A stretch of 64,000 nt of DNA. It comes from Paludibacteraceae bacterium. Its GTDB lineage: Bacteria; Bacteroidota; Bacteroidia; Bacteroidales; Paludibacteraceae. The position numbers and the translations under genes were made by a program. Within the stretch, counting starts at the first letter, position 1; each line of letters starts with the position of its first letter. This document shows positions 1 through 64,000 of the stretch, one piece after another. The stretch covers positions 1,312 through 65,311 of the forward strand of contig JAEDGZ010000007.1 of assembly GCA_016297215.1 (NCBI GenBank). Direction: 5' to 3'. A model generated the notes under the pieces. It was not told the DNA's origin. It did not search any database and saw only the letters and a list, made by a program, of their open reading frames with translations.

Positions 1-318
1 ATAGAACGGCGGGCATTCAGCAGCACGGGGTTGACCTCGATTATGCTTCCTCCGCAACTGAGCCTTATTGGCATTGAGGCGTTCTTGGACTGCACCCAAC
101 TATGTACTATATATAATAGCAGTCCGCTGAAACTCACAATCGGCAGCAAAAATAACGGATATGTAGCCTATTATGCCCAAAGCGTGATTGACGTAACTAC
201 CGGCGCAGGGGAGGTTATGCTGCCTCGTGAGGGGTGGCAGAAACGGTTGATAGACGGGGAGATGCGGATAGTAAGCCCCGCGGGGGTGTTTCGCATAGAC
301 GGGCAAAAAATAGAATAA
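1..318 (+). CDS. 3' end of a leucine-rich-repeat (BspA/LRR_5-like) surface protein, truncated by the window edge
   Basis: Frame 1 is open from nt 1 to the TAA at 316-318. The peptide ..LPPQLSLIGIEAFLDCTQL.. resembles the LRR unit of the 815-aa protein at 7731-10178. The tail GEMRIVSPAGVFRIDGQKIE looks like a T9SS-type C-terminal strand. Confidence 0.45.
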   Translation: MERRAFSSTGLTSIMLPPQLSLIGIEAFLDCTQLCTIYNSSPLKLTIGSKNNGYVAYYAQSVIDVTTGAGEVMLPREGWQKRLIDGEMRIVSPAGVFRIDGQKIE

Positions 319-340
319 CGAATTAGGAAAGAGATAGATT

Positions 341-3300
341 ATGAACTTTACGCATTTGCATGTACACTCGCACTATTCGATGCTGGACGGTATGTCGAAA
401 GTGCCGGAAATAGTAGAGAAATGCCTCCGCTGCGGGATGAACGCCGTGGCGCTGACCGACCACGGGAACATGTACGGCATCAAGGAGTTGCTGGACTATT
501 GCAAGAAAGTGAACGGCAGGCTGAAAGAGGCGGCGGGCGATGGCGCGTTCGTGCCCTTCAAGCCGATAGCGGGCTGCGAGTGTTACTGCGCGCGGCGCGG
601 GCGACACTCCATGACCGATGAGAAAGCCATGAACGGCGAGGGACGCGAGTATATCATCGACCGCTCCGGCTGGCACCTCATCCTGCTGGCGAAGAACAAA
701 GTGGGCTACCACAACCTCTGCCACATCGTGAGCGAGAGTTTCATGGACGATGCCTACAACTACACCGCGCGTATTGACCGCGAGTTGCTGGAGAAATACC
801 ACGAGGGGTTGATATGCTCGTCGGCATGCCTCGGCGGGGAGTTGCCGCAGAAAATCATGGCAGGCGACATGGCAGGCGCGGAGGAGACCATCGAGTGGTT
901 CAAGGGCGTGTTCGGCGAGGACTATTACATTGAGATTCAGCGTCATCAGACCGACAAGCCGCGAGCCGACCAAGTGGTGTATCAGCGGCAGAAAGAGGTG
1001 AACCCCATCCTGATAGACTTGGCGAAGAAGCACGGTGTGAAGGTGATTGCGACCAACGACGCGCACTTCGTGAACGAAGAGAACGGCGAGGCGCACGACC
1101 GTCTGATTTGTCTGAGCACGAACCACTACGTGGACGAAGAAGACCGCATGCACTACACCAAGCAGGAGTGGGTGAAGACGCCCGAGGAGATGGAAGCCAT
1201 CTTCGGCGACATCCCCGAGGCGCTGACGAACACGCAGGAGATAGTGGACAAGGTGGAGATTTACGACATCGACTCAGGTCCTATCATGCCTAACTTCCCC
1301 ATCCCCGAGGAGTTCGGCACCGAGGAGAGTTATCGCGAGAAGTTCACCCCCGAGGACCTGTTCAACGAGTTCACGCGCAACGAGCACGGCGAGGTGGTGT
1401 TGAGCCAAGAGGAGGCGGAGAAGAAGGTGAAGAAATTAGGCGGCTACGACAAACTCTACCGAATCAAGTTGGAGGCGGATTACCTTGCCTACCTTGCCTA
1501 CAAAGGGGCGCACGAGCGCTACGGCGAGGAGTTGACCGAGGAGCAGAAAGAGCGCATTCTCTTTGAGTTGCATATCATGAAGACGATGGGTTTCCCCGGG
1601 TACTTCCTGATAGTGATGGACTTCATCCGCGCGGCGCGCGAGGAGTTGGGCGTGAGCGTGGGTCCCGGGCGCGGTAGCGCGGCGGGCAGCGTGGTTGCCT
1701 ACTGTCTGCACATCACCGACCTTGACCCGCTGAAGTACGACCTGCTGTTCGAGCGTTTCCTCAACCCCGACCGTATCTCGCTGCCGGATATAGACACCGA
1801 CTTCGACGATGTGGGGCGTCCGAAGGTCATCGACTGGGTGACGGAGCGCTACGGCAAGACGCATGTGGCGCATATCGTAACCTACGGCAAGATGGCGACC
1901 AAGAGCGCGATAGCCGACGTGGGGCGCGTGCAGCGACTGCCGTTGGCGAAGGTGGCAGAACTGAAATCGTATATCCCCGACCGCAATTTTCCCGACAACA
2001 TCAAGGACGAGAAAGGCAAGAGCCCAAAAGTGAACTTGAAGAACTGCTACAAGTACGTGGACGAGTTGAAGCACGAGTTCGAGATGGGCGAGCCGAATGT
2101 GCGGGAGGTGCTGGAGTACGCCAAGCAGTTGGAGGACACCAATCGGCAGGTAGGTATCCACGCCTGCGGCATCATCATCGGCGCGGACGACCTGACGAAG
2201 TTCGCACCCCTCTCGAGCGTGTATGACCCGAAGTTGAAGAAGCGCGTGCTCGTAACCCAATACGACGGGCACGTGGTGGAGAGCGTGGGGCTTATCAAGA
2301 TGGACTTCCTCGGGCTTATCACGCTGAATATCATCAAGGAATGTATCAAGAATGTCAAGAAGCGCACGGGCGAGGTGGTGGACATTGACCATATCCCCAT
2401 CGACGACGCGCTGACCTACAAACTCTTCCAAGAAGGGCAGACGACGGGCGTCTTCCAGTTTGAGTCGGCAGGCATGCGCAAGTACATGAAGGAGTTGCAG
2501 CCGACGGTCATAGGCGACATCATCGCGATGAACGCGCTCTACCGCCCGGGACCGATGGACTACATCCCGCAGTTCATCCGCCGCAAGCAGGGCTTGGAGC
2601 CCGTTACCTACGACATCCCCGTGATGGAGAAATACCTGAAAGACACCTACGGCGTTACGGTCTATCAGGAACAGGTCATGCTCCTCTCGCGTCTGCTGGC
2701 GAACTTCACCCGCGGCGAGAGCGACAAACTGCGTAAGGCGATGGGTAAGAAGCAGATGGCGATACTGCAAGAGTTGAAGGGCAAGTTCATGGCAGGCGGC
2801 AAAGCCAACGGACACGATGAGAAGGTGTTGGAGAAGATTTGGAGCGACTGGGAGAAGTTCGCCTCGTATGCGTTCAACAAGTCGCACGCTGCCTGCTACT
2901 CGTGGGTAGCCTACCAGACGGCATACCTCAAAGCGCACTACCCCGCGGAGTTCCTCGCCGCCAACCTCACCGTATCGAAAGACAACATCAAGGAGGTAAC
3001 GAAGTTCATGGACGAGTGCAAGGAGATGCGCATACAGGTGCTGGAGCCCGATGTGAACGAGTCGGAGATGAACTTCACCGTCAACGACCAAGGCAACATC
3101 CGCTTCGGCTTGGGCGGCATCAAGGGCGTGGGCGAAGGTGCCGTGGAAGCCATCATCTCGGAGCGCGAGAAGAACGGTAAGTTCAAAGACATCTTCGACT
3201 TCCTCGAGCGTGTGAACCTGCAAGCCTGCAACCGCAAGACGGTGGAGAACCTCGCGCTGGCGGGGGCGTTCGACTGCTTCGACGGGCTCTACCGCGAGCA

Positions 3301-4291
3301 GTTGCTCGGGCTGAACAGCAAGGGCGAGAGCGTGCTGGAGACCCTGATGCGCTACGGCACCCTCTTCCAGCAAGATAAGCAGTTGCAGCAGAACTCGCTC
3401 TTCGGCGACATGGGCGACATGGGCGTGGCGGTGCAGCACCCCGAGATACCGCAGTCTCCGCGCTGGTCGGCTATCGAGCGGCTGAACATCGAGAAATCGC
3501 TCATTGGCATCTTCCTCTCCGCCCACCCGCTGGATGAGTACGAATACGAGGTGCGCGAGATGTGCGACATCACCGCCGCCGAACTGACCCTCTTCGACGG
3601 CTGGCGCACGCCCGAAGCCCGCGCCGCTGCCGCCAAGAATAGCGAAACCTCTGATAACTCCGAAGATTCCGAGAACTCCGATAACTCCGATTTCTCCGAT
3701 GACTCCGAAGAGAAACCCCGTATCACCCCCGAGGCCTTCCTCGCGAAGTACAAGAACAAAACGCTGCACTTCGGCGGTATCGTAACGAGCGCAGAGGTGG
3801 CGACTTCGAAGAAAGGGAATATCTACGGGCGCTATGTGGTGGAAGACTACACGGGTAGTTACCGGATGACCCTCTTCGGGGAGAACTACAAACGACTCTC
3901 GCCGATGTTGCAACCCAATGTGTATGTGTATATCACGGGCACCATCGCCCAGCGCGGTGCGGGCATGCGCTGGTTCAAAGAGCAGGCGGACGAACAGGCG
4001 GAGTTTGAACTGAATATCACCAACGTAGAGTTGCTCAATGAGGTGCAAGACCTCTATGGCAAGGGGCTGACGCTCCGTATCTCGCTGCCGAACTTGGACA
4101 ACGAGCTGATAGAGGAACTGAACGACCAATGCAAAGCCCACCCGGGCAAAGGGCAACTCCACATCCAGATAGCCGACCCCATACACAACTACCTCATCCA
4201 CATGACCTCCAAAAGCCGCTACATCCGCATCACCACCGACTTCTACCGCTGGCTCCAGATGCAAGAAAAGATACAAATAGTGAACGAATAA
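341..4291 (+). CDS. dnaE: DNA polymerase III alpha subunit
   Basis: 1316-aa ORF with an N-terminal PHP domain (MNFTHLHVHSHYSMLDG). Pol III alpha core motifs are present (GPGRGSAAGSVVAYCLHITDLDP, LPDIDTDF, NKSHAACYS), followed by a C-terminal OB fold. Confidence 0.97.
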   Translation: MNFTHLHVHSHYSMLDGMSKVPEIVEKCLRCGMNAVALTDHGNMYGIKELLDYCKKVNGRLKEAAGDGAFVPFKPIAGCECYCARRGRHSMTDEKAMNGEGREYIIDRSGWHLILLAKNKVGYHNLCHIVSESFMDDAYNYTARIDRELLEKYHEGLICSSACLGGELPQKIMAGDMAGAEETIEWFKGVFGEDYYIEIQRHQTDKPRADQVVYQRQKEVNPILIDLAKKHGVKVIATNDAHFVNEENGEAHDRLICLSTNHYVDEEDRMHYTKQEWVKTPEEMEAIFGDIPEALTNTQEIVDKVEIYDIDSGPIMPNFPIPEEFGTEESYREKFTPEDLFNEFTRNEHGEVVLSQEEAEKKVKKLGGYDKLYRIKLEADYLAYLAYKGAHERYGEELTEEQKERILFELHIMKTMGFPGYFLIVMDFIRAAREELGVSVGPGRGSAAGSVVAYCLHITDLDPLKYDLLFERFLNPDRISLPDIDTDFDDVGRPKVIDWVTERYGKTHVAHIVTYGKMATKSAIADVGRVQRLPLAKVAELKSYIPDRNFPDNIKDEKGKSPKVNLKNCYKYVDELKHEFEMGEPNVREVLEYAKQLEDTNRQVGIHACGIIIGADDLTKFAPLSSVYDPKLKKRVLVTQYDGHVVESVGLIKMDFLGLITLNIIKECIKNVKKRTGEVVDIDHIPIDDALTYKLFQEGQTTGVFQFESAGMRKYMKELQPTVIGDIIAMNALYRPGPMDYIPQFIRRKQGLEPVTYDIPVMEKYLKDTYGVTVYQEQVMLLSRLLANFTRGESDKLRKAMGKKQMAILQELKGKFMAGGKANGHDEKVLEKIWSDWEKFASYAFNKSHAACYSWVAYQTAYLKAHYPAEFLAANLTVSKDNIKEVTKFMDECKEMRIQVLEPDVNESEMNFTVNDQGNIRFGLGGIKGVGEGAVEAIISEREKNGKFKDIFDFLERVNLQACNRKTVENLALAGAFDCFDGLYREQLLGLNSKGESVLETLMRYGTLFQQDKQLQQNSLFGDMGDMGVAVQHPEIPQSPRWSAIERLNIEKSLIGIFLSAHPLDEYEYEVREMCDITAAELTLFDGWRTPEARAAAAKNSETSDNSEDSENSDNSDFSDDSEEKPRITPEAFLAKYKNKTLHFGGIVTSAEVATSKKGNIYGRYVVEDYTGSYRMTLFGENYKRLSPMLQPNVYVYITGTIAQRGAGMRWFKEQADEQAEFELNITNVELLNEVQDLYGKGLTLRISLPNLDNELIEELNDQCKAHPGKGQLHIQIADPIHNYLIHMTSKSRYIRITTDFYRWLQMQEKIQIVNE
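3653..3712 (+). repeat. 9-nt tandem array (GAnnAnTCC x6) in frame inside dnaE
   Basis: The DNA reads gataactcc gaagattcc gagaactcc gataactcc gatttctcc gatgactcc and encodes DNSEDSENSDNSDFSDDS. The unit is one mismatch from the reverse complement of the intergenic array cggagtaat at 49402-49426. Confidence 0.9.
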
Positions 4292-4304
4292 GAAACGATG
4301 ATGA

Positions 4305-4779
4305 CTTGAAACATATAATTGTGCGGCTTACTCTAACATATAATTATCGTGTAATTATTCATGTAATTAACATGAGTTCGATATAAGATTTTTAGTCTTG
4401 ATTTTCTTTTGATTTCTGAGCGTAGCGAAACAAATAGACAATCGCTCATCCTATTTTAGAAAGGATTTTTAGTAAGATTATGGACTATATTTTCTGATGT
4501 GTTTCCTTAAAATCACTGCAAAAAATAACGCAAAAATCTTTACTGATAATAGTAGTGAGTGATAATTTTATGCCCTTTCGCTTCGCTCAGAAATCCATAT
4601 AAAATCAAATAGAAAATCTTTTGGTAAAATATATCTTATACGTCGTATCTTATTTCGAACTCACGTTAACTATAAATCACAATGAAAAAATTAATGAATA
4701 ATTACACGGCAATTACATGTTAAAAAAGCAAATGATAGTTATATGTTAAGAAGTATAACACGATAGTTATATGTTCAAG
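4305..4779. repeat. Long AT-rich imperfect palindrome (foldback element) between dnaE and folC
   Basis: The left arm 4305-4387 (cttgaaacatataattgtgcgg..aacatataattatcgtgtaattattcatgtaattaacatgagttcgatataag) pairs with the right arm 4649-4779. Nested inner arms also pair: 4383-4428 (aagatttttagtcttgattttcttttgatttctgagcgtagcgaaa) with ~4576-4620, and atcgctcatcctatt with aatagtagtgagtgat. Confidence 0.85.
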
Positions 4780-4805
4780 TTCCATCGTTCTGCGAAGCGA
4801 GAACT

Positions 4806-6500
4806 ATGTCTTACGAACAAACCCTCCAATACCTCTACGCCTCACAGCCGGCGTTTCATATAGTGGGCAGTAGCGCCTACAAGCCCGGGCTGGAGAACAC
4901 GCGCCGTCTGATGGCGCACCTCGGCAACCCGCATGAGCGGTTTGCCTCTGTTCATATCGCCGGCACCAACGGCAAAGGCAGCACGTCCCACCTCATCGCC
5001 GCGAGCCTGCAATGTGCGGGATACCGCGTCGGGCTCTACACCAGTCCGCACCTTGTGGACTACCGCGAGCGTATCCGTATCAACGGCGCGATGATTCCCA
5101 AGGAGGAGGTGGTGCGCTTTGTGGAGGATAACCGCGCGTTCCTCGAGGAGGTCAAACCCTCTTTCTTCGAGACCACGATGGCGCTCGCGTTCTGGTATTT
5201 CGCCCAAGAGCAAGTGGACATCGCCGTGGTGGAATGCGGTTTGGGCGGCAGGCTCGACTCCACGAACATCATCACGCCCATCCTGTCGGTCATCACGAAC
5301 ATCGGCTTCGACCACACGGAGTTCTTGGGCGACACGCTGGCGAAGATAGCCTACGAGAAGTCGGGTATCATCAAGCCCGGCGTGCCTTGCGTCATCGGCG
5401 AGACCGACCCCGAGACCATGCCCGTCTTCCTCGCCAAAGCCAAGGAATGCGGTATCTTGGGCGAGGGTTTGGAGACCACCGACTGCCGTATCTGGTTTGC
5501 CGACCAATGCGGCTACCTGCGCCGCAAGCGCCAACGCGACATCCCCGACTGCCAACTCCACGGCATCTACCAAGAGAAGAACATCCAAACCGCCTACGTA
5601 GCCCTTAGCGCATTGCAACAGACCCTCTCTAACTCCCCCTTAAGAGCACCCCAAAAATCAAAGATTTTTCGGGGACCCCGCAAGGGGGAGAACCTAACTG
5701 GGGACGCCCCGACCGTGTCGCGGGCGGTAATAAACACGGAGCGAAGCGGAGTTCTTAACACGAAGTTCCCAACACGAAGTTCCCAACACAAAGTTCTTAA
5801 CACGAAGTCCATTGCCCTCGCTTTCTCCCAAGTCTGCACGCTGACGGGTCTTCGCGGGCGTTGGGAGACGGTGCGCGAGCACCCGCTCACCATCTGCGAC
5901 ACGGGGCACAACGCGCATGGTATCAAGTACGTGGCGGAGCAGTTGGAGCAGATGATGCCGCACTACCGCAATACGCGTATCATCTTCGGCATGGTGGCGG
6001 ATAAGGACATCAGCGAGGTGGTGAAACTCCTCCCCGCCAATGCCATCTACTACTTCACCCAACCCAACAACCACCGCGCCTTCCCCGCCGAGAAACTGAA
6101 GAGGATGTTTGAGGATGAAGGATTAAGGACACAGGATAAAAGACAAAATAGTATATCGGATGAAAGATTAAGGATAAAGGATGAAAGACTAAATAGTTCT
6201 GCAAACGAACTCCCCCGCCCCGCTTGCGGGGAGGGGGCAGGGGGCGGGGCAACCTCCGAGACGCAGGTAACTAATTTATCCCCCTCCCTTTTCGGGGTCC
6301 CCACAAGCAACGCGCAGTGGGGTGGCTTCAGGGAGGGACGGGGTGGGTCTTCTTTCCCCACCATAGACGAAGCCCTCGCCGCCGCCTTCGCGGAAGCCTC
6401 GCCCGACGACCTTATCTTCATCGGCGGCAGCAACTACGTAGTAGGTGCCGCCCTCCAATCTCCCTACCTCACTGCCCCGCTGACCTCACCGAAAGAGTAG
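4806..6500 (+). CDS. folC: Folylpolyglutamate synthase / dihydrofolate synthase, carrying two large repeat-derived inserts
   Basis: 564-aa ORF with the Mur-ligase P-loop HIAGTNGKGSTSH, VVECGLGGRLDSTN and NIGFDHTEFLG, plus C-domain GLRGRWE..DTGHNAHG and a terminal LIFIGGSNYVVG. It is roughly 120-140 aa longer than my expectation for FolC because of the inserts at about 5625-5825 and 6111-6360. Confidence 0.9.
   Translation: MSYEQTLQYLYASQPAFHIVGSSAYKPGLENTRRLMAHLGNPHERFASVHIAGTNGKGSTSHLIAASLQCAGYRVGLYTSPHLVDYRERIRINGAMIPKEEVVRFVEDNRAFLEEVKPSFFETTMALAFWYFAQEQVDIAVVECGLGGRLDSTNIITPILSVITNIGFDHTEFLGDTLAKIAYEKSGIIKPGVPCVIGETDPETMPVFLAKAKECGILGEGLETTDCRIWFADQCGYLRRKRQRDIPDCQLHGIYQEKNIQTAYVALSALQQTLSNSPLRAPQKSKIFRGPRKGENLTGDAPTVSRAVINTERSGVLNTKFPTRSSQHKVLNTKSIALAFSQVCTLTGLRGRWETVREHPLTICDTGHNAHGIKYVAEQLEQMMPHYRNTRIIFGMVADKDISEVVKLLPANAIYYFTQPNNHRAFPAEKLKRMFEDEGLRTQDKRQNSISDERLRIKDERLNSSANELPRPACGEGAGGGATSETQVTNLSPSLFGVPTSNAQWGGFREGRGGSSFPTIDEALAAAFAEASPDDLIFIGGSNYVVGAALQSPYLTAPLTSPKE
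5631..5690 (+). repeat. ~60-nt GC-hairpin element, copy 1 (inside folC)
   Basis: The sequence aactcccccttaagagcaccccaaaaatcaaagatttttcggggaccccgcaagggggag is near-identical to 47941-48003. The outer stem is ctccccct/agggggag and the centre is the palindrome cggggaccccg. Confidence 0.9.
5750..5810 (+). repeat. Alternating heptamer array (agttcyy aacacra) x4, inside folC
   Basis: The array reads agttctt aacacga agttccc aacacga agttccc aacacaa agttctt aacacga agtcc. The 14-nt period is not a multiple of 3, yet the folC frame stays open. Confidence 0.9.
6111..6193 (+). repeat. GGATRAA heptamer-type array inside folC
   Basis: The array reads gaggatgaaggattaaggacacaggataaaagac...ggatgaaagattaaggataaaggatgaaagac. 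The same word family occurs in intergenic leaders at 36892-36925 and 58890-58934. Confidence 0.85.
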
Positions 6501-6777
6501 TCCAAAAAACAACTTAAAAACAGTATGATTATTAAGATTATCTCTCAACACTAAACACTCTACTCTCAACGAGAAATCACCAACGAACTACCTAAGAACT
6601 ACCAAGGAACTACCCACCAACTCCCCACCACCAAAAATATACGATTATTAAGATTTACTAGGGCACGCGGGCATCTCCTCCGCGGTAAAGTGTCTGGGTA
6701 CGCAGGTTCTGTCCGGGTACGCCCCAGTTTATCCCGACAAGTCGGGAACCCGTCGGGGCTAAATAATCCTAAAAACC

Positions 6778-6855
6778 ACTATAACAGCTATACCAACTAT
6801 AACCTCTATAACAACTATAATAACTATAGAGCCTATAGCAACTATACCAACTACC
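6778..6855. repeat. 9-nt tandem array (actataaca-like x9) in the folC-downstream non-coding region
   Basis: The units are actataaca gctatacca actataacc tctataaca actataata actatagag cctatagca actatacca. They lie within a 6.5-7.05 kb stretch made almost entirely of low-complexity arrays; further examples are at 6543-6633 and the 11-mers at 6917-6949. Confidence 0.85.
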
Positions 6856-7088
6856 ATTCCAACAAACACCTTCCCCCACCATAGTAGGAAGGCGAAACTA
6901 AACCAGACAAAGAAAAGAGCAGACAAGGAGCAGACAAAGAGCAGAGAAGAAGCCGAGACCCACCCCCTCTCCGTCAGTAATTCCCCACCACGCCTCATCA
7001 AACAGAAACAAAGCACCCCCAAAACCTGTTTTTCAACCCAAAATGTCATTTTCTCGTCCTATAATTTGCACATATCGGGAAAAAGCAG

Positions 7089-7096
7089 TAATTTTG
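7089..7096 (+). promoter_or_regulatory. Bacteroidetes -7 box TAATTTTG
   Basis: This is an exact match to the TAnnTTTG consensus of sigma-AB promoters. The nearest downstream + strand CDS is 320 nt away. Confidence 0.35.
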
Positions 7097-7102
7097 CCCC
7101 GC

Positions 7103-7312
7103 AGTTGATTAGTTGGGAGTACATATTTTAATAAAAGCGTTATAAGCCGAACTTGATTTTCTGAAAACTGGACACTTTTAGAAAATTGCTCAAGCACAAG
7201 CCTATGCGCTCACGCCGCAAGGCGTGGGCTTTTGTGCATACATTTGAGCAATTTAGGTAGTCCAGAACCTCAGAAAATCAGATGAAGCGAAACGAAAGTT
7301 CACGCTTTTTTT
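7103..7312 (+). ncRNA. Candidate structured small RNA or long leader (hypothetical)
   Basis: The -7 box at 7089-7096 is followed by a ~125-nt imperfect hairpin: arms 7154-7205 and 7230-7280, apical hairpin cacgcc-gcaa-ggcgtg at 7211-7226. A terminator-like gcgaaac-gaaa-gttcacgc plus T7 follows at 7287-7312. No family was recognised. Confidence 0.2.
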
Positions 7313-7417
7313 GTATGTATATATCATAAACATTGTGGACAAATGTTTTAGACTAATTACTAATTGCGAGTGCCCATAGCAGCCAAAAGTTGTGCCCGAC
7401 ACGAAATAGGGTAAACA

Positions 7418-7717
7418 ATGATGTATAAACTTAGATACAATGAAGATGGCTTTGAGAATTTTGTTTCTCAATTAATCAACTCATCTTATCTTGAGCAGAT
7501 AGAGAGTGGCATCGCAAAATGTATGTTGGATAATGGTTACAATAAACTCAGTCCAAAACAAAAAAATGTTTTTAATAGGATGATAAACAAGTATTCAACT
7601 GAGTATTGCAAACAATGTGCTGCTCCTATTCCTTGGACAGAGATGTATGAAGCATACGAAAATGGCGGTTATTGCAGTGTTTGCGAGCACACTATACAAA
7701 AAATTATGAATCAATAA
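7418..7717 (+). CDS. Hypothetical small protein with a C-terminal CxxC..CxxC zinc-ribbon
   Basis: 99-aa ORF in an AT-rich islet with CKQC(x26)CSVC near the C-terminus. It ends 13 nt before the LRR gene. I recognised no homology. Confidence 0.45.
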   Translation: MMYKLRYNEDGFENFVSQLINSSYLEQIESGIAKCMLDNGYNKLSPKQKNVFNRMINKYSTEYCKQCAAPIPWTEMYEAYENGGYCSVCEHTIQKIMNQ

Positions 7718-7730
7718 ATATTTTAATATT

Positions 7731-10178
7731 ATGAAAACGAAAATTATTCTTTTGCTTGCGTCCATCAGCATCGTTAACAATGTTTTAGCTTTTGAATTCA
7801 AATTAGATGGTCTAATATATAGAGCTCTTTCTAATACGCAAACGTATGTTACAGTTTACGGAGACACAAAATGCTCTGTTATAACTATCCCAGAAACAGT
7901 TACATATAATGGAAGAGAATACAATGTTACTGCAATCGGAGCTGGTGCATTCAAAGATTTCTCTTCCCTTACATCCATCACTATTCCAAAAACTATAAAA
8001 TCAATCGGAGATGGTGCATTCAATGGTTGTACTAACCTCACTAAAACCAATTTTACAGGCGATATAGCAGATTGGTGTACCATACATTTTACGCCTTCCT
8101 ATGCGGCAAGCGAACACAAATCTAATCCTATCTACTACTCGCATAACCTTTACATCAACGATGTTGAAATAACAGATTTGGTAATTCCTGACTCAGTAAT
8201 ATGCATTGAAGAATGCGCCTTCTGCAAATGCAGTTCTCTCACTTCCGTTTTTATTTCCAACTCAGTAACGCGCATCGGAAGCCAGGCATTTAGAGATTGC
8301 TCATCGCTTTCCCATATTACCATTGGTAGTTCTGTGAAAAGCATTGAAGGTAACGCTTTTTTGGGCTGTACGGCCCTCACTAAAACCAATTATATAGGTG
8401 ACATAGCAAACTGGTGTGCCATACAATTTGGCTTGAGAGATTCTAATCCTATCTACTATTCACAAAATCTGTATATTAAAGATGTAGAGGTTAATGTTCT
8501 AATAATTCCTTCACCTGCAACATGCATTAAACAGTATGCTTTTGTAAATTGTTTATCTCTCTCCTCCGTCAACATTGCAAACTCTGTAATGACCATTGAA
8601 CGTTATGCGTTCGAAGGTTGCTCTTCTATCACCTCTGCTACAATTCCAAATTCCGTAATCAGTATTGGGGACGAAGCGTTTTACAATGTTCCGAATATCA
8701 TTTATAGTGGAACAGCCACTGGAACGCCATGGGGAGCTAGAAGTGTAAATGGATATGTTGAGAAGTATTTCGTATATGAAAGCGAAGCTAAAACCCAATT
8801 ATTGGCATGTAGTTCTGCAGCAAAAGGAAACATAACTATTGCCAACTCCGTAACAAACATTGGAAAATATGCATTCAATGATTGTGCATCAATCACTTCC
8901 ATCACTATTCCCAATTCTGTAATAAACATAGACGACTACGCATTTACAAACTGCCCGGGGCTCACATCCATCACCTTGCCAAACTCCGTAACAAACATTG
9001 GAGGTTGTATATTTGAGAACTGCTTAAATTTGAGTTCTGTAATAATCGGAGGTGATTCTATGATGAATATTAGTCCTTATGCTTTCGATTATTGCAAAGC
9101 CATAACATCCATTACATGGGATATCAAAAACCATAAAGGAGGATGGACTACAGGAGGTACTGTGTATGATAAAAATTATAAAGATTTTTCTCCTTTCTAT
9201 AAGATACGTGATCAAATTACTTCTTTTGTCTTTGGAAACAATGTAGAAGATATTCCTGCATGTCTTTGTTGCGGTTTAGATAGCCTTACTTCTGTTACAA
9301 TTTCTAACTCTGTAAAAAATATCGGATATGATGCTTTTTATGACTGTCGGAGTTTAACTTCTATTACACTGCCTAATTCCATAAAATATATTGGAACGGG
9401 AGCATTTGAGCACTGCGTAGAACTGAACTCCATTAACATCCCAAATTCGGTAACAGGGATAGCAAATTATGCTTTTAGTAGTTGTTATTCTCTCACATCT
9501 ATCAACATTGGTAACTCTGTAACATGGATTGGAGATTACGCTTTTGATGGTTGTTCTTCTCTTTCCGATGTCACCATCGGTGAGTCTATTAAAGTCATTG
9601 GATCATTTGCTTTTGCCGGTTGTTTTGCAATTACCAAAACTAATTACACCGGCGACATAGCAGATTGGTGTATGATACAATTTTCAAATAACATTAGTAA
9701 TCCTATCTATTATTCACATAATTTGTATATTAAAGATGTAGAAATAAATGATTTAGAAATTCCCAACTCTGTTAAGAAGATTGGTGAATATGCATTCTAT
9801 AATTGTTATAGCCTTAGAACTATAACCATCCCACATTCTGTAACAAGAATTATGAGTTCTGCTTTCTATTCGTGCAAAGCAATATCAGATGTATATTGCA
9901 AAGCAATGACCCCTCCTGAATGTGCTCCCTATTGTTTCGACTACATTCCTACAGACTGCAAACTTCATGTCCCTTTGGGAACTAAAACTGCTTACCAAAC
10001 TAAATATGGTTGGAAACAATTCTATCATATCTTTGAAGAAGACTTTACTAATTTGTTGCCTGAGACGCATGTATCTTCACCCTTCAGCACCACCATTCGA
10101 AAAGTACTCTACAATGGACAAATATTTATACAAAAAGGAAATAACAAGACTTACACTGTAACGGGAATAGAATTATAA
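7731..10178 (+). CDS. BspA-like leucine-rich-repeat surface protein, probable T9SS cargo
   Basis: 815 aa with signal peptide MKTKIILLLASISIVNNVLA. It has many LRR_5-type units (SLTSITIPNSVTxIGxxAFxxC). Three near-identical blocks NYTGDIADWCxIQF..SNPIYYSHNLYIxDVEI are present, and the C-terminal tail is KVLYNGQIFIQKGNNKTYTVTGIEL. Confidence 0.85.
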   Translation: MKTKIILLLASISIVNNVLAFEFKLDGLIYRALSNTQTYVTVYGDTKCSVITIPETVTYNGREYNVTAIGAGAFKDFSSLTSITIPKTIKSIGDGAFNGCTNLTKTNFTGDIADWCTIHFTPSYAASEHKSNPIYYSHNLYINDVEITDLVIPDSVICIEECAFCKCSSLTSVFISNSVTRIGSQAFRDCSSLSHITIGSSVKSIEGNAFLGCTALTKTNYIGDIANWCAIQFGLRDSNPIYYSQNLYIKDVEVNVLIIPSPATCIKQYAFVNCLSLSSVNIANSVMTIERYAFEGCSSITSATIPNSVISIGDEAFYNVPNIIYSGTATGTPWGARSVNGYVEKYFVYESEAKTQLLACSSAAKGNITIANSVTNIGKYAFNDCASITSITIPNSVINIDDYAFTNCPGLTSITLPNSVTNIGGCIFENCLNLSSVIIGGDSMMNISPYAFDYCKAITSITWDIKNHKGGWTTGGTVYDKNYKDFSPFYKIRDQITSFVFGNNVEDIPACLCCGLDSLTSVTISNSVKNIGYDAFYDCRSLTSITLPNSIKYIGTGAFEHCVELNSINIPNSVTGIANYAFSSCYSLTSINIGNSVTWIGDYAFDGCSSLSDVTIGESIKVIGSFAFAGCFAITKTNYTGDIADWCMIQFSNNISNPIYYSHNLYIKDVEINDLEIPNSVKKIGEYAFYNCYSLRTITIPHSVTRIMSSAFYSCKAISDVYCKAMTPPECAPYCFDYIPTDCKLHVPLGTKTAYQTKYGWKQFYHIFEEDFTNLLPETHVSSPFSTTIRKVLYNGQIFIQKGNNKTYTVTGIEL

Positions 10179-10221
10179 GTCATAACAGCAAATAAAGAAT
10201 CATATTCACAATTTCGAGAAT

Positions 10222-10260
10222 AAGTTGCCTAATATATTAAGTTAGGCAACTTGTTTTTTT
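10222..10260 (+). terminator. Rho-independent terminator of the LRR gene
   Basis: The stem aagttgcctaa / ttaggcaactt has a short loop and is followed by gttttttt. Confidence 0.8.
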
Positions 10261-10385
10261 CTTTTTAATTTATATGACCTTCTTCGTCCTGGCTGACAGC
10301 CACCATTAGATGCTTTTTTGGCATAATTTTTGGTTAGAGTGTGATGGTATAGCATAACGCAAGTATTACTCTAAAACATACACCT

Positions 10386-11276
10386 ATGACTCAACGCACG
10401 CATTTAATATCCGTCTTTAACGACACGAGGGATTGTATTCAGGGGAATGCGAGGTATCGGGCAGCGGTGGAGGAGGCGATAAGCAAACAGACCATAGTGC
10501 TTGAGAGTGAGCCTATTTCTGTTCCGTCCGCTACCTTCGACAGACCTGCTCGGGTAATCGTTACCCATAATCGCACACTGGAAGCAGCAGCACAATACAT
10601 AGAGCAAAATACCGCGGGCGACTTAGTCGGCAGAGAAGCCTCCCTACCCCGTGCATCTGCATCCCCTAAAGTCTGTGTGCTCAATTTTGCTTCCGCCACC
10701 AACCCGGGCGGCGGTGTGGAGCATGGGGCATCCGCCCAAGAGGAGTGTATCTGTCGGTGCTCCACGCTGTATCCCTGTCTGACAGCACCTGCTATGTCGG
10801 ATGGCTTCTACAAGCCGCATCAGCTATCCAAGAATCCGTTGCATAACGACGACATCATCTACACACCCAATGTGCTGGTGCTAAAAGATGATGATTACCA
10901 CATGCTCCCCAAGCCTTTCGCAGTGGATGTGATTACTTGTGCCGCGCCTAATCTCCGCCCGATTCCTGCTAATTTAGACAACGCAGACGGCAAGATACAG
11001 GCCACCATCTCTAACGAAGAACTTTATCGCTTGCACGTGCAGCGTGCCCGCAGAATAATGACTGTCGCCGCTAACCACCACGCAGAGATACTTATCTTGG
11101 GGGCGTTTGGTTGCGGCGCGTTCTGCAATAACCCCACCATCGTTGCCAAGGCGTATGACACGGTACTAACGGAATTTCTCTATCACTTCCACACCATCGA
11201 GTTTGCCGTGTATTGCACCTATTTCTCGCAGCAGAACTACCAAGCCTTCCATCAGATTATCCGCCAACACGCCTAA
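10386..11276 (+). CDS. TIGR02452/DUF2263 family protein (macrodomain-fold, microbial PARG-like)
   Basis: 296 aa with motifs VCVLNFASATNPGGGV, AQEECICRCS, VITCAAPN and ILGAFGCGAFCNNP, which are characteristic of this family. Confidence 0.75.
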   Translation: MTQRTHLISVFNDTRDCIQGNARYRAAVEEAISKQTIVLESEPISVPSATFDRPARVIVTHNRTLEAAAQYIEQNTAGDLVGREASLPRASASPKVCVLNFASATNPGGGVEHGASAQEECICRCSTLYPCLTAPAMSDGFYKPHQLSKNPLHNDDIIYTPNVLVLKDDDYHMLPKPFAVDVITCAAPNLRPIPANLDNADGKIQATISNEELYRLHVQRARRIMTVAANHHAEILILGAFGCGAFCNNPTIVAKAYDTVLTEFLYHFHTIEFAVYCTYFSQQNYQAFHQIIRQHA

Positions 11277-11277
11277 G

Positions 11278-11313
11278 AATTTACGATTTACGATTTACAA
11301 TTTACGATTTAGC
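11278..11313. repeat. Heptamer array (tttacga x4-5) immediately upstream of sanA
   Basis: The sequence aatttacgatttacgatttacaatttacgatttagc ends directly at the sanA ATG. Confidence 0.9.
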
Positions 11314-11958
11314 ATGCTAAAGAAACTACGAAGTGTCTGCAATAGCTTTCGCCCCACTACCATTTGCCTATGGGGAGTCCTATCGCTCGTTGCCATTGTG
11401 TTGGTTTGCAACATTGTGGTGCTGGCGGTAGCGGGCGGGCGATGCTATTCCCATGTAGAGGATGTGCCGCATTGCTGTTGTGGCATCCTGCTCGGTACGG
11501 GGCGGTCTGCGGCTCCAAGCCCTTATTACACCGCACGCGTCCAAGCAGCAACGGAACTACTGCGAAACAAGAAGATAGACACGCTGATTATCTCCGGCGA
11601 GAACCAATACGCCGACTACAACGAAGTGGATTCGATGGCAGCAGACATTCTTGCCGCCGTTCCCGATGCCATTTTAATATATGACTATCAAGGAGTTGAC
11701 ACCTACGCCTCGATGGTCAATGCCGCCAAGAGTTGCAGCTACGACAACACATACCTCATCATCTCCCAACGTTTCCACAATCAGCGGGCGGTGTTCTACG
11801 GCAGTTTGGTGTTCAGCGAGACCCCAGTAGCATTTAACGCCGCGGACACGCACAACCTATGGTGGCGTACGCGCAACCTCATTCGGGAATGCCTCGCCCG
11901 CACCAAAGCCGTACTCGTTGTCCCCTTTGAACTATTAGGCAATAAGGAGTGGGAATAA
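11314..11958 (+). CDS. sanA: SanA/ElyC (DUF218) family envelope protein
   Basis: The ORF track starts at 11203, but that extension overlaps the upstream gene and reads through the heptamer array. ATG 11314 gives MLKKLRS, a TM helix and the DUF218 core (ILLGTG..YYTARV..LIISGENQYADYNEV..ISQRFHNQRA). Confidence 0.8.
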   Translation: MLKKLRSVCNSFRPTTICLWGVLSLVAIVLVCNIVVLAVAGGRCYSHVEDVPHCCCGILLGTGRSAAPSPYYTARVQAATELLRNKKIDTLIISGENQYADYNEVDSMAADILAAVPDAILIYDYQGVDTYASMVNAAKSCSYDNTYLIISQRFHNQRAVFYGSLVFSETPVAFNAADTHNLWWRTRNLIRECLARTKAVLVVPFELLGNKEWE

Positions 11959-12095
11959 TTATGCTTACGGATATTGTTTGGCTTGATTTTTGTTATTCTC
12001 AGGCTAAACAGTGAATACTATGGTGCGGCTCCCGACGGTATCGGGATAAACTTCCGACCGTCCTCTCCACGAGTTACTAACAAAAACCCACAAAT

Positions 12096-12701
12096 ATGCG
12101 TAAATTAACCCTATTGGCAGCCCTCGGGAGCATGGTGCTGGTCGGCTGCACGAATCCTCAGAAGGAGGACACGACAATGAAAGAACAAACCGTTATCGAA
12201 AACATCTTAAGTCGCAAGTCGGTGCGCTATTTCACCGGCGACACTATCTCCCAGGCGCAGATAGAGACCCTGCTGCGCTGCGCCATGGCAGCCCCGTCGG
12301 CAATGAACAAACAGCCGTGGGCATTCATCGTAGTAACTGACCCCGCCCTGCTGCAGCGTATCGGCAGCGAGATGCCCAGCACCCGTTGCCAGAACCGCCC
12401 CGCCTGCGCCATCGTCCCCTGCGGCGACCTGGGCAAGGCGCTGGAGAGCCGACCCGACTTCTGGATTAACGACGTGTCGGCTGCCACGGAGAACCTGCTG
12501 CTCGCCGCACATGCCATGGGCTTGGGAGCAGTGTGGACGGGCATCCATCCCGACCCCGACCGCGTGGCGCAGTTGCAGGCGATTCTCCAACTGCCCGAAC
12601 ATATCGTCCCCCTCTGTGTAGTGCCCGTAGGCATCCCCGCAGAGTCTCCCGCCGTGAAAGAGAAATACACCGAGGAGAATATCCGCTATAATCGGTGGTA
12701 A
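12096..12701 (+). CDS. Nitroreductase family protein (start ambiguous: 12096 with lipoprotein signal, or 12177)
   Basis: The core SRKSVRYF...MAAPSAMNKQPW...LAAHAMGLGAVW is typical of the nitroreductase fold. The first 27 aa (MRKLTLLAALGSMVLVGC) form a lipobox. ATG 12177 (MKEQTVIENIL) would give a cytoplasmic enzyme. Confidence 0.8.
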   Translation: MRKLTLLAALGSMVLVGCTNPQKEDTTMKEQTVIENILSRKSVRYFTGDTISQAQIETLLRCAMAAPSAMNKQPWAFIVVTDPALLQRIGSEMPSTRCQNRPACAIVPCGDLGKALESRPDFWINDVSAATENLLLAAHAMGLGAVWTGIHPDPDRVAQLQAILQLPEHIVPLCVVPVGIPAESPAVKEKYTEENIRYNRW

Positions 12702-12780
12702 TGAGCAGTTCATAGTTCCGGAATAGCAGGCGAGGACACCTGCCCGGACAATTAACAGGCAAAGAGTGAACTCCATAAAA

Positions 12781-12820
12781 AAATAGGCTATCTAACTTGA
12801 CTTGTTAGACAGCCTATTTT
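12781..12820. terminator. Bidirectional terminator between convergent nitroreductase and dcp genes
   Basis: The stem aaataggctatctaac / gttagacagcctattt is flanked by A-run/T-run on both sides. Confidence 0.75.
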
Positions 12821-12841
12821 CTATGTGATATTAGTTATTCC

Positions 12842-14989
12842 CTACTTCACTTCCACTGCCTTGATGCCGTCGCGCTCCAGCAGAGCGTTGATGGTCGGCT
12901 CGCCGCCGCGGAACTTGCGGTAGAGGTCGGCTGCGGGCTCGGTACCCCCGCGCTCAAGGATATGCTTGCGGAAGAGAGCCGCCGCCTTCTTGTCGAAGAT
13001 AGTGCCGCTCTTCTGCTGCGCTGCCTTGAAGACGGAGAAAGCGTCAGCGTCCAGCAGTTCCGACCACTTATACGAGTAGTAGCCTGCGGCGTAACCACCG
13101 GAGAAGATATGCGTGAAAGCGGTCTCCATCTGCGTGCCGGGTACGTCGGGCAGCACCTGCACAGGGCGCATGGCGTCGTTACCGAACTTGATAACCGCCT
13201 CCTCGGTGGTGAGGTCGGCAGGCACTGCGAAAGGTGCGCTGAGCGTGTGCCATGCCATGTCGAGGTAGCCGAACGAGAGTTGGCGGACACAAGCATAGGC
13301 GGCATGGTAGGTCTGCGCGCGCTTAATCTTGTCTATCAACTCCTGCGGCATCGGCTCGCCCGTCTTGTAGTGCTTGGCAAAGGTGTCAAGGAATTCTTTC
13401 TCGCCGAGGAAGTTCTCGTTGAACTGCGAGGGTAGCTCCACGAAGTCGCGCGGCACGTTGGTGCCCGAGAGGGCGCTGTATTGGCAGCGGGTGAGCATGC
13501 CATGGAGCGCGTGCCCGAACTCGTGGAGGAAGGTCTCTACCTCGTCGTAGGTGAAGAGCGCAGGCTTGTCAGCGGTAGGACGAGTGAAGTTCATCACGTT
13601 CACGATATGCGGACGATGGTCTTTCTTGCCCTCCATCCATTGCCCTTGGAAGTCGTTCATCCATGCGCCGCCGCGCTTGCCGTCGCGCGGGTGGAAGTCA
13701 GCGTAATAGACCGCAAGGAACTTGCCTTTCTCGTCGAATACCTCGTAGGCGGTTACCTCGGGGTTATACACCTGAATAGCCTTGTTCTCTTTGAAGGTCA
13801 GCCCGTAGAGCCGTTTTGCCAAGCCGAACACACCCTGCTTCACCGCCTCCAACTCAAAGTAAGGACGGATATCATCGTCCGACACGCTGTATTTCTCTAT
13901 CTTGAGTTTCTTGGAGTAGTACGACCAGTCCCAGGGCTGAAGGGTAGCGTAGAACCCGTTGGCGGTGGCGAACTGCTGCAACTCCTCTACCTCCTGCTTA
14001 GCAGCAGGCATGTAACTCTCGCGCAGTTGGTCAAGCAGTTTATACACCTGCTCAGGCGTCTCCGCCATGGTCTTGTGGAGCGACTTCTCGGCGTAGTTCT
14101 GCTTGCCGAAGAGGTTCGCCAGCGCGAGGCGGGTATTGACGATGTCAATGATAATCTGTGTGTTATCGAACTCGCCGCCTATGCAACGGCTGTTGTAGGC
14201 AGTATAGAGTTCACGACGAATATCGCGGTTGTCAAGGTCTTCCATCACGGGGCGATAGGTTGTGGGCTTCAGGTCGAGCAACCAGCCTTCCTGTCCTTTC
14301 TTCTCTGCGTTGGCGCGCAGCAACGCCTTGGTGTCCTCGTTCAGTCCGCTGAGGTCTTCCTCGCGGGTGAGGAGCATCGTCCATGCGTTGGTGGCTTTCA
14401 GCACGTTCTGCCCGTAGGTGAGCGTCAGTTGGCTTAGGCGCGCCGTCAGTTCGCGGTAGGTCTGCTTGTCCTCCGGCGAGAGGTTGGCGCCGTTGTTGGC
14501 AAACGATTCGTAGATGTCGTCCAGCAGTTTCTGTTGCTCTTTGTTGAGTTTCAGTTGACTGCGCTGGTCGTACACCACCTTGATACGCTGAAACAAGCCT
14601 TCGTTCAGGCGGATGGTGGACGAGTAGTCAGACAACTTCGGCGAGAGTTCCATCTCAATCTGTTGCAACTGTTCGTTGGTCTCGCTGGAGGTCAGGTTGT
14701 AGAAGCAACCTGCCACGATGGTCAGCATCTCGCCCGATTTTTCATACGCCTCAATGGTGTTTTGGAAGGTGGGCGCAGCGGGGTTATTGACGATGGCATC
14801 GATGTCCGCCAGACCTTGCTTCATCGCCTCCTCGAAAGCAGGCATGTAGTGCTCGGCTTTGATTTCGTTGAAAGGATAGGTCCCGTGCGGGGTCTTCCAC
14901 TCCTTATAGCGGAAGAAAGGGTTGTCGGTAGCCGCACCGGCAACCAGCGTAGTAGCAGCAAGTGCCATAGTGATAAGCAGTTTTTTCAT
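12842..14989 (-). CDS. dcp: Peptidyl-dipeptidase Dcp (M3 family zinc metallopeptidase)
   Basis: 715 aa with signal peptide MKKLLITMALAATTLVAGA, the HEFGHALH zinc motif and M3-family length. Confidence 0.9.
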   Translation of the reverse strand: MKKLLITMALAATTLVAGAATDNPFFRYKEWKTPHGTYPFNEIKAEHYMPAFEEAMKQGLADIDAIVNNPAAPTFQNTIEAYEKSGEMLTIVAGCFYNLTSSETNEQLQQIEMELSPKLSDYSSTIRLNEGLFQRIKVVYDQRSQLKLNKEQQKLLDDIYESFANNGANLSPEDKQTYRELTARLSQLTLTYGQNVLKATNAWTMLLTREEDLSGLNEDTKALLRANAEKKGQEGWLLDLKPTTYRPVMEDLDNRDIRRELYTAYNSRCIGGEFDNTQIIIDIVNTRLALANLFGKQNYAEKSLHKTMAETPEQVYKLLDQLRESYMPAAKQEVEELQQFATANGFYATLQPWDWSYYSKKLKIEKYSVSDDDIRPYFELEAVKQGVFGLAKRLYGLTFKENKAIQVYNPEVTAYEVFDEKGKFLAVYYADFHPRDGKRGGAWMNDFQGQWMEGKKDHRPHIVNVMNFTRPTADKPALFTYDEVETFLHEFGHALHGMLTRCQYSALSGTNVPRDFVELPSQFNENFLGEKEFLDTFAKHYKTGEPMPQELIDKIKRAQTYHAAYACVRQLSFGYLDMAWHTLSAPFAVPADLTTEEAVIKFGNDAMRPVQVLPDVPGTQMETAFTHIFSGGYAAGYYSYKWSELLDADAFSVFKAAQQKSGTIFDKKAAALFRKHILERGGTEPAADLYRKFRGGEPTINALLERDGIKAVEVK

Positions 14990-15049
14990 ATTCGTTTCGT
15001 TTTCCTTTTTATTTTATAACTTCTAGGATTTCTAGTTTTTCTAGTTCTT

Positions 15050-16384
15050 CTATTTTCCTCTTAGCAGATTGATGTCCCCTGACAATTGATAAATACCTAT
15101 TATCGATTCGTCAGCCTTGTCCTTTGCTCGCTTGTAGGCGGCTTTGCTGCGATATTCTGCATTGGCTGCCGCATCGGTGCCGAGCGCACGAATCACGTAG
15201 AAATACGCTCCTTCGGCGGCAGGATGGTTGTTGATGGTACCGTCCCAGCCCTTGGCAGGGTCTTCCGACTCATAGACCAGTTTGCCCCAGCGGTTATAGA
15301 CCCAGATATGATACTCCTTGAGGGAGCGGTAGAGCACGCGAAACTCATCGTTCTTTCCGTCTCCGTTGGGAGTAAACACATTGGGCACCAGCAACATCGA
15401 CTCGCTCACGGCAATACTAATCTCCGTGCTGTCGCGCTGGCAGTCTTCGGGATTGTCGCCGCAAGGGCAGTGGTTATTGCTTACGTAACTCACTGCGCGG
15501 TAGTTGCCGGGCTCGGTGAAGGTGTAGCGTGTCTGCTCGTCGGTGCGCGAGACTATCAGTCGGGTGGCTTTGTAGATGCGCCATTCGTAATATTCCACCG
15601 TGGGCGTGGGGTTGGCTTTGAAGAGGATATCCAGCGGCGCGGAGCCCGTGAGCACCGAAGCATCGGTCGGTCGCTCCACCTCGTTGCACAACTCGCCCGC
15701 CGTACCGCGCACGGTGGTGACGGAGGTGGGCATACTGCGTACGGCAACAGGATTATCTATATGGGCTATTGCCGAATCCAAAGGCAAGCCCAACTGCTCC
15801 GCGATAGGCTCGTAGGTCAGCACGATATCCGTCGCCTTGCAGATAGCAGGCAGGCTGTAGATGCCTATTTTGAGCGGCTGCTCGTCCATGACGGCAACGG
15901 AGTCCTCCCATTGCAGGCTGCCGCTGTTCCAAGCAAGGTCGGTGTAGGTGATTTGGCACTCGCGCGCAAGGCTGCGCGTCTGTCCCGTGGGGGTGATATA
16001 CTGAATCTCAGGCAATGTGCCTTCCACACGCAGTTCTGTAGCGGTGCAGGAGGGCGTAACCGTGAGCAGGAGGTCTCGAGGTTGGTAAGTGGGATAGGAG
16101 AAGGCGTAGAAATACTCTTTCTCGCCGTTATAAATGATGTAGTAGCCGCCGTCATCGGGGTAAATCTCGTCCGTGTTGGTGGCTACGACGCTATTGTCGG
16201 CAATTCGATACCAGTCCGTTGGCGAGCCGTCAGCCGTAGCAAGATGTACCTCGCCGGCAAAGAGGAAGATAGTGTCGGTTTTTTGGTTTACTATTTGCGT
16301 AGCGCTACCTACGCACTTCACATGGAGTGCATAGGTAGCGCTATAACAAAGGGTTAGCAGTATGCTAATAAGGATTCTTCTCAT
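15050..16384 (-). CDS. T9SS type B sorting-domain (gliding-motility C-terminal domain) protein
   Basis: 444 aa with a signal peptide and the C-terminal LLVPNVFTPNGDGKNDEFRV..WGKLVYES..WDG motif. Its ATG overlaps the serA stop (ATGA at 16381-16384). Confidence 0.8.
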   Translation of the reverse strand: MRRILISILLTLCYSATYALHVKCVGSATQIVNQKTDTIFLFAGEVHLATADGSPTDWYRIADNSVVATNTDEIYPDDGGYYIIYNGEKEYFYAFSYPTYQPRDLLLTVTPSCTATELRVEGTLPEIQYITPTGQTRSLARECQITYTDLAWNSGSLQWEDSVAVMDEQPLKIGIYSLPAICKATDIVLTYEPIAEQLGLPLDSAIAHIDNPVAVRSMPTSVTTVRGTAGELCNEVERPTDASVLTGSAPLDILFKANPTPTVEYYEWRIYKATRLIVSRTDEQTRYTFTEPGNYRAVSYVSNNHCPCGDNPEDCQRDSTEISIAVSESMLLVPNVFTPNGDGKNDEFRVLYRSLKEYHIWVYNRWGKLVYESEDPAKGWDGTINNHPAAEGAYFYVIRALGTDAAANAEYRSKAAYKRAKDKADESIIGIYQLSGDINLLRGK

Positions 16385-17301
16385 TTGTTCACTTGGAAGC
16401 GTGTGTTGCCGTTTTCGATGAAGTCCACAATCTGCTTTGCGGCGGCAATACCCGCGTTGATATTCGCCTCTGCGGTCTGTGCGCCCATCTTCTTCGGGGT
16501 AGCGAAATAGCGTCCCTCGAATAGCGTGCGGAACTTCATGTCGGCAGAGGGCATGATGTCGGTGATATACTTCAGGTCGGTGCGCTCTTGCATGAGTTGA
16601 ATCAACTCGTCTTCGTGAATCACCTCTTTGCGTGCGGTGTTCACGAGGATACCGCCCTTCGGCATACGGTTCACGAGGTCGTGGTTGATGCTCTGCTTGG
16701 TCTCCGGCGTGGCGGGGATGTGCAGGCTCACGATATGGCAGGTGGTGTAGAGTTCCTCTGCGCTGTGCAGCGGCGTTACGCCGGCAGCCGTCATCGCCTC
16801 ATCGGGGCAGAAAGCATCATAGGCATACACCTCCATGCCGAAGCCTTGCGCGATACGAGCCACGTTGCGACCCACGTTGCCGAAGGCGTGAATACCCAAT
16901 TTCTTGCCCTTCAACTCGCTTCCGCTGGTGCCGTTGTAGAAGTTGCGCACAGCATACACCATCATGCCGAGTGCCAATTCGGCTACGGCGTTGGAGTTCT
17001 GCCCGGGGGTGTTCATCGCCACTACGCCGTGGCTCGTTGCAGCTGCCAAGTCGATATTGTCGTAGCCTGCGCCCGCGCGCACTACTATCTTCAACTGCTT
17101 CGCAGCGTCCAGCACTTCCGCGTCCACCACATCAGAGCGGATGATGAGTGCATCGGCGTCTGCCACAGCGTCCAGCAGTTGCTGTTTCTCTGTATATTTC
17201 TCGAGCAATACGAGGCTGTAGCCTGCTTGCTCCACTACCTCGCGAATGCCGTCCACAGCCACTTTCGCAAAGGGTTTCTCGGTTGCTACTAATACTTTCA
17301 T
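16381..17301 (-). CDS. serA: D-3-phosphoglycerate dehydrogenase (2-hydroxyacid dehydrogenase family)
   Basis: MKVLVATEKPF start at 17301; the ORF-track extension to 17376 is rejected. The NAD-binding site is GIHAFGNVG. It lies directly downstream of serC. Confidence 0.85.
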   Translation of the reverse strand: MKVLVATEKPFAKVAVDGIREVVEQAGYSLVLLEKYTEKQQLLDAVADADALIIRSDVVDAEVLDAAKQLKIVVRAGAGYDNIDLAAATSHGVVAMNTPGQNSNAVAELALGMMVYAVRNFYNGTSGSELKGKKLGIHAFGNVGRNVARIAQGFGMEVYAYDAFCPDEAMTAAGVTPLHSAEELYTTCHIVSLHIPATPETKQSINHDLVNRMPKGGILVNTARKEVIHEDELIQLMQERTDLKYITDIMPSADMKFRTLFEGRYFATPKKMGAQTAEANINAGIAAAKQIVDFIENGNTRFQVNK

Positions 17302-17376
17302 ACTGTTTACTAATGTTGTGTAAAAAACGGTTGTTCTCTTTTCCTCCCGCTTGGGGTTCTCATAGAAGCGTTCCAT

Positions 17377-18456
17377 TTACAACTTCGCCTCGTATGCCTT
17401 GATACAATCTACCAATGCCTGCACACCTTCTACGTCCATTGCGTTGTAGCAACTTGCGCGGAATCCGCCTACCAAGCGGTGTCCCTTGATACCTACCATG
17501 CCGCGCTCGCTGGCGAACTTAAAGAAGTCGTCTTTCAGTTCTTCGTACTCGGGCTTGGGCACGAAGCAGATATTCATGCGCGAGCGGTCTTCTTTGTCGA
17601 GGATGGTGGGCACAAACATCTTCGAGTGGTCAAGGCAATCGTAGAGCAGGTCTGCTTTCTGCTGATTGCGTTGGTCTATCCATGCTAAGCCGCCGTGTGC
17701 TTTGAGCCAACGGAGGTTGAGCAGCGCGGTGTAGATAGGCAATACAGGAGGCGTGTTGAACATCGAGCCGCCATCGATATGCGTCTGATAGTTGAGCATC
17801 GTCGGGATATAGCGCGACACCTTGCCTAAGGCAGACTCTTTCACAATCACGAACGTTACACCCGCGGGAGCGATGTTCTTCTGCGCACCGCCGTAAATCA
17901 CGTCAAACTGACTCGCGTCAATCGGGCGACTGAGGATATCAGAAGACATATCGGCAATCAAAGGCACATTCCCTTTCTTGGCGTAAATCTCTTGCAGTTT
18001 GCGCTCCGAGATCTCCGTACCGAAGATGGTGTTGTTGGTGGTGATATGGAAGTAGTCAGCATCCTGCGGAATCTCATAACCGCTGGGGATGGAGTTGGTG
18101 GACTCGCCTACCACCTCCACCTCGCCGAAGCCCTTTGCTTCTTTGATGGCTTTCTTCGACCATACACCCGTGTTCAGATACGCTGCTTTCTTCTCGAGGA
18201 AGTTATACGGAATCATGCAGAACTGCAGGCTGGCGCCGCCGCCGAGGAAGAGTACGCGATACCCTTCGGGCACGCCCAGCAACTCTTTGAAGAGCGCCTC
18301 TGCCTCGTCCACTACGGGCTGGAAATACTTCGCGCGGTGGCTGATTTCGAGGATAGAGAGCCCCTCTCCCTGAAAATCCAATACCGCCTCTGCGGTTTGC
18401 TTAATCACTTCTTGTGGCAGGATACTCGGTCCCGCATTAAAATTGTACTTTTTCAT
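17377..18456 (-). CDS. serC: Phosphoserine aminotransferase
   Basis: 359 aa. The N-terminus [27 protein letters not shown] and the PLP class V fold are typical of SerC. Confidence 0.93.
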
Positions 18457-18508
18457 AAATGAGTGTTTGTATTAGAAAAGGTTATTACTTCATGTCTGTG
18501 AACGTTAT

Positions 18509-18790
18509 AACTACTCTTTCCCTCTGGAACATATAATTATCGTGTAATTATTCGTACAATTTTGCAACGAAAAATTAATGGTTAATTACATGATAATTAT
18601 ATGTTAAAAGAACTACTCTTTCCCTCTGGAACATATAATTATCGTGTAATTATTCGTATAATTTTGCAACGAAAAATTAATGGTTAATTATACGATAATT
18701 ATATGTTAAAAGATAATGGCAATTAACGGAGAAAACTCAACGAAAAATTAATGGTTAATTACACGATAATTATATGTTAAAAGATAACAG
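18509..18790. repeat. Tandem array of AT-rich hairpin elements (2 full 102-bp units plus a partial third)
   Basis: Unit 18509-18610 is aactactctttccctctggaacatataattatcgtgtaattattcgtacaattttgcaacgaaaaattaatggttaattacatgataattatatgttaaaag. It is repeated at 18611-18712, and a third right arm lies at 18740-18782. Each unit folds (aacatataattatcgtgtaatta / taattacatgataattatatgtt). Confidence 0.9.
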
Positions 18791-18806
18791 CAATTAACGG
18801 AGAACG

Positions 18807-20723
18807 TTATCGCTTCGCCACCATCCCGTCTTTCCACTTGCTCTTCGTGGGCGGGAGCACCTCGCTGTCGGCTTGCGCCACGGCTTCTTTCACGGCTTTC
18901 TTCACCTTCTTCACCGCGGTCTTGGCGGCGCTCACTGCTGTCTCCACGAGGTCGGCATGCTCCATCCAGCATACCGCATCGCCTTTCGCCACGCGCGCGC
19001 CCTGCTGCTTATCCACCGCCACCAGTCGGCAGTGGTCAGGCGCCGTCAGCGGCTCTATGCCGTGCGCTGTCTCCAGATAGCATACCACCTCGCCGCGGCG
19101 GAAGAACGTGCCGAAGACGGGCGCTTGGCTCTCGCTGTTGAAGTCCAACTCCCACAGCACTTTACCGTTCCGGGTAGCCTCCACGGGCTCGGCGGACGGG
19201 TGCAGGATAGCGCGCTTGTCCGCAGCGGAGATGAACGTAACCTGCTGACCGCCTTTCGCCGCTTTCTCCATGCGCTCCAGCAGGTCTTTGTTGAACTGCT
19301 CTTTCGCCTGCCCGCTCTTGTACTCGCGGTATTGTTTCTCGTGCATCGCGAACTCGAACAACTCCTCGTCGTCTTGTCCGCGGTCCCAGCCGTTCTTCTC
19401 CATCTCTTCGATGAAGCGCGGCAACTCATCGGGGTAGAGCGCCTGCGGGTCGTCGGTGTAGAACTCGAAGCCTTTCTCTTTCGCCAACTCCACTATCTCC
19501 GGTGCCAACTCGCCCGGCAACTTACCCGACTTGCCTAAAATCATGCCCCACATCGCGGGGTCCATGCGCGTGAACGGTTTCTCGCCCATAGATTTCGAGA
19601 ACAGGTTCATCAGCGCAGCGTTCTTCACGTATTGCGAGAACGGCGTTACCAAGCACGGCGTGCCCAACATCGGCCATATCCGTTGCACCTCCTCGAACAA
19701 CTCCACCAGCAACTCGTCTTCCGACAGCGCTTTCTCCCCGCGTTTCACGAGGTTGGCGTTTATCGCCGCGTGCATACCTTTCAGGTCAGCCATCAGCGAG
19801 CCCATCATGCCGCCCGGCAGTCCGCAGCCCACCAGCAACGACGTCATCTTCGAGTTACGCGGGTCTATCCAGTAGCCCAAGAACTCATCGATGAACGACT
19901 GTGTCAGGCTCCGCGCCTCCATATAGGCTTTCATGTTGATATCCTTCACGAGGAATCCCGCGTCTTTGAGCATCGCCTGAATGGTAATCACGTCGGGGTG
20001 CACCATGCCCCAACTCAGCGGCTCCATCGCCACGTCCAGCACGTCGCCGCCGGCTTTCGCCACCTCCAGCATCGACGCCACCGAGAAGTCCGGACCCGTG
20101 TGCCCGTGGTATTGGATGATGATGTCGGGATGTTTCTCCTTGATGGCTGCCACTATCGTGCCCAGCATCGCAGGGCGCCCGATGCCCGCCATGTCTTTCA
20201 GGCAAATCTCCTGCGCGCCGCCTTCTATCAACTGCTCGGCGAGGTTGATGTAGTACTCCGCCGTATGCACTTTCGAGTAGGTGATACACATCGTCGCCTG
20301 CGCGGTCATGCCTGCCTCTTTCGCCCATTTAATCGAGGGGATGATGTTCCGCGGGTCGTTCAGTCCGCAGAAGATACGGGTGATGTCCACTCCCTGTGCG
20401 TGCTTCACTTTGTACATCAGTTGTCGCACGTCGGCGGGCACGGGGTTCATGCGCAGTGCGTTCAGTCCGCGGTCCAGCATGTGCGTCTTGATACCGGCTT
20501 CGTGGAAGAACTTCGTGAAGGTGCGCACGGCTTGGTTGGGGTTCTCGCCATAGAGCAGGTTCACCTGCTCGCTCGCGCCGCCGTTCGTCTCCACGCGATC
20601 GAAGCAACCCATGTCGATGATCACGGGTGCAATCTTTGCTAACTGGTCTTTGCGCGGCACATACTTACCGCTCGACTGCCACATGTCGCGATAGACAAGG
20701 CTAAACTGAATCTCCTTTTTCAT
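18807..20723 (-). CDS. Carboxyltransferase of the oxaloacetate decarboxylase alpha / transcarboxylase 5S / PycB family, with a degenerate biotinyl-like C-terminal domain
   Basis: 638 aa. The N-terminal HMGL-like TIM barrel has (VETNGGA, CLKDMAGIG, QYHGHTGP). The C-terminal barrel-sandwich-like segment GEVVCYLETAHGIEPLTAP..GDAVCWME has ETAHG where EAMKM is expected. Confidence 0.8.
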   Translation of the reverse strand: MKKEIQFSLVYRDMWQSSGKYVPRKDQLAKIAPVIIDMGCFDRVETNGGASEQVNLLYGENPNQAVRTFTKFFHEAGIKTHMLDRGLNALRMNPVPADVRQLMYKVKHAQGVDITRIFCGLNDPRNIIPSIKWAKEAGMTAQATMCITYSKVHTAEYYINLAEQLIEGGAQEICLKDMAGIGRPAMLGTIVAAIKEKHPDIIIQYHGHTGPDFSVASMLEVAKAGGDVLDVAMEPLSWGMVHPDVITIQAMLKDAGFLVKDINMKAYMEARSLTQSFIDEFLGYWIDPRNSKMTSLLVGCGLPGGMMGSLMADLKGMHAAINANLVKRGEKALSEDELLVELFEEVQRIWPMLGTPCLVTPFSQYVKNAALMNLFSKSMGEKPFTRMDPAMWGMILGKSGKLPGELAPEIVELAKEKGFEFYTDDPQALYPDELPRFIEEMEKNGWDRGQDDEELFEFAMHEKQYREYKSGQAKEQFNKDLLERMEKAAKGGQQVTFISAADKRAILHPSAEPVEATRNGKVLWELDFNSESQAPVFGTFFRRGEVVCYLETAHGIEPLTAPDHCRLVAVDKQQGARVAKGDAVCWMEHADLVETAVSAAKTAVKKVKKAVKEAVAQADSEVLPPTKSKWKDGMVAKR

Positions 20724-20754
20724 ATTGTAATAGTGTATAGTTCTAAATCCGCCG

Positions 20755-20762
20755 CAAAGTTA
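20755..20762 (-). promoter_or_regulatory. -7 box TAACTTTG upstream of the carboxyltransferase gene
   Basis: The reverse complement of caaagtta matches TAnnTTTG, 32 nt upstream of the ATG at 20723. Confidence 0.5.
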
Positions 20763-20866
20763 CAACTTTTTTCTGACATAAGCAAAGAAAACGGGAAATT
20801 ATTTTCGACCCTGTTTCGTAAGCCATTCCCCCGCCTGCTAAGAACCTGAAACCTGAAACTATGAAT

Positions 20867-20901
20867 AAAAAATGTGTTGAACTGCCGGTACAGTTCAACA
20901 C
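20867..20901 (-). terminator. Rho-independent terminator (minus strand), member of a duplicated terminator module
   Basis: The stem gtgttgaactg / cagttcaacac is followed on the minus strand by tttttt. A near-identical ~45-nt module lies at 25499-25540. Confidence 0.8.
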
Positions 20902-20932
20902 ATATCGTGTACAAACCCTATCGTATGTACTT

Positions 20933-23101
20933 CTATTGTTGCTTTTGCCCCAAAAGGGTATAAGTTCCCTGTTCGGTTACAATCAGGATATGCCCGTCTT
21001 GCAGTTGCAGACGCGCGTTGCCGCTCGCAGCCTCGGTGGAGCCTATTGCGGTCGCTTCCTGCACCAAAACCGCCATCGGAATATACACATCGGCAGCCCC
21101 GCGAGAGCGCAGGCGCAGATAAGCCTCGTGCACGCCTATCTCTTCCGATTGGAATCCTATACCCAATACGCCGCCTTCGACGGGCAGAGAGTTCGGCGTG
21201 ATGGTGAAGTTGCTCGGGTTGCTGCCGCCTATGGCAATGCTAATCGGCTCTGTCAGGTTCTTTCCTTCCACGTTGAGTGCAATGGCTTCTATCTGCTCCG
21301 GTTGGGTGGTCAGTCGGATGAGGGTGGAGTCGGCGGTGATAGCAGGCAGGTCCGTGCGCCCCCACGACACCTCGTCTATCAGGTAGGTAGCGCTTCCCGT
21401 CTGCCCGCTGTTGCCCGTGAAGCGGAATGCCATGAAGAACACATCGGGGATGTACGCCTGACCGGCAAGGTTGATATGTATGTCTTGCCAGTCGCCTGCC
21501 TCGTCCGCGGTCTGCGGCATAGGTATCTCCAAGTCTTGGAAGAACACATCCTTAGGCACGGTCGCATCGATAAAGAACACGCTGAGGGCAGCCGATTGCC
21601 CCTCGTACAAGTAGTCTCCGCGCACGCGGAAAGTGAATATCTGCTCGGCGGCGTTCTTATAGTCGAGCGCAGGCGTTACGAGCCACATCTCCCACGGCAG
21701 CGAGTCTTTCTCTTGGTAGATATACGCAGTGGCTTTCGCGCAGCGTTCTACCACCGTCCCGTCTTCCTTATCCTCATAGCCCCACCACGGTCTGTCGCCT
21801 TTCTTTACCACATTCTGCCAGTCTGCCAGCGTGAGCGGTTTGTTGTGGGTGATGTTGTCAAAAGGCTCGTTCAGCAGGGCATACGGCTTGCTCATGTCCC
21901 ATTTGAACTCCTTGCTCCATTCCTCGGCAGGGTCTGTCGGCGTGGCAGTGGTGGTACCCGTGAGCCTCATCTGCTGTTTCTGCACGCCCGGGCTGGACCA
22001 ATAGACGGTTGCCGAATAGGTGCCTGCTTTGGTCGGGTGGAAGGTGATACGGGTCTGCGCCTCCATGTTCTTCGGCAGCAGGGTGGAGGAGACGGTGAAA
22101 GCAGGATACTCGTCATCGTTGAGGATGGTGACGGTGATGTCTTCCGTGCAGTTGAGGCTATGCACCATCACGCTATCCACTGCGTATCCGCCTACCGTGG
22201 TGCTGAACGCGGGCAGGCTGGTGGGGCTGATGGTCAGTTCGGGTTGCTGCGTCGGGTCGCTGGCAGAGCCGCTGAGCGACAGGCTGACGAAGTCTTGCGT
22301 CGCCTCCGGACTATCCACCAAGAGCATGCCTTTGTGCACCCCTGCCGCAGTGGGCTTGTACCATAGTTTCACCTGCTCCTCGGCAGCAGTTACCTGCGTC
22401 TTCTCCAATACGAACATATCGGCGTTGGCGCCCGTGATACTCAGCGAAATAGGCTGCGTCAGGTTGCCCTGACGGATGGTCAGCGTCGCCATCAGTTTCT
22501 CTTCGTTCACCTGTGCGGTAACGGCGTTTATCTTCTCGGGGAAGACGGTGAACCAAGGTGTGCTGTTCTCTGTGCGCTTCAGGCTGAACCCGTCGAAAAT
22601 CACCTTGACCCCTTTCTTCACCATCACGCTCACGCTCAGGTAGGTACCATCCTGCGGCTTGGTGGTGCTTACTTTCAGTTCTTGCCATCCTGTGCCGATG
22701 GGCAGTTCCTGATTGAGTGCGGCGCTGTCGTGCACCCCTTCCGTCGGGCGGGCGTAGAGCCATGCGCTGTTGAGTGCCAAATCGCCGGCTTGGGCTTCCA
22801 GCACCTTGTAGTGGATGGTCAATTCAAACTCCTGCCCTATTACATCTGTGCGGAGGTCCACATCTTGTTGCAGCGACCGCTTCTGCGTTACATTGACGGT
22901 GCGGAGGGCTTGGACTCCGTCGTACACATCGGTGGTCTCGATAGCAATCTCTGCGCCGAAAGACCAGTCATCAAACTGTGTCCCAAAGAGGAAGTTGGTG
23001 GATGCACTCTCAAAATCGCCGTTCGCGATAAGGTTCTCTTCGGCGAACACAGTGCCCATACCTGTTAGGATGGCGCACAAGATACTCCAAAAGCGTTTCA
23101 T
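20933..23101 (-). CDS. Secreted protein of unknown function, probable T9SS cargo
   Basis: 722 aa with signal peptide MKRFWSILCAILTGMGTVFA and Ig-like repeat content. The C-terminal tail is ..ARLQLQDGHILIVTEQGTYTLLGQK. Confidence 0.7.
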   Translation of the reverse strand: MKRFWSILCAILTGMGTVFAEENLIANGDFESASTNFLFGTQFDDWSFGAEIAIETTDVYDGVQALRTVNVTQKRSLQQDVDLRTDVIGQEFELTIHYKVLEAQAGDLALNSAWLYARPTEGVHDSAALNQELPIGTGWQELKVSTTKPQDGTYLSVSVMVKKGVKVIFDGFSLKRTENSTPWFTVFPEKINAVTAQVNEEKLMATLTIRQGNLTQPISLSITGANADMFVLEKTQVTAAEEQVKLWYKPTAAGVHKGMLLVDSPEATQDFVSLSLSGSASDPTQQPELTISPTSLPAFSTTVGGYAVDSVMVHSLNCTEDITVTILNDDEYPAFTVSSTLLPKNMEAQTRITFHPTKAGTYSATVYWSSPGVQKQQMRLTGTTTATPTDPAEEWSKEFKWDMSKPYALLNEPFDNITHNKPLTLADWQNVVKKGDRPWWGYEDKEDGTVVERCAKATAYIYQEKDSLPWEMWLVTPALDYKNAAEQIFTFRVRGDYLYEGQSAALSVFFIDATVPKDVFFQDLEIPMPQTADEAGDWQDIHINLAGQAYIPDVFFMAFRFTGNSGQTGSATYLIDEVSWGRTDLPAITADSTLIRLTTQPEQIEAIALNVEGKNLTEPISIAIGGSNPSNFTITPNSLPVEGGVLGIGFQSEEIGVHEAYLRLRSRGAADVYIPMAVLVQEATAIGSTEAASGNARLQLQDGHILIVTEQGTYTLLGQKQQ

Positions 23102-23131
23102 GATAGGTGTTTAATTATAGGTTATTCGTCT

Positions 23132-23170
23132 AAAAAGGCTGTCTAAGTCCTTGCGGAATTAGGCAGCCTT
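23132..23170 (-). terminator. Rho-independent terminator after the 23187-25052 gene
   Basis: The stem aaggctgtctaa / ttaggcagcctt is followed on the minus strand by a T-run. Confidence 0.7.
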
Positions 23171-23186
23171 TCTATGGATGGTGCTA

Positions 23187-25052
23187 TTATCGTATTACCT
23201 TATAGGTACTATTGCCTTTGCGGATGATGTTCACACCCGATTGCAGACCGCTGACACGCTGTCCCATGATGGTGTAAACCTCCATAGACTCTTTTGCCTC
23301 TACGGCTTCCATGCCTGCGCCTATATCTACCGTCTCAATATCCTCTGCGTTACGCGGGCGAATCACAGTGCCTGACGAGGAGGAAGAGATACCCGTTACG
23401 TTAGCCGCCTCGGGCTTCGCAGTGCCAATCAGCGGGTTGCCTGCCAAGAGGTTGATGTTGGCGGTTGCTTCACCTTGCGTAATCTTGCTACTGCCTTGTG
23501 CAAAGTTCTCTACGGTACGGTCAAGTTCAACACCCTTCACTACCACGAGTTCCAGCAGATAGTCTGCTGCATTGGCTTTCAACTCCGCCAAGGTAACTTC
23601 TTGTGGTGTTACTGTGTTGTCGCGGCTAACGACTTTTACTTTGCTGTCCATAGCCAAGAAAGGTTGAATGCCCCATGCTAATTCTCCGTTGTATGCTAAG
23701 ATGTTGCTTACTTTGTCGCCTAATGTAACGCCAATCCAATATGGTGCATCAATGTTGACAGCCCCCGTAGCATCCTCTATGGTAAAGAAGGTGGTGCCTT
23801 CCTCCATATTGGATTCAATGAAAGTAACGACTGCCTCGCCGGTGAACTTTACAACTACATCCCAACCATATCCTTCTGCACCTTTGGCTTTCATCGTAGC
23901 CACATCCGCGCAACGTGTCAATACCTTGGCTGCCCAGTTGACGGTTACCGTTTCGGTCAAGTCGCCGCTGGTCAGTTTGATGGTATCGGAACTGCCCTCC
24001 TCGGGAGAAGCAGTGGTCGGTGTCAGGGTAACGATGATTTCCTTGCCATCTGCCAAGTCGGCATCATCTTTTGCAATAGTGGTTGCAGAGAGGGTCAGTT
24101 CGGGAGAGGTGCAGGTTAAAGTGATGTCCTCGGTGAGGTTCTCTGCCATCACGGTAAGGGTGTCGGTATAGGTCTCGCCGGTGAAAGTGCAATAGTAGGT
24201 AGGATCCATGAAGGTTATCTCCTCATCGGCAACAATCACAGGCTCTGCGGGCTTCGGGTCATCGCCCCCGCCTTCGCTCGTCTCAAACAAATCCGCCCAC
24301 TCGGTAGCCACCTTAATCTCATCTACAAACACTCTACCCGGGGTATTGCTACCCTTGCGCAAGTTTACAGAGGCTATATACGATATGTCTGCTTTGGCGT
24401 TGGCTTTTGTTTGGTCGCAGGATATGGTCGGCGTAGCAGTGGTGCTGGTCGGGTCAATATACAATCGCACTACGTCATTTGTTGCACCTTCTACAAATTC
24501 GTATTCCAATACGATTAGATGGCTCGTCTTGGGTGAGAAAACAGCATTTGTCCATACTGTCGTTTCGGTATTCTTGGATATACCTAACTTGTAACCTGTA
24601 TAGGACTCATCAGTTTTGATAGTCTGGATATTCAAACGAGCATACATATTGGAATTGCTTGCATCGCCAAATGCCATAAAATAATCAGCATTTGTATTTC
24701 GCTTTAGCGAATCTACATTGATGATAGCGGCGGCATATATTTTGCCGGTTTGTACTCCATTAGCGGTGCTTGCAAACTGACGGAGGTCATCAGCACCATT
24801 ACCTACCAATTCGGCTTTGTTGCCTGTGCCGGTGGTTACATATCCTGCATACGACAAACTGCCCTCTGCTACTTGAATGTAGCCTGTCCCACTGAAAGAG
24901 TACCAATCTTTAGTGTTGTTCGTGGAAGCATCAGATGTGCCAACATTTAGTGTACCAACATTCCGATTGAATGTTTCGTGGAACTTCAACTCGGCATGAC
25001 TTGATAGGGTGAATGCCATTAAGGCACACAAAACAGTAAATACCTTTTTCAT
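23187..25052 (-). CDS. Secreted protein of unknown function, T9SS C-terminal sorting domain
   Basis: The start is taken at MKKVFTVLCALMAFTLSSHA (25052); the ORF-track extension to 25175 lies upstream of the -7 box. The C-terminal tail is MEVYTIMGQRVSGLQSGVNIIRKGNSTYKVIR. Confidence 0.75.
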   Translation of the reverse strand: MKKVFTVLCALMAFTLSSHAELKFHETFNRNVGTLNVGTSDASTNNTKDWYSFSGTGYIQVAEGSLSYAGYVTTGTGNKAELVGNGADDLRQFASTANGVQTGKIYAAAIINVDSLKRNTNADYFMAFGDASNSNMYARLNIQTIKTDESYTGYKLGISKNTETTVWTNAVFSPKTSHLIVLEYEFVEGATNDVVRLYIDPTSTTATPTISCDQTKANAKADISYIASVNLRKGSNTPGRVFVDEIKVATEWADLFETSEGGGDDPKPAEPVIVADEEITFMDPTYYCTFTGETYTDTLTVMAENLTEDITLTCTSPELTLSATTIAKDDADLADGKEIIVTLTPTTASPEEGSSDTIKLTSGDLTETVTVNWAAKVLTRCADVATMKAKGAEGYGWDVVVKFTGEAVVTFIESNMEEGTTFFTIEDATGAVNIDAPYWIGVTLGDKVSNILAYNGELAWGIQPFLAMDSKVKVVSRDNTVTPQEVTLAELKANAADYLLELVVVKGVELDRTVENFAQGSSKITQGEATANINLLAGNPLIGTAKPEAANVTGISSSSSGTVIRPRNAEDIETVDIGAGMEAVEAKESMEVYTIMGQRVSGLQSGVNIIRKGNSTYKVIR

Positions 25053-25103
25053 AATAATAGGAATTAAATGATTAATAAAAATGTTATTTTCTTGAATTTT
25101 TGG

Positions 25104-25111
25104 CAAAGGTA
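25104..25111 (-). promoter_or_regulatory. -7 box TACCTTTG
   Basis: The reverse complement of caaaggta lies 52 nt upstream of ATG 25052. Confidence 0.5.
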
Positions 25112-25259
25112 TTTGTTTTCTTTTACATACGCAAATTTTTGAGCAAAAATCTTGCAAAAAAGTGTGATTTTGCATATTATTAAGCTTTATTTAAGTGCAA
25201 AAGTGCGGAAGTAGCGTTTGTTTTTTGTTATGTATATGCTTTCAGAATGTTATTGTAAT

Positions 25260-25581
25260 GTGAACTCGAAATAAGATTTATACACAAAAATAAACAATAA
25301 TACTTGACAAAAACGAACAAAAACTCTTTTACTCAACAAATATTTTCAAATATTGTTCAAATAGGTTTTCTATAACATATAATTGTCATATAATTAATCA
25401 TCAATTCATTACCAAAAATCAAATTAGTCTTTGACTGCTGAAGTAACTCGCTTATATCGAGCTCACGTAATGTAGTACAACTTGTATATCATTACCATAA
25501 AAAATGTGTTGAACTGTCGGTGCAGTTCAACACATATCGTGTCAAGCATTCTTGAAACATGTAATTGTCGTTGCATTAATC
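25260..25581. repeat. Mosaic copy of the AT-rich foldback element family
   Basis: Segment 25260-25279 (gtgaactcgaaataagattt) is inverted relative to 25451-25467 (cttatatcgagctcacg). Segment 25374-25401 is aacatataattgtcatataattaatcat. Segment 25551-25581 (cttgaaacatgtaattgtcgttgcattaatc) matches the start of the 4305 element. Confidence 0.75.
25499..25533 (-). terminator. Rho-independent terminator of ddh (duplicate of the 20867 module)
   Basis: The stem gtgttgaactg / cagttcaacac is followed on the minus strand by tttttt. Confidence 0.8.
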
Positions 25582-25585
25582 TTTC

Positions 25586-26491
25586 TTACACCAATGCCTT
25601 GATGTTCTCTTCGGTGGTGCCGGGGAGGAGGTCGATGGGCGCGAGTTCTATCATCGTGAAGCAACCGCACTGCCCGCGTTGCTGCATGCGCACTGCGGCG
25701 CGGGCACAAGCCACGAGAATCTGACCGGTGAGCGCGGGGTTGTTGATGGTCATGTTGAACTCGAAATTCTGGTTGTGCATATTCGCCGACACGCCGTTGC
25801 GCACGAGGTGCACGCCATGCGCCACGTTGTTGAGCGCCTCCACCGAGGGCACCTCTATCACATGCGTCTCGTCGTGGGCGAAGTAATCATCGCGCAGCAG
25901 GTTGTGCTCCACGGTGTGGAAGTCCGCACCGTCCTCCAACTCTACATACACCATGCGGCGGTGGATACCCGTGCCCAACGGGATGGTCATCGACAGCGCG
26001 TTCTTCACTCCTTTGATACTCTTCGCCGCCACGGTGTGCCCCATGGAGCGCCCGGGACCGAAGTTGGTGTAGGTCAGCCCCTGCGGCGCCATTGCCAGCA
26101 GCAACGCGCGTACCACGGAGTCGCTCCCCGGGTCCCATCCCGCGGCGATGATGCTCACCGACTGCTGTTCGCGAGTCAGCGGCAGCAACTGCGCACGGTA
26201 GTCCAAAATCTGCCCGTGTATATCAAACGAATCGACCGTGCATATTCCTCTCGCAGCCAACTGCTTGGCAAACGCCGGCACCTCGCGCGTGGGCGTACAA
26301 AGCACGCACACATCGGCATCCAACAATTGTTGAACGGAGGATTGCCGGGTGCTGCCTGGAGACAGCACCTCCATGATTATCGAATCGGTATGGTGAAACA
26401 CTCCCGCGAGGGTCATATCTTCGGCAGCAAGCACCGCCTGCTCCACGGCTTTGCCGATATTGCCGTAACCAATAATTGCAACCTTTGTCAT
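25586..26491 (-). CDS. ddh: meso-Diaminopimelate D-dehydrogenase
   Basis: 301 aa with Rossmann start MTKVAIIGYGNIGK. Length and the internal GWDPGSDS-type segment fit the Ddh found in Bacteroidales. Confidence 0.75.
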   Translation of the reverse strand: MTKVAIIGYGNIGKAVEQAVLAAEDMTLAGVFHHTDSIIMEVLSPGSTRQSSVQQLLDADVCVLCTPTREVPAFAKQLAARGICTVDSFDIHGQILDYRAQLLPLTREQQSVSIIAAGWDPGSDSVVRALLLAMAPQGLTYTNFGPGRSMGHTVAAKSIKGVKNALSMTIPLGTGIHRRMVYVELEDGADFHTVEHNLLRDDYFAHDETHVIEVPSVEALNNVAHGVHLVRNGVSANMHNQNFEFNMTINNPALTGQILVACARAAVRMQQRGQCGCFTMIELAPIDLLPGTTEENIKALV

Positions 26492-26520
26492 AATGTAGTT
26501 TCAAGTTTCAAATTCGGCTG

Positions 26521-26528
26521 CAAAAGTA
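26521..26528 (-). promoter_or_regulatory. -7 box TACTTTTG upstream of ddh
   Basis: The reverse complement of caaaagta lies 30 nt upstream of ATG 26491. Confidence 0.5.
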
Positions 26529-26703
26529 CTGCTTTTTTTCGAGATATGCAAATATTTTTGACCGATTCGCTGAACGATTGAGCTATCGGGGATGCCCCGA
26601 CCAATCGCGGGCGGAAAGTTTGGAACAAACTGCCTTGGTATGTGTTGCAAACTCCCTCGCCTCCCTTTTAGAGGGGAGGAGGTGGTGGGTGTGTGGGGGA
26701 GGG

Positions 26704-26747
26704 TAAAAATAAATGAGGAGCGAGGAAAACGTTCCTCACTCCTCATT
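26704..26747 (-). terminator. Rho-independent terminator of the giant GLUG gene
   Basis: The stem aatgaggagcgagg / cctcactcctcatt is followed on the minus strand by tttatttttac. Confidence 0.75.
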
Positions 26748-26769
26748 ACTAATTGCAAGTCCTTACAAA

Positions 26770-29700
26770 TTATTTAACGATAACTGTTTGTGCGGCATCC
26801 GAGGTTATTACAACGTAAACCCCTTGCAGCGAGCCATTTAGGCGCGTTACGTCGCGGCCGAGCAGGTCGTAGATGCGGAACTCGCCGTCGCACACGATGC
26901 GACCATTAGCTGCATATATTTGCGATGCCGTTACCGCTTCCATCGCAGTGGGGGTATTATTAAGTCGTGTAATCGTCAAGTCGTAACTTCCGGGAGCATA
27001 ATTTACTGCCACATAATAGGTAGTTGCAGCCTCTAAATCGTAGGTCGGCGAAGTTGTAATGTCCGTGTAGTCGCTCTCGGTCTTGGTTGTATTGACATAC
27101 AGATTGCCCGCTGTCAGTTGCGTGCTGCTGAATTGATACGAACCGGTTTCGGTGGGCGTAAACTCATACCATGTAATAGGATTATTTGATGCGGTAATCG
27201 TTTGAGTACCTACTGCCAGTATGCCATACGTATTGGTATAAACCGCATCTCTATAATATACCGGCAATCCGCCAAGGACAGGGTAAAGGTCTGTGCCGAT
27301 GTTCTGCCCCCAGATTGAACCGTCATAAGTGGTATTGCTATATATATAGCCCTGTGAAAGGAGGTAAGCCACCTCGCCGCTCTTGAACTGCTCTGTGGTT
27401 TTGCCGAGGACATTATCTGAAACAGCGTTTTCATTGACAATAGTATCAACAGCACTTCCATTATAAACAGTGTTATCATAATAGCAATTTGCTATTAAAT
27501 AGCCATTGGCTCCGCATATACCGCCGGCATGAGATTCACCGTTGACTTTGCCGGCATTATAGCTGTTGGCAATTAACGCACCGTTAGATGCACAAACACC
27601 GCCTACAAAAGAATTACCGCTGACAGAACCTCTATTATAGCAATTGATAATAAACGCACCGTTAGATGCACAAACACCGCTGACGTAAGATGCACCGTTG
27701 ACTGTACCTGTGTTATAGCAGTTTGTGATTGAACCTTCGACATTACTTCCGCACACACCACTGACAAACATATTTCCATTAAGATAGGAATCGACAATGC
27801 CGACATTCTTTATTTTACCATTGTTCGAGCCGAACAAACCGACAAAATCTGTATTATTTTCATTGAAATACAATCCACTTACGATGTGATTCTGTCCGTC
27901 GAATGTACCTGAATATCTATTTGAACTATTACCGACAGGCGTCCAGTTTCTGAAGTTTTCACCATTTGCTACTTCTCCTGTTTCATTGTCAAATTGGAGT
28001 GAAGTAAGAAGATTGCTGTTTACGGTAATATTCTTTGTAAGCTCTGCGTTTATTCCAGAATTTCCGCTATTAACCTGCTGTGCAAACCAATAAAGATTGC
28101 CTGCGTTGGCGATTTCGTAAATACCGCTTGTGGTCTTTTGTTCTGCAGGCTGATAGCCGTTGCACTTGGTGCAGAAGCCGTTTTCGTTATAGTCGTGCTC
28201 GGCATAAACGGTTTCGGCGTACGTGTTGGCATAGGTGTAAGTCGGTTCGCCGGGATTACCGACACAACCGGGATATGTTGCATTGCAATACACGGTGCCT
28301 CGATTCGTCAGCACGGGGTGTTTGTCTCCTGTTTCAGGCGTAAGGTCTTGATACCATGCCTGCGTGCCGTCGGTTACGCTGTCGTTCAGCAGATAGCAGA
28401 CCTCGCCGCTCTCCACCTGTGCCTGTGTTACCTGTGTCATGCCGGAGGTCACAGTGGTACCTATTTTGTTGACGAAATAACATCCTGTTGTCGAAACAGT
28501 ACCGCCTTTGCGGCTGACAATGTCGCAGTCGGTATCTTGAATGTCGAACGTGGCACTGATGTATGAGCCGCTTACATTGGTTGTGGTTCTGGTGTAGCCG
28601 ACAAATCCGCCGCAGCAGCTTGTGTTCTTTCCTTTTATGGCACCTGTAAATCCACAGTCTTGGATGTACATCGTTCCGGCTTCACATGTTCCGAGGATGC
28701 CACCGTGTGTGCCGTCGCCCACTACGGAAGAGTTGATGGTAACATCCGATATACATTTCTTTATGTATGCGGAGCCTGTACCGTACTTGCATGCGGCAAT
28801 ACCACTTGTAAAGGACAAGTCGGTATTTATGACACCTTTCACTGTGAGATTCTCGATGGTGCATGAGCCAATATATCCGAACGGCGTTGCGTTTTCGCTA
28901 CCACTTTGGTTGACTGTCAGGGTGTGTCCCTGTCCGTCAAATGTGCCTTCAAAGAGATTGGTTGTAGAATGTCCTCCGATAGAGATGAATTGGTGGCTAC
29001 CGAAGTCCACGTCTTTTGTCAGCACAGCCTTGGCTTGTCTGTTCTGCGTTATGCCGGCTTGAGTGCCATTGACAAGTCCAGCGAACCAGTTGTACTGTCC
29101 GGCATTGCTGATTTCGTAAACACCATTGGTTTCGTTATAATGTGCTGCCTCAAAACATCCACGGCTGCAGAACCCATTTTCATCCATGTCGTGCGTTTCG
29201 TGCACCACATCAGTGACAGCAGTATTGGAACAAACTTTTCCCACGATGACGCCTGCACATATAATGTTGGCTCCATATACGGTGTTTCCTTCCGCAGCCT
29301 TGAGCACAGGATATTTGTCGCCTGTTTCCTGTGTGAGGTTCTGATACCACGTCTGCGTGCCGTCTGTCTTGCCATTATTGAGCAGATAGCACACCTCGCC
29401 GTTGGCAAACTGAGCATCTGTCATCTTGGTGATGCCATCGAGGTAATTGCCGAGGTTGTTGAGGTAGTAGCAGTTTGTTACCGTTACCGTTCCACCCATT
29501 CGGCTTACAATGTTGCAGCCTGCAGACGAAATGCCGAAGGTGGCGGACACATAGGAGTTGCTGATAATTGACGTTTTGTTTGTATATCCAATGAAGCCAC
29601 CGCACTTGTTGGTCGTGCTACCATTGATGGCTCCCGTGAAGGCGCAGTTGTTGATATTCAGCGTTCCATTATCCACCACGCCAATGATGCCGCCATGTGT

Positions 29701-32394
29701 GCCGTCGCCGTCTATGGAAGAGTTGATGATAACATCCGATATACATTTCTGGATGTGCGCAGTGCCTGTCCCGTATTTGTGCATGGCAAAGCCAGCCGCA
29801 TACTTCTCTGAGGTGTTGATGGTACCCGTCACGGTCAGGTTCTTGATAGTGCATGAGCCGATGTTTCCGAACAATGCCACTTCTTTGGAACCGGTCTGGT
29901 TCACCTTGATGGTATGTCCATTGCCATCGAATGTGCCGGCATAGAGTATGGATGAACTCTTACCGATAGCCGTAAAGTTGGTGGTGCCGAAGTCAATATC
30001 GTTCACGAGTTTGGCGCTGGCAGCCATGTTTTGTTTTGTGCCATCGGTTAGTGTGCCGTTTACAAGCCCAGCAAACCACAAAAGGTTGCCTACGTTGCCG
30101 ATTTCGTAAACAGCGTCCCCATCACTATCTGTTGCCGGTTGATAGCCGTTGCACTTTGTGCAGAAACCGTTTTCGTTATAGTCATGCTCAGCATAAACCG
30201 TTTTATCTGTATTTGAGTAACCCGTTTTCGATTCGCCCGGATTGTCTTTACAGCCTGCATAAACAGTAATCAGGTAAACCTTTTCGCCGCCAAGGACAGG
30301 GTAATCTTGCTTGCCTGTACTGGAAAGGGTCTGTCCCCAGACTGAGCCGTCATAGGTTACAGCACTTTCACCCTCACCAACTATGCAGCCCTGCGAAAGG
30401 AGGTAAGCCACCTCGCCGCTCTTGAACTGTTCTGAAGTTTTGCCGAGGACATTTGAAGAAACAGTGCTATTATTACTGCCAACAGCATTTCCGCTATAAA
30501 CTGTACTGTCAAAATAGCAGTTTGTGATTGTACCGGAGTTGCTATATCCGCACACGCCGCCGACAGAACTACTACCGCTTACCGCACCTGTATTGTAACA
30601 GTTACTTATGGCACCGGAGTTGCTAAATCCGCACACGCCGCCGACATAACGACTACCACTTACCGCACCTGTATTGTAACAATTACTTATGGTAACGTGG
30701 ACGCCATATCCGCACACGCCACCGACATTTTCTTTACCTTTGAAATAAGAATCAACAACGCCCGCATTGGAAATTTTGCCGTTTTCACCTACATATCCGA
30801 AGAGACCGACATAATTTGTTTGTGAATCATTAAAATACAAACCTCTGACCGTATGGTTTTGCCCGTCAAATATTCCTTGGTAATAACCAGATCTGTTTCC
30901 GATAGGCGTCCAGCTTCTGAAACTGCTTACATCGCTTGCAAGCGTACCATCCGCATTCAAAACGCCGGTGTTTACGGTGATATCAGCAGTAAGCACTGCT
31001 TTTGCGGTACGGTTTTGTGCTGTACCGTCAATCAGTATGCCGTTTACAAGGGCGGCAAACCAATAAAGTTGTCCGGCGTTACCGATTTCGTAAACTTCAT
31101 CTTTTGTTCCGTCACCATTGATGTCATATTTATCGGTTGTCAGTATTGCGGGCTGATAACCACCGCACTTTGTGCAGAAGCCGTGCTCGTCGAAGCTGTG
31201 TTCAATACTTACTGCCCCTGTGTTGGAGAATTGGCTCATACAAGGTATGCCGGCATACACTGTGTTGCTGCCATTTGACTTCAAGACAGGAGATTTGTCG
31301 CCTGTTTCCGGCGTAAGGTCCTGATACCAAGCCTGTGTGCCGTCGGTCTTGCCTTTGTTCAGCAGATAGCAGACCTCGCCGCTCTTGAACTGCTCTGAAG
31401 TTTTGCCGAGGACATTTTCAGAAACAGTGCCATCTTCATTATAGCCTACAGCATTTCCGCTATAAATAGTGCTGTCATAATAGCAGTTTGAAATTTTGGT
31501 GCTTCTGTTGTATCCGCACACGCCGCCGACATATTTATTATTACCGCTTACTGCACCTATATTGTAACAGTTACTTATGGCTGCGACGTAGCAAGATCCA
31601 CACACGCCGCCGACATAATTACTACCGCTTACCGCACCTGTATTGTAACAGTTACCTATGGTACCGTATTCGTTATATCCACACACACCGCCGACATAAT
31701 TTCCATTAGTGCTTACCGCACCTGTATTGTAACAGTTACTTATGGCACCGTAGGCGCTAAATCCGCACACGCCGCCGACATAATATCCATTACCGCTTAC
31801 CGCACCTGTATTGTAACAGTTACTTATGGCACTGTAGGCGCTAAATCCGCACACGCCGCCGACATGTTGATTTCCATTGAAATAAGAATCAACAACGCCC
31901 ACATTGGAAATTTTGCCGTTTTTACCTACATATCCGAAGAGACCGACATAGTTTGTTTTTGAATCATTAAAATACAAGCCGCTGACGGTATGGTTTTGCC
32001 CGTCAAATGTTCCTGTGTAAACACCAGATGTGTTTCCGATAGGCGTCCAGCTTCTGAAATTGCTTACATCGCTTGCAAGCGTACCATCCGCATTCAAAAC
32101 GCCGGTGTTTACGGAGATATCAGCAGTAAGCACTGCTTTTGCGGTAGTTTTTTGTGCTGTGCCGTCGGTTAGTGTGCCGTTTACAAGGGCGGCAAACCAA
32201 TAAAGCTGTCCTGCGTTGCCGATTTCGTAAACAGCGTCACCATCACTATCTGTTGCAGGTTGATAGGAGCCATCACTGCCGAAACCGTTGGTGTAAGTTA
32301 CCTCTTGTGCCCATGCCGTAGAGGGTAACACCATTGCCGCCACGAGCAGAAGCATCGCAGCGAGCCACCTTAGTTTTTTAGTTTTCATTGTCAT
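26770..32394 (-). CDS. Giant GLUG-motif repeat protein (adhesin-like), T9SS cargo
   Basis: About 1874 aa from MTMKTKKLRWLAAMLLLVAAMVLPSTAWA; the start is 32394 or 32388. It has many GLFG..ISNCYNTGAVSG..YVGGVCG units, repeated GFCTKC(G/N)GYQPA modules and a C-terminal tail FRIYDLLGRDVTRLNGSLQGVYVVI. Confidence 0.85.
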   Translation of the reverse strand: MTMKTKKLRWLAAMLLLVAAMVLPSTAWAQEVTYTNGFGSDGSYQPATDSDGDAVYEIGNAGQLYWFAALVNGTLTDGTAQKTTAKAVLTADISVNTGVLNADGTLASDVSNFRSWTPIGNTSGVYTGTFDGQNHTVSGLYFNDSKTNYVGLFGYVGKNGKISNVGVVDSYFNGNQHVGGVCGFSAYSAISNCYNTGAVSGNGYYVGGVCGFSAYGAISNCYNTGAVSTNGNYVGGVCGYNEYGTIGNCYNTGAVSGSNYVGGVCGSCYVAAISNCYNIGAVSGNNKYVGGVCGYNRSTKISNCYYDSTIYSGNAVGYNEDGTVSENVLGKTSEQFKSGEVCYLLNKGKTDGTQAWYQDLTPETGDKSPVLKSNGSNTVYAGIPCMSQFSNTGAVSIEHSFDEHGFCTKCGGYQPAILTTDKYDINGDGTKDEVYEIGNAGQLYWFAALVNGILIDGTAQNRTAKAVLTADITVNTGVLNADGTLASDVSSFRSWTPIGNRSGYYQGIFDGQNHTVRGLYFNDSQTNYVGLFGYVGENGKISNAGVVDSYFKGKENVGGVCGYGVHVTISNCYNTGAVSGSRYVGGVCGFSNSGAISNCYNTGAVSGSSSVGGVCGYSNSGTITNCYFDSTVYSGNAVGSNNSTVSSNVLGKTSEQFKSGEVAYLLSQGCIVGEGESAVTYDGSVWGQTLSSTGKQDYPVLGGEKVYLITVYAGCKDNPGESKTGYSNTDKTVYAEHDYNENGFCTKCNGYQPATDSDGDAVYEIGNVGNLLWFAGLVNGTLTDGTKQNMAASAKLVNDIDFGTTNFTAIGKSSSILYAGTFDGNGHTIKVNQTGSKEVALFGNIGSCTIKNLTVTGTINTSEKYAAGFAMHKYGTGTAHIQKCISDVIINSSIDGDGTHGGIIGVVDNGTLNINNCAFTGAINGSTTNKCGGFIGYTNKTSIISNSYVSATFGISSAGCNIVSRMGGTVTVTNCYYLNNLGNYLDGITKMTDAQFANGEVCYLLNNGKTDGTQTWYQNLTQETGDKYPVLKAAEGNTVYGANIICAGVIVGKVCSNTAVTDVVHETHDMDENGFCSRGCFEAAHYNETNGVYEISNAGQYNWFAGLVNGTQAGITQNRQAKAVLTKDVDFGSHQFISIGGHSTTNLFEGTFDGQGHTLTVNQSGSENATPFGYIGSCTIENLTVKGVINTDLSFTSGIAACKYGTGSAYIKKCISDVTINSSVVGDGTHGGILGTCEAGTMYIQDCGFTGAIKGKNTSCCGGFVGYTRTTTNVSGSYISATFDIQDTDCDIVSRKGGTVSTTGCYFVNKIGTTVTSGMTQVTQAQVESGEVCYLLNDSVTDGTQAWYQDLTPETGDKHPVLTNRGTVYCNATYPGCVGNPGEPTYTYANTYAETVYAEHDYNENGFCTKCNGYQPAEQKTTSGIYEIANAGNLYWFAQQVNSGNSGINAELTKNITVNSNLLTSLQFDNETGEVANGENFRNWTPVGNSSNRYSGTFDGQNHIVSGLYFNENNTDFVGLFGSNNGKIKNVGIVDSYLNGNMFVSGVCGSNVEGSITNCYNTGTVNGASYVSGVCASNGAFIINCYNRGSVSGNSFVGGVCASNGALIANSYNAGKVNGESHAGGICGANGYLIANCYYDNTVYNGSAVDTIVNENAVSDNVLGKTTEQFKSGEVAYLLSQGYIYSNTTYDGSIWGQNIGTDLYPVLGGLPVYYRDAVYTNTYGILAVGTQTITASNNPITWYEFTPTETGSYQFSSTQLTAGNLYVNTTKTESDYTDITTSPTYDLEAATTYYVAVNYAPGSYDLTITRLNNTPTAMEAVTASQIYAANGRIVCDGEFRIYDLLGRDVTRLNGSLQGVYVVITSDAAQTVIVK

Positions 32395-32427
32395 ATATAT
32401 ATTTTTGTTATTGTTTATTTTGCGCTG

Positions 32428-32435
32428 CAAAGGTA
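32428..32435 (-). promoter_or_regulatory. -7 box TACCTTTG upstream of the GLUG gene
   Basis: The reverse complement of caaaggta lies 34 nt upstream of ATG 32394. Confidence 0.5.
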
Positions 32436-32777
32436 CAATTTTTCTTTCAAATATGCAAAAAATATACAAGTTTTTTTTTTCAACATTTTTGGGGCATTTA
32501 TATAGGACTTGACTCCAAACACTTACGGGGCGACATAACTAAATGATGTTAATTTATCACCTTTGCGGCTGTTGCCGAGCGTACCATCCCGCCCCCTGTC
32601 CTCGATGTCCACCGGACATCGCTTCACCCCTCCTTTCAGGAGAGGCGGGGGAGTTTGGCTGCGCACACCGAACTCTCAACTCTCAAAACTGAACCCTCAA
32701 CTATGGGGAGGGGTAAAAGAGCTTGACACTCTTTTTTGCAGCGGAGGTTTTCTTCATTTTGTTCGATATAGGCAGCT

Positions 32778-32835
32778 AAATCACCTACTAATCACCTACT
32801 AATCTCCTACTAATCACCTACTAATCTCCTACGAT
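32778..32835. repeat. 11-nt tandem array (aatcacctact x5)
   Basis: The units are aatcacctact aatcacctact aatctcctact aatcacctact aatctcctacg. They are related to aatcactaact x5 at 40071-40124. Confidence 0.9.
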
Positions 32836-32883
32836 TATCTGCTCAACGGAAAGGAGGTGTATTTATCACCTTGGTCATAAGAG

Positions 32884-32929
32884 CCACACAGAGGGTGTGT
32901 CATGCTATTTTGACACACCCTCTGTGTGG
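32884..32929. repeat. Perfect 19-bp stem hairpin
   Basis: The hairpin is ccacacagagggtgtgtca-tgctattt-tgacacaccctctgtgtgg. Neither side has a flanking T-run. Confidence 0.9.
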
Positions 32930-32962
32930 TTGTACACACCGGACACTCAACACTCAACTATA

Positions 32963-33127
32963 GCAGGCGGGGACGCCTGCGCATCCGGACAGGTATCAGC
33001 AGGCAGACAGAATATGGTGCGGCATGGAGACCGCACCTCCTTGGAAGCCCCGACTGGTCGGGACGTACCCGGACATTTCTACCGCGGGCGAGACGCCCGC
33101 GTCCCCAGGGGACGCCTGCGCACCCGG
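32963..33127 (+). repeat. Cluster of GC-rich REP-like hairpins
   Basis: The cluster contains gcaggcggggacgcctgcgcatccggac (32963-32990) and ggtgcggcatggagaccgcacctccttgg (33016-33044). It also contains ccccgactggtcgggac and gcgggcgagacgcccgcgtccccaggggacgcctgcgcacccgg (33084-33127). Confidence 0.9.
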
Positions 33128-33131
33128 TTGC

Positions 33132-34049
33132 TTATTGCAGTTCTTCGGGCAGGACGGGCATGGAACCGTGCTGCGTGCAGACGAAGGCGGAGACCGCCAC
33201 GGCTTTTTGGTGCGCCTCGGGGATGGAGCGACCGAGCAGGAGTTGCGCAACGAAGGTGCCGGTGAAACTATCACCTGCGCCTACGGTGTCTGCCACCTCT
33301 ACCTTCGGGGTGGGTTGGAACGAACATGCGTCAAGCGTGATGACATACGAGCCGTTGGTGCCGCAGGTGAGAATCAACATCTGCAGGTCGTACAACTCAA
33401 TCAACGCGCGGCAAACGCGCAGAGTCTGCTCTTTGTCCTCTGCGATGAGACGGTTGGTCTCCGTCTCTACACCGAGCAACATAGGTGCCACTATCTGCAA
33501 CTCCTCATCATTGATTTTGAGGATGTTGCAGCGTTTGAGCGAGCCGATAATCACCTCGCGGTTGTACCACTGTTGGCGGAGGTTGATGTCGAACACCTTC
33601 ATGCAATCGGCAGGCGCGGCATCAAGGATAGTCTGTATGGTCTTGCGGCTCACCTCCGAGCGTTGTGCCAACGAGCCGAAGCAGATGACTCGCGCCTGAC
33701 GGGCAACCGACATAATCTCGTCGGTGAGGGGGACGTTGTCCCACGCTACGCCCAAGCAAATCTCATATTGCGGCACGCCCTGCTCGTTGAGCGTTACCTG
33801 CACCGTACCTGTGGGGAAATCCACCTTGGGCAGACAATAGTGTAAGCCTACGCTATCCAAGATGTCGGTTACCTCTTTGCCCAAATCGTCGTTGCCGATG
33901 GCAGAGATAGCGCAACCTTGGATGGATTCTCCGTTCTTTGAGAAGAACTGAGAAGCGTGAAAAACGAAGTTTGCAGGCGCACCACCTAATTTGCGCCCTG
34001 TGGGGAGGCAGTCGAAAAGTACCTCTCCGAGACCTATGATGTATTGCAT
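33132..34049 (-). CDS. Fructokinase (PfkB family sugar kinase)
   Basis: 305 aa with an N-terminal GEVLFD, C-terminal DTVGAGDSFTG and the PfkB fold. Its position is equivalent to BT1757 in the B. thetaiotaomicron fructan PUL. Confidence 0.85.
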   Translation of the reverse strand: MQYIIGLGEVLFDCLPTGRKLGGAPANFVFHASQFFSKNGESIQGCAISAIGNDDLGKEVTDILDSVGLHYCLPKVDFPTGTVQVTLNEQGVPQYEICLGVAWDNVPLTDEIMSVARQARVICFGSLAQRSEVSRKTIQTILDAAPADCMKVFDINLRQQWYNREVIIGSLKRCNILKINDEELQIVAPMLLGVETETNRLIAEDKEQTLRVCRALIELYDLQMLILTCGTNGSYVITLDACSFQPTPKVEVADTVGAGDSFTGTFVAQLLLGRSIPEAHQKAVAVSAFVCTQHGSMPVLPEELQ

Positions 34050-34059
34050 AGTGAATTAG

Positions 34060-35220
34060 TTATTTCTTGATTTTCAATGTGAAGCCGGCGAGGTAGAGGG
34101 CGCCTATACCCATCACGAGGACGGCACCGAGGGTGCCCATTGCATCGGACATGAAGCCCATGGCAAGCGGGAAGATGGTGCCGCCGAAGAGACCCATAAT
34201 CATCAAGCCGGAAATCTCATTCTTGTGGTCGGGGTCGTGCTGGAGCGCCTGCGCAAAAGTGATGGAGAAGATGTTGGAGTTGCCAAATCCCACCAGCGCA
34301 ATGCCCACATAGAGCAACCACTTCACATCTGCCACCGCAAGGATAATCATCGCCGCAATAATCATCCCCACCGAGATGGCGAAGAACACTTTCTCCGGCA
34401 CTTTGCGCAGGATAGCCGAGCCCGAGAGGCAGCCGAGGGTACGGAAGATGAAGTAGAGCGAGGTGGCGAAGCCCGCCTCAGCCAGCGTCATCCCGAGGCG
34501 CTCGATAAGGATTTTGGGAGCAGTGGTGTTGGTGCCGACATCGATACCCACGTGGCACATGATACTCAAGAAGCAAAGCAGGATGAAGGGTTTGCCGAGC
34601 AGGCGGAAACAGTCCACCACGTTGCTACCTTTTGCCACAGGCTCTTCGTGGATAGTGGTCAGCGACAAGCATACAATAGCCACCACGCCGATGATACCAT
34701 AGACAGGGAAGAGCACGCGCCATCCCAAGCCCGCGGAGGGCAGCACCTGCGTAGCACCCCACATGGCGATATAGGGCGCCAAGAAAGAGGCGATGGCTTT
34801 CACGAACTGACCGAACGTGAGCGTTGCCGACAGGTTGCCCGTTACGATATTCGACACCAGCGGATTGAGCGAAGTCTGCATGAGGGCATTGCCGATACCC
34901 AAGAGCGAGAACGCTACCAACATCAGGGGATAAGAATTGCCGAAGATGGGCAGGATAAGCGAAAGCACCGTAACAACGATAGATAGCAGCACGGTGCGCT
35001 TTCTGCCGATTTTGTTCATCAACATGCCCGTGGGCACCGAGAAGATAAGGAACCAGAAGAAGACCAGCGAAGGCATGATGTTCGCCTGCGAGTCGGTCAA
35101 CCCGAGGTCTTGCTGCACATAGTTACTGGCAATGCCGACCAAATCGACAAAGCCCATGGTGAAGAAGCAGAGCATCACTACTGCGAGTGCGCCGAAAGAA
35201 GTTTTGTTGGAAGAAGACAT
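34060..35220 (-). CDS. MFS sugar transporter (glucose/galactose/fructose importer type)
   Basis: 386 aa and about 12 TM, of the FucP/GluP-like family. It lies between the fructokinase and GH32 genes with gaps of 10 and 4 nt. Confidence 0.85.
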   Translation of the reverse strand: MSSSNKTSFGALAVVMLCFFTMGFVDLVGIASNYVQQDLGLTDSQANIMPSLVFFWFLIFSVPTGMLMNKIGRKRTVLLSIVVTVLSLILPIFGNSYPLMLVAFSLLGIGNALMQTSLNPLVSNIVTGNLSATLTFGQFVKAIASFLAPYIAMWGATQVLPSAGLGWRVLFPVYGIIGVVAIVCLSLTTIHEEPVAKGSNVVDCFRLLGKPFILLCFLSIMCHVGIDVGTNTTAPKILIERLGMTLAEAGFATSLYFIFRTLGCLSGSAILRKVPEKVFFAISVGMIIAAMIILAVADVKWLLYVGIALVGFGNSNIFSITFAQALQHDPDHKNEISGLMIMGLFGGTIFPLAMGFMSDAMGTLGAVLVMGIGALYLAGFTLKIKK

Positions 35221-35224
35221 GGTA

Positions 35225-36889
35225 CTATTTATTTAATGTTAATGTACTTTGTGGGAAGACGAGGGAGGTGAGGCATACCTCGCCGTTATTGCCAAAGACC
35301 TCCACGGAGCAGCGGTCGATAAAGATTCGCAGGGAGGTTAGTTTGCGTTGCACGGGTGCCGTAGCCGGTACGGGGAAGTCTGCGGAGAAGTCCACTACCC
35401 CACTCTTTGAGCGGTCCACCGTCAAGGTCATCGCCTTGGGGTCGTAGGTAATCAGGAACTCTTCGCCCTGCTCGTTGCTGAGGGTAACCACTGTGGGCTT
35501 CTTTTGCGACTTGATTTTCACCACTTGGTCGAGACCCTTGCCGTCGTATTCCGGCGCAGGGCGCGAACCGAGGTAGTGTTCTCCCTTGACGGTATAGAGG
35601 AAGAGGTCGCGTGCGATGGTGTTCGCAGAACGGAATTGGCGGGTGGGCACTTGGTTGGCATACTGCCAATTGCTCATCCATCCGATGACGGTACGTCGTC
35701 CGTCGGGGACATCGCTGAAGGAGACGGTAGCATAATGGTCTTTGCCATAGTCCATCCAGCGCGTGTCGGTGTGGCGACAGGTGAAGGTCTTGCCATCCCA
35801 TTGTCCGACGAAGTACTGCGCCGCAGAGCCGCCCGCAGGTCCGCCCGGGTTGATGTTGCAGATAAGTACCCAATAGGTGTTGCCCTGCTCGTCTTTGAGG
35901 GGGAAGAGGTCGGGACATTCCCATACTCCTGAGTGGCATCCGTAGTCGCTGCCGAAGGAGGATAGATAGCGCCAGTGCTTCAGGTCATCGGAGGCATAGA
36001 AACGCATCTCCTGCCCACAGGCGAGCACGAGGTTCCACTCCCGCGTGTCTTCGTTCCAGAAGAAGTTCGGGTCGCGGAAGTCGGGTATTGCCTCGGTGAT
36101 GATAGGGTTGCCGCTGTACTTGGTGAAGGTCTGCCCGTTGTCGGTGCTATACGCCAAGGACTGGCATTGCCCCATCAGTTCTGCGGAGGTGTACATCGCC
36201 ACCACCGCACCTTTCCCGAAGCCCGCCGTACCCTCGTGGTCGATGACGGAAGAGCCGGAGAAGATTGTTCCTATCACATCGGGTTGCAGCGCCATCGGTT
36301 GGTGCTCCCAATGGATGAGGTCGGTGGAGGTGGAGTGTCCCCAACTCATGTTCTGCCACAGCGAGCAATACGGATTGTACTGGTAGTAGAGGTGCCAAAC
36401 GCCATCGCGGTAGAACATACCGTTGGGGTCATTCATCCAGCCGTAGAGGGGCGTGTGGTGGTACTCGGGGCGATAGGGGTCTCGGTTGACGGTGTCGAAA
36501 GTGTCGGACAGCGTTATCTCGCTCCATGCGATGTAGTCCATGGGCGATAGTTCGCGCTGACGCTCTCCGTCCGGCTGGTTCCACACATGTACAGCGAGAA
36601 GGAGTTGGTCGCGCCGAAACTCGGTCAAGTCCATGGGCACGAAGTAATCCACTTTGCCTTTGGCTGCCAAGCGCAAGATGTTGGTGCGGACAATTTGCCC
36701 GTTCTCAATCACCTGCATGCGGTACTCGGGGGCTGCTTCCTCAATAGGAATCAACAGGTAGCGTTCGTCGCCGCTGACACGGATAAGCATGTCGCGCACG
36801 CCGGAGCGGGAGAACTGCACCTCGCCCGCCATAGCAACCGCACAGATAAGCAGGCAGGCAGCTATCAAAAAGTTCTTTACGTTCTTCAT
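35225..36889 (-). CDS. Glycoside hydrolase family 32 (exo-beta-fructosidase type)
   Basis: The start is at MKNVKNFLIAACLLICAVAMA (36889); the ORF-track extension to 37075 is rejected. GH32 signatures present are WMNDPNG, FRDP and ECPD. Confidence 0.9.
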   Translation of the reverse strand: MKNVKNFLIAACLLICAVAMAGEVQFSRSGVRDMLIRVSGDERYLLIPIEEAAPEYRMQVIENGQIVRTNILRLAAKGKVDYFVPMDLTEFRRDQLLLAVHVWNQPDGERQRELSPMDYIAWSEITLSDTFDTVNRDPYRPEYHHTPLYGWMNDPNGMFYRDGVWHLYYQYNPYCSLWQNMSWGHSTSTDLIHWEHQPMALQPDVIGTIFSGSSVIDHEGTAGFGKGAVVAMYTSAELMGQCQSLAYSTDNGQTFTKYSGNPIITEAIPDFRDPNFFWNEDTREWNLVLACGQEMRFYASDDLKHWRYLSSFGSDYGCHSGVWECPDLFPLKDEQGNTYWVLICNINPGGPAGGSAAQYFVGQWDGKTFTCRHTDTRWMDYGKDHYATVSFSDVPDGRRTVIGWMSNWQYANQVPTRQFRSANTIARDLFLYTVKGEHYLGSRPAPEYDGKGLDQVVKIKSQKKPTVVTLSNEQGEEFLITYDPKAMTLTVDRSKSGVVDFSADFPVPATAPVQRKLTSLRIFIDRCSVEVFGNNGEVCLTSLVFPQSTLTLNK

Positions 36890-36891
36890 AA

Positions 36892-36925
36892 AGGATTTTA
36901 GATAAAGGATTAAGGATGAAAGACT
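36892..36925. repeat. GGATDAA heptamer array in the GH32-GH32 intercistronic gap
   Basis: The sequence aggattttagataaaggattaaggatgaaagactc directly abuts the ATG at 36889. Confidence 0.85.
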
Positions 36926-36972
36926 CATATGTTTCGTCTCATTTCCAAATGGTCTCCAAGTCGGTTCGTTGT

Positions 36973-38625
36973 TTATTGTTGATACGAAACGACTTCCGAC
37001 ACGCTCAGAGTGCCCGAATAGCAGTTGATACTCCAACAGTTGCGGGCAATGCCATAGACACGGTTGGTGTAGCAAACATTATCGTTTACATACATCACCA
37101 AGACGGAGTTGTCGGTGTAGATATCTATGCGGTACGTGTTGTCAGAGGGGGTTGGGAAAGTGTAGCCGTCGATGTTGGCAATAAAGCCTTTGCCGTTTTC
37201 TCCCTCTTGCTCGAAGTTGATTTTGCGGCGGGTCTCGCTCTCCGGATTGAGCACTAAAGAATAGTACACGCCTGAGTCAGCCTCGCATACCGCGGAAGTG
37301 CCGCGACAAAGAGAGATACCAAACCTGTCGCTCGCGCCTTCGGTTCTCACCGTGAGGCGGATATGGTTGTGGTAGCCCAAGCGATTGAAGAGGAGATTGC
37401 TGCCCTCTTGCAGGACATACTTGCCGTCGGTTTCTTGCACCTCGCCTTGCCGACGCATCACCACCACCTTCTGCTCTTGGGCGTATTTCTGCCGAATAGC
37501 GTCCACCTCTCCGAGCGATAGGCTACCATCGGGATGCTGCACCACGCGGTGCGCCACCATGCTGCCTGCCCATTCGGGTGCTTGTTCACCCACATTGGCA
37601 TTGTCTTTTCCGCTACGGGTAGGACACCATCCCCAGAGATAGCGGTTCTGTCCATCGCTTGCCGTCTTGCCTGCATACAAGCCGCGGCTATCCAAGAAGC
37701 CCTCATGGTCATCGGGCCAAATACCTGCATCGTTTTTCGTGGTTGCTTTGAGTTCTTCGAGGGTACGCCCTTTGAAATACTGCACCCGACGCACCGCACT
37801 GTGGATCTCGCTATAGACGAGATACCACCATTCGCCCATTTGGAACACATCGGGGCACTCGTAGAAACGGTCCCACATCATGGTCATGAAGACCCCTTGG
37901 TGTGTCCAGTCGGTGAGGTTAGCCGATGTGAACTCCGCCAACACGCCTTTGCCATTGGCGGTGGTGGAGACGAGCATATGGTAAATGCCGTCATCGGTAC
38001 GGAAGATACAGGGGTCGCGGAAGTCGTTGGACGAATAGCCGTAGTCGCGCCCACGCAAAAGGAAGGTGCGGCTCTTGGTCCAAGTCTTGAAATCGGAGGA
38101 AACCGCCATCTGTACTATCTCGCGGCTATCCTCTGCTTGCAACAATTCGTAGCGATGACCTGTATAGAAACAGTAGTACAGTCCCTGCTCCTCGCTATAT
38201 ACGAAGCAGCCTGTACCCACGGCAGCATCCTGCTCGTTGATACCGCCGCAAGGGATGATTTCGTCCAGGGAGGTATAGTGCGCCACGTCTGCCGTCTCCA
38301 CGCCCCAAATAGGATGGTAAGTGCCTACGGGGTTGGGACGGAAATCTTGCAGGTAGCCAATCTTAAAGGTCTTGCTCTGAGGGTCGTAGAGCGGCATCAC
38401 ATCCCCCACATAGCCTGCATAGGGACGGTAATAGGTATCTGACTTCGGCTCATCGGAGGAAGCAAAGAGATAGGTAGTATGCTCCCAGTCGCGTTCGGGC
38501 ACGGGGACGATACGCTGCTCGCTGCATGCAGAAAGCAGGAGAAGGAGGAAAAAGGGACCAAAAAAGCCTACCCCAGCCCTCCCTAAAGGGAGGGAGAGAT
38601 TAGTTAGAAATTGTGCGGTTTTCAT
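36973..38625 (-). CDS. Glycoside hydrolase family 32, lipoprotein (surface endo-fructanase candidate)
   Basis: 550 aa with lipobox LLLLLSAC and GH32-type FRDPCIF and YECPDVF. The first block is divergent (MPLYDP instead of WMNDPNG). Its position is analogous to BT1760. Confidence 0.8.
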   Translation of the reverse strand: MKTAQFLTNLSLPLGRAGVGFFGPFFLLLLLSACSEQRIVPVPERDWEHTTYLFASSDEPKSDTYYRPYAGYVGDVMPLYDPQSKTFKIGYLQDFRPNPVGTYHPIWGVETADVAHYTSLDEIIPCGGINEQDAAVGTGCFVYSEEQGLYYCFYTGHRYELLQAEDSREIVQMAVSSDFKTWTKSRTFLLRGRDYGYSSNDFRDPCIFRTDDGIYHMLVSTTANGKGVLAEFTSANLTDWTHQGVFMTMMWDRFYECPDVFQMGEWWYLVYSEIHSAVRRVQYFKGRTLEELKATTKNDAGIWPDDHEGFLDSRGLYAGKTASDGQNRYLWGWCPTRSGKDNANVGEQAPEWAGSMVAHRVVQHPDGSLSLGEVDAIRQKYAQEQKVVVMRRQGEVQETDGKYVLQEGSNLLFNRLGYHNHIRLTVRTEGASDRFGISLCRGTSAVCEADSGVYYSLVLNPESETRRKINFEQEGENGKGFIANIDGYTFPTPSDNTYRIDIYTDNSVLVMYVNDNVCYTNRVYGIARNCWSINCYSGTLSVSEVVSYQQ

Positions 38626-40045
38626 AAGTGGTCAGTGGTTGGTGGTTAGTGGTCAGATAGTTGATGGCGTTCAGGGTCATTTGGTCGATGTTGCTATGGT
38701 AACCGGTATAGACTCCGTCGATGGAATACCAGTCGAAGCAGCCGGAGCCAATACAGAGGATGGCGGGCTTGTCTGCGGTGTGAGCATACTCCCATACGAC
38801 AACGGCACCGTCGCCTCCGCGGGCTATCGCCTTGGCTTGTGCGAGTTGCTCGAAGTCGGTAAGCGTAGGATATCCTCCCCAGTCGTCGCCTATGTGCCAC
38901 TGGGCAGTGGAGTTGGTGATACGGTAGCCCGCGTCGCAAGTGTAGATAGTGGCAGGGTCGGTGCCTTTGGCTAAGTCGACAAAGAGCGGATGATTAGCGT
39001 CCACGGCGAAGAAACTCCACGGCTCGTTGGTGGTCTCGGGTTTGTCTTCATTTCCTCCCCAGCAGTTGTTGGGGAAGCGGTCGGTGGGGTTGTTGCCGTT
39101 GAGGCTGAGATAGCCCGGCAGATAGGTAGCGTAGCGCGAGAGGAGCAATGTGCCTCCGTTGTCTATGTACTTTTGGAACGCAGCCACTGCTGCTACGGCT
39201 TCCTGGGCAGCATTCTCGAAAGCCGCCTTGCCGTCCACGCCGCCATCTCGATGGAAATGCCACCAAATAACCTTGCAGGCGGATAGTTCCACCTTGCCGC
39301 CGGCAAAATCCGTCAAAGAGCAATACTGCGCTTGCTCTATCTCGGAGAGCATCCAATCGCAGGCACGGCGCTCCTCGGGCAGCAACTGCTCTATCGTGGC
39401 GGCAGTGCCCACAAACAGTGCGGCGGGTGCATCCATCTTATCCACATGTACGGTATAGACATTGGTGAGCGTTTGGTTGGATACCGTATAGGTTACCGGT
39501 TTCGAGAAATCCGCCGGCACACCGCTCTCGGGCGAAACTACGGCACCATCGGACACCTTGATAACGGGTGTCATCGCTGTGATATTCTCGGAAGAGGGTA
39601 CATAGACACGTATGGTTTTGTCCTCTTGGTTGATACCACCCACATATCGACTATTCAGCACGAAAGAGGTAATCTGTGCCTTTGCGAAACGCACCATGAG
39701 CGTCCATTCCTGATAGACATCTCCGTTGGTAACCACGATAGCCCTATTCGTGAGCAGGTTGAGACTATCTCCAACGTTCACATCTGCCGTTGCGCCCGCG
39801 CTGACAGACAGTTGGGAAAGCACCATAGCGGACACCACATAGCCCTCCGGCACATAGACCGTTACCGTGCGGGCGGGAACATCTATGGTGCCCGCATATT
39901 GTTCATCCAGCACCAGCGACTCTATCCGGCAGTCGCCAACGATATCCAGATTGCCCGCCAAATGTCCTTTGCAGCCGGCGAACAGCAGGACAGAGACCAA
40001 GCATACCGTTATAACTTGACAATTTGACAATTTACAATTTCTCAT
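38600..40045 (-). CDS. DUF4960-like surface glycan-binding lipoprotein of the fructan PUL
   Basis: 481 aa with lipobox VLLFAGC and N-terminal Ig-like repeats. It lies directly downstream of susD, as the SGBP does in fructan PULs. Its last 26 nt overlap the next ORF. Confidence 0.65.
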   Translation of the reverse strand: MRNCKLSNCQVITVCLVSVLLFAGCKGHLAGNLDIVGDCRIESLVLDEQYAGTIDVPARTVTVYVPEGYVVSAMVLSQLSVSAGATADVNVGDSLNLLTNRAIVVTNGDVYQEWTLMVRFAKAQITSFVLNSRYVGGINQEDKTIRVYVPSSENITAMTPVIKVSDGAVVSPESGVPADFSKPVTYTVSNQTLTNVYTVHVDKMDAPAALFVGTAATIEQLLPEERRACDWMLSEIEQAQYCSLTDFAGGKVELSACKVIWWHFHRDGGVDGKAAFENAAQEAVAAVAAFQKYIDNGGTLLLSRYATYLPGYLSLNGNNPTDRFPNNCWGGNEDKPETTNEPWSFFAVDANHPLFVDLAKGTDPATIYTCDAGYRITNSTAQWHIGDDWGGYPTLTDFEQLAQAKAIARGGDGAVVVWEYAHTADKPAILCIGSGCFDWYSIDGVYTGYHSNIDQMTLNAINYLTTNHQPLTTYENRTISN

Positions 40046-40124
40046 ATTTTTCTTTGTTATCTGATATAGGAATCACTAACTAATCACTAACTAATCACTA
40101 ACTAATCGCTAACTAATCACTAAC
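40016..40124. repeat. Two adjacent microsatellite arrays at the susD/DUF4960 junction
   Basis: Array ttgacaat ttgacaat ttacaat ttctcat (40016-40043) encodes the first residues MRNCKLSNCQ. Array aatcactaact x5 lies at 40071-40124. Confidence 0.9.
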
Positions 40125-40147
40125 TTTTGACGGCTTATAGTCGCGTG

Positions 40148-41884
40148 TCACCATCCGCCGATGTTTTGCGTATAGTGCCCGTTGGATGCAGCAATCTGCG
40201 AATAGGGTATGGGCAGGTACTCGTCTTTGTTTTTCGTGAAATGCGCTCCGGCGTAGATAGCGCAGTTAGCAGCCTCGGTAGCGTAGTAGTTGTTGAGGAT
40301 AATGTCTGCTTCTCCCCAGCGCACGAGGTCGAAGAAACGCTCCGACTCCATCCCCATCTCCAAGCGGCGCTCTGTCTTCACCAGAGCCAAGGTTTCCTCT
40401 TGGCTGTATGTGCCTGTGTATTGCCCCACACTCATCTTCACCCCATAAGCCGTTTCATACCCTGCGAGGATACCCGTCTGAGCACTCTGCAAAGCACGCG
40501 AGCGCAGACGATTGACCAAGCCCACCGCCTCGGCGGCACCGCCTTCGTTCAATTGTACCAACGCTTCCGCACGCTCCAGCAACACATCCGCGTAGCGGAA
40601 CACGATACGGTTCATCGGGCTGCCCCACCACGAGCCTTTTATCAGGTACTCTGAGTCGGGGTCCACATTGTGCTTGAGCGAGATATTGTAACCATAGAGT
40701 CCGTTGGAGCGGCTCCATACGTTGGTCTTCGCCATCATATAGTTCGGATTGAACTCGTAGGGCAGCCCCGGCATGCCCACCGTGAGGAAGAGTCGCGGGT
40801 CAGCATAGTCGGTGGTCATGTCGTAGTTGGTAGTGTTGGTGTTCCCCGTCAGAGCAACAGGCAAGCCGGCAGCAGTGGTGCGATAGGCATTCACAAGGTT
40901 TTGACTGGGCTTGTAGAAATCGCAGCCGCCGTCGGTAACCCCCGGGATATTGGGCACGCAAAGACCGTAACTCCAATTGAGGTTGCCAAAGGTTGTGCCA
41001 TCGTCCATCGAATACTGGATAGCCCAGATACTCTCTACGCCGTTCTCATACTGCGGCTCAGGGCGGAAATTATTGTGGAAGTCCGGCTCCAAGCCATAGC
41101 CTGCGTACCATTGTTCATCGGAATAATAGAGCACCTTTTTGAGGTCTTCCTTGTCTGTACTCGTAACGGCATGGGACATGGGGTCGTCTTGGCGGTAGGC
41201 TTTGTAGAGATACACCTTGGTGAGAAAAGCAGCCGCAGCGGCTTTGTTGGCACGCCCTTGCTCGGGCTGCACCTGAGGCAGATGGGCAAAAGCGTACTCC
41301 AAATCGCGTATGATAAGCCCCCACCCTTCGTCATTGGTATAGGTAGTGTTGCTCAGCGCGTTGTATTCATCGGGAGACAGGTTCGCGTCCACCACAAACG
41401 GTATGTTCTTATACAAGCGTTTGAGCAGGAAATGACCATACGCACGCAGGAAATACATCTCGGCGAGGCGCGTATCACGCAGCGTGTAGGTACTATCCAT
41501 AGGCTCCAATACGGCAATAGCGGTGTTCACACGCGAGATACAATTATACAAGCGCACCCACATATCGTTGATGTTCCAGTTGGTGGTCAGCACTCCCTGC
41601 TGGATTTCCAACTGGTGAAATACATCGCCATCGGAGGTGCCGTTACCACCTTTGTAGGCGTCGTCGGAGCGTACATCGAAATTCCACATAGAGAAAGAGG
41701 AGTTGATGTCCTCCGCGGACATGAAGATAGCATAAGCCGATATGACCAACTCGTCGATGCGCTCGGGGTCGTTCACCTGCGTATCGGAAAGCGTACCTTG
41801 CGGCATTTGGCTATTGAGGAAGTCGCAACCTGTCAGCGACAGACCCGCCAACACAATGAAAGATATAATGATATGCTTTTTCAT
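40148..41884 (-). CDS. SusD/RagB family nutrient-binding outer-membrane lipoprotein
   Basis: 578 aa with lipobox LSLTGC and SusD-like TPR-type content. It starts 17 nt after the susC stop. Confidence 0.9.
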   Translation of the reverse strand: MKKHIIISFIVLAGLSLTGCDFLNSQMPQGTLSDTQVNDPERIDELVISAYAIFMSAEDINSSFSMWNFDVRSDDAYKGGNGTSDGDVFHQLEIQQGVLTTNWNINDMWVRLYNCISRVNTAIAVLEPMDSTYTLRDTRLAEMYFLRAYGHFLLKRLYKNIPFVVDANLSPDEYNALSNTTYTNDEGWGLIIRDLEYAFAHLPQVQPEQGRANKAAAAAFLTKVYLYKAYRQDDPMSHAVTSTDKEDLKKVLYYSDEQWYAGYGLEPDFHNNFRPEPQYENGVESIWAIQYSMDDGTTFGNLNWSYGLCVPNIPGVTDGGCDFYKPSQNLVNAYRTTAAGLPVALTGNTNTTNYDMTTDYADPRLFLTVGMPGLPYEFNPNYMMAKTNVWSRSNGLYGYNISLKHNVDPDSEYLIKGSWWGSPMNRIVFRYADVLLERAEALVQLNEGGAAEAVGLVNRLRSRALQSAQTGILAGYETAYGVKMSVGQYTGTYSQEETLALVKTERRLEMGMESERFFDLVRWGEADIILNNYYATEAANCAIYAGAHFTKNKDEYLPIPYSQIAASNGHYTQNIGGW

Positions 41885-41900
41885 ATTACCTATTACTTAA

Positions 41901-44900
41901 TCAGAAGTTCAACGATGTGCCTACGGTGATATTCAGTGCATTGGGATAGCCGTAGTTCGGGTTTTCAGGGTCAACGCCCGTGAACGAGCGGGAATGGATA
42001 GTGAACACGTTTTGCGCCGACACGAAGAAGCGCCAACGCTCCATGTGCAGTTTCTGCAAGGCTTTCTCCGGCAGGTTGTAGCCCAACTGGATATTCTTTA
42101 GTTTAAGATAACTACCGTCTTCCACCCAATAGGAAGATACGCGCTTCTCGTTGTTGTTATCGGCAATGGATAGCGCGGGAATATCCGAATCGGGATTGGT
42201 GGGGCTCCACGCATCCAGCAGGCGCGTTCCTTTGTTCAGATTGCTGATATTCAGACCGGACCAGAGGTCGGTCTCTTTCTTCAAGTCGGAGATGATATCC
42301 ACGCCCTGCACTCCTTGGAAGAAAAGCGTCAGGTCGAAGCTAAAATACTGCAAATAGATATTCAAGCCGTAGGAGATAGCGGGCACGGGGTTGTAAATCC
42401 AATCTTGGTCTGCCTCCGTAATCTTGCCATCGCCGTTCAGGTCTTTCCACATGATTCGTCCCAATCCCGCTCCCGTCTGCTCGGCATGGTTTTCGATATC
42501 ATCTTGCGAGCGGAAGATGCCTTCTGCCACATAGCCCACCTGTGCGCCCATCGGATGCCCCACTACCGACTTCACGCCATTGCCACCAAACGTACCGTTG
42601 GCAGCCACCGTCTCCGGCAGTTTGGTAATCATATTGTCGTAGTGCGACAGGTTGGCGTTGATATCCCATCGGAAGCCGTTGGTCTCGCCCCTGGTACCCA
42701 ACATCAGTTCCTCACCGATATTGCGCATAGAGCCGGCATTCACCCACTGGCTTGCCCCCTCACCCATAGCGGCAATACCCGCCATGTAGAGCAATATATC
42801 ATCTGTATTCTTGTAGAACCAATCGAAACTACCATACAACTTCTGCCCCCAAAGCGAGAAGTCGATACCGGCATTGGTCTGTGTGGTGGTCTCCCACTTG
42901 AGGTCGTCGTTGCCAATCTGCGTGCGTTTCATACCCGATGGCAAGGTGCTGCCACCGTTGGTGCCGGCTATGTCGTAACTCGTACCATAACTCTGTCCGC
43001 CGCTCTCGTTCACACCATAGCCGCTGACGTAGATGGTATAACGCGCCAAGTTGGAAATCTCTTGGTTACCCGTCTGCCCCCACGAGACACGAATCTTCAA
43101 GTCATCGAGCACGTGCTTGGTGGACTGCATCCAACGCTCTTCGCTCAGACGCCAGCCCAGCGAGACGGCAGGGAAAGTAGCAAACTGGTTATTCCGACCA
43201 AATCGGCTGGAGCCATCGCGGCGCACCGTGAGCGACGCCATATAGCGATTGTCATAAGAGTAGTTGGCTTTTGCGAAATAGGACAGCAGCGAGTAGCCCT
43301 CCGAGGAGCCGTATGCCTGCGCCTTGCCCGTACCCGCATCGGGCCACATATAATCGGGTGTGAGCAAGATATAGTCTTGTTTGTAGCCCGAGAAATACTC
43401 TGACTGCTCGCGGTTCAACTCCACGCCCACCATCACATCGCCGCGGTGCTTCTTCACATCGAAGTTATAGGTCGCTACGGCATTCCACATCCAGCGCATC
43501 CAGTGCTCCTGCTTGGCTTCCACCGCATTGGTCTCGGTAGCGACGTTGCCTTCCGTAACGGGATAGGTGAAGATACGCTGCTTCTTCTGCGAGTAGTCGA
43601 TACCTGCCGTTGTACGGATATGCAGCCCCTTATACGCCTCCACATCCACAAACGCGTTTCCGAACAGACGCCAATAGGTGTAGCGGTTGTCGGCATTGCG
43701 CTGCAAGCGCGCCACGGGGTTCTCTCTATCGGGGTAACCTCCCACGGGACCCGCGTATTCGCCATCCTTGGTATAGACCGGCAGCGAGGGATTGAACTGC
43801 AAGGCATTCTGCAAGATGCCCCCGGGTGCCTGCACCTCCGAGGTGCGGGACAAGGTGAAGTTCTCGCCGATGGTTACCCTGTCGTTGAGGAAAGAATAGT
43901 CGGAATTAGCACGCGCAGAGAATCGGTCGAAATCCGACTCCTTGATGACACCCATGTTCTTGTAGTAGTCCACCGAGAAGAAACTGCGTCCGTGCTTGCC
44001 GCCTTGGCTCACGGAGAGGTTATACTGCTGCACGATACCCGTGCGCGTGATTTGGTCGAACCAATCGGTGTCCGCTGCAGGGGTAGTGCCTGCGTCATCC
44101 AAATACTTGCGCATCTGCATACCTTTCAGCACAGGGTAGCCATTGGCGTCATAGCCCCATTGGTAAGCATAGCCCAAGCCGTTGGTGTTCGGGTCGAGCC
44201 CGTCATTCACATACGCCTGCCACAAGCATTGTCCGAACTGCTCGCTGTTGAGCACCGACATTCGATTCACATATTGGCTCGCCGTTACGCTGGCATCGAA
44301 GGTTACCTTCACCTTACCCTCCTCACCTTTCTTCGTGGTGATGATGATAACCCCATTTGCCGCACGCGAACCGTAAATAGAGGCAGAGGCAGCATCTTTC
44401 AGCACCTGGATAGACTCTATGTCGTTGCCGTTGAGTTCGTGCATGCCGCCTTTGGTGGGCACACCGTCAATGATATAGAGCGGATCGTTGTTGTTGAGCG
44501 TGCCGATACCACGAATACGCACGGTGGCGCTACCCGAAGGAGACCCGTCGGCAGAGATGTTCACACCTGCAATCTTGCCCTGCATGGCTTTCATCGGGTT
44601 GTTCTCGTTCTGCTTCTTCAGGTCGCCCACACTCACCACGCTCACCGCACCCGTCAAGTCTGCCTTGCGTTGCGCGGTATAGCCAGTAACGACCAACTCC
44701 TCCAACTGCTCCGTGTTCTCCGACATCAGTATTTCCATATTGGATTGGGCAGGCAAGGCTAAATCCTTGTAACCGATATAACTAACTAACAGAGTCGCAC
44801 TTTCTTGTACCTCCAGCACGAAGTTACCGTCAAAGTCGGTAACCGTACCGTTTTGCGTGCCCTGCTCCAATATGGAAACGCCGATGAGCGGTTCGCGAGA

Positions 44901-45005
44901 GGTTTCATCCGACACATTGCCTTGAATGGTCATAACCTCTGCGCACAACGTTAATATAGAGCAAACTATTAACGCGGCAACGGTCAATAATCGATGTTTC
45001 GGCAT
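41901..45005 (-). CDS. SusC/RagA family TonB-dependent receptor
   Basis: 1034 aa with an N-terminal carboxypeptidase-regulatory-like domain (IQGNVSDETSREPLIGVSI). A plug (TonB box region VVTGY) and a C-terminal beta-barrel ending in ..TVGTSLNF follow. Confidence 0.93.
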   Translation of the reverse strand: MPKHRLLTVAALIVCSILTLCAEVMTIQGNVSDETSREPLIGVSILEQGTQNGTVTDFDGNFVLEVQESATLLVSYIGYKDLALPAQSNMEILMSENTEQLEELVVTGYTAQRKADLTGAVSVVSVGDLKKQNENNPMKAMQGKIAGVNISADGSPSGSATVRIRGIGTLNNNDPLYIIDGVPTKGGMHELNGNDIESIQVLKDAASASIYGSRAANGVIIITTKKGEEGKVKVTFDASVTASQYVNRMSVLNSEQFGQCLWQAYVNDGLDPNTNGLGYAYQWGYDANGYPVLKGMQMRKYLDDAGTTPAADTDWFDQITRTGIVQQYNLSVSQGGKHGRSFFSVDYYKNMGVIKESDFDRFSARANSDYSFLNDRVTIGENFTLSRTSEVQAPGGILQNALQFNPSLPVYTKDGEYAGPVGGYPDRENPVARLQRNADNRYTYWRLFGNAFVDVEAYKGLHIRTTAGIDYSQKKQRIFTYPVTEGNVATETNAVEAKQEHWMRWMWNAVATYNFDVKKHRGDVMVGVELNREQSEYFSGYKQDYILLTPDYMWPDAGTGKAQAYGSSEGYSLLSYFAKANYSYDNRYMASLTVRRDGSSRFGRNNQFATFPAVSLGWRLSEERWMQSTKHVLDDLKIRVSWGQTGNQEISNLARYTIYVSGYGVNESGGQSYGTSYDIAGTNGGSTLPSGMKRTQIGNDDLKWETTTQTNAGIDFSLWGQKLYGSFDWFYKNTDDILLYMAGIAAMGEGASQWVNAGSMRNIGEELMLGTRGETNGFRWDINANLSHYDNMITKLPETVAANGTFGGNGVKSVVGHPMGAQVGYVAEGIFRSQDDIENHAEQTGAGLGRIMWKDLNGDGKITEADQDWIYNPVPAISYGLNIYLQYFSFDLTLFFQGVQGVDIISDLKKETDLWSGLNISNLNKGTRLLDAWSPTNPDSDIPALSIADNNNEKRVSSYWVEDGSYLKLKNIQLGYNLPEKALQKLHMERWRFFVSAQNVFTIHSRSFTGVDPENPNYGYPNALNITVGTSLNF

Positions 45006-45107
45006 TAGAATTTGAGTTTTTAATAACTTATGCAGTTAGCATGGTACTTACAACCAACTTTGCCAACTACATAAGTTACAAATTGATAATGATTGTTACA
45101 AAGACTA

Positions 45108-46037
45108 TTACTTATTGGTAACCATTACTTTTTTACCATTCACAATATATAGCCCATTGCTATTTATCGTCTCTACACGACGACCCAACAAATCATAGAT
45201 ACCTTCTACCAAAGGAGATACCTTATCCAGGCTTTGATAAGAAGTAGCCGTATTCTGCTTCTGTACAAGCACAATGTCGGTCATGTTAAAGGCTTCCTGC
45301 TCTTCTTTATTGCCTTGAATCATCAGGCGGTCAGAACTAACATCGTTGATAACCGTCAACGGATTCACCTTTGTCAAGTCCAATTCAACGAAATTCTGAC
45401 CACCCTCTGACTTATACTGCAAAGCATAATCTTCAGCCGGATCAATCGGACCTATTTTAGCAATAACACCGTCTTCTTTCCAGTTTGCCAACAAGTTCAG
45501 TACAAAACCATTCTCCGGTCCTTCGTGAAAAATACGCATAGAAGCGTATTTGCTCAAATCTTCTGCAGTCAAAGCCTCTTTGAAAAGTTCAAGCGTATTC
45601 CAAGTATCCACCCAGAAATAGCCCGTCCAGATAGTCTCGCCCATTTTCATGTTGCCTGCTTTGCCATCCAATATCTCTATCATTTTGATACCGAACGACG
45701 CACCGCAAAGTTCCATACCATACAATTTGCAGGTATCCAACATGGCTTGCGTCATAAAGCACTCATACGATTCTGCTCCAGCAATGTTGCTAAATCGACT
45801 GCCAGGTAATTTTTGACCATTCGATTTCAACTCAATCACATCCGTAGCATTATTCAACGTTAGTTTCAACAAGTTTCCCTGTTGGCAGGATGCAAAATAC
45901 TCCTTGGAAATGGTGAAAGTTTTTGCCCAAGTTACGACCGTGTCTGTCTGACCTTCTGCGGGAGTCCAAATAGTCTCGGCAGTTACCATTGCACAACTCA
46001 TTAAAGCAGTTGCAAGCATTAAGAATACTTTTTTCAT
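45108..46037 (-). CDS. Hypothetical secreted protein with a T9SS C-terminal sorting domain, embedded in the fructan PUL
   Basis: 309 aa with signal peptide MKKVFLMLATALMSCAMVTA and C-terminal tail EGIYDLLGRRVETINSNGLYIVNGKKVMV. It is visibly more AT-rich than its neighbours. Confidence 0.7.
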   Translation of the reverse strand: MKKVFLMLATALMSCAMVTAETIWTPAEGQTDTVVTWAKTFTISKEYFASCQQGNLLKLTLNNATDVIELKSNGQKLPGSRFSNIAGAESYECFMTQAMLDTCKLYGMELCGASFGIKMIEILDGKAGNMKMGETIWTGYFWVDTWNTLELFKEALTAEDLSKYASMRIFHEGPENGFVLNLLANWKEDGVIAKIGPIDPAEDYALQYKSEGGQNFVELDLTKVNPLTVINDVSSDRLMIQGNKEEQEAFNMTDIVLVQKQNTATSYQSLDKVSPLVEGIYDLLGRRVETINSNGLYIVNGKKVMVTNK

Positions 46038-46121
46038 GACTTTAAAATTTTAAGTGTTAGAAATTCTATTTTACATTCTCGGGCATAGATAGTACTCTAT
46101 TCCCATCCTGTTTTTCGGCAG

Positions 46122-46129
46122 CAAAAGTA
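46122..46129 (-). promoter_or_regulatory. -7 box TACTTTTG upstream of the PUL structural genes
   Basis: The reverse complement of caaaagta lies 85 nt upstream of ATG 46037. Confidence 0.45.
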
Positions 46130-46184
46130 GTGCATTTTTTGCATACAGACTATAACAAATGTTGCAACATATAGCACATTTGCT

Positions 46185-46223
46185 TCAAAATAAAAAGAAA
46201 CATCGCACGATGCAATGTTTCTT
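46185..46223 (-). terminator. Rho-independent terminator of the PUL regulator gene
   Basis: The stem gaaacatcgca / tgcaatgtttc is followed on the minus strand by tttttatttt. Confidence 0.7.
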
Positions 46224-46333
46224 GTACTGTCTGCAACATTTGTTGTGATTCGTATGTACTTCGTAGTTTTCGTACTTTATCGTACTTTTCGTAATCTACG
46301 TAAACTACGAAAACTACGTTTGCCAAACGAAAA

Positions 46334-48034
46334 TTACTTCCCTCTTGTGGCGGGGGTAGTGCCGAAGAACTCGCGGTAGCACTTCGAGAAATAAGACGGA
46401 GAGGTGAAACCCACGGAATAAGCGACCTGCTGGATAGTCAGGTCGGTATTGAGCAACATCTGCTTTGCCTTACGCAAACGAATATGGCGTATTAACTCCA
46501 CGGGAGAGACTCCCATCAAGGATTTGGTTTTTCGGAAGAGTTGTGCGCGGCTCATGCTCAACTCGTCGCTCAGCGCTTCTACATTGAACTCGGAATCATC
46601 CAAGTGGCGCTCTATCGTATTCTGCAGTTGCTCCACGAAGCGTTCGTCCACCGACTGTTCGGATTTCGTGCGCTCCAGCGCCGCGGTCATGTCCTCCAAC
46701 TGCTTTTGTTGCTGCGCCACTATGCGCGCACTCTCTTCCCGCTCGCGCTGCACACGCAACGAGTACTGATAGACCCGAAAGAGCACCACCGCCAAGACCA
46801 CGAGCAGCAGCAAGAAAGAGACTAACAAGATTAGGGCAATACGCTGGGCGCGTGCTGTATCCCACAAGCGTTTGAAACGACTTTCCAATTCATTGGAGAC
46901 TGCCACCTGTCGGTCTATCTCCTCGGCAATCTGCTGCAAGGGGAGTGCCGCATCGCGGTCTATCAACAGCGTCGGCAGACGCACGATACGCTCATAGGGT
47001 TCGCCATGCAGTATCTTCACCGCCGTCTGTATCACCAAATCGCCGCGACTGGGATAGGTAGCAGTCATGTCTATCTCGCCTTTGAGCAACGCCTCCACGC
47101 CACCGCCCTTGCCGACGATGCCGTCCACGCCCATTATTTTGGGGGCATCTAAATCTCCCTTAAAGGGAGACTTAGAGGTGGCGGCATCGGTTTGCTTACT
47201 GTTAGAGGCTAAAATATTCCCCCTTCCCATGCGGTTTTTGCAGGCTTCGTAAGCACCTATTGCCATCGGGTCGTTCTGCGCTATAATGGCGTCTATTTGC
47301 GGGTAGAGAGATAATAACGAGTCGGTCACCACTCTGGCATTCTCGCGGAACCATGCTCCGCAGGCAGCCCCCACTATCTGCACCTCGGGGTGTTCTTGCA
47401 GGCTGTCCATCATGCCTTTGTGCCGCCACACCATCGGCGTGGAGCCGGGCAAGCCTTGTATTTCCAAGACGCGCAAGGGACGTCCTTCGGGTACGATAGA
47501 GAGCAACCACTGCGCCATGAGTTGCCCCACTGCGTAGTTGTCCCCACCGATGAAAGCCGTCCATTTCTCGCCCGATACCTGCCTGTCCGCCACTATCACG
47601 GGAATCCCCGCGTCGTAGGCGCGGCTCACGGCAGGCTTCACCTCTTCCGCCTCATTGGGAGATACAATGAGCAAATCGACTCGCTCTGCTATGAAAGAGT
47701 CGATTTGCTGACACTGAATCTCACTGTTGTCGCTCGCCTGACGAATATGCAGGGTTAAGTCGGGATGGAATATCAGTTCCTGCTCCATCTCCTTGTGCAT
47801 ACGCATACGCCACGCGTCATCCGAACATTGGCTCACGCCAATGATATACTGCGGAGACGGCTTCGGCGCAGAGCACCCCATCAGGCATGCTACGAGGCAG
47901 GCACAAAGAAGACCCACCCCTGCCCTACATGACCCCCTCCAACTCCCCCTACGAGAGCACCAAAAAAAACAGAGATTTTTCGGGGACCCCGCAAGGGGGA
48001 GAGAAAAATATACTCGTTTAGCGGTTGAGAGCAT
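46334..48034 (-). CDS. Membrane-anchored periplasmic sugar-binding / AraC-HTH one-component regulator (start uncertain: 48034 or 48100)
   Basis: A type I periplasmic binding domain (IGVSQCSDDAW..LIVSPNE..VIVADR..IIAQNDPMA) is followed by one TM helix (IALILLVSFLLLLVVLAVVLF). About 45 aa of coiled coil and an AraC HTH (..QVAYSVGFTSPSYFSKCYREFFG) complete it. No HisKA, HATPase or receiver motifs are present. Confidence 0.8.
   Translation of the reverse strand: MLSTAKRVYFSLPLAGSPKNLCFFWCSRRGSWRGSCRAGVGLLCACLVACLMGCSAPKPSPQYIIGVSQCSDDAWRMRMHKEMEQELIFHPDLTLHIRQASDNSEIQCQQIDSFIAERVDLLIVSPNEAEEVKPAVSRAYDAGIPVIVADRQVSGEKWTAFIGGDNYAVGQLMAQWLLSIVPEGRPLRVLEIQGLPGSTPMVWRHKGMMDSLQEHPEVQIVGAACGAWFRENARVVTDSLLSLYPQIDAIIAQNDPMAIGAYEACKNRMGRGNILASNSKQTDAATSKSPFKGDLDAPKIMGVDGIVGKGGGVEALLKGEIDMTATYPSRGDLVIQTAVKILHGEPYERIVRLPTLLIDRDAALPLQQIAEEIDRQVAVSNELESRFKRLWDTARAQRIALILLVSFLLLLVVLAVVLFRVYQYSLRVQREREESARIVAQQQKQLEDMTAALERTKSEQSVDERFVEQLQNTIERHLDDSEFNVEALSDELSMSRAQLFRKTKSLMGVSPVELIRHIRLRKAKQMLLNTDLTIQQVAYSVGFTSPSYFSKCYREFFGTTPATRGK
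47941..48003 (+). repeat. ~60-nt GC-hairpin element, copy 2
   Basis: The sequence aactccccctacgagagcaccaaaaaaaacagagatttttcggggaccccgcaagggggagag has the same orientation as copy 1 at 5631-5690. Confidence 0.9.
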
Positions 48035-48058
48035 TTGAAACTTGAAACTTTTTACAAA

Positions 48059-48085
48059 GCGGGCGAGACGCCCGCGCACCCGGAC
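48059..48085 (+). repeat. REP-like hairpin
   Basis: The sequence is gcgggcgagacgcccgcgcacccggac. Confidence 0.9.
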
Positions 48086-48099
48086 AAAAGACCTTACCA

Positions 48100-49371
48100 T
48101 TATTCCGTCGGGATGTCTTTATTGACGTTCTTGCTGCCTACCAGTGCATACCAGAGGATATACGCAAGCCCTGCCACCGGCACGATATACGAGAACAGGT
48201 AGGAAGTGTGGTCTGCCAAAAGGTTCTGGAAGAAAGGCAGGATACCGCCGCCGCATACCAGCGCCATGAAGATACCGCTCGCTGCCGGCGTGTATTTACC
48301 CAAGCCCTCGGCGGAGAGGTTGAAGATACTACCCCACATCACGCTCGTACACAGACCGCAGCAGAACATCATAATCATGCTAATAGGCAATTCCATACCC
48401 TTGAAGGTAATCACCCACGTCTCGGGGAAGAACATCACGCAGAGCAACAGCACGATACCTACACCTGCCGCCACCGACAGCATCGCCTTGCTGCTCACCT
48501 TGCCGCCAACAACGCCACCCAAGAGACGACCGCACATCATCATCAGCCAGTAGAAGCCAATCACCGTACCCGCGATAGCAGGACCTACGGCAGGGGTGCC
48601 GGACATATAGAGGTTAGCCGTGTTGGGAATACCTACCTCCACACCTACATAGCAGAAGATAGCCACCGCACCCAGCACGAAATGGCGGAACGACAGCGGA
48701 CTGTACTTATCCGCATTCTTATCCTCTTTAAGCGCGGCAGCCCTGCGTTGCTCAGGAGTTTCGATATGCGGCTCGGGAATCTTGGTGAGGGCAATAATAA
48801 CAAACGCCACCAAGAAGATAGCCATAGCAATCAACATCGCAGGTGCCGCATCGCCTACGCTGGCTTTCGCTGCCTCGCCACCGATGAGGTAACCCAAGAG
48901 GATAGGTGCGATAGTGCCGCCGATGGAGTTCATAGACCCACCGAACTGCACCAGTTGGTTACCGCGCTTGCCGCCACCGCCAAGGGTATTGAGCATGGGG
49001 TTCACCACCACGTTGAGCAAGCACATACTCATACCGGCAATGAAAGCACCCAACACATACACACCGAAACTCTCCGCAGGCCCGCTCAACCACTGGATAC
49101 CTACGCCCACAAAACCTACGGCTGCCGCCAGCAGGGAGGTGAATTTATAGCCTTTGCGTTTGAGGATGACACCCGCGGGCACACCCAAGACGGCGTACGC
49201 AATGAAGTTAGCCAAGGTACCCAGTTGCGACATGGCGTTGCTGGCTCCAAACTGATTTTTCACAATGACGCCCATCGAACCCGCAAAGTTCGTAACAAAG
49301 GCTATCATAAAGAAAAGGAGGAACATCACCGCGATGGGGAGGATGTTGCGATTAGTTGATTGTTTTGTCAT
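48100..49371 (-). CDS. MFS sugar:H+ symporter (FucP / glucose-galactose transporter family)
   Basis: 423 aa and 12 TM, with N-terminus MTKQSTNRNILPIAVMFLLFFMIAFVTNF typical of FucP-like permeases. Confidence 0.85.
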   Translation of the reverse strand: MTKQSTNRNILPIAVMFLLFFMIAFVTNFAGSMGVIVKNQFGASNAMSQLGTLANFIAYAVLGVPAGVILKRKGYKFTSLLAAAVGFVGVGIQWLSGPAESFGVYVLGAFIAGMSMCLLNVVVNPMLNTLGGGGKRGNQLVQFGGSMNSIGGTIAPILLGYLIGGEAAKASVGDAAPAMLIAMAIFLVAFVIIALTKIPEPHIETPEQRRAAALKEDKNADKYSPLSFRHFVLGAVAIFCYVGVEVGIPNTANLYMSGTPAVGPAIAGTVIGFYWLMMMCGRLLGGVVGGKVSSKAMLSVAAGVGIVLLLCVMFFPETWVITFKGMELPISMIMMFCCGLCTSVMWGSIFNLSAEGLGKYTPAASGIFMALVCGGGILPFFQNLLADHTSYLFSYIVPVAGLAYILWYALVGSKNVNKDIPTE

Positions 49372-49401
49372 GATATTTAGTTATTTTAATGTTAATGATT
49401 T

Positions 49402-49426
49402 ATCGGAGTAATCGGAGTAATCGGAG
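49402..49426. repeat. 9-nt tandem array (cggagtaat x2.7) upstream of the MFS gene
   Basis: The sequence is atcggagtaatcggagtaatcggag. Confidence 0.85.
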
Positions 49427-49477
49427 GGCGCAAACTTCCCCACTTGCTGAGACCTGACACATGAAACTTCTAACACC

Positions 49478-49502
49478 GCAGGCGAGACGCCTGCGTCCCC
49501 AG
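49478..49502 (+). repeat. REP-like hairpin
   Basis: The sequence gcaggcgagacgcctgcgtccccag is identical to 53562-53586 and 63048-63072. Confidence 0.95.
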
Positions 49503-49509
49503 TGATTTC

Positions 49510-51513
49510 TCACAGTCGCTCTTGGAGAAACCGCATAAACCGCCGATGAAGATGTGCGTAGTTGTTGCCTCGTTTCAGGAAGTGGTTGTCGTAGGGGTAG
49601 AGTTGCAGGTCAAACTGCTTGCCGGCTTCTACTAAGGCGTTGATATACTGCATACTGTGCTCTGGGTGTACGTTGTCGTCCGCCAAGCCGTGCACCAGCA
49701 GGAGGTTGCCTCTCAGGTCTTTCGCGCGGGGCAGCAGGCTGCTCTCGACATAGCCGAACTCGTTCACCTGCGGGCGGCGCATATAGCGCTCGGTGTAAGC
49801 GGCGTCGTACAGTTGCCAGTCGGTTACGGGTGCCACGGCGATGCCGCACTTGAACGGACTGTCTGCGCAAGACATCGTGCGCAGCGTCTGGTAGCCACCG
49901 TAACTCCATCCCCAGAGGCAGAGCCTGTCTTTGTCCACGTAGGGGAGGGACTGCATGTAGTGCGCCGCCGCTATCTGGTCTTCTGCCTCCACCTTGCCCA
50001 ACTGCATGTAGGACGCATTGCGGAAGGCGCGTCCGCGGCAGTCGGTCCCGCGCGGGTCGAAGCATGCCACCACGTAGCCTTGCTCCGCGAGGTAGTACTC
50101 CCAGCGTTTGCGCCAACGGTTGAGCACCATCTGGCTCGCAGGACCGCTGTACTGCACCATCACCACGGGGTATTTCTTTTGTGCGTCGAAGCCCGCGGGC
50201 TTGATGATATAGCCGTTGAGCCCGCCGTCCGTCTTCACGAACTCCGCCTCGGGCAAGCCTGCCGCCTGCCAAGCCGCAGCCACCGCGGCGTTGTCTTTCA
50301 CCACCTCCTTGCGCTGCACCGCCGCCGTCTTGGGGTTGACGGTATATAAGGTGTACTGTGGAGGAGTCGTCAGCGATTGGTAGCAGTCCAACATGCGGCG
50401 GTAGTCCGCCGAGAAACGCAGGCTGTGCATACCGTCGTCGGGTGTGAGCGGTGTGGTGGTGCCTTTCTTCAGGTTCAGCGCCATGCCCTGTCGCGTGAGC
50501 GGCGTGGTCGCTTGACAATAGTAGAGCATACCGTTCTGCTCGTCGTAGCCGTAGATTTCGGTCAGGTCAATGCCGTCTGCCGTCAGTTGGCGGAGCATCT
50601 TCCCCTGCGCAGAGTAGAGATAAGCACTGCGCCAACCATTGCGCTCCGAGAGCACGATGAAGCGGTTGTCCGACAGCCATTGCCACTCGTCAAAGAGTTG
50701 GAAATCAATGAGGTAGTCCTTCGACTCCTCCTTGTAGAGCGGGCTCACCACGGTCGATTTGGGGTTGCAGGAGAGCAGTTCCTGCCTGTTCTGGTCGCGG
50801 TTGAGTTTCAACACCAGCAATTGCGCCGGCTGGTCTTTGACGATGTTTGTCCAGCGCAAGCGCGGCAGGTAGCATTCTTCATCGCCGGTATGTGTGGGAA
50901 TGGTGCGTATGGCTTTGGTAGCAATGTCATAGACGCAGAGCGTGGCACGGGGGATGGTCTTGCCCGCGCGCGCATAGCGTATAGTAAGGTCCGGCAAGAC
51001 GCAACTATCCACCGCCGACTGGTCCAAGCGGATGAACGCCAACTGCTTGGAGTCGGGCGAGAAAGCGAAGAGACAAGTGGTGGAGAACTCCTCCTCGTAG
51101 AGCCAATCGGCTACGCCGTTGATGATATTCGGGTTCTCGTCGTTGGTTACCGCCACCTCCGTGCCGAAGTCCAACTTGTGGAGATAGAGGTTGTTGCCCT
51201 TGGCGAAAGCGACGTAGCGTCCGTTGGGCGACATGACGGCATCGCGTACCGCACAGTCCGTCAGCGGCTTACGCGTTTGTTTAAGTGTATCAAGGATAGT
51301 GTAATCCGCCAAGAAAGAGCGGCGGAAGAGGGATTGCTGATTGGCGTATTCGAGGCGGTAGCGCCCTGCGGGAACATTGCCAAGAAGGCTGTCCATCTGC
51401 ACCTCGGAGAGGGTCTCTGCGTCGTACTTGCCGCCTAAAATATCATCGAGTGTATCCGCTTGCACCAAGAAAGGCGCAACAAAAAACAAAATCAGTATCA
51501 AGCAATGCTTCAT
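49510..51513 (-). CDS. Dipeptidyl-peptidase IV (S9B prolyl oligopeptidase family)
   Basis: 667 aa with a signal peptide, an N-terminal beta-propeller (DPPIV_N-like ADWLYEEEF) and the catalytic GWSYGG. Confidence 0.88.
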   Translation of the reverse strand: MKHCLILILFFVAPFLVQADTLDDILGGKYDAETLSEVQMDSLLGNVPAGRYRLEYANQQSLFRRSFLADYTILDTLKQTRKPLTDCAVRDAVMSPNGRYVAFAKGNNLYLHKLDFGTEVAVTNDENPNIINGVADWLYEEEFSTTCLFAFSPDSKQLAFIRLDQSAVDSCVLPDLTIRYARAGKTIPRATLCVYDIATKAIRTIPTHTGDEECYLPRLRWTNIVKDQPAQLLVLKLNRDQNRQELLSCNPKSTVVSPLYKEESKDYLIDFQLFDEWQWLSDNRFIVLSERNGWRSAYLYSAQGKMLRQLTADGIDLTEIYGYDEQNGMLYYCQATTPLTRQGMALNLKKGTTTPLTPDDGMHSLRFSADYRRMLDCYQSLTTPPQYTLYTVNPKTAAVQRKEVVKDNAAVAAAWQAAGLPEAEFVKTDGGLNGYIIKPAGFDAQKKYPVVMVQYSGPASQMVLNRWRKRWEYYLAEQGYVVACFDPRGTDCRGRAFRNASYMQLGKVEAEDQIAAAHYMQSLPYVDKDRLCLWGWSYGGYQTLRTMSCADSPFKCGIAVAPVTDWQLYDAAYTERYMRRPQVNEFGYVESSLLPRAKDLRGNLLLVHGLADDNVHPEHSMQYINALVEAGKQFDLQLYPYDNHFLKRGNNYAHLHRRFMRFLQERL

Positions 51514-51559
51514 AACGTATTTTCGTTTGGGTTTTGTTCGTTTTTTTTCATTTTCGGCG

Positions 51560-51567
51560 CAAAATTA
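51560..51567 (-). promoter_or_regulatory. -7 box TAATTTTG upstream of the DPP-IV gene
   Basis: The reverse complement of caaaatta lies 47 nt upstream of ATG 51513. Confidence 0.5.
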
Positions 51568-51651
51568 CGCTTTTTTTTCGGTTTATGCAAATTCTTTACC
51601 TTTATTTTTGATTTACCCTCCCTAAAATTTGGTCAGCCATTATTTTTTTAC

Positions 51652-51659
51652 TACCTTTG
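51652..51659 (+). promoter_or_regulatory. -7 box TACCTTTG upstream of the SDR gene
   Basis: This is an exact TAnnTTTG match, 113 nt upstream of ATG 51772. Confidence 0.5.
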
Positions 51660-51680
51660 CACTCGCAAAGAGAAACTACA

Positions 51681-51762
51681 ATTGAGTTTAGTGTGGAGAG
51701 TTTAGAGTTGAGCGATGATTAAACTCTTAACACTCAACTCTCAATACTCAACTCTCAACTCA
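51681..51762. repeat. Inverted pair of heptamer arrays (gagttga / tctcaac type)
   Basis: Segment 51681-51714 (attgagtttagtgtggagagtttagagttgagcg) is roughly the reverse complement of 51722-51762 (aactcttaacactcaactctcaatactcaactctcaactc). Confidence 0.8.
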
Positions 51763-51771
51763 AAAACAACC

Positions 51772-52524
51772 ATGATTACTTTTATCACAGGTGCATCGTC
51801 GGGCATAGGCGCGGCGTGCGCAAAGAAGTTCGCCCAAGGGGGCTATGACCTGATTCTGAACGCTCGTAACGTGGAGCGGCTGGAAGCGTTACAAAAAGAG
51901 ATAGAGACCTCCTATGGCAGGCGGGTGTTGCTGTTGCCCTTCGATGTCCGCGACCGTCAGGCAGCGCGCATGGCGGTCAATAACCTGCCCACGGAATGGC
52001 AGGATATAGACGTGCTCATCAACAACGCAGGGCTCGCGCTCGGGCTCGACAAAGAGTACGAAGGCAACGAAACCGACTACGACACGATGATAGAGACCAA
52101 CATCACCGCCCTCTTGATGATGACGCGGCTCGTAGTGCCCGCCATGGTCAAGCGCGGCAAGGGGCATATCATCAACATTGGCTCCGTGGCTGGCGATGCT
52201 GCCTACCCGGGTGGCTCCGTCTATTGCGCCACCAAAGCAGCGGTGAAGACCCTGTCGGACGGCTTGCGTATGGACCTCGCGCCCACGCCCCTGCGCGTTA
52301 CGAACATCAAACCCGGGCTCGTAGAGACCAACTTCAGCGTTACCCGTTTCCACGGCGACAAAGAGCGGGCAGACAATGTCTATAAGGGCATCAAGCCGCT
52401 GACGGGAGAGGACATAGCCGACGTGGCGCTATATGCGGCAAGCGCACCCGCACACGTGCAAGTGGCAGAGGTGCTGGTGCTCGCCACCCACCAAGCCTCC
52501 GGCAGCGTGGTACATCGGGAATGA
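51772..52524 (+). CDS. SDR family NAD(P)-dependent oxidoreductase (YdfG/serine 3-dehydrogenase-like)
   Basis: The start is at MITFITGASSGIG (51772); the ORF-track extension reads through the heptamer array. The YxxxK motif is (YCATKAAV) and the length is typical. Confidence 0.85.
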   Translation: MITFITGASSGIGAACAKKFAQGGYDLILNARNVERLEALQKEIETSYGRRVLLLPFDVRDRQAARMAVNNLPTEWQDIDVLINNAGLALGLDKEYEGNETDYDTMIETNITALLMMTRLVVPAMVKRGKGHIINIGSVAGDAAYPGGSVYCATKAAVKTLSDGLRMDLAPTPLRVTNIKPGLVETNFSVTRFHGDKERADNVYKGIKPLTGEDIADVALYAASAPAHVQVAEVLVLATHQASGSVVHRE

Positions 52525-52537
52525 TGAATTATGAATT

Positions 52538-53995
52538 ATGAGCGCTCATGCTCTGAATGCTCCGAATATTCTGATTACTCCGACAATCTTCAAATTTTCA
52601 AATTGCTTCATGCGTTCCGGTAGCAACAGACAATACACTCGAGAGGTGCGAGCAGACGACAGCACCTATATCCGCGTGGCAGGCACCTGCCTCGAGGAGA
52701 ATCATGCGTTCATCACCCTCGCCCGCCATTTCCGCAGCAAAGGGCTGCCCGTGCCCGAAATCTATGAGGTAAGCAACGATGAGATGGTCTATACTCAAGA
52801 GGACTTGGGCGACACCCTGCTCTTCGACTACATCCGCCACGGGCGCGAGACGGGCTGTTTCTCCGAGGAGGAGAAAAGCATGCTCCGCCGCGTCATTCGC
52901 CTGCTGCCGCATGTACAGACAGAGGGCACCGAGGGACTTGACTGGAGCGTATGTTACCCTGTCCCCGCTTTCGACCGCCAGTCCATCTTCTGGGACTTGA
53001 ACTATTTCAAGTACTGCTACCTGAAAGCCACGCAGCAGGACTTCTCCGAGCCTGCATTAGAGGCGGACTTCAATCGGCTGGCGGACACGTTGCTCGCCTT
53101 CCCATGCACGGGATTCATGTACCGCGATTTCCAGTCTCGCAACGTGATGGTGCGCGACAGAGTGCCCTATCTCATTGATTTCCAAGGCGGAAGACGTGGT
53201 CCCTTGCTCTATGACCTTGTCTCCTTCCTCTGGCAAGCCAAAGCGAACTTCCCCGCCGCGCTCCGCCAAGAACTAATAGCGGAATACGAAGACGAACTGC
53301 ACCACATACCCGAGGCAGGGCGATATATCTCCCTGCCGATTGGGGAGGCACACGTGGGGGTATTCGTCCTCTTCCGCACTTTGCAGGTGCTGGGAGCCTA
53401 CGGCTTCCGCGGCTATTTCGAGCGCAAGCCCCATTTCTTGCAGTCTATCCCCTTTGCCCTGCGCAATGCCGCGGAGTTGCTGCGCGAGCAGCCTGCGCTG
53501 GCGAGTGCGTATCCTGAGATAAGCCGTGTGCTGCTTGCAGTGGGAGAGTCGGTGCTTGACCGCAGGCGAGACGCCTGCGTCCCCAGTGAGGGCAACACGC
53601 CGCTCACCGTTACCGTCTGCTCGTTCTCCTTCAAGAAAGGCATCCCGGAGGATAAGTCGGGCAACGGCGGCGGCTATGTCTTCGACTGCCGCTCCACCCA
53701 CAACCCGGGCAAGTACGAGCAGTACAAACACCTGACGGGCAAAGACCAACCCGTGATAGATTTCTTGGAGCAGGACGGCGAGATACTGACATTCTTGGAA
53801 AGCGTCTATCGCCTCATTGACCACCATGTAGAGCGTTTTCTGGAGCGCGGGTTTTCCCACTTGCAAATCGCTTTCGGATGCACAGGCGGGCAACACCGCT
53901 CCGTCTATTCCGCCGAAGCCGCGGCGCGCCATCTGCGTGAGCGATTTCCGAACATCCATATCGAACTCTTCCATCGCGAGCAACCCCACCTATGA
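52538..53995 (+). CDS. amgK: Anomeric MurNAc/GlcNAc kinase (AmgK-like APH-fold) fused to a RapZ C-terminal domain
   Basis: The N-terminal part has APH/AmgK motifs (GSNRQY, YRDFQSRNVMV, LIDFQGGRRGPLLYDLVSFL). The C-terminal ~130 aa match the RapZ/YvcJ C-domain (FDCRSTHNPG...FGCTGGQHRSVY). The start may be 52610 (MRSGSNRQY). Confidence 0.75.
   Translation: MSAHALNAPNILITPTIFKFSNCFMRSGSNRQYTREVRADDSTYIRVAGTCLEENHAFITLARHFRSKGLPVPEIYEVSNDEMVYTQEDLGDTLLFDYIRHGRETGCFSEEEKSMLRRVIRLLPHVQTEGTEGLDWSVCYPVPAFDRQSIFWDLNYFKYCYLKATQQDFSEPALEADFNRLADTLLAFPCTGFMYRDFQSRNVMVRDRVPYLIDFQGGRRGPLLYDLVSFLWQAKANFPAALRQELIAEYEDELHHIPEAGRYISLPIGEAHVGVFVLFRTLQVLGAYGFRGYFERKPHFLQSIPFALRNAAELLREQPALASAYPEISRVLLAVGESVLDRRRDACVPSEGNTPLTVTVCSFSFKKGIPEDKSGNGGGYVFDCRSTHNPGKYEQYKHLTGKDQPVIDFLEQDGEILTFLESVYRLIDHHVERFLERGFSHLQIAFGCTGGQHRSVYSAEAAARHLRERFPNIHIELFHREQPHL
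53562..53586 (+). repeat. REP-like hairpin inside the amgK-rapZ_C ORF (domain linker)
   Basis: The sequence gcaggcgagacgcctgcgtccccag is translated in frame as RRDACVPS. Confidence 0.95.
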
Positions 53996-54762
53996 ACGCC
54001 ATGATTTTCGCCGCAGGGCTCGGCACCCGTCTCAAGCCCTTCACCGACAGCCATCCCAAAGCCCTCCTACCCCTCGCATGCAAGACCCTGCTCCAATGGC
54101 AGATAGAGCAACTGCATGCTGCCGGCATCACTGACATCGTGGTCAATGTGCACCACCATGCCGAGCAGATAATCGACTACCTGCAAAGGCAGGATTTCGG
54201 CTGCCATATCCGTATCAGCGATGAGCGCGCTGCATTGCTCGACACCGGCGGCGGCTTGCGCAAAGCCATGCACGAAGCCGCAGCAGACACGGACGACACC
54301 CCGTGGCTGGTATGCAACGTGGACATACTGAGCAACATCCGCCTGCCGCAGTTTATCCAAAGCCATCGTCCAAAAGACCTTGCCACGCTCGTGGTGAGTC
54401 AACGGCAGACGCAGCGCTACCTCCTCTTCGATGCCGACCAACTTCTCAAAGGATGGACGAACATCACAACGGGGGAACTCCGCCCACAAACACTCCCCTC
54501 CGAAACTGCGGTGCAATACGCCCTACTCGCTTTCTCCGGCATGCAGATCGTCTCCCCGCGGCTGTTACCCTATATGGATGAGGTAGCAAAAGAAAAGGGC
54601 GATAAGTTTTCGCTTATCGACCTTTATCTATCTATCTGCGAGCACCATCCCGAAGAGGTACTGCGCGCTTATATCCCTGCCGACTACCGCATGATGGACG
54701 TAGGCAAAACCGCCCAACTGAAAGACGCAGAGCGCTTCGCCGAGCAATTAACCGTCCGATGA
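53992..54762 (+). CDS. murU: MurNAc-alpha-1-phosphate uridylyltransferase-like nucleotidyltransferase
   Basis: 256 aa with the sugar-nucleotidyltransferase N-terminus MIFAAGLGTRLKPFTDSHPKALLPL. An ATGA overlap links it to amgK. Confidence 0.7.
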   Translation: MNAMIFAAGLGTRLKPFTDSHPKALLPLACKTLLQWQIEQLHAAGITDIVVNVHHHAEQIIDYLQRQDFGCHIRISDERAALLDTGGGLRKAMHEAAADTDDTPWLVCNVDILSNIRLPQFIQSHRPKDLATLVVSQRQTQRYLLFDADQLLKGWTNITTGELRPQTLPSETAVQYALLAFSGMQIVSPRLLPYMDEVAKEKGDKFSLIDLYLSICEHHPEEVLRAYIPADYRMMDVGKTAQLKDAERFAEQLTVR

Positions 54763-54790
54763 CCACCCGATACATTCAGCCAAATAAACC

Positions 54791-55261
54791 ATGAGAATTA
54801 AGTTATTAGTCGTTGGCAAAACCACCGATAGCCGCATCGTTTCACTGATAGAAGATTATCAAAATCGCCTAAGACACTATGTGCCTTTCTCGTTGGAGGT
54901 GCTGCCGGAGTTGCGAAATGCCAAGTCGCTGAGCGAAGAGCAGCAGAAGACGGCGGAGGGCGAGATGATTCTCAAAACCGTATCTGCTGCCGAAGAAATG
55001 ATATTGCTGGATGAGCACGGCAAGGAGTTTCGGTCAGTGGAGTTCAGCGAGTATTTGCAGAAGAAGATGTCTGCGGGGCGGGATATCGTGTTTGTAGTGG
55101 GCGGTCCATACGGTTTCTCGGAGGCAGTCTATGCACGCGCCAACAGCAAAATCTCCTTGAGCAAGATGACCTTCTCCCATCAGATGGTGCGCCTATTCTT
55201 TGTAGAGCAGATATACCGCGCCATGACCATCCTCCGCCATGAACCCTACCACCACGAATAG
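54791..55261 (+). CDS. rlmH: 23S rRNA (pseudouridine1915-N3)-methyltransferase
   Basis: 156 aa, SPOUT fold, with C-terminal LSKMTFSHQMVRLFFVEQIYRAMTI..EPYHH typical of RlmH. Confidence 0.9.
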   Translation: MRIKLLVVGKTTDSRIVSLIEDYQNRLRHYVPFSLEVLPELRNAKSLSEEQQKTAEGEMILKTVSAAEEMILLDEHGKEFRSVEFSEYLQKKMSAGRDIVFVVGGPYGFSEAVYARANSKISLSKMTFSHQMVRLFFVEQIYRAMTILRHEPYHHE

Positions 55262-55278
55262 GGCTCTACTATCTCTAC

Positions 55279-55359
55279 AAACATATAATTATCGTTAATT
55301 ATTCATATAATTTACACACCGATGCTCCTCAATAACTGCAATTATGGCAAATTACATGT
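55279..55359. repeat. AT-rich hairpin element (ACATATAATTATCG family) downstream of rlmH
   Basis: The sequence aacatataattatcgttaattattcat ... aataactgcaattatggcaaattacatgt forms imperfect inverted arms. Confidence 0.75.
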
Positions 55360-55420
55360 CAGAACGTAGTTTTTTTTTGAAAAAAATGCCAGAAAATTTG
55401 GTTATTTAAAAAAAAAGCCG

Positions 55421-55428
55421 TACCTTTG
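55421..55428 (+). promoter_or_regulatory. -7 box TACCTTTG for tRNA-Leu
   Basis: This is an exact TAnnTTTG match, 22 nt upstream of the tRNA 5' end. Confidence 0.6.
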
Positions 55429-55450
55429 CACCCGCTTTCAATGAGAGCAG

Positions 55451-55532
55451 GCCCAGATGGCGGAATCGGTAGACGCGCTGGTCTCAAACACCAGTGGAGC
55501 AATCCGTGCCGGTTCGACCCCGGCTCTGGGTA
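55451..55532 (+). tRNA. tRNA-Leu (anticodon CAA)
   Basis: The acceptor is gcccaga/tctgggt and the anticodon stem is ctggt/accag with loop ctCAAac. It has a long variable arm, a T arm gccgg-ttcgacc-ccggc and discriminator A. No CCA is encoded. Confidence 0.92.
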
Positions 55533-55656
55533 CTCAAGGGCGGTTCATACCGCCCTAATGTTTAACAATAGGGTCAAGCGGAAGACTTAAAAATGACGCT
55601 ATCCAACTCTAAATCTCGTAAATCGGGAGAGAGTAACTGAAAAGGAGGTGTATGCA

Positions 55657-55851
55657 ATGATCGTAGTACCGGTGAAAGAAGGCGAGAACATTGAGCGCGC
55701 GATTAAGAAATTCAAACGCAAATTCGACAAGACAGGTGTCATCAAGGAGTTGCGCCGTCGTCAACAGTTCAACAAGCCGTCGGAGGTAAAGCGTGTGAAA
55801 ATGGCGCATGCTAAGTACGTACAATCGCTCCACGCACACGATGATATGTAA
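55657..55851 (+). CDS. rpsU: 30S ribosomal protein S21
   Basis: MIVVPVKEGENIERAIKKFKRKFDKTGV is the canonical S21 N-terminus. The ORF track begins 9 nt earlier at a GTG. Confidence 0.92.
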   Translation: MIVVPVKEGENIERAIKKFKRKFDKTGVIKELRRRQQFNKPSEVKRVKMAHAKYVQSLHAHDDM

Positions 55852-55935
55852 TTTAATTATGAATTAAGAATTATGAATTATGAGGGCGTATGCTCTATAA
55901 ATAATTGAAATTCTAATTCAAAAATTACGTATAGA

Positions 55936-55971
55936 AAAATGCTGCTTAACAATGAGTTAGGCAGCATTTTT
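55936..55971 (+). terminator. Rho-independent terminator after rpsU (convergent with recG)
   Basis: The stem aatgctgcttaac / ttaggcagcatt is followed by tttgtttt. Confidence 0.75.
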
Positions 55972-55974
55972 GTT

Positions 55975-58065
55975 TTAGGATATATCCGACCAGTTTTGGG
56001 CGGTGATACGCAGGCGGTTGAATTGGTCTTTGTAGATTTGGTTGCGTTGGTCGGTGAGCGTGGGGTCTTGGTCGAGGAGGTCGGATGCGGCTTGGCGTGC
56101 CAATTCAAGCAGTTGCCCGTCGGATGTGAGGGAAGCAATATGCAGGTCAAAAGGCAATCCGGACTGTTGCGTACCCTCCAAATCGCCCGGACCGCGCAGT
56201 TGCAAGTCTGCCTCCGCAATACGGAAACCATCGTTGGTAGCCACCATGATATCCATCCGCTGCCGCGTCTCTTTGGTCAGTTCTACCTTCGTAAGCAGGA
56301 TGCAATAACTCTGCTCTGCGCCTCGCCCAACTCTACCCCGCAACTGGTGGAGTTGGCTCAGCCCGAATCGCTCTGCGTTCTCGATAATCATCACCGTGGC
56401 ATTCGGCACATTCACGCCCACCTCAATGACGGTGGTCGCTACTAGTATCTGTGTCTCCCCCTTGACGAAACGCTGCATCTGTTCGTCCTTGTCCTTCGCC
56501 TTCATCTGCCCGTGTACCATCGAGAGACGGTAATTAGGAAACGTATCGCAGAGTTCGTTGTAGCCGTTTTGCAAGTCTTGCATATCCAGTTTCTCGTTCT
56601 CTTTGATGAGCGGGAAAACGATATAGACCTGCCGCCCTGCCTCTATCTGTTTGGAGATAAACTGATTGACAGACGCTTTGCGTTGGATGGAATAGTGCAG
56701 CGTATGCACAGGCTTGCGTCCGGGGGGCAGTTCGTCTATCACGCTCACGCGCAGGTCGCCATAGACGGTCATCGCCAGCGTGCGGGGGATAGGCGTAGCG
56801 GTCATCACCAGCACATGCGGCGGACAGACGTTCTTGCTCCATAGCTTGGCACGCTGTGCCACTCCGAAACGGTGTTGCTCATCCACCACTACCAATCCTA
56901 AATTACCCCACTGTACATTATCCTCCAGCAACGCATGCGTACCGATAAGGATATCTATCTCCCCGTTCTGCAAGGAGGGGAGCAGCGTGGCACGCTCTTT
57001 CTTGGACGTGGAGCCGGTAAGGAGCGCGATACGCACCTCAGGGACGGCGGCAAGGAAGGAGGATAATGTGGCAAAATGCTGATTGGCAAGTATCTCCGTA
57101 GGCGCCATGATACAGGTCTGGAAACCGTTGTCCACGGCGAGCAGGCAACACAAGAGCGCCACGAGCGTCTTCCCGCTCCCTACATCGCCCTGCAAGAGAC
57201 GATTCATCTGCCTGCCGGATTTGAGGTCGCTCTGAATCTCGCGGATAACCCGCTTCTGTGCATTAGTTAGTTCAAAGGGGAGGGAACGGTAGAGAGCATT
57301 GAAGGTCTTGCCGACGATAGGCATAGCATAACCTTGGTTCTGCTCCCGCCGCTTCATCTGCCTAAGTATCTGCAACTGGATATAGAACAGTTCCTCGAAC
57401 TTCAGCCGCTCGCGCGCCCGCTGCATAGACTGGGTATCCTTCGGGAAATGGACGTTGAGGAGGGCTTGGGTCAGCGACATGAGATGATACTGCTGCAAGA
57501 GGTCGCTGCCCATGGTGTCTTGCACGCCCTCGGCGGTAAGGTCGGGGATGAGATGGGAGATGATGGTGCGCATCGCCTTGGAGTTCAGCCCCTTCTTCTT
57601 CATCGTCTCCGAGGTGTTGTAGTAAGGCTCTAAGCCTTTCGTCATCTCGGGCGTAACTTTCTCCCATGGAGTCAACTCGGGGTGCACAAAGTTGAACAGG
57701 TGATTGAAGCGCGAGGGCTTGCCAAAGAGCAGGTATTTCACACCCTTTTGCAGTTTGACATATTGAATACCCTTGAACCAAACCAACTCGATGATATGGC
57801 TCCCGTCCGAGAACGTGGCGCTCAGACGCGCTCCCTTCCCCGTACCGATGGTGTGCCACTCGGTTACTTCTCCCACTATCTGCACATAGGTTTCTTCATC
57901 TTCTATCTCGGCTATCTTGTAGAAGCGGCTGCGGTCAATATACTTGTAGGGATACTGCCGCAACATATCCAGCGCCGTGGTTACCCCCAGCTCTTTACGA
58001 AGAGTGTCGGCACGATTCGTACCGACACCCTTGCAATATGCTATGTCTCGTTGAGAGAGCAACAA
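55975..58065 (-). CDS. recG: ATP-dependent DNA helicase RecG
   Basis: 696 aa with a wedge domain, helicase motifs (GDVGSGKT, DEQHRFG) and a C-terminal TRG region. The only in-frame start before the conserved N-terminus is TTG at 58065. Confidence 0.93.
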   Translation of the reverse strand: MLLSQRDIAYCKGVGTNRADTLRKELGVTTALDMLRQYPYKYIDRSRFYKIAEIEDEETYVQIVGEVTEWHTIGTGKGARLSATFSDGSHIIELVWFKGIQYVKLQKGVKYLLFGKPSRFNHLFNFVHPELTPWEKVTPEMTKGLEPYYNTSETMKKKGLNSKAMRTIISHLIPDLTAEGVQDTMGSDLLQQYHLMSLTQALLNVHFPKDTQSMQRARERLKFEELFYIQLQILRQMKRREQNQGYAMPIVGKTFNALYRSLPFELTNAQKRVIREIQSDLKSGRQMNRLLQGDVGSGKTLVALLCCLLAVDNGFQTCIMAPTEILANQHFATLSSFLAAVPEVRIALLTGSTSKKERATLLPSLQNGEIDILIGTHALLEDNVQWGNLGLVVVDEQHRFGVAQRAKLWSKNVCPPHVLVMTATPIPRTLAMTVYGDLRVSVIDELPPGRKPVHTLHYSIQRKASVNQFISKQIEAGRQVYIVFPLIKENEKLDMQDLQNGYNELCDTFPNYRLSMVHGQMKAKDKDEQMQRFVKGETQILVATTVIEVGVNVPNATVMIIENAERFGLSQLHQLRGRVGRGAEQSYCILLTKVELTKETRQRMDIMVATNDGFRIAEADLQLRGPGDLEGTQQSGLPFDLHIASLTSDGQLLELARQAASDLLDQDPTLTDQRNQIYKDQFNRLRITAQNWSDIS

Positions 58066-58180
58066 TGCTAATTAAGAATTATGAATTAAGAATTAAGAGG
58101 GCATTGGTGGTTCTATAAACTACGAGACCATCGTTCTTGTTTATTTAGGAACTGCCCGCCTCAATCTCATTTAAGCCTTA

Positions 58181-58861
58181 TTATTGCAGACGGAAGTTAA
58201 CAGGTACGGTGTATTTCACGCGTACAGCCTTACCACGCTGCTTACCGGGTTTCCATTTAGGCATGGACTTGATGACACGCACCGCCTCTTTGTCAAGCGA
58301 AGCATCGCCACCCGAGCGCACAACCTCTACATCCACAATCGAACCGTCCTTGTTCACCACAAACTGGCAGATAACACGACCTTGGATACCGTTCTCTTGT
58401 GCGATAACAGGATACTTCACGTTCTCGCTCAGGTATTTGAAGAGTGCTTGCTGCCCGCCCGGGAACTCCGGCATCGTCTCTACGACCACGAACACCACTT
58501 CTTCCTCTTCTTCCTCCACGGGAGCCTCTACCGGTGCGGCAATCACTACCTCCACGTCTTTATCGTCTTCCGTATTGATTTCGATAGACTCGGTCTCCAC
58601 ATCGTCTTCCACCACGTTGAGCACCTCTACCTCCTGTACGGGGGGCGGTGGGGGCGGAGGAGTGGTTTCCTGAGTGGTCTGCTGGATTTCTACTTCCTCC
58701 TCGAAAGTGAACTCCGTATCTGCCACCTCATACTTCGTTACTTCTTTCTCCGTCCACTCCAACGCTACATAACAAAGGCTCAAGACGAAGACAAAACCCA
58801 TCAAGACATAGACTACTTTCTTGTCTTCCAGACTGGCTTTTTGTGACTTTTTGAGTTGCAT
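58181..58861 (-). CDS. tonB: Energy transducer TonB
   Basis: 226 aa with an N-terminal TM and a Pro/Glu-rich spacer (TPPPPPPPVQEVEV). The C-terminal TonB domain has (FPGGQQALFKYL..YPVIAQENGIQGRV). Confidence 0.88.
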   Translation of the reverse strand: MQLKKSQKASLEDKKVVYVLMGFVFVLSLCYVALEWTEKEVTKYEVADTEFTFEEEVEIQQTTQETTPPPPPPPVQEVEVLNVVEDDVETESIEINTEDDKDVEVVIAAPVEAPVEEEEEEVVFVVVETMPEFPGGQQALFKYLSENVKYPVIAQENGIQGRVICQFVVNKDGSIVDVEVVRSGGDASLDKEAVRVIKSMPKWKPGKQRGKAVRVKYTVPVNFRLQ

Positions 58862-59123
58862 ATTGTGTTAGTTATTAGATTTTACTTTTGGATGAAAGAC
58901 CGCTCGCTGAAGGATAAAAGATGAAAGACGGATTAGCATCGGCTCTGATTAATGTTCATCATAACGAATAGCATTCTTACCTTACATCCCATATTCTCGA
59001 AGCTAGGGGAGGCCTAACTCAAAATCGGATGCAAATTTACTGCTTTTTTCTGAATAATACAAACATTTCATGCTTTTTTTGTGATTTTTTCTTGTTTTCG
59101 TTGGAAAATCCGCAAAAAAGCAC

Positions 59124-59131
59124 TACCTTTG
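59124..59131 (+). promoter_or_regulatory. -7 box TACCTTTG just upstream of the flippase gene
   Basis: This is an exact TAnnTTTG match, but only 10 nt from ATG 59141. The mRNA would be nearly leaderless. Confidence 0.3.
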
Positions 59132-59140
59132 CAAACGGAA

Positions 59141-60418
59141 ATGAAGGAACGAATACGGAAAATAGCCCGCTCGGAGTTGGTACGTAACTCTGCTAAATTG
59201 CTTTCTGCAAATGTAATTGCACAAGCGATAGGGCTCTTGGTCTATCCCATCCTGACCCGTCTCTACAGCCCCGAAGATTTCGGACTATTAAACCTGTTTC
59301 TAAGCATCGGCGGGGTGCTGGTGCTTCTTTCTACCGCAGAGTATCAGTATGCCATCGTTCTTCCGAAAAAAGATGAGGAAGCGCGTGGATTGGTGCATAT
59401 ATGCGGTTTCCTGCTTCTCATCACTACGGGCATAGTGCTCTTGAGTGTACCCTTTTCCAAACCTATTGCTCGCTTATTTAATACGCCAGAATTAGCCAAC
59501 TGGTATTGGTTAATGCCGCTGTTTGTGTTTGTGATGGGGCTATGGAATATATTAAATTACTGGTATATACGGCGGAAACAATTTGGAGCCATATCTCGCT
59601 ATCAGATTTCTCAGTCGGTATTATCGTCTCTAACGAAGATAGCAATGGGATGCATAAAGAATATCCATTGTGGATTAATTATTGGAAGTTTATTTGGTCC
59701 GCTGTTACCAATGGTCGTTAACCTATATCATGCAACAGCAGATAAGTTGCTACGCCATTTACAGCCTAAAAAGAATTATCGGACACTGATGTCTCAGTAC
59801 AAAAATTTTCCTTTATTCTCCTTTCCCCGAGCTTTGTTAAACCAGTTGGGCAGTAACATGCCCACCTTGTTGTTAACGCCATTCTTTGGCTTAACAGAAA
59901 TCGGTTTTTTTAGTATGAGTATCACTCTTGGGTTTCGTCCTATTAATATGCTTTGTAGTTCTATCTACCAAGTAATGTATCAACGTTTAGCAGAAAGGGT
60001 GATAAACAAGGATAGTATTTGGAAACTATTAGCCAAATATATTATCAGAACAGGTTCTATTTCTATATTGTTTTTTCTGATCTTATTTTTTATATTACCA
60101 GACATAGTAACTTTCTTATTAGGCGAAGAATGGCTAACTACCAGCAAATATATTCAACTCATGTTGCCTTGGTTATTGATGGTCATTTTAGTTTCTACCA
60201 CAAGCTACATAACTGACATATTTCAGCGTCAAAGAGGATATATGATTTTTGAGATTATTTATGTATTAAGTCGTTTAGCAGCACTAATTATCGGAATAAT
60301 CTATGATTCTATGTATATATCCATCAGTTTATTTTGTATTGTCAGCAGCATTATTCTTTTACTTGAATTTATCTGGTTTGCACATATAATATACACATAT
60401 GAAGAATCTATCAAATAG
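59141..60418 (+). CDS. Wzx-like oligosaccharide/polysaccharide flippase (MOP superfamily)
   Basis: About 425 aa from MKERIRKIARSELVRNSAKLLSANVIAQAIGLLVYPILTRLYSPEDFG, with multiple TM helices. The gene is AT-rich. Confidence 0.8.
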   Translation: MKERIRKIARSELVRNSAKLLSANVIAQAIGLLVYPILTRLYSPEDFGLLNLFLSIGGVLVLLSTAEYQYAIVLPKKDEEARGLVHICGFLLLITTGIVLLSVPFSKPIARLFNTPELANWYWLMPLFVFVMGLWNILNYWYIRRKQFGAISRYQISQSVLSSLTKIAMGCIKNIHCGLIIGSLFGPLLPMVVNLYHATADKLLRHLQPKKNYRTLMSQYKNFPLFSFPRALLNQLGSNMPTLLLTPFFGLTEIGFFSMSITLGFRPINMLCSSIYQVMYQRLAERVINKDSIWKLLAKYIIRTGSISILFFLILFFILPDIVTFLLGEEWLTTSKYIQLMLPWLLMVILVSTTSYITDIFQRQRGYMIFEIIYVLSRLAALIIGIIYDSMYISISLFCIVSSIILLLEFIWFAHIIYTYEESIK

Positions 60419-61976
60419 TAAATTTTGCTTGTCTTGTTATAATAATAGTTGGGTTCATACGGAGTTTGTTTCTGCAACAGGATATGCCTTTGTTGGCAGT
60501 AATAAATTATTGAATGCAAAAGAACTAACTATCTTTTTTAATGTTGCAAGTGAGGCAGAATGGGTAAAGAAATTGCAAGAATGCAATGGGATATTTGCAG
60601 TCGTTTGTCATAATAAATTTTTCAGCGCAGCAGCAATAGATTCTACTCGTCTTCATCCAATATATTATCGATTACTAAATGAACATATAGTGCTAACGGA
60701 TAGTCCCTATACCCTAATTCAGAAGGGAGATACAGAAGACTCCGAGTCAGTATGCTTCTATACCACGTCAGGGGCGACATTTGAGGGAAAGACCCTAATA
60801 CAAAACATACTACAGATCAGACCCAATCATTATCTACTATGTAATGGAGAGCAGAAAGGATACTATTCATACAAAACATCTCTTAGTGAGATTCATATGC
60901 CCACCTATACCGAAATGGAAACAATGTTGGATAATGTATTCCAACGGCTAAATCAAAAAATAGGTAATCATCAAGTGGTGATACCATTAAGCGGTGGATA
61001 TGATTCAAGATTGATATTATGTATGTTGAAACGGTTGGGGTGCCAAGATGTGTTATGCTATACAGTAGGCAGAGAAGGTAATCAGGAAAGTCATATTGCT
61101 CAAAAAGTTGCTTTACAATTAGGCTATAAATGGTACAATATAGATAGCACCCAAGAAAGTCTGCGAAGGCTTATAGACCCGACATCCTTAACATTTCAAC
61201 ACTACTACACGTTTTTAGGGGGATTGTGTAACTTTGTATGGCTTTTTGATTATGTTGCCATCACCTATTTACAGCAGCAAAGGCTTCTCAAAGAAGATGC
61301 CATTTTCATTCCCGGGCATGCTGCCGATTTTAATGCAGGTTCACACTTAAGGAAAGCTTGTATACACCAACGGGATACTATTTCCTATCTCACATCAGGA
61401 CTTTTGTATGACAATTTTGAATATCAAGGGCAGGAATATGTGCGCCCCACAATATATAACTATTTTTCTGTAAATAAAAAAGTTCATATTGCCGATTGGT
61501 CGCTTTTCCAAGCTTTTATATTTCAAAACCGTTTGCCGCACAATATACTCAATTCTGCGCGAATATATGAATATATGGGCTACGAAATAGCATTGCCTTT
61601 TTGGGATAGAGAATTTATTGAAATGTTTCGTAAGATGCCATACCAAGGACTGGAAAACAAGTCTTTCTATACCGATTATGTCCAAGCACAAGTATTTCAG
61701 CCAATGCAAGTAGACTATATCTCCCCTTCACATTCTGCGTTCTACTACTATCATATGAAAATAAAGAAACGCATAAAATCCATTTTACCAACAAATCTTG
61801 CACATTGTTTCGTACATTTGCAAGATTCATTGGGGGAAAGAGAGTTATCTCAACCTCTATTAGAGGAATTGGTGCATAAGAAAGTCTATCGGACGCAAAA
61901 AGAAGTCCTTTGTGTCAATCAAATTATGAAAGATTGGTATTTAATGAAAGTGCGAGAATACCTGCAACAAGTTTAG
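60399..61976 (+). CDS. Asparagine synthetase B-like ATP-pyrophosphatase lacking the N-terminal catalytic Cys
   Basis: 525 aa with the PP-loop VVIPLSGGYDSRL. The N-terminal Ntn-like region (NGIFAVVCHN..IDSTRLHPIYY) is present, but the protein starts MKNLSN with no Cys2. It overlaps the flippase by 20 nt. Confidence 0.7.
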   Translation: MKNLSNSKFCLSCYNNSWVHTEFVSATGYAFVGSNKLLNAKELTIFFNVASEAEWVKKLQECNGIFAVVCHNKFFSAAAIDSTRLHPIYYRLLNEHIVLTDSPYTLIQKGDTEDSESVCFYTTSGATFEGKTLIQNILQIRPNHYLLCNGEQKGYYSYKTSLSEIHMPTYTEMETMLDNVFQRLNQKIGNHQVVIPLSGGYDSRLILCMLKRLGCQDVLCYTVGREGNQESHIAQKVALQLGYKWYNIDSTQESLRRLIDPTSLTFQHYYTFLGGLCNFVWLFDYVAITYLQQQRLLKEDAIFIPGHAADFNAGSHLRKACIHQRDTISYLTSGLLYDNFEYQGQEYVRPTIYNYFSVNKKVHIADWSLFQAFIFQNRLPHNILNSARIYEYMGYEIALPFWDREFIEMFRKMPYQGLENKSFYTDYVQAQVFQPMQVDYISPSHSAFYYYHMKIKKRIKSILPTNLAHCFVHLQDSLGERELSQPLLEELVHKKVYRTQKEVLCVNQIMKDWYLMKVREYLQQV

Positions 61977-61987
61977 CTGAGAAACAA

Positions 61988-62953
61988 TTAAGAAATACGG
62001 TATCTTAGGTTGCGGAGGTGGTTGAAGAATAGCGCAAGACGGAAGATTGGGTGGTAGTACTTCTCTATGCTATAGTACTTATAAGGCTCTGAGCCGAACT
62101 GTTTATAATGGTTGGCGATGGAGCGCACCATGGAGCCTTCGAAATCAAAATGGACTTGTTTCTCGCGGGCAAGTTTGATGGATTCCAATACCAGCAGTGC
62201 ACCGGCGCCGGAGTTCTTAAACTCCAACGAGTAGCAGGGGATGAGGTAATACATCAGTTTGTTGTCCCATGCGAGGAAGGCGGCGGCGTGGGTGTGGTTG
62301 TCGGCATCTTTGATGGCGATGATAGCGCACTGGTTAAGTCGATGGAGTTTGCGCTCGAGGACGAGGAAGAACTCGCGAGAATAGGTAATCGCCTTGCGCT
62401 GCTCCGCCATGCATGTGGTGTGGAAGCGGTAGAAGTCCTCGGGGGACATGCTGTAGTCGGCATGCAGGGAGAGGGCTTTCTGGAGTTGGCGTTTCTTGTT
62501 TTTGGAGAAGCGCCCGATGAGGGCGTTGAGGTCGCTGAGGTCGTTGATGCGGTAGGTGATACGCTCGCGTGCTTTGAATCCCAACGCCTGCATAGGCTCC
62601 ACGCAGAGCGACTTAGGGGCGTACTGCTGGTAGTAGTAAGCAAGGTGAAGGCTGTCTAACTGCTCGGCGAGCATACGGCAGATCTCCGCCACCTGCCACT
62701 GGTCTTCCGTATATTGCGACGCCACCCAGATGCCGCCTATCTGCGTCTGCTGCGGCATGACGATATAGCGCATCCACAGGCGTTTGCGAATGAGATAGGG
62801 CATGGCACCCATGATCTCGCCTTGGTCGTTCTCCGCCAAGAGGACATCCCACTCTTTGCCCGCGCATACCGCCTCCATCCACCACGGTTGCATGGTGAGA
62901 GGGAGGTATTCTTGGGCGGCAGCCCACTCGGTATATCGCTGTTTGTTGGTCAT
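61988..62953 (-). CDS. FemAB/CelD-like GNAT (Acetyltransf_6-type) protein
   Basis: The start is taken at MTNKQRYTEWAA (62953); the 10-codon extension is encoded by a ttgacaat-type array. Length and the C-terminal SGAGALLVLESIKLAREKQVHFDFEGS fit FemAB-like GNATs. Confidence 0.5.
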   Translation of the reverse strand: MTNKQRYTEWAAAQEYLPLTMQPWWMEAVCAGKEWDVLLAENDQGEIMGAMPYLIRKRLWMRYIVMPQQTQIGGIWVASQYTEDQWQVAEICRMLAEQLDSLHLAYYYQQYAPKSLCVEPMQALGFKARERITYRINDLSDLNALIGRFSKNKKRQLQKALSLHADYSMSPEDFYRFHTTCMAEQRKAITYSREFFLVLERKLHRLNQCAIIAIKDADNHTHAAAFLAWDNKLMYYLIPCYSLEFKNSGAGALLVLESIKLAREKQVHFDFEGSMVRSIANHYKQFGSEPYKYYSIEKYYHPIFRLALFFNHLRNLRYRIS

Positions 62954-63047
62954 GGGGAAATTTGACAATTTACTATTTGACAAATAACACCGCCGTATTA
63001 CACTTTTTGCTCACAAAAACAAACTATAATCACGTTTCTAACTTTCC

Positions 63048-63126
63048 GCAGGCGAGACGCCTGCGTCCCCAGTAGTTCGTTATCTGCTTTATCTTATGGT
63101 GCAGCCTGGAGACCGCACCTCCTTGG
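63048..63126 (+). repeat. REP-like hairpin pair
   Basis: The pair is gcaggcgagacgcctgcgtccccag (63048-63072) and ggtgcagcctggagaccgcacctccttgg (63098-63126). The same two modules occur in the 32963-33127 cluster. Confidence 0.9.
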
Positions 63127-63129
63127 TTG

Positions 63130-63555
63130 TTAGAAGACGTCTGCTTCGGGAGCGTCGAGGTTGTCGGTGGCGGGAGACTCTTCGGGGAGGGGCTCATCGT
63201 TGCGCTTGGTCTGGTACTCCTGCGGGCGGTAGAGGATCTGCACGTTCTCGGCAATGACCTCAGTCTTGCGGCGGACTTGCCCGTCCTTCTCCCACGAGCG
63301 GGTTTGGAGTTTGCCCTCGATGTATAGTTTCATGCCCTTGCGGACGTATTTCTCCGCCCACTCGGCGAGGTTTCGCCAAAGGACGATGGCGTGCCAGTCG
63401 GTGCGGTCTGGCACTTGGGTGCCGTTCTGCATGACATAGCCGCGTTCGGTGGTGGCAAGATTGAAGTTAGCGATGGCAACGCCGCGGTCAAGATAGCGTA
63501 CTTCGGGGTCGGAACCTACGTTGCCAATGAGAATGACTTTGTTTACGGATGACAT
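63130..63555 (-). CDS. ssb: Single-stranded DNA-binding protein
   Basis: 141 aa with MSSVNKVILIGNVGSDPEVRY and an OB fold. The acidic C-terminal tip is ..DAPEADVF. Confidence 0.93.
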   Translation of the reverse strand: MSSVNKVILIGNVGSDPEVRYLDRGVAIANFNLATTERGYVMQNGTQVPDRTDWHAIVLWRNLAEWAEKYVRKGMKLYIEGKLQTRSWEKDGQVRRKTEVIAENVQILYRPQEYQTKRNDEPLPEESPATDNLDAPEADVF

Positions 63556-63610
63556 AGTTAAATATGAATTAAGAATTAAGAATTAAGGGACGCTGTCTGT
63601 CATAAATAAA
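63556..63610 (+). repeat. GAATTAW heptamer array plus conserved tail, in the ssb leader
   Basis: The sequence is aaatatgaattaagaattaagaattaagggacgctgtctgtcataaataaa. Sister copies lie at 52521-52550, 55850-55900 and 58068-58118. Confidence 0.85.
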
Positions 63611-63646
63611 GGCAGACGCGTCTTGCTTTCCACTTGAAAAACCGCG

Positions 63647-63654
63647 CAAAGTTA
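63647..63654 (-). promoter_or_regulatory. -7 box TAACTTTG upstream of ssb
   Basis: The reverse complement of caaagtta lies 92 nt upstream of ATG 63555. Confidence 0.45.
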
Positions 63655-63854
63655 CGAAAAGTTTTTGATATATGCAATAGAAGATGTATTTTTTGCGTGG
63701 GAAATCGCCTTTTTCCACAAAAACCGCCGATAATCCCTTCGAGAACATGCAAGAAGATTTTTAATGTAAGTTCGGAAGTAAGGTGCTAATACACGAAAAC
63801 GACTGCGTTTTTTCTCAACAAAAATTGTTTTGGGTGGTTTGTGTCAAACCATCC

Positions 63855-63918
63855 GCAGGCGAGATGTCTGCGTCCCCGGTACTTTGTTTTAGCAGGCGGG
63901 GACGCCTACGCACCCGGG
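63855..63918 (+). repeat. Two REP-like hairpins
   Basis: The two copies are gcaggcgagatgtctgcgtccccgg (63855-63879) and gcaggcggggacgcctacgcacccggg (63892-63918). Confidence 0.9.
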
Positions 63919-64000
63919 CATAGCATTGCTACCTCTCTGCTCTTTGGTGTGTATAATCAAACAGGTCATCTCTCTCCTTGCCGTCTTGCATGTAAAAAAG

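What the first reader, a model, noticed from the sequence alone, without database searches (positions are those of the whole stretch)
4305..4779. ~470-bp AT-rich foldback palindrome between dnaE and folC
Almost the whole 515-bp intergenic gap can fold on itself. The outer arms (4305-4387 and 4649-4779) each contain a duplicated AACATATAAYT core. Inner arms pair as aagatttt..tttgatttctgagcgtagcgaaa with tttcgcttcgctcagaaatcc..aaaatctt, and a third tier also pairs. By eye the composition is far more AT-rich than the flanking genes. I found no TAnnTTTG box and no ORF inside. Candidate roles are a MITE-like foldback element, a cruciform-forming site or a long structured RNA.
Basis: seen in the sequence. 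Interest (0 to 1): 0.62.

Follow-up and report, generated by a model that had tools for sequence, protein, structure and literature searches.

The report
Nested transposon relics between dnaE and folC
The AT-rich "giant hairpin" between two essential genes of a pig-gut Paludibacteraceae bacterium is not one element: it is a small non-coding jumping element (an IS982-type MITE) that landed inside an older palindromic repeat, which is an ordinary kind of event, here caught with its empty site in a sister strain.

Summary
The 514-nt dnaE-folC gap has 27-31% GC against 55-63% in the flanking genes. It folds far better than shuffled sequence (DNA z -8.8, RNA z -11.5) and holds no ORF and no TAnnTTTG box.

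It is a nest of two elements, not one palindrome.

Inner element (window 4370-4666, 297 bp):
- It is a MITE with the 18-bp terminal inverted repeats of IS982-family insertion sequences and starts with 5'-AC.
- It is flanked by a 6-bp target duplication, TAATTA/TAACTA.
- Sister-strain contig L189 carries the exact empty site (one TAATTA). Another strain, L191, carries the filled site with a perfect duplication.
- G000's assembly has no IS982 transposase. Same-genus genomes hold full IS copies with the same repeats.

Outer element (about 211 nt):
- It is a multi-tier palindrome built from a 35-nt unit with three TAATTA boxes 11 nt apart.
- The unit has 68 or more copies in this genome, all 82 best copies intergenic, and was found in only two other genomes of the genus.
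- Its way of spreading is unknown.

In several same-genus species dnaE directly abuts or overlaps folC, so the whole gap is an insertion.

Verdict: a new member of known kinds. The side issues are modestly interesting: the units act as landing pads for MITEs, and the junction is hypervariable between strains.

The parts
341..4291 (+). dnaE (DNA polymerase III alpha), upstream flank
   Evidence: NF004226 1198 bits; ORF 341..4291
4292..4332 (.). Outermost left tier of the outer palindrome. It begins one base after the dnaE stop codon and contains a partial unit (AACATATAATTG at 4310-4321). It pairs with 4750-4790.
   Evidence: Inverted repeats I3 and I16; fold of the L189 empty-site gap
4333..4369 (+). 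Full 35-37-nt TAATTA-box unit, left arm (CTAACATATAATTATCGTGTAATTATTCATGTAATTA). Its last box, TAATTA at 4364-4369, is the MITE target and the left copy of the duplication.
   Evidence: blastn-short site C13:+5644, 73.8 bits; 68 genome hits to the core; single TAATTA in the empty site L189
4370..4666 (.). 297-bp IS982-family-derived foldback MITE. IRL is 4370-4387 (ACATGAGTTCGATATAAG). IRR is 4649-4666 (reverse complement ACGTGAGTTCGAAATAAG). Subterminal inverted repeats are 4398-4430 / 4576-4608. It folds on itself along its whole length.
   Evidence: Each IR matches 17 of 18 positions of the IRs of full IS982 elements; absent in L189, present in L191; DNA fold z -7.3; further copies at G000:C25:45697-45935 and in G050
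4667..4672 (.). Right copy of the 6-bp target-site duplication (TAACTA here; TAATTA in strain L191 and in runs X4/X6)
   Evidence: C>T at 4670
4673..4686 (.). Loop of the outer palindrome (TAAATCACAATGAA). A paralogous palindrome at G000:C45 has the similar loop AAATCACAGTGAAAA.
4687..4723 (-). Full TAATTA-box unit, right arm (inverted copy)
   Evidence: Site C13:-6034, 75.8 bits
4724..4790 (-). Outer right tiers: two partial inverted units (GATAGTTATATGTT at 4734 and 4762) and the outermost arm, which pairs with 4292-4318
   Evidence: D2, I3, I5; fold
4806..6500 (+). folC, downstream flank. It has no TAnnTTTG box upstream within the gap.
   Evidence: TIGR01499 342 bits

Best explanation
The foldback is a nest of two non-coding repeat elements inserted between genes that were originally fused end to end.

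Step 1 (inferred from comparison). In the ancestor of the genus, dnaE abutted or overlapped folC. In the lineage of this species, about 211 nt of AT-rich palindromic repeat DNA came to lie between them. That DNA is built from a 35-nt unit carrying three TAATTA boxes one helical turn apart, arranged as inverted copies around a short loop, with further partial copies outside.

Step 2 (shown). A 297-bp miniature inverted-repeat transposable element derived from an IS982-family insertion sequence then transposed into the loop-proximal TAATTA box of the left unit. It duplicated those 6 bp. The MITE has no gene. Its 18-bp ends (5'-ACGTGAGTTCGATATAAG) are those recognised by the DDE transposase of IS982-type elements present in related genomes. 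It must therefore have been moved in trans (inferred).

Why it looks like one palindrome. The MITE is itself a foldback and landed almost at the centre of an existing palindrome, so the composite reads as a single ~470-bp, three-tier palindrome.

Consequence (inferred). No canonical Bacteroidota promoter box lies in the gap, so folC is most likely still transcribed by read-through from dnaE across a very stable hairpin.
For: Terminal repeats:
- The exact 21-mer CTTATATCGAACTCACGTTAA ends IS982-type elements in more than 120 contigs.
- L085 is a 1076-bp IS with both IRs and a 300-aa transposase: NF033520 IS982, E 5.5e-72; PF13612.
- Same-genus genomes hold full copies with identical IRs: G006 (1129 bp) and G070 (1079 bp, duplication TAATATA).
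- The ends here match 17 of 18 positions on each side and start with 5'-AC, as the family review states (PMC7335449).

Insertion event:
- L189 (a strain with dnaE mostly 94-100% identical per 100-nt window over 2001-3600, falling to 73-91% over 3601-4200) has a 211-nt gap equal to this gap minus 303 nt. It reads ...CATGTAATTA|TAAATCAC... with one TAATTA.
- L191 and runs X4/X6 have the filled form with TAATTA on both sides.

Repeat events:
- G050:C31 carries the same MITE in a TAATTA box of another palindrome, with duplication TAATTA. The orthologous G000:C45 site is empty.
- A different MITE sits at the equivalent place in G050:C24, where G000:C4 is empty.
- Other IS982-MITE copies in G000 show 6-8-bp duplications.

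Outer arms are an independent family:
- 164 blastn-short sites, of which 82 good ones are all intergenic.
- 68 core hits in G000, 75 in G050, 11 in G006 and 0 in 58 other relatives.

Gap is derived:
- In 9 same-genus genomes the dnaE homology runs to within about 100 nt of the folC start, with stop-to-start gaps of 0-19 nt in the three measured.
- In L182 the two genes overlap by 4 nt.

The inner MITE and the outer palindrome each fold on their own (z -7.3 and -7.2).
Against: - No IS982 transposase is in the G000 assembly, so mobilisation in trans is inferred. The source may be an unassembled copy, a lost copy or another replicon.
- How the outer palindrome got there is not shown. No target duplication and no empty site were found for it, and no partner enzyme was identified.
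- Read-through transcription of folC rests on the absence of a motif and on undirected metatranscriptome contigs.
- The right copy of the duplication in G000 differs by one base (TAACTA).
Confidence: 0.88

Rival explanations
1. The hairpin itself is under selection. A large stem-loop directly after the dnaE stop codon would serve as a terminator or attenuator, an RNA-stability element or an RNase III processing site that uncouples folC from dnaE. The repeats would merely be the raw material. This reading is compatible with the nested-insertion history.
For: - Three unrelated gap fillings in different strain lineages all start within 0-2 nt of the dnaE stop and all fold far better than shuffles: G000 type z -9.0, L184 type z -6.2, L181 type z -6.0.
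- The gap is 99-100% identical among G000, L189 and L191, while the flanking coding DNA is 73-100% identical per 100-nt window, mostly 85-100%.
- Metatranscriptome contigs cover the MITE interior and run from 4697 into folC.
Against: - Several same-genus species have no gap, or only a very short one, between dnaE and folC.
- Nearly every repeat family in this genome is palindromic, so any filling would fold.
- High identity may reflect recent acquisition or recombination.
- No compensatory changes are available to test.
- The contigs carry no strand information and may include DNA.
Confidence: 0.15
2. The whole ~470-bp palindrome is one foldback MITE that moves as a unit.
For: - Nested inverted repeats span the whole gap.
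- In G050:C31 the same MITE is again flanked by inverted units.
Against: - The L189 empty site retains both outer arms and lacks only the inner 303 nt.
- In G050:C31 the flanking palindrome is orthologous to an empty palindrome in G000:C45.
- The second G000 copy of the MITE (C25) has no flanking units.
- The outer arms occur dozens of times without the MITE.
Confidence: 0.03
3. An invertible DNA switch (inverton): the inverted repeats are recombinase sites and the centre flips to turn folC or an internal promoter on and off.
For: - Long inverted repeats flank an AT-rich segment upstream of a gene in a Bacteroidales genome.
- One 'opposite strands' joint (4457 to 4669) appears in run X2 at 85% likeness.
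Against: - No promoter box lies inside and no recombinase gene is adjacent.
- At 97% likeness the source sample and three other runs show only the assembled orientation.
- The single odd joint is explained by other copies of a palindromic MITE.
Confidence: 0.02
4. Assembly artefact: collapsed or chimeric repeats joined wrongly in a metagenome-assembled genome.
For: - Logan contigs of the source run break at 4404/4405, inside the MITE.
- The repeats are multi-copy, with 10-20 times the depth.
Against: - An independent assembly from another sample (L191) gives the same 513-nt gap base for base, apart from one deletion and one substitution.
- Junction-spanning contigs exist in X4/X6 at flank depth (4340-4402 and 4611-4714).
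Confidence: 0.01

Closest known systems
MITECca01/02, IS982-derived MITEs of the Cardinium endosymbiont of Oedothorax gibbosus (Bacteroidota) (PMC9769881)
   Same: - Short (about 240 bp), gene-less and multi-copy.
- Terminal inverted repeats match those of an IS982-family element.
- Lineage-specific spread.
   Different: - In Cardinium the parental IS (ISCca4) is intact in the same genome. Here no transposase is in the assembly.
- Different sequence.
- This subfamily is low-copy (2 in G000), is a foldback along its whole length, and sits inside another repeat.
IS982 family insertion sequences, e.g. IS1187 of Bacteroides fragilis (PMC7335449)
   Same: - IRs begin with 5'-AC.
- Direct repeats are of variable length (IS1187: 7 bp; here 6-8 bp).
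- The same 18-bp IR is found on full ~1.08-1.13-kb elements with an NF033520 transposase in same-genus genomes.
   Different: - 297 bp with no transposase gene.
- The family IR consensus AC(N)6T(N)5TT is only partly matched: the AC and the T at position 9 fit, but positions 15-16 are TA.
REP/BIME elements of Proteobacteria and their use as insertion targets by IS elements (IS1397, ISKpn1, IS110-type; recalled from Tobes & Pareja 2006 and Wilde et al. 2003; not re-read here)
   Same: - The outer TAATTA-box repeats are strictly extragenic, occur singly, as inverted pairs and as tandem arrays, and show no target duplication.
- They repeatedly receive transposon insertions (three events documented here).
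   Different: - The 35-nt unit is not itself a palindrome but three direct 11-mers.
- It is very AT-rich.
- The genome's one RAYT-like gene is flanked by a different, GC-rich hairpin family.
- No partner enzyme was found.
Correia elements (Neisseria) and Rickettsia palindromic elements (own knowledge; RPEs were also named by earlier agents on this genome)
   Same: About 80-200-nt palindromic, non-coding, high-copy, lineage-restricted repeats that sit next to or between genes and form long RNA or DNA hairpins.
   Different: - Correia elements have a TA duplication and a defined 26-bp TIR. No duplication was found for the outer palindrome here.
- RPEs are typically in frame inside genes, whereas all 82 good unit copies here are intergenic.

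Membership tests
IS982-family-derived MITE (inner element 4370-4666) | Terminal inverted repeats matching those of bona fide IS982-family elements and beginning with 5'-AC | tested here: met
   IRL ACATGAGTTCGATATAAG and IRR (reverse complement) ACGTGAGTTCGAAATAAG, against ACGTGAGTTCGATATAAG on full IS elements that encode an NF033520 transposase; the AC ends are stated in PMC7335449
IS982-family-derived MITE (inner element 4370-4666) | Target-site duplication, with a demonstrable empty site | tested here: met
   6-bp TAATTA duplicated (perfect in L191, X4 and X6); single TAATTA in L189; second event G050:C31 against empty G000:C45
IS982-family-derived MITE (inner element 4370-4666) | Small (under about 300-500 bp), with no transposase ORF | tested here: met
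   297 bp; no ORF of 40 aa or more inside
IS982-family-derived MITE (inner element 4370-4666) | Multiple copies in the genome or lineage | tested here: met
   Subfamily: 2 copies in G000 and 2 full copies plus fragments in G050. Family with the same IRs: 48 IR hits and 14 IR pairs of 79-584 bp in G000
IS982-family-derived MITE (inner element 4370-4666) | Parental autonomous IS available to supply transposase | tested here: inconclusive
   None in the G000 assembly. Present above the cut-off in 6 of 61 same-genus genomes. IS copies are often lost from MAG assemblies.
Classical TIR-type MITE (outer ~211-nt palindrome) | Terminal inverted repeats plus a target-site duplication | tested here: not met
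   35-nt inverted arms are present, but no direct repeats flank about a dozen distinct inverted unit pairs (23 pairings listed). The flanks instead extend the palindrome.
REP/BIME with RAYT (outer palindrome) | The unit is a short imperfect palindrome, and a RAYT gene is flanked by the same units | tested here: not met
   The unit is three direct 11-mers, not a hairpin. The only Y1_Tnp gene (C43:8231-8917) is flanked by GC-rich hairpins, not by TAATTA units.
REP/BIME with RAYT (outer palindrome) | Strictly extragenic, dispersed, with clusters in alternating orientation | tested here: met
   82 of 82 good copies are intergenic, in 52 gaps, with no strand bias; inverted pairs and tandem arrays occur
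Inverton (invertible promoter) | Both orientations present in reads from one population; a promoter inside | tested here: not met
   Only one orientation at 97% likeness in 4 DNA runs; no TAnnTTTG inside
Known structured RNA family | Match to an Rfam covariance model | tested here: not met
   Best hits have E 0.16 and 0.87, far below the gathering scores

The most novel reading that the evidence does not exclude
The 35-nt TAATTA-box units would be a previously undescribed class of REP-like mobile or self-propagating DNA in Bacteroidales, with no target duplication, no RAYT and multi-tier palindromes. They would act as preferred, possibly structure-specific, landing pads for at least two MITE families. 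The dnaE-folC junction would also be under selection to carry some large hairpin, since three unrelated foldbacks occupy it in sister strains.
Probability: 0.2. Interest if true: 0.55.

Novelty: new member of a known kind. Interest (0 to 1): 0.3.

Why it matters
The locus gives a clean, fully bounded example of an IS982-derived MITE in a free-living gut Bacteroidales: both ends, the target duplication, the empty site and a second independent event are all in hand. Such elements are rarely annotated and routinely break MAG assemblies.

It also shows that an apparently exotic giant palindrome can come from ordinary nested transposition into a pre-existing palindromic repeat.

More broadly, this 1.9-Mb pig-gut Paludibacteraceae genome is unusually rich in modular intergenic repeats, and the junction between two essential genes turns over between strains. 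That bears on how streamlined gut genomes tolerate repeat invasion, and on strain typing.

It does not reveal a new mechanism.

Tried and rejected
- nhmmer with the 70-nt arm found only the two local copies, being too insensitive for 35-nt AT-rich repeats. I replaced it with blastn-short.
- I first read TTAA as the target duplication, because many copies look like TTAAC...GTTAA. The L189/L191 comparison and other copies showed that the element starts at AC and the duplication is 6-8 bp.
- The 'skip' joints in Logan contigs (4357>4694, 4368>4680, 4369>4686 and others) looked like excision alleles. Their inserted letters match paralogous palindromes elsewhere in the genome, so they are not alleles of this locus.
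- A scan of JGI metagenome contigs with the DnaE C-terminus found nothing, as did an exact look-up of DnaE. Strain contigs came instead from the 90% DnaE cluster.
- I looked for a partner enzyme for the outer units. The single RAYT-like gene is tied to another repeat. A 2.9-kb segment replacing one palindrome in G050 is a restriction-modification cassette, not a transposase.
- I tested the units for gene-orientation bias and found none of note.
- An Rfam search and sigma-70 promoter and terminator scans were uninformative.

Full report
**Observation.** The gap between the dnaE-like ORF (341-4291) and the folC-like ORF (4806-6500) is 514 nt. Its GC content is 0.27-0.32, against 0.55-0.64 in the genes.
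- 4398-4430 / 4576-4608: 33 nt, 88% complementary.
- 4334-4362 / 4694-4722: 29 nt, 90%.
- 4364-4389 / 4647-4672: 26 nt, 88%.
- 4330-4360 / 4750-4780: 31 nt, 81%.

The duplicated AACATATAAYT cores are there too. As single-stranded DNA the gap folds to -82.4 kcal/mol, against -42.2 +/- 4.6 for dinucleotide shuffles (z -8.8). As RNA it folds to -149.7 kcal/mol (z -11.5). No ORF of 40 aa or more lies wholly inside. No TAnnTTTG box occurs on either strand. No Rfam family matches.

**The arms are a dispersed repeat.** A search of the window's own genome with the gap gave 134 matches. That genome (G000) is 1.92 Mb in 45 contigs, 96% complete. Almost all matches fell on one ~35-nt core, present in both orientations (window 4333-4369 on + and 4687-4723 on -). 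Its consensus is TTAACATATAATTATCGTGTAATTATTCATTAATT, which is three TAATTA boxes 11 nt apart.
- blastn-short finds 164 sites. The 82 best are all intergenic, in 52 different gaps, with no strand or gene-orientation bias.
- The 28-nt core at 3 or fewer mismatches gives 68 hits in G000, 75 in G050 and 11 in G006. It gives none in 58 other relatives, including 34 same-genus species. The reversed control gives 0.
- The units occur singly, as tandem arrays, and as inverted pairs 81-114 nt long. These pairs are often flanked by further partial units that extend the palindrome. The outer 211 nt of this gap has exactly that architecture.

**The inner part is an IS982-type MITE.** Aligning the extended copies showed that many units lie inside a ~200-220-nt element bounded by TTAACGTGARYTCGAWATAAG ... 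CTTATATCGAACTCACGTTAA. The same ends bracket window 4367-4669.
- The exact right-end 21-mer was found in more than 120 contigs. They came from across Bacteroidota and from a few other phyla, often at contig ends.
- Upstream of it in several loci lies the 3' end of a transposase gene.
- L085 holds a complete 1076-bp element with both repeats. Its 300-aa protein scores E 5.5e-72 against NF033520 (IS982 family transposase) and 1.4e-66 against PF13612.
- Same-genus genomes carry full copies with the identical 18-bp repeat ACGTGAGTTCGATATAAG: G006 (1129 bp) and G070 (1079 bp, 7-bp duplication TAATATA).
- The family review gives 5'-AC ends, variable direct repeats and a 7-bp repeat for Bacteroides IS1187 (PMC7335449).
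- An IS982-derived MITE has been described in Cardinium, another member of Bacteroidota (PMC9769881).
- G000 itself has no IS982 transposase.

**Empty and filled sites.** Members of the 90%-identity DnaE cluster gave strain-level contigs.
- L189 has dnaE mostly 94-100% identical per 100-nt window over 2001-3600, dropping to 73-91% over 3601-4200. Its gap is 211 nt and is identical to the G000 gap except for one base and the absence of 303 nt. It reads ...TTCATGTAATTA|TAAATCACAATG..., with one TAATTA.
- L191 has a 513-nt gap with ...GTAATTA[ACATGAG...CTCACGT]TAATTATAAATC....

The mobile unit is therefore window 4370-4666 (297 bp, ends AC...GT). It carries a 6-bp target duplication TAATTA, and in G000 the right copy has mutated to TAACTA. 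Contigs from runs X4 and X6 cross both junctions at flank depth and show the perfect duplication. The source run X1 and three other runs show no alternative orientation or excision at 97% likeness. The 'skip' joints seen at lower stringency carry the loops of paralogous palindromes and are not alleles of this locus. Other IS982-MITE copies in G000 have duplications of 6-8 bp that begin and end with TA: TAAGTATA, TATCCGTA, TAAATTA, TAACTA, TATTTA.

**Repeat events.**
- The 297-bp subfamily has a second, decayed copy at G000:C25:45697-45935 without flanking units. It has two full copies in G050.
- One of those, G050:C31, sits in the TAATTA box on the other side of the loop of another unit palindrome, again with TAATTA duplicated. 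The orthologous G000:C45 palindrome is empty.
- In G050:C24 a different ~172-bp MITE (ends GGTAATGATATAC..GTTGACCC, duplication TAATTTTT) occupies the equivalent position of a third palindrome. That palindrome is empty in G000:C4.

That makes three independent insertions at the loop-proximal box of these palindromes. They may be preferred targets, or they may simply be the most AT-rich TA...TA sequences available in a genome whose genes are about 60% GC.

**The gap as a whole is derived and unstable.**
- In nine same-genus genomes the dnaE homology extends to within about 100 nt of the folC start. The stop-to-start gaps were 0, 6 and 19 nt in the three measured.
- In L182 (75% DnaE identity) the two genes overlap by 4 nt.
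- Among contigs of the 90% cluster the gap is filled in at least four unrelated ways. These are the type described here; a 279-nt GC-rich filling (L184-188, L190); a 193-nt filling of heptamer repeats (L181, with the same opening sequence in the truncated L192); and 1117 nt with a HicA-type toxin-antitoxin pair (L183).
- The first three each start within 2 nt of the dnaE stop and each fold far better than shuffles (z -9.0, -6.2, -6.0).
- The G000-type gap is 99-100% identical among G000, L189 and L191. The flanking coding DNA is 73-100% identical per 100-nt window, mostly 85-100%.

These two facts leave room for a selected role of a hairpin at this junction. They are equally explained by recent spread and by the palindromic nature of all the repeat families in this genome.

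**Expression.** Pig-gut metatranscriptome contigs cover the MITE interior and run from 4697 into folC. Logan contigs have no direction, can contain DNA, and the MITE interior is multi-copy. With no promoter box in the gap, read-through from dnaE is the simplest reading, but it is inferred.

**Verdict.** It is a 297-bp IS982-derived foldback MITE nested in a lineage-specific palindromic repeat, inside an insertion-prone junction. The inner element is a new member of a known kind. The outer repeat family resembles REP/BIME or Correia-type elements in organisation but fails the tested membership criteria for each, and its mode of spread is open.

Noticed in passing
G000:C43:8231-9180 (outside the window): A RAYT-like Y1 transposase gene (229-aa frame, PF01797 37 bits) carries an HVHVL motif and a YYDRY motif. 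Upstream it is flanked by five tandem copies of the GC-rich hairpin AGCAGGCGGGGACGCCTGCGCACCCGGAC, with hairpin-derived sequence on the other side. This looks like a REP-RAYT pair for the GC-rich REP family noted elsewhere in this window.
   Followed up: partly
L184-L188, L190 (gap 279 nt); L181/L192 (193 nt in L181); L183 (1117 nt), all between dnaE and folC: Sister strains fill the same junction with unrelated sequences: a GC-rich foldback, heptamer repeats, or a HicA-type toxin-antitoxin pair plus repeats. The two folded (L184 and L181) begin right after the dnaE stop and fold strongly (z about -6).
   Followed up: partly
window 4201-4800 compared with L189 and L191: The intergenic gap is 99-100% identical among three strains, while the adjacent coding DNA is 73-100% identical per 100-nt window, with mosaic blocks. 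The cause could be recent spread, recombination or constraint.
   Followed up: no
window 25255-25471 (C13:26566-26782) and about 45 other places in G000: A canonical ~200-220-nt IS982-type MITE family has swappable internal modules. These are the TAATTA unit, a CCCTCTAAATCTCCCTTAAAGGGAGAC hairpin, the GC-rich REP hairpin and a CCCGACnnnTCGGG hairpin. Three copies with the internal TAATTA unit lie about 194 nt apart at C25:53930-54513.
   Followed up: partly
G000:C6:13761-13995: Four TAATTA units form a tandem array with a 57-nt period, separated by G-runs (GTGGGGGGG).
   Followed up: no
G000 contig starts C2:1-108, C3:1-136, C10:1-117, C34:1-111; also C35:36188-36368: Arrays of the 11-mer ATCACTAACTA directly precede the right end of IS982-type MITEs. 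Several contigs break inside these arrays.
   Followed up: no
L061-L140: The exact 21-nt IS982 right end occurs in Calditrichaeota, Poribacteria, Nitrosomonas, Acidobacteria and Gastranaerophilales contigs as well as across Bacteroidota. One IS982 lineage with a nearly invariant end is therefore very widely spread.
   Followed up: no
G050:C24:34686-34859 against G000:C4:40388-40468: A second MITE family (about 172 bp, ends GGTAATGATATAC..GTTGACCC, 8-bp duplication TAATTTTT) is inserted in a unit palindrome. Its ends also abut units at G000:C3:17326, C5:25806 and C16:855.
   Followed up: partly
G050:C50:10503-13400 against G000:C14:71906-71987: G050 has a 2.9-kb restriction-modification cassette (a C5 cytosine methyltransferase plus two other ORFs) where G000 has only a unit palindrome.
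   Followed up: partly
window 18526-18780 (C13:19837-20091): Two and a half tandem 102-nt copies of a unit palindrome belong to the same family as the outer arms here.
   Followed up: partly

Follow-up and report, generated by a model that had tools for sequence, protein, structure and literature searches.

Results

Two blocks of repeats, together ~135 residues or ~24% of the protein, are read in frame within the folC gene of the 64-kb stretch of DNA analysed here (the window), which comes from an uncultured bacterium of the gut (Paludibacteraceae, Bacteroidales). The evidence supports the conclusion that palindromic and tandem repeat DNA of an intergenic type is read in frame within an otherwise normal folC. 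The explanation that I favour, with a probability of roughly 0.75, is that repeats from between the genome's own genes have spread into surface loops of FolC, and that versions which keep the frame persist as disordered loops.

The gene (4806..6500, forward strand) is an intact ORF of 564 aa encoding folylpolyglutamate/dihydrofolate synthase. Its product scores 342.1 bits against the TIGR01499 (folC) profile (cutoff 162.65), with the match split over two stretches, and contains the Pfam domains Mur_ligase_M (PF08245, aa 51-193) and Mur_ligase_C (PF02875, aa 351-439). AlphaFold2 predicts a confident FolC core with the FPGS fold, and the best Foldseek matches of the model are the FPGS/FolC structures 1o5z, 1w78 and 2gca (E ~1e-20). 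Core dN/dS is 0.04-0.12, and the three core segments have the same length in nine loci, with no core indels; judged from these comparisons, the core is under strong purifying selection.

A preliminary description of this DNA had reported an in-frame composite of three elements in folC, and the ORF, the predicted fold, Tandem Repeats Finder (TRF) and an alignment of REP copies all bear this out for the block that was reported, although the account was incomplete and missed a second block at ~6110-6360. Insert 1 (site 1; 5620..5825, forward strand) adds ~54 residues (aa ~277-330) to the N-terminal domain, within the loop that separates its last two helices (residues 256-276 and 333-341 in the AlphaFold2 model). 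The expectation that it would map to a loop is upheld by the model, in which residues 280-327 have pLDDT <50 and are predicted to be disordered. The insert had been placed at the linker between the two domains; it is near the linker but not in it, with ~25 residues still to go before the C-terminal domain forms its first strand (353-357).

The first element of insert 1, module A, is a two-tier hairpin (5633..5690, forward strand) whose outer stem, CTCCCCCTT (5633-5641) paired with AAGGGGGAG (5682-5690), encloses in the predicted fold an inner stem, CCCCAAAAATC/GATTTTTCGGGG. It was said to recur at 47941-48003, and indeed 5643-5691 and 47954-48002 are 92% identical over 49 nt, the latter being the single further high-identity copy in the 64-kb window. 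The full 70-nt string has no second copy in the window at <=3 mismatches (chance expectation 0), and a short form without the inner hairpin occurs in the related loci L081, L083 and L085. The second element (5698..5729, reverse strand) is a REP of the CGTC-tagged type and encodes TGDAPTVSRAV. Aligned with eight other copies, it keeps the invariant ends ACCGC...GCGTCCCC while its stem arms are altered and 3 nt are added between the ends, so that its description as a degenerate, reverse-oriented REP was a fair one. The third element is a tandem array (5757..5808, forward strand; TRF period 14, 3.7 copies, 89% matches, score 83, unit AACACGAAGTTCCC). Its 14-nt period had been read correctly, but it is not a heptamer array, as the 14-nt unit does not hold two like heptamers. 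The folC hairpins escape a scan that demands a perfect 9-bp stem and a loop of 3-14 nt.

Insert 2 (site 2; 6110..6360, forward strand) lengthens a C-terminal-domain loop by ~80 residues (aa ~437-517); this extra segment is missing or far shorter in normal FolC, and residues 448-515 have pLDDT <50 in the AlphaFold2 model. It opens with an array of ~10 AGGATAA-like heptamers (6112..6187, forward strand, found by TRF) encoding EDEGLRTQDKRQNSISDERLRIKDERLNS. Next comes a G-rich hairpin, CTCCCCCGCCCCGCTTGCGGGGAGGGGGCAGGGGGCGGGG (6210..6249, forward strand), which has inverted similarity to 32627-32662 and is the same module as one in the intergenic spacer of L087. The last module, CCCCCTCCC...GGGAGGGACGGGGTGGGTC (6280..6355, forward strand), forms a palindrome at 6280-6349 in the predicted fold, and its 3' part (6316-6355) is the reverse complement of 47905-47944 (40 nt, 78% complementary).

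The claim that the frame stays open through the whole insert holds at both sites. Within the window, the coding frame is free of stops in both inserts, and the two remaining sense frames have 4 and 3 in insert 1 and 7 and 8 in insert 2. Across 11 loci, in which intact ORFs are over-sampled because the loci were drawn from called proteins, the coding frame is free of stops at both sites in 11/11, and the other sense frames contain 2-15 stops, save at site 1 of L088, which at 75 nt is insert-free and has no stops in the other sense frames either. Shuffles that preserve composition lack stops in 7.8% of trials for insert 1 and in 2.6% for insert 2; over all loci this probability is 0.0003-0.30 per insert. 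Insert lengths are multiples of three in every locus, and the frame is open in independent assemblies, which bears on the concern that resequencing might reveal a frameshift or stop. The conservation of the frame thus suggests that the inserts are translated. Their peptides would be 25% hydrophobic, compared with 41% in the core; a predicted peptide spanning a core-insert junction of FolC is, for example, GENLTGDAPTVSR. No terminator-like sites were found on the coding strand inside the inserts. An RNA gene or ribozyme within them was also considered and rejected, no Rfam family being matched at the gathering threshold.

Copies of the repeat modules are found in intergenic DNA of the window and in the dnaE-folC spacers of sister genomes, at 90-97% identity over 49-180 nt. 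Insert DNA matches the dnaE-folC spacers of L081, L083 and L086 at 94-97% over 118-180 nt, and 6148-6262 matches that of L087 at 90% over 115 nt. Within the window, an intergenic composite between an MFS transporter gene and a PBP/AraC regulator gene (47905..48003, forward strand) joins a copy of module A to the inverse of the 3' module of site 2.

Repeat modules are also in frame in three further genes, making four of the ~45 genes in the window. A canonical REP, CCGCAGGCGAGACGCCTGCGTCCCCAG (53560..53586, forward strand), is read as DRRRDACVPS in ORF 52538-53995, where it falls in the linker that joins the APH kinase domain to the RapZ-C domain; this linker is variable in the homologue alignment. 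The idea that the REP is the relic of a recent gene fusion was rejected, since the fused architecture is common among homologues and the REP just happens to lie in its variable linker. A hairpin module, AAGTCTCCCTTTAAGGGAGATTTAGA (47148..47173, reverse strand), is read as SKSPFKGDLD in the periplasmic-binding/AraC regulator ORF 46334-48100 and has exact matches to folC insert modules of 25-26 nt in L083 and L086 and 17 nt in L085. Finally, TRF finds a 9-nt array in dnaE (3649..3708, forward strand), read in frame as SDNSEDSENSDNSDFSDDSE between the HHH and OB-fold domains assigned by Pfam; this site varies among sister genomes, and L085 has a REP there ('AGVSPA').

The insert was predicted to be specific to a lineage, and it is: homologues of 426-448 aa have neither insert, and the nearest species representatives (<=81% N-domain identity, among the matches listed) lack both. 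Among the matches listed in a scan with the N-terminal domain, the closest were at 81% in genome contigs and 74% in metagenome contigs. The relatives had been described as Prevotella/Bacteroidales; those that are named are labelled Paludibacteraceae or Bacteroidales MAGs, not Prevotella. Between fixed anchors, site 1 spans 47-114 aa in long relatives versus 19-21 aa in normal FolC, and site 2 spans 59-150 aa versus 33-43 aa.

Content at these sites turns over rapidly. The 24 long close relatives have 24 distinct site-1 and 23 distinct site-2 sequences, and site-1 content is unrelated between genomes at 96% core nucleotide identity. The H1-REP composite occupies site 1 in the window, whereas L081 and L082 carry it at site 2; hairpins are nested three deep in the window and in L081. 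L170 has an exact 40-nt inversion of the interior of module A (5642-5681) that is still in frame, with one further difference in 216 nt; its site 2 contains a canonical REP read as TGDAGVSPAV. The L087 allele opens with an inverted duplication of the host flank (AGCGCATTG-TCC-CAATGCGCT), which fits better with fold-back or template-switch copying than with classical transposition.

Discussion

What kind of process might fill two loops of one enzyme with such varied sequence? Under the colonisation that I propose, GC-rich hairpins, CGTC-tagged REPs and palindromes with arms made of 7- or 14-nt arrays would have been copied into two surface loops of FolC from intergenic copies, including those in the spacer directly upstream of folC, by transposition or else by template switching or gene conversion. 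Later changes would include the insertion of new hairpins into the loops of old ones, the inversion of hairpin interiors between inverted-repeat stems, the growth and shrinkage of arrays, and the swapping out of entire blocks. Strong purifying selection on folC means that only stop-free, frame-keeping versions persist, and in the protein they would form long loops, hydrophilic and disordered, of which the two-domain Mur-ligase fold is tolerant. Rather than functional modules of the protein, the repeats are then most likely passengers, selfish or neutral, although their neutrality is something that I infer.

An unlikely alternative is that the inserts have been co-opted, either as RNA hairpins that slow ribosomes, aid co-translational folding or tune mRNA decay, or as flexible protein tethers or interaction loops. 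Several of the cases do sit at a domain boundary or close to one (in the APH/RapZ-C linker, in the DnaE linker that precedes the OB fold and at FolC site 1), but linkers and loops are merely where insertions are tolerated, and FolC site 2 is away from a domain boundary. Whole inserts form very stable folds, that of L083 reaching -113 kcal/mol over 189 nt, and loss of both inserts was seen in no relative of the clade. Against this, REP stems decay without compensatory change (GCGGGC in the window versus GCCCGC in L081), and the content of the inserts is unrelated between near-identical strains; therefore no specific sequence or peptide is conserved.

Another alternative is that folC is a decaying pseudogene, or that the inserts arose as artefacts when assemblies were mis-joined at repeats. 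Repeat-induced chimeras do exist: in L169 (protein P0128, the one short protein among the matches listed in an N-domain search) a short-read mis-join, not a frameshift, has attached a site-1 element to an unrelated gene, and P0026 loses the C-terminus of FolC after site 2. However, both sites are filled in 11 contigs, which come from different samples and assemblers, have full-length ORFs and keep the dnaE-folC synteny, and on either side the inserts run into the core without a break. It is thus very improbable that the inserts are assembly artefacts, and equally so that folC is a decaying pseudogene, a condition named in the preliminary description against which the core dN/dS of 0.04-0.12 and the absence of core indels argue. 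Could the inserts instead be left untranslated, as introns, inteins or hairpins skipped by programmed translational bypassing? They are strongly structured, and in yeast mitochondria ribosomes are known to bypass mobile inserts, rich in hairpins, that lie within coding regions. Yet an insert that is removed or bypassed would be free of any constraint on frame or stops, so it would be unexpected for the coding frame alone to be stop-free at both sites in 11 loci (a sample biased to called ORFs) and for the lengths to be multiples of three. Moreover, the inserts match no Rfam intron or ribozyme and are much too short, and too variable, to be inteins, and I find this last alternative scarcely credible.

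Of the known systems, the one to which the inserts were first likened is that of the Rickettsia palindromic elements (RPEs), dispersed palindromes found between genes and in frame within unrelated, often essential genes (PMC10969869), where they add peptide at positions compatible with the fold (reviewed in PMC10969869). By analogy, the likeness is a good one: the palindromes here have copies both in intergenic DNA and in frame in unrelated genes, and the predicted model shows both folC inserts as disordered loops flanked by confident helices. It is an analogy only, with no claim to membership of RPE-1 to RPE-10, because the host is a Bacteroidales MAG, of a different phylum, and the sequences are presumably unrelated. 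Furthermore, an RPE is one element of ~100-150 bp, whereas the folC inserts are mosaics of short modules, some with array periods not divisible by 3. RPE insertions are largely fixed within species, unlike the two folC loops, which have been re-colonised and rewritten between near-identical strains.

The REP component can be compared more closely. Published CGTC-tagged REPs are palindromes of 20-40 bp that end in CGTC and carry a short tail of unpaired bases, with a stem of 8-9 bp, a loop of 4-5 nt and A-T at stem positions 1-2 (PMC3733652). All nine copies aligned from this 64-kb sample carry GCGTCCCC, with its CGTC end, and like the published elements they are short GC-rich hairpins and mostly intergenic, seven of the nine lying between genes and two in frame (in folC and the APH/RapZ-C ORF). 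Their tail, however, is CCC(A) versus CCA in the published consensus, and the stem, CGCAGGCG-AGA-CGCCTGCG, has 8 bp with a 3-nt loop or, in an alternative pairing, 7 bp with a 5-nt loop. Complementary A-T at the first two stem positions is absent from the nine aligned window copies, all of which start with CG/GC; this GC-rich stem start and, in the first of the two pairings, the 3-nt loop set the window REP apart from the four published CGTC families.

The preliminary description knew of no such behaviour in Bacteroidales, which holds within the literature searched, but in-frame REPs are already on record outside Rickettsia, and Bacteroidetes are among the reported carriers of CGTC-tagged REPs (PMC3733652). 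Intragenic REPs, both GTAG- and CGTC-tagged, occur singly, as dimers or in clusters, encode 20-82 residues and frequently target replication and repair genes (Di Nocera et al., 2013; PMC3733652). In the folC inserts, by contrast, the REP is one of several types of module, and nesting, exact inversion in situ and hypervariability between strains are not among the features that I found described for intragenic REPs in PMC3733652.

In-frame MITEs (QMITE1 of Coxiella, intragenic ERIC and the Anabaena MITEs) are non-autonomous elements with inverted termini that are able to form in-frame fusions with host ORFs (PMC10969869; PMC5896051). The palindromes with heptamer arrays resemble them, being small (~115-180 nt), with inverted termini and several dispersed copies (in the spacer, at site 1 and at site 2). 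Unlike in MITEs, the termini here are tandem arrays and not unique inverted repeats, and one folC allele, that of L087, begins with an inverted copy of the host flank. By eye, and not systematically, no obvious direct duplications were noticed at the insert junctions.

Most of the in-frame palindromic repeats known so far come from Rickettsia and a handful of REP-rich genomes, and they are usually single and fairly stable. The folC inserts are of this known kind, but they are new for this lineage and unusual in their nesting and turnover: two composite blocks occupy one essential enzyme, adding ~135 residues, and differ wholly between strains with 96% identical core genes. Steps of change can be read directly, namely the three-deep nesting, the exact in-frame 40-nt flip and the inverted copy of the host flank. 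This makes folC a tractable case for studying how non-coding repeats become protein sequence, how large a disordered insertion a Mur-ligase fold can bear and how repeats move.

A broader and more tentative possibility, which I rate as somewhat doubtful, is that this gut Bacteroidales lineage carries undescribed, modular, self-nesting palindromic repeats that routinely colonise and rewrite the loops and linkers of essential proteins within species, the rewriting proceeding by insertion into hairpin loops, inversion across stems and fold-back copying of the host flank. If true, as much as a quarter of a housekeeping enzyme would consist of de novo peptide that evolves fast, offering a natural system in which to watch new protein sequence emerge from non-coding DNA, possibly through hairpin-targeted copying that needs no classical transposase. 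On the practical side, such loci break short-read assemblies (as in L169), inflate and fragment protein clusters, and are potential strain markers. As a minor observation, P0001 contains an exact 39-aa match to a module translation.

Two in-frame repeat blocks in folC

The intact folC ORF (4806..6500, + strand, 564 aa) is identified unambiguously, scoring 342 bits against TIGR01499 (cutoff 162.65) in a match split into two stretches, and Pfam places Mur_ligase_M at residues 51-193 and Mur_ligase_C at 351-439. Solved FPGS/FolC chains (402-487 aa) match the N-terminal part continuously, break at a gap and then resume, and Foldseek groups the FolC model with FPGS/FolC structures. Two repeat blocks add ~135 residues, ~24% of the protein. 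The insert reported in the preliminary description (site 1, ~5620-5825) is real, but a second in-frame block at ~6110-6360 (site 2) had been overlooked.

All three elements named for site 1 are present. Module A is a two-tier hairpin (5633-5690; outer stem CTCCCCCTT/AAGGGGGAG, inner stem CCCCAAAAATC/GATTTTTCGGGG) whose reported recurrence is borne out, 47954-48002 being 92% identical to 5643-5691 over 49 nt. It is followed by a reverse-oriented, CGTC-tagged REP hairpin (5698-5729), in which the stem arms are altered and the ends invariant in the window's REP family (consensus ACCGCRGGCGAGACGCCYGCGTCCCCAG) are retained, and by a tandem array of period 14 nt (3.7 copies, 5757-5808). In site 2, a heptamer array (6112-6187) is followed by a G-rich hairpin (6210-6249) and then by a palindrome (6280-6349), and 47905-47944 is the reverse complement of the palindrome region's 3' part.

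In an AlphaFold2 model based on the FolC alignment the core is confident, and no secondary structure is seen in residues 280-327 and 448-515, whose pLDDT stays below 50. Site 1 lies between modelled helices 256-276 and 333-341, and site 2 in the C-terminal domain between helices 428-448 and 520-530. The earlier placement of site 1 at the interdomain linker is nearly right: the model puts it close to the linker but not in it, and the C-terminal domain's first strand follows ~25 residues later. Hydrophobic residues make up 25% of the insert peptides versus 41% of the core. No terminator-like sites were found on the coding strand of the inserts, and the inserts matched no Rfam family.

Distribution and variation among relatives

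A protein search returned 24 close FolC relatives of 486-590 aa, some labelled Paludibacteraceae MAG, and many normal-length homologues (426-448 aa). In alignment, the long proteins share a nearly invariant core, their variation in length and sequence being confined to sites 1 and 2 and the C-terminal tail; both inserts are absent from the short homologues, and the site-1 insert is lineage-specific, as had been proposed. The 24 long proteins have 24 distinct sequences at site 1 (47-114 aa between anchors, versus 19-21 aa in normal FolC) and 23 at site 2 (59-150 aa, versus 33-43 aa). Among the matches listed, the nearest GTDB species representatives share at most 81% N-domain identity and have a FolC of 414-456 aa, and at site 2 such representatives have no more than a short tandem run, as with the YPIPD repeats of L002 (JAZREU010000099.1). 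Small repeat-like additions are seen in the site-2 loop of distant relatives without large inserts (YPIPDIQYPIPDTQSPIS in L002, ISIQQSVFSNQP in L005); across the family, this C-domain loop may be a soft spot that is hit repeatedly.

At the DNA level, ten relatives (L081-L088, L170 and L171) were compared, all of which keep the dnaE-folC gene order. Three core segments (783, 267 and 84 nt) have the same lengths across nine loci and core dN/dS is 0.04-0.12, so folC is under strong purifying selection. Despite 96% core nucleotide identity among the window, L081, L082 and L087, the site-1 sequences of L082 and L087 bear no relation to the window's own. The more distant L088 (Logan SRR33454291; 84% N-domain identity, dS ~1.3) is without a site-1 insert and has a heptamer-array palindrome at site 2, so that site 2 was colonised either earlier than site 1 or independently of it.

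Probable intergenic origin and rearrangement of the modules

In the window and its relatives, the inserts are mosaics drawn from a limited set of palindromic modules: a short hairpin, CTCCCCCTTAAAGGGGGAG, whose long form has a second hairpin within its loop and which in L081 reaches three nesting levels, a third palindrome (CCCGACAAGTCGGG) replacing the inner hairpin's centre; two REP types; a palindrome, TTATCCCGACAAGTCGGGA, with an intergenic copy at 6727-6747; palindromes with tandem-array arms, (AGGATRA)n ... (TYATCCT)n; and 14-nt arrays. In many cases the entire insert folds into a single long hairpin from end to end.

When the inserts of all genomes were compared with DNA outside folC, every match was intergenic except one, a hairpin module inside a PBP/AraC regulator (47148-47173, read as SKSPFKGDLD) that matches folC insert modules of sister genomes exactly over 25-26 nt. 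The dnaE-folC spacer of L081, L083 and L086 shares 94-97% identity with some 180 nt of site 1 in L082 and L086. The window's site-2 heptamer array and G-hairpin match the L087 spacer at 90% identity over 115 nt, and that spacer holds a complete array-hairpin-inverted-array palindrome. Other insert modules match long intergenic regions of the window at ~32590-33040, 63098-63124 and 47954-48002. An H1-REP composite occupies site 1 in the window and L081 and site 2 in L081 and L082, so modules are copied from place to place.

Two alleles retain traces of rearrangement. L170 has the 40 nt enclosed by the module A outer stems (window 5642-5681) in exactly inverted form relative to the window, with just one further difference over a 216-nt segment, and the inversion leaves the frame open (SPLRAPQKSKIFRGPRKGE becomes SPLRGPRKIFDFWGALKGE). 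Site 1 of L087 starts AGCGCATTG-TCC-CAATGCGCT, the left arm being conserved core codons (S-A-L) and the right arm their reverse complement; since an inverted copy of core codons starts the site, its sequence points to fold-back or template-switch copying, at least for this allele.

The window's own dnaE-folC spacer contains a MITE-like unit (4398-4608) with 33-nt inverted termini, 88% complementary and 145 nt apart. The L170 spacer is the same, and other sister genomes have heptamer-array palindromes or the ~180-nt element instead. Three called proteins from ENA contigs (P0123, P0125 and P0126) are translated tandem copies of the module A inner hairpin in successive frames (TPQKSKIFRGPRKNTPKIKDFSGTPKEHPKNQRFFGDP); this hairpin is thus also arrayed elsewhere and yields spurious database ORFs.

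Open frame and competing explanations

The coding frame is stop-free at both sites in 11/11 loci, as first described for site 1 of the window, although these loci were gathered via called proteins and the count carries that ascertainment. Stops number 2-15 in the other two sense frames, the exception being L088, whose 75-nt site 1 lacks an insert and is free of stops there as well. The mirrored antisense frame is open in many cases, as palindromes predict. Composition shuffles of the window inserts were stop-free in 7.8% and 2.6% of trials (0.03-30% for other inserts), and an open frame further demands insert lengths in multiples of three. One protein, P0128, was considered as a frameshifted or truncated allele and rejected, being joined to an unrelated gene through a shared repeat. 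Its contig (L169, k141_837352) runs in frame at 1000-1300 from the folC N-terminal domain through the site-1 element into that gene; this reflects either an assembly chimera caused by the repeat or a real rearrangement, and under either reading another copy of the ~180-nt element lies beside or inside the unrelated gene.

The best-supported explanation is a tolerated, translated colonisation of permissive FolC loops by selfish or neutral intergenic palindromic repeats, in which inserts turn over rapidly and purifying selection filters for frame and absence of stops. That folC is a pseudogene, or the inserts an assembly artefact, is disfavoured by the core dN/dS and by recurrence of the same pattern across independent assemblies. 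Removal or bypass of the inserts is likewise disfavoured, given that they are constrained in frame and stops. Co-option for a function, perhaps in pausing ribosomes where domains meet or as flexible tethers, is a less likely reading, in poor agreement with inserts that share no conserved content and with REP stems that decay without compensation.

In-frame palindromic repeats are established in Rickettsia, as the Rickettsia palindromic elements (RPE), and in several phyla as GTAG- and CGTC-tagged REPs; Bacteroidetes are among the reported hosts of CGTC REPs, and replication and repair genes are often struck (PMC10969869, PMC3733652). The window REP bears the CGTC tag but lacks the A-T stem start of the four published families. 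Its hairpin can be read as an 8-bp stem with a 3-nt loop or a 7-bp stem with a 5-nt loop, against 8-9 bp and 4-5 nt in those families; it is called CGTC-tagged here and assigned to none of the four. The RPE-like reading first offered for the insert stands, the folC inserts behaving in the same way as RPE and intragenic REPs. They are distinctive in being multi-module composites that include arrays not divisible by 3, in their nesting, in an inversion that is exact and in situ, and in the hypervariability, from strain to strain, of two fixed loops in an essential enzyme. A literature search covering Bacteroidales, Prevotella and folC found no description of in-frame palindromic repeats.

Repeats elsewhere in the window

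folC is not the only gene of the window with in-frame repeats. The ORF at 52538-53995, with APH kinase and RapZ-C domains, has a canonical REP (53560-53586) read as DRRRDACVPS in the variable linker between those domains, and dnaE contains, between its HHH and OB domains, a 9-nt array that is in frame and varies among genomes; in L085 a REP stands at its position.

An AT-rich intergenic family (AACATATAATTATCGTGTAATTATTC... and its inverse) occurs at 4334-4368, 4686-4779, 18506-18805, 25373-25407 and 55280-55313, including both ends of the dnaE-folC spacer, and forms tandem units of 102 and 71 nt at 18509-18804; the family could serve as a regulatory site or be a further small mobile element. 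Tandem arrays of short period (7, 9, 11 and 14 nt) occur in many intergenic regions (6579-6953, 11279-11311, 32671-32839, 40071-40125, 51722-51761, 52519-52541, 55855-55883, 58070-58098 and 63566-63587), with the same or similar units at distant loci (AATCACCTACT-like at 32779 and 40071; AATTAAG/AATTATG at no fewer than four sites), a genome-wide feature that is unusual. Two near-identical 32-nt palindromes (ATGTGTTGAACTGCCGGTACAGTTCAACACAT; 20872-20903 and 25504-25535) lie just downstream of two minus-strand genes and may be terminators or binding sites. Finally, two ORFs encode large, repeat-rich surface-type proteins, one of 1874 aa (26770-32394, - strand) with internal repeats of ~1 kb and ~81-84 nt, and one of 815 aa (7731-10178, + strand) with 69-nt-phased repeats of leucine-rich-repeat type.

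Follow-up and report, generated by a model that had tools for sequence, protein, structure and literature searches.

How does a normally essential gene come to hold, within its reading frame, a stretch of DNA built from repeats, and does that DNA end up as protein? The question is raised by an open reading frame at positions 4806-6500 (plus strand) of the window, i.e. the whole 64,000-nt stretch of Paludibacteraceae DNA analyzed here. The gene was identified from the ORF list and by Pfam, PDB, and Foldseek searches as folC (folylpolyglutamate/dihydrofolate synthase), and its product of 564 aa carries two inserts. Pfam assigned the domains Mur_ligase_M and Mur_ligase_C, and the translation contains the motif HIAGTNGKGST with the P-loop GTNGKGS. 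A sequence search of the PDB matched the FPGS/FolC entries 1o5z, 1fgs, and 1w78, and the top Foldseek matches of the AlphaFold model (1o5z, 3pyz, and 1w78) are all FPGS/FolC. By domains, P-loop, and fold, the protein is a FolC/FPGS of the Mur-ligase family.

The preliminary description of this DNA had reported a repeat-derived, in-frame insert in folC. Such an insert, referred to here as insert 2, was confirmed at 6111-6359 (plus strand), where 83 stop-free codons (aa 436-518) are placed between the C-domain helix ending in AEKLKRMF and the strand FPTI; the translation of 6111-6359 was identical to the peptide quoted previously. In the comparative alignment that had been proposed as a check, FolC homologues at ~64% identity, which are 426-448 aa long, showed a gap exactly at this site. 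Peptides spanning the junctions would include DEGLR...NSSANELPRPACGEGAGGGATSETQ. Insert 1 (5625-5811, plus strand; ~62 codons) lies at the end of the N-domain, also at an alignment gap. Over 70 further FolC genes from Paludibacteraceae/Bacteroidales lack insert 2, which is hypervariable in close relatives; it is thus not conserved as protein in distant FolC, whereas such conservation had been named beforehand as speaking against the finding. Neither the sense frame nor one of the antisense frames contains a stop. Permutation, likewise suggested earlier, left the 249 nt stop-free in 1.8% of mononucleotide and 2.7% of dinucleotide shuffles, percentages computed before the 1-in-3 requirement on length. 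The open frame over insert 2 is not a chance expectation.

Dissection of insert 2 revealed a mosaic of two 45-nt left arms, a G/C hairpin nested in a loop, a second hairpin with a nested module of its own, and a tail module. The left arms (unit 1, 6113-6157; unit 2, 6158-6202; both plus strand) are tandem duplicates with 36 of 45 positions identical and correspond to the left arm of an AT-rich palindromic element (consensus alignment A3). Unit 1 is a heptamer array, GGATGAA GGATTAA GGACACA GGATAAA AGAC AAAATAGT..., and unit 2 runs on into the loop of the element. Tandem Repeats Finder (TRF) delimited the array at 6112-6187 with a period of 7 and 10.3 copies. This part had been ascribed to the microsatellite word GGATDAA. 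The array itself is real: with up to two mismatches allowed, the window contains nine occurrences of the two-and-a-half-unit pattern GGATDAARGATDAAGGA, where 0.13 would be expected, and all of them fall within 6113-6188, 36893-36923, and 58912-58928. The single word GGATDAA, however, was not enriched in the window (28 observed versus 22 expected). It was also correct that the repeat is shared with 36893-36923 and 58890-58934, but the shared sequence is not a microsatellite; it represents one arm of a palindromic element of ~105 nt. Both places hold partial heptamer-arm copies on the plus strand, the first in the 5' leader of a minus-strand GH32 gene and the second upstream of a minus-strand TonB_C gene; unit 2 was 92-95% identical to the intergenic copies at 36900-36925 and 58910-58929.

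Nested in the palindrome loop is a G/C-rich hairpin module (6207-6250, plus strand; inverted repeats I1, I2, and I6) with the sequence CTCCCCCGCCCCGC TT GCGGGGAGGGGG, which encodes ELPRPACGEGAGGG and allows the alternative pairing CCCCGCCCC/GGGGCGGGG. The hairpin arms (6212-6223 and 6226-6237) comprise 12 nt and are 92% complementary. The same module was found at the same loop position at L009:4033, L009:5580, and L010:4836, and the loops of simple copies are devoid of it; a reverse-complement relative is present at 32627-32662 of the window. An AACT(Y)C repeat on either side of the nested hairpin is suggestive of a target-site duplication. No pair of an empty and a filled site resolved to the nucleotide was found, and variable heptamer number blurs the ends of the element. 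The right part of the palindrome loop (6251-6281, plus strand; ..CTCCGAGACGCAGGTAACTAATTTATCC, consensus TCAGAGACGAAGGTAATAAGTCC) was recognized by comparison with A3 and complete copies. Taken as one piece, 6157-6270 showed 88-90% identity to composites located upstream of folC in L009 and in insert 1 of folC in L010. The right arm of the palindrome, recognizable by TCCTTCATCC repeats and the peptide SPSSCVLHPSS, is absent from insert 2 of the window. Because this arm is missing, the whole insert folded no better than its shuffles (z = -0.12), as opposed to z = -4.5 for a complete copy in L005. A description of insert 2 as one large hairpin was dropped on the basis of this value; the structured entities are the sub-hairpins and the complete copies elsewhere.

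The second hairpin (6282-6337, plus strand; inverted repeat I5) is formed by CCCTCCCT at 6282-6289 and AGGGAGGG at 6330-6337, 8-nt arms that are complementary at 8 of 8 positions. In relatives, this stem closes over a loop of 4 nt (CCCTCCCTTTGTAGGGAGGG, encoding SPSLCREGRGGSS). In the window, its loop accommodates a nested 40-nt module (6290-6329, plus strand; TTTCGGGGTCCCC...GGGGTGGCTTC) that belongs to one family with the invertible segment of insert 1 (5633-5690) and has further relatives at 47954-48001 and L016:5190-5235. Both G/C hairpins reported originally are therefore real (6212-6237 and 6282-6337), but the second, given as cccctcccttttcggggtcccc, had been mis-delimited, the nested module being enclosed by its stem. 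The tail module (6330-6359, plus strand; AGGGAGGGACGGGGTGGGTCTTCTTTCCCC) encodes the peptide REGRGGSSFP. A reverse-complement copy is situated at 47905-47944 (78% identity over 40 nt, 16 nt exact), and the tail peptide module also occurs in the gltD-like protein P0123 and in an ORF of L092. The notion of an in-frame invasion of folC accordingly holds as far as the frame is concerned; the insert is, however, a nested recombinant mosaic arising from several events and not from one invasion.

The AT-rich palindromic element has a consensus of ~105 nt. Its arms are GGATNAA and TTNATCC heptamer arrays, which pair over at least 15 bp and thus constitute terminal inverted repeats as in a MITE, and its loop is itself palindromic (A3). 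More than 15 copies were found across the window, the loci of relatives, and metagenome contigs. The element is the founding piece of insert 2, and even the most distant relative with an insert already has it at this site. Site 2 of the distant species L016 holds a related hairpin module, by which it was invaded separately. G/C hairpin modules reside inside hairpin loops, with nesting up to three levels deep. All module families recur outside insert 2, in intergenic DNA, in insert 1, and in frame in other, unrelated genes. Within the window they match twelve or so further places, and they also match the flanks of relatives' loci; a composite of tail, hairpin, short tandem repeats, and REP-like module extends over 47905-48076 (no strand assigned) at the 5' end of the regulator ORF 46334-48100. 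A module match in the DAPDH gene (26347-26376) was not counted as an insertion, because it adds no residues compared with solved DAPDH structures.

A metagenome scan uncovered seven loci, five of them intergenic and two in frame, namely in a Peripla_BP_2 lipoprotein and in the linker of a GltD-like oxidoreductase. A peptide search against 1.8 billion representatives returned six matches, which are not a census since variants with an insert are concealed by the clustering at 50% identity; peptide searching traced the composite to two proteins, one of them HsdR_N-like. In-frame hosts are folC (two sites), the GltD-like protein (two linker sites), the Peripla_BP_2 lipoprotein (linker), the HsdR_N-like protein, and P0254. 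The palindromic element is therefore present in frame in at least four unrelated proteins besides FolC. The linker of the gltD-like gene was variable in all relatives examined and yielded neither an empty site nor a target-site duplication at the nucleotide level; the same modules trade places in this protein among strains of 89-99% identity. This distribution bears on another conceivable origin of insert 2, i.e. purely local growth by microsatellite expansion and hairpin slippage in place, without any mobile or dispersed element taking part. Such growth would agree with the heptamer and 45-nt tandem structure, with exact ±7-nt length variants, and with the window's lack of a transposase (none of its 37 ORFs encodes a transposase domain, and no other mobilizing enzyme was seen there). 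Composites at 88-98% identity over 50-136 nt nevertheless occur at unlinked intergenic sites, in insert 1, and, in frame, in unrelated genes on other contigs. As the same 100-nt palindromes with the nested hairpin appear in different genes, local slippage cannot account for their placement, and we consider this origin improbable.

All sequences compared were short-read metagenome assemblies, and some of the fine structure could be affected by assembly. Repeats of this kind break or mis-join metagenome assemblies within genes and inflate or truncate gene calls: the species representatives L028 and L036 end exactly at insert 1, and at insert 2 a contig of L096 seems to be chimeric, the right arm being joined there to another locus. 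With respect to identity, insert 2 is a mosaic whose left half matches one sister strain, L002, and whose right half matches another, L001. That the insert of the window is itself an assembly artefact or part of a chimeric contig has a negligible probability, given that independent assemblies, made from different samples with different assemblers, share these junctions and segments at 95-98% identity and that the frame is intact on both sides.

At the insert 2 site, 15 different lengths (30-121 aa) were encountered among 35 closely related alleles. In 32 of these the length was a multiple of three with the frame open through to the C terminus, and three were disrupted. None of five palindrome copies within ORFs contained a stop in the peptide frame, and all of five intergenic copies contained one to three. 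Both observations support the earlier proposal of selection for frame preservation. One frame spans both inserts of the window folC, i.e. the gene is not split. Comparison with eight relatives yielded pN/pS ratios of 0.04-0.17 for the N-terminal segment, 0-0.41 for the middle, and 0-0.45 for the C-terminal segment, so that the parts between and after the inserts carry the sequence signature of purifying selection. A split gene, another outcome named beforehand as speaking against the finding, was thus not found. From frame conservation and pN/pS we infer that insert 2 is translated. Versus L008, pS amounted to ~0.5-0.7; synonymous sites are near saturation across the insert-bearing clade.

G/C hairpins within a coding sequence recall the "byp" elements, GC clusters of Magnusiomyces mitochondria (PMC8811140), and the insert might by analogy be cut from the mRNA like an intron or be skipped by the ribosome. 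An open frame would be needless in a spliced or bypassed segment, yet it is kept by 32 of 35 alleles of 15 lengths, and the in-ORF copies are free of the stops that the intergenic copies have. Rfam moreover returned a tRNA as the sole match in the whole window, and insert 2 matched no known RNA, intron, or ribozyme family. Removal of the insert before or during translation is hence highly unlikely. The promoter and terminator scan detected none on the sense strand within insert 2. Intein, domain acquisition, and diversity-generating retroelement were rejected as explanations, since Pfam gave no matching domains and the insert is of low complexity, modular, and shared with non-coding DNA.

The disrupted alleles invite yet another interpretation, namely that the heptamer tracts form a contingency locus in which slippage acts as an on/off switch for folC or for its C-terminal part within populations. 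At 7 nt, the repeat unit is not a whole number of codons, and two independent alleles show an exact loss of 7 nt in the left arm (L097) and an exact gain of 7 nt in the right arm (P0245), each frameshifting the C terminus. These are, however, only two of 35 alleles with one contig each, and an assembly error, or a minority variant that is dead, would account for them equally well. The tracts are imperfect as well as short, and FolC is normally essential with a C terminus under purifying selection. A switch of this type is very unlikely.

The fate of the insert in the protein was approached with an AlphaFold model computed from an alignment with 100 sequences, an earlier one with 32 close relatives having been too poor (pLDDT 53). 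The core was predicted with confidence and the inserts with low confidence. For insert 1, pLDDT was below 50 at aa 290-323. For insert 2 it was ~70 at aa 437-464 and below 50 at aa 467-511. The model thus shows a FolC fold that is otherwise normal, to which insert 2 adds a predicted helix extension followed by a predicted disordered loop. Residues 1-28 of the insert, a predicted charged helix (pLDDT ~70) prolonging an existing helix, could be taken as part of an adaptive new protein segment, functioning for instance as an interaction surface or localization signal, and the insert persists at its site across a clade with near-saturated synonymous sites. However, strains with near-identical cores differ wholesale in the sequence and length of the insert, the same modules occur in unrelated proteins and in non-coding DNA, and most of the insert is modeled at a pLDDT below 50. 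An adaptive function is accordingly extremely unlikely.

With a probability of about three in four, insert 2 is a mosaic, translated into protein, of dispersed hairpin repeats that are specific to this lineage, and it occupies a structurally permissive loop of FolC. Selfish, nested hairpin repeats would be tolerated in this permissive surface loop. In the window copy of the founding palindrome, the left arm is duplicated (2 x 45 nt), the loop carries the G/C hairpin, and the CCCTCCCT/AGGGAGGG hairpin with its nested module has replaced the right arm. Hairpin modules probably spread by inserting into hairpin loops. Turnover may proceed through heptamer and 45-nt slippage, through flipping of hairpin loops, either by template switching or by recombination of the short stems with each other, and through recombination, homologous or ectopic, among the copies. 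In an essential gene, selection would purge all variants with a stop or frameshift, rare frameshifted alleles notwithstanding, and the insert peptide itself would have no required function. A bolder version, which we regard as possible but rather doubtful, holds that an undescribed nested-hairpin family in uncultured gut Paludibacteraceae prefers the single-stranded loops of existing hairpins as insertion targets and thereby creates fixed "cassette sites" in essential and other proteins at which peptides are swapped between strains, the heptamer arms switching the host gene by ±7-nt slippage.

The closest known analogues of the folC insert are Rickettsia palindromic elements (RPEs) and the GC clusters of yeast mitochondrial var1. 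In PMC10969869 and PMC1166351, RPEs (Ogata et al., 2000) are presented as palindromes of ~100-150 bp that occur intergenically and in frame in many unrelated housekeeping genes, are translated, are sited where the protein tolerates them, and fall into families each encoding a conserved peptide. As a multicopy palindrome of ~105 nt in frame at tolerated positions of several unrelated genes, the folC element may be called RPE-like; the likeness is one of architecture, homology in sequence not being expected between Alphaproteobacteria and Bacteroidota. In contrast to RPEs, the folC element has heptamer-array arms, mutual nesting, and strain-to-strain turnover instead of stable inheritance, and its intergenic copies are not open in the peptide frame (stops in five of five). 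The var1 clusters (Hudspeth et al., 1984) are, according to PMC8811140, short G/C-rich palindromes on an AT-rich background, in frame in an essential gene, that recombine, shuffle, and cause strain-specific polymorphism of protein length. In-frame palindromes and length polymorphism are common to both systems, a likeness by description; var1 belongs to the organelle genome of a eukaryote. Intragenic REPs and BIME-like mosaics (GTAG- or CGTC-tagged) are short hairpins, frequently joined into mosaics, that lie mostly outside genes but in some cases within them, where they add 20-30 residues to the protein, and CGTC-type REPs without a dedicated transposase have been reported from Bacteroidetes (PMC3733652). 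The window module CCGCAGGCGAGACGCCTGCGTCCCC contains CGTC at its stem end and may be a REP candidate by that description; no RAYT gene was seen in the 64-kb window, and the AT-rich palindrome with its heptamer arms exceeds a REP in length and differs from it in type. With MITEs the element shares terminal inverted repeats, but the 37 ORFs of the window include no cognate IS or transposase. Records of housekeeping genes colonized in frame by palindromic repeats come mainly from Rickettsia and yeast mitochondria, and our literature search found no report of it for Bacteroidota. The many natural alleles of one essential enzyme, with 30-121 extra residues of changing sequence in the same two loops, provide a natural experiment that bears on how insertions are tolerated, how linkers and loops are born from non-coding repeats, and how hairpins spread by nesting, inversion, and slippage.

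Insert 1 is built in a comparable manner. It consists of a hairpin module (5625-5697), the REP-like module (5697-5729), and 14-nt tandem repeats detected by TRF (5750-5808). The insert shows 88-92% identity to 47931-48002, and its RNA fold gave z = -3.0. The REP-like module CCGCAGGCGAGACGCCTGCGTCCCC, with a stem of 8 bp and CGTC at the stem end, is present in five copies in the window. Within the hairpin module, a 58-nt segment (5633-5690, plus strand) bounded by CTCCCCC/GGGGGAG was found as the exact reverse complement in L002 between identical flanks. Small hairpin-loop inversions flanked by short inverted repeats are best known from chloroplast DNA. Insert 1 resembles them in that, between close relatives, an interior of 44 nt enclosed by inverted stems of 7 nt is flipped exactly. 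Unlike the chloroplast-type inversions, this flip is located inside a coding sequence, and both orientations are stop-free, the translations being LSNSPLRAPQKSKIFRGPRKGEN and LSNSPLRGPRKIFDFWGALKGEK.

The folC open reading frame (4806-6500, forward strand) encodes a protein of 564 aa with Mur_ligase_M and Mur_ligase_C domains. Its sequence matches solved FPGS/FolC structures, and the best PDB matches of the predicted structure were all FPGS/FolC as well. A protein search identified the organism as an uncultured member of the Paludibacteraceae (Bacteroidales) and recovered FolC proteins of two classes, with close relatives measuring 455-590 aa and more distant ones (~64% identity and below) 426-448 aa. 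As evident from the alignment, FolC is nearly invariant except at two hypervariable sites. Site 1, which holds insert 1 (~5625-5811), follows the last N-domain helix, and site 2, which holds insert 2 (6111-6359), separates a C-domain helix from the strand FPTI. When one genome was scanned for each GTDB species, long folC genes turned up in a small sub-clade only, the gene being of ordinary length in >70 other Paludibacteraceae/Bacteroidales species; contigs of two species representatives stopped exactly at insert 1. In an AlphaFold model based on a 100-sequence alignment, the core was confident (mean pLDDT 77.5). Residues 437-464 (DEGLR...DERLN) were modelled as extending helix 428-436 (pLDDT ~70), and pLDDT was <50 for residues 467-511 and likewise for the centre of insert 1.

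The preliminary description had presented site 2 as a repeat-derived, in-frame insert made of GGATGAA heptamers and G/C hairpins. Translation of 6111-6359 gave exactly the 83 residues quoted there, and the heptamer array was recovered by TRF (period 7, 10.3 copies, 6112-6187). There were nine occurrences of a 17-nt heptamer pattern in the window, where 0.13 were expected, and all fell at 6113-6188, 36893-36923, and 58912-58928; the single heptamer word, counted in the window, was not enriched. Both G/C hairpins are real (6212-6223/6226-6237 and 6282-6289/6330-6337), but the limits of the second had been wrongly drawn. Only ~2-3% of shuffles of the insert 2 composition were stop-free. The observation was confirmed, and the interpretation, selection for frame-preserving insertions, is supported with the refinements described here.

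The composition of insert 2 was resolved by comparing insert DNA across nine relatives. The minimal form, carried by three of them (L008, L005, and L010), is a palindromic element of ~105 nt, GGATGAAGGATTAAGGATAAAGGATGAAAGACTAAATAGT - TCGACTCTGAAAnnTCAGAGACGAAGGTAAT - AAGTCCTTCATCCTTCATCCTTCATCC, which reads in frame as DEGLRIKDERLNS..SETSETNVISPSSCVLHPSS and, judged from these alleles, looks ancestral. Its arms are complementary, and it folds much more stably than shuffled sequences do (z = -4.5). Five differences set the window copy apart from this form. Two left-arm units of 45 nt stand in tandem (6113-6157 and 6158-6202, identical at 36/45 positions), followed by a G/C hairpin nested in the palindrome loop (6207-6250), which occupies the equal loop position in L009 and L010 and is absent from plain copies. 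After the right portion of the loop (6251-6281), the right arm of the palindrome is replaced by a hairpin, CCCTCCCT/AGGGAGGG, the loop of which is a 40-nt nested module (6290-6329); in relatives this loop has just 4 nt ('SPSLCREGRGGSS'). The insert ends in a tail module, the reverse complement of which recurs at 47905-47944. Because the right arm of the palindrome is missing, the entire window insert has no folding advantage over shuffled sequences (z = -0.12).

Four kinds of event were directly visible among the alleles: tandem duplication or slippage, nesting, inversion, and recombination. The 45-nt unit is present twice in the window and four times in L009, and the heptamer count is variable. 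Nesting of hairpin modules within the loops of hairpins reaches three levels, as in L009, where TATCCCGACTTGTCGGGA lies within the G/C hairpin within the palindrome. Within insert 1, segment 5633-5690 (58 nt), with CTCCCCC/GGGGGAG at its borders, is exactly inverted in the sister strain L002 (3822-3879), where it has identical flanks; neither orientation contains a stop. Recombination was seen as mosaic alleles upon comparison with L001 and L002. The left part of insert 2 (to 6196) is ~96% identical to L002 and has no counterpart in L001, whereas the right part (6227 on) is ~95% identical to L001 and lacks an L002 counterpart before 6352. Thus, the window allele is a mosaic. No transposase was found in the 64-kb window, and no target-site duplication was definable.

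The N-terminal, middle, and C-terminal motifs of FolC share one frame at all complete loci. In comparisons with eight relatives, pN/pS was 0.04-0.17 in the N-terminal segment, 0-0.41 in the stretch separating the two inserts, and 0-0.45 downstream of insert 2; the low values after insert 2 show that FolC downstream of both inserts is still constrained as protein. Among the 35 alleles, insert 2 had 15 different lengths (30-121 aa) and the insert 1 region had 20, and the conserved C-terminal motif was reached in frame in 32 alleles, a count that is little biased at site 2 because the N-terminal 77% would still retrieve disrupted alleles. Ribosomal bypass of the insert, by analogy with Magnusiomyces, in which ribosomes bypass such G/C clusters (PMC8811140), does not fit with this strict frame conservation. 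The translated frame was free of stops in 5/5 palindrome copies within open reading frames and contained 1-3 stops in 5/5 intergenic copies. It is thus selection that keeps genic copies open, openness not being inherent to the family. At the level of sequence comparison, these results are evidence that insert 2 is translated and filtered by selection.

The three remaining alleles are broken at insert 2, and each is represented by one contig within a cluster of otherwise full-length proteins. L097 (P0025, 1440-1470) has exactly one left-arm heptamer fewer (-7 nt) and ends at MKD*, the intact C-terminus running on in another frame. In P0245, the right arm contains one TTCATCC more (+7 nt), placing the C-terminus out of frame. 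In L096 (1440-1600), the right arm is followed by further TTCATCC repeats and then by an unrelated locus encoding a membrane protein, and the last ~45 folC codons are missing; a repeat-induced chimera is the probable cause, although a deletion could also account for it. These alleles point either to heptamer slippage or to assembler errors there and are no evidence of phase variation.

Modules of the folC inserts from the window and relatives matched about a dozen further places in the window: downstream of folC at 6723-6757, in the intergenic region at 32.4-33.1 kb, and at 36900-36925, 47905-48076, 49475-49504, 58910-58929, 63046-63124, and 63891-63917. They also matched flanks of the relatives' loci. 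A metagenome scan with a 24-nt arm pattern yielded seven contigs, with five intergenic copies and two in frame in other genes. One of the latter separates the signal peptide of a lipoprotein from its Peripla_BP_2 domain, and the other lies in the inter-domain linker of a GltD-like oxidoreductase, in close relatives of which the same two linker sites are occupied by other members of these module families. By peptide search, the composite, with its nested 'ELPRPACGEGAGGG' hairpin, was also found in an HsdR_N-like protein and in one other protein. The distant Paludibacteraceae species represented by L016 has its own insert at folC site 2 (5160-5300), in which a related hairpin module, GCGGGGTCCCCGAAAAC...TTTTGGGGTGCTCTT, is followed by a different, SPLAS-coding tandem repeat; an intergenic module copy lies 600 nt downstream. 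The L016 insertion is independent of that in the window lineage.

Within the window, a REP-like family (CCGCAGGCGAGACGCCTGCGTCCCC) has five members, four at 33070, 49464, 63034, and 63841 and one at 53548-53595, where it contributes LDRRRDACVPSE to the linker joining the APH kinase and RapZ_C domains of an open reading frame at 52538-53995 (forward strand). A small in-frame hairpin (47148-47172, KSPFKGDL) lies inside the periplasmic-binding domain of a regulator (46334-48100, reverse strand), which also has an AraC HTH. As called, this reading frame has an N-terminal extension of ~70 aa through repeat modules (47905-48076), in which the tail module encodes part of a lipoprotein-like signal, 'RAGVGLLCACLVACLMGC'; the start codon is ambiguous. 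The DAPDH gene (25586-26491, reverse strand) was rejected as an insertion host, as it has no extra residues relative to solved DAPDH structures. Its match to the hairpin module GGAGGTGCGGTCTCCAGGCCGCACC (26347-26376, 26-30 nt, 92-95%, encoding EVLSPGSTRQ) reflects either chance or replacement rather than insertion.

The folC insert is a new family within the known class of selfish, in-frame palindromic repeats. The elements behave like Rickettsia palindromic elements, which are palindromes of ~100-150 bp that occur between genes and also, read in frame, within numerous unrelated genes (PMC10969869, PMC1166351), and like intragenic REPs (PMC3733652). Yeast mitochondrial var1 (PMC8811140) is similar in that G/C palindromes make the length of an essential gene vary between strains. 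This case differs from the known systems in its Bacteroidota lineage, its heptamer-array arms, its nested and mosaic modules, and a coding frame that is not open in intergenic copies. Literature searches brought up no account of such elements from Paludibacteraceae or other Bacteroidales. In this family, nesting, inversion, and cassette turnover within an essential enzyme can be traced with unusual clarity.

Other features were observed in the window. In dnaE (341-4291), a tandem repeat with a 9-nt period (3643-3714) encodes the S/D/E/N-rich stretch SETSDNSEDSENSDNSDFSDDSEE; DnaE measures 1314-1363 aa among relatives and may hold its own variable repeat insert. The ~900 nt 3' of folC (6500-7400) contain no convincing gene but tandem 11-mers (6579-6630), 9-mers (6774-6853), and hairpin modules (6660-6760); at this position the relatives carry differing cargo, cREC_REC/PDDEXK_4, DUF6088/AbiEii, or phage genes. 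A separate AT-rich dispersed family (AACATATAATTATCGTGTAATTATTC and its complement) forms intergenic inverted pairs (4334-4368, 4686-4779, 18528-18804, 25374-25407, and 55280-55313) and flanks the dnaE-folC spacer on both sides, with similar sequence in L096. A conserved motif of ~35-50 nt (families D7/D13, ..TGCAAAGGTAC..T-rich..ATATGCAA) lies directly upstream of reverse-strand genes at 20742, 25091, 26508, 32415, 46109, 51547, 59019, and 63645; its sequence on the gene strand is TTGCATAT...GTACCTTTGCA and includes a TAnnTTTG-like Bacteroidetes -7 promoter box. Two islands of low GC3 (7418-10178 and 59141-61976; 0.30-0.39 versus ~0.7 elsewhere), one with a BspA-type leucine-rich-repeat protein and the other with polysaccharide-synthesis genes, were likely acquired horizontally.
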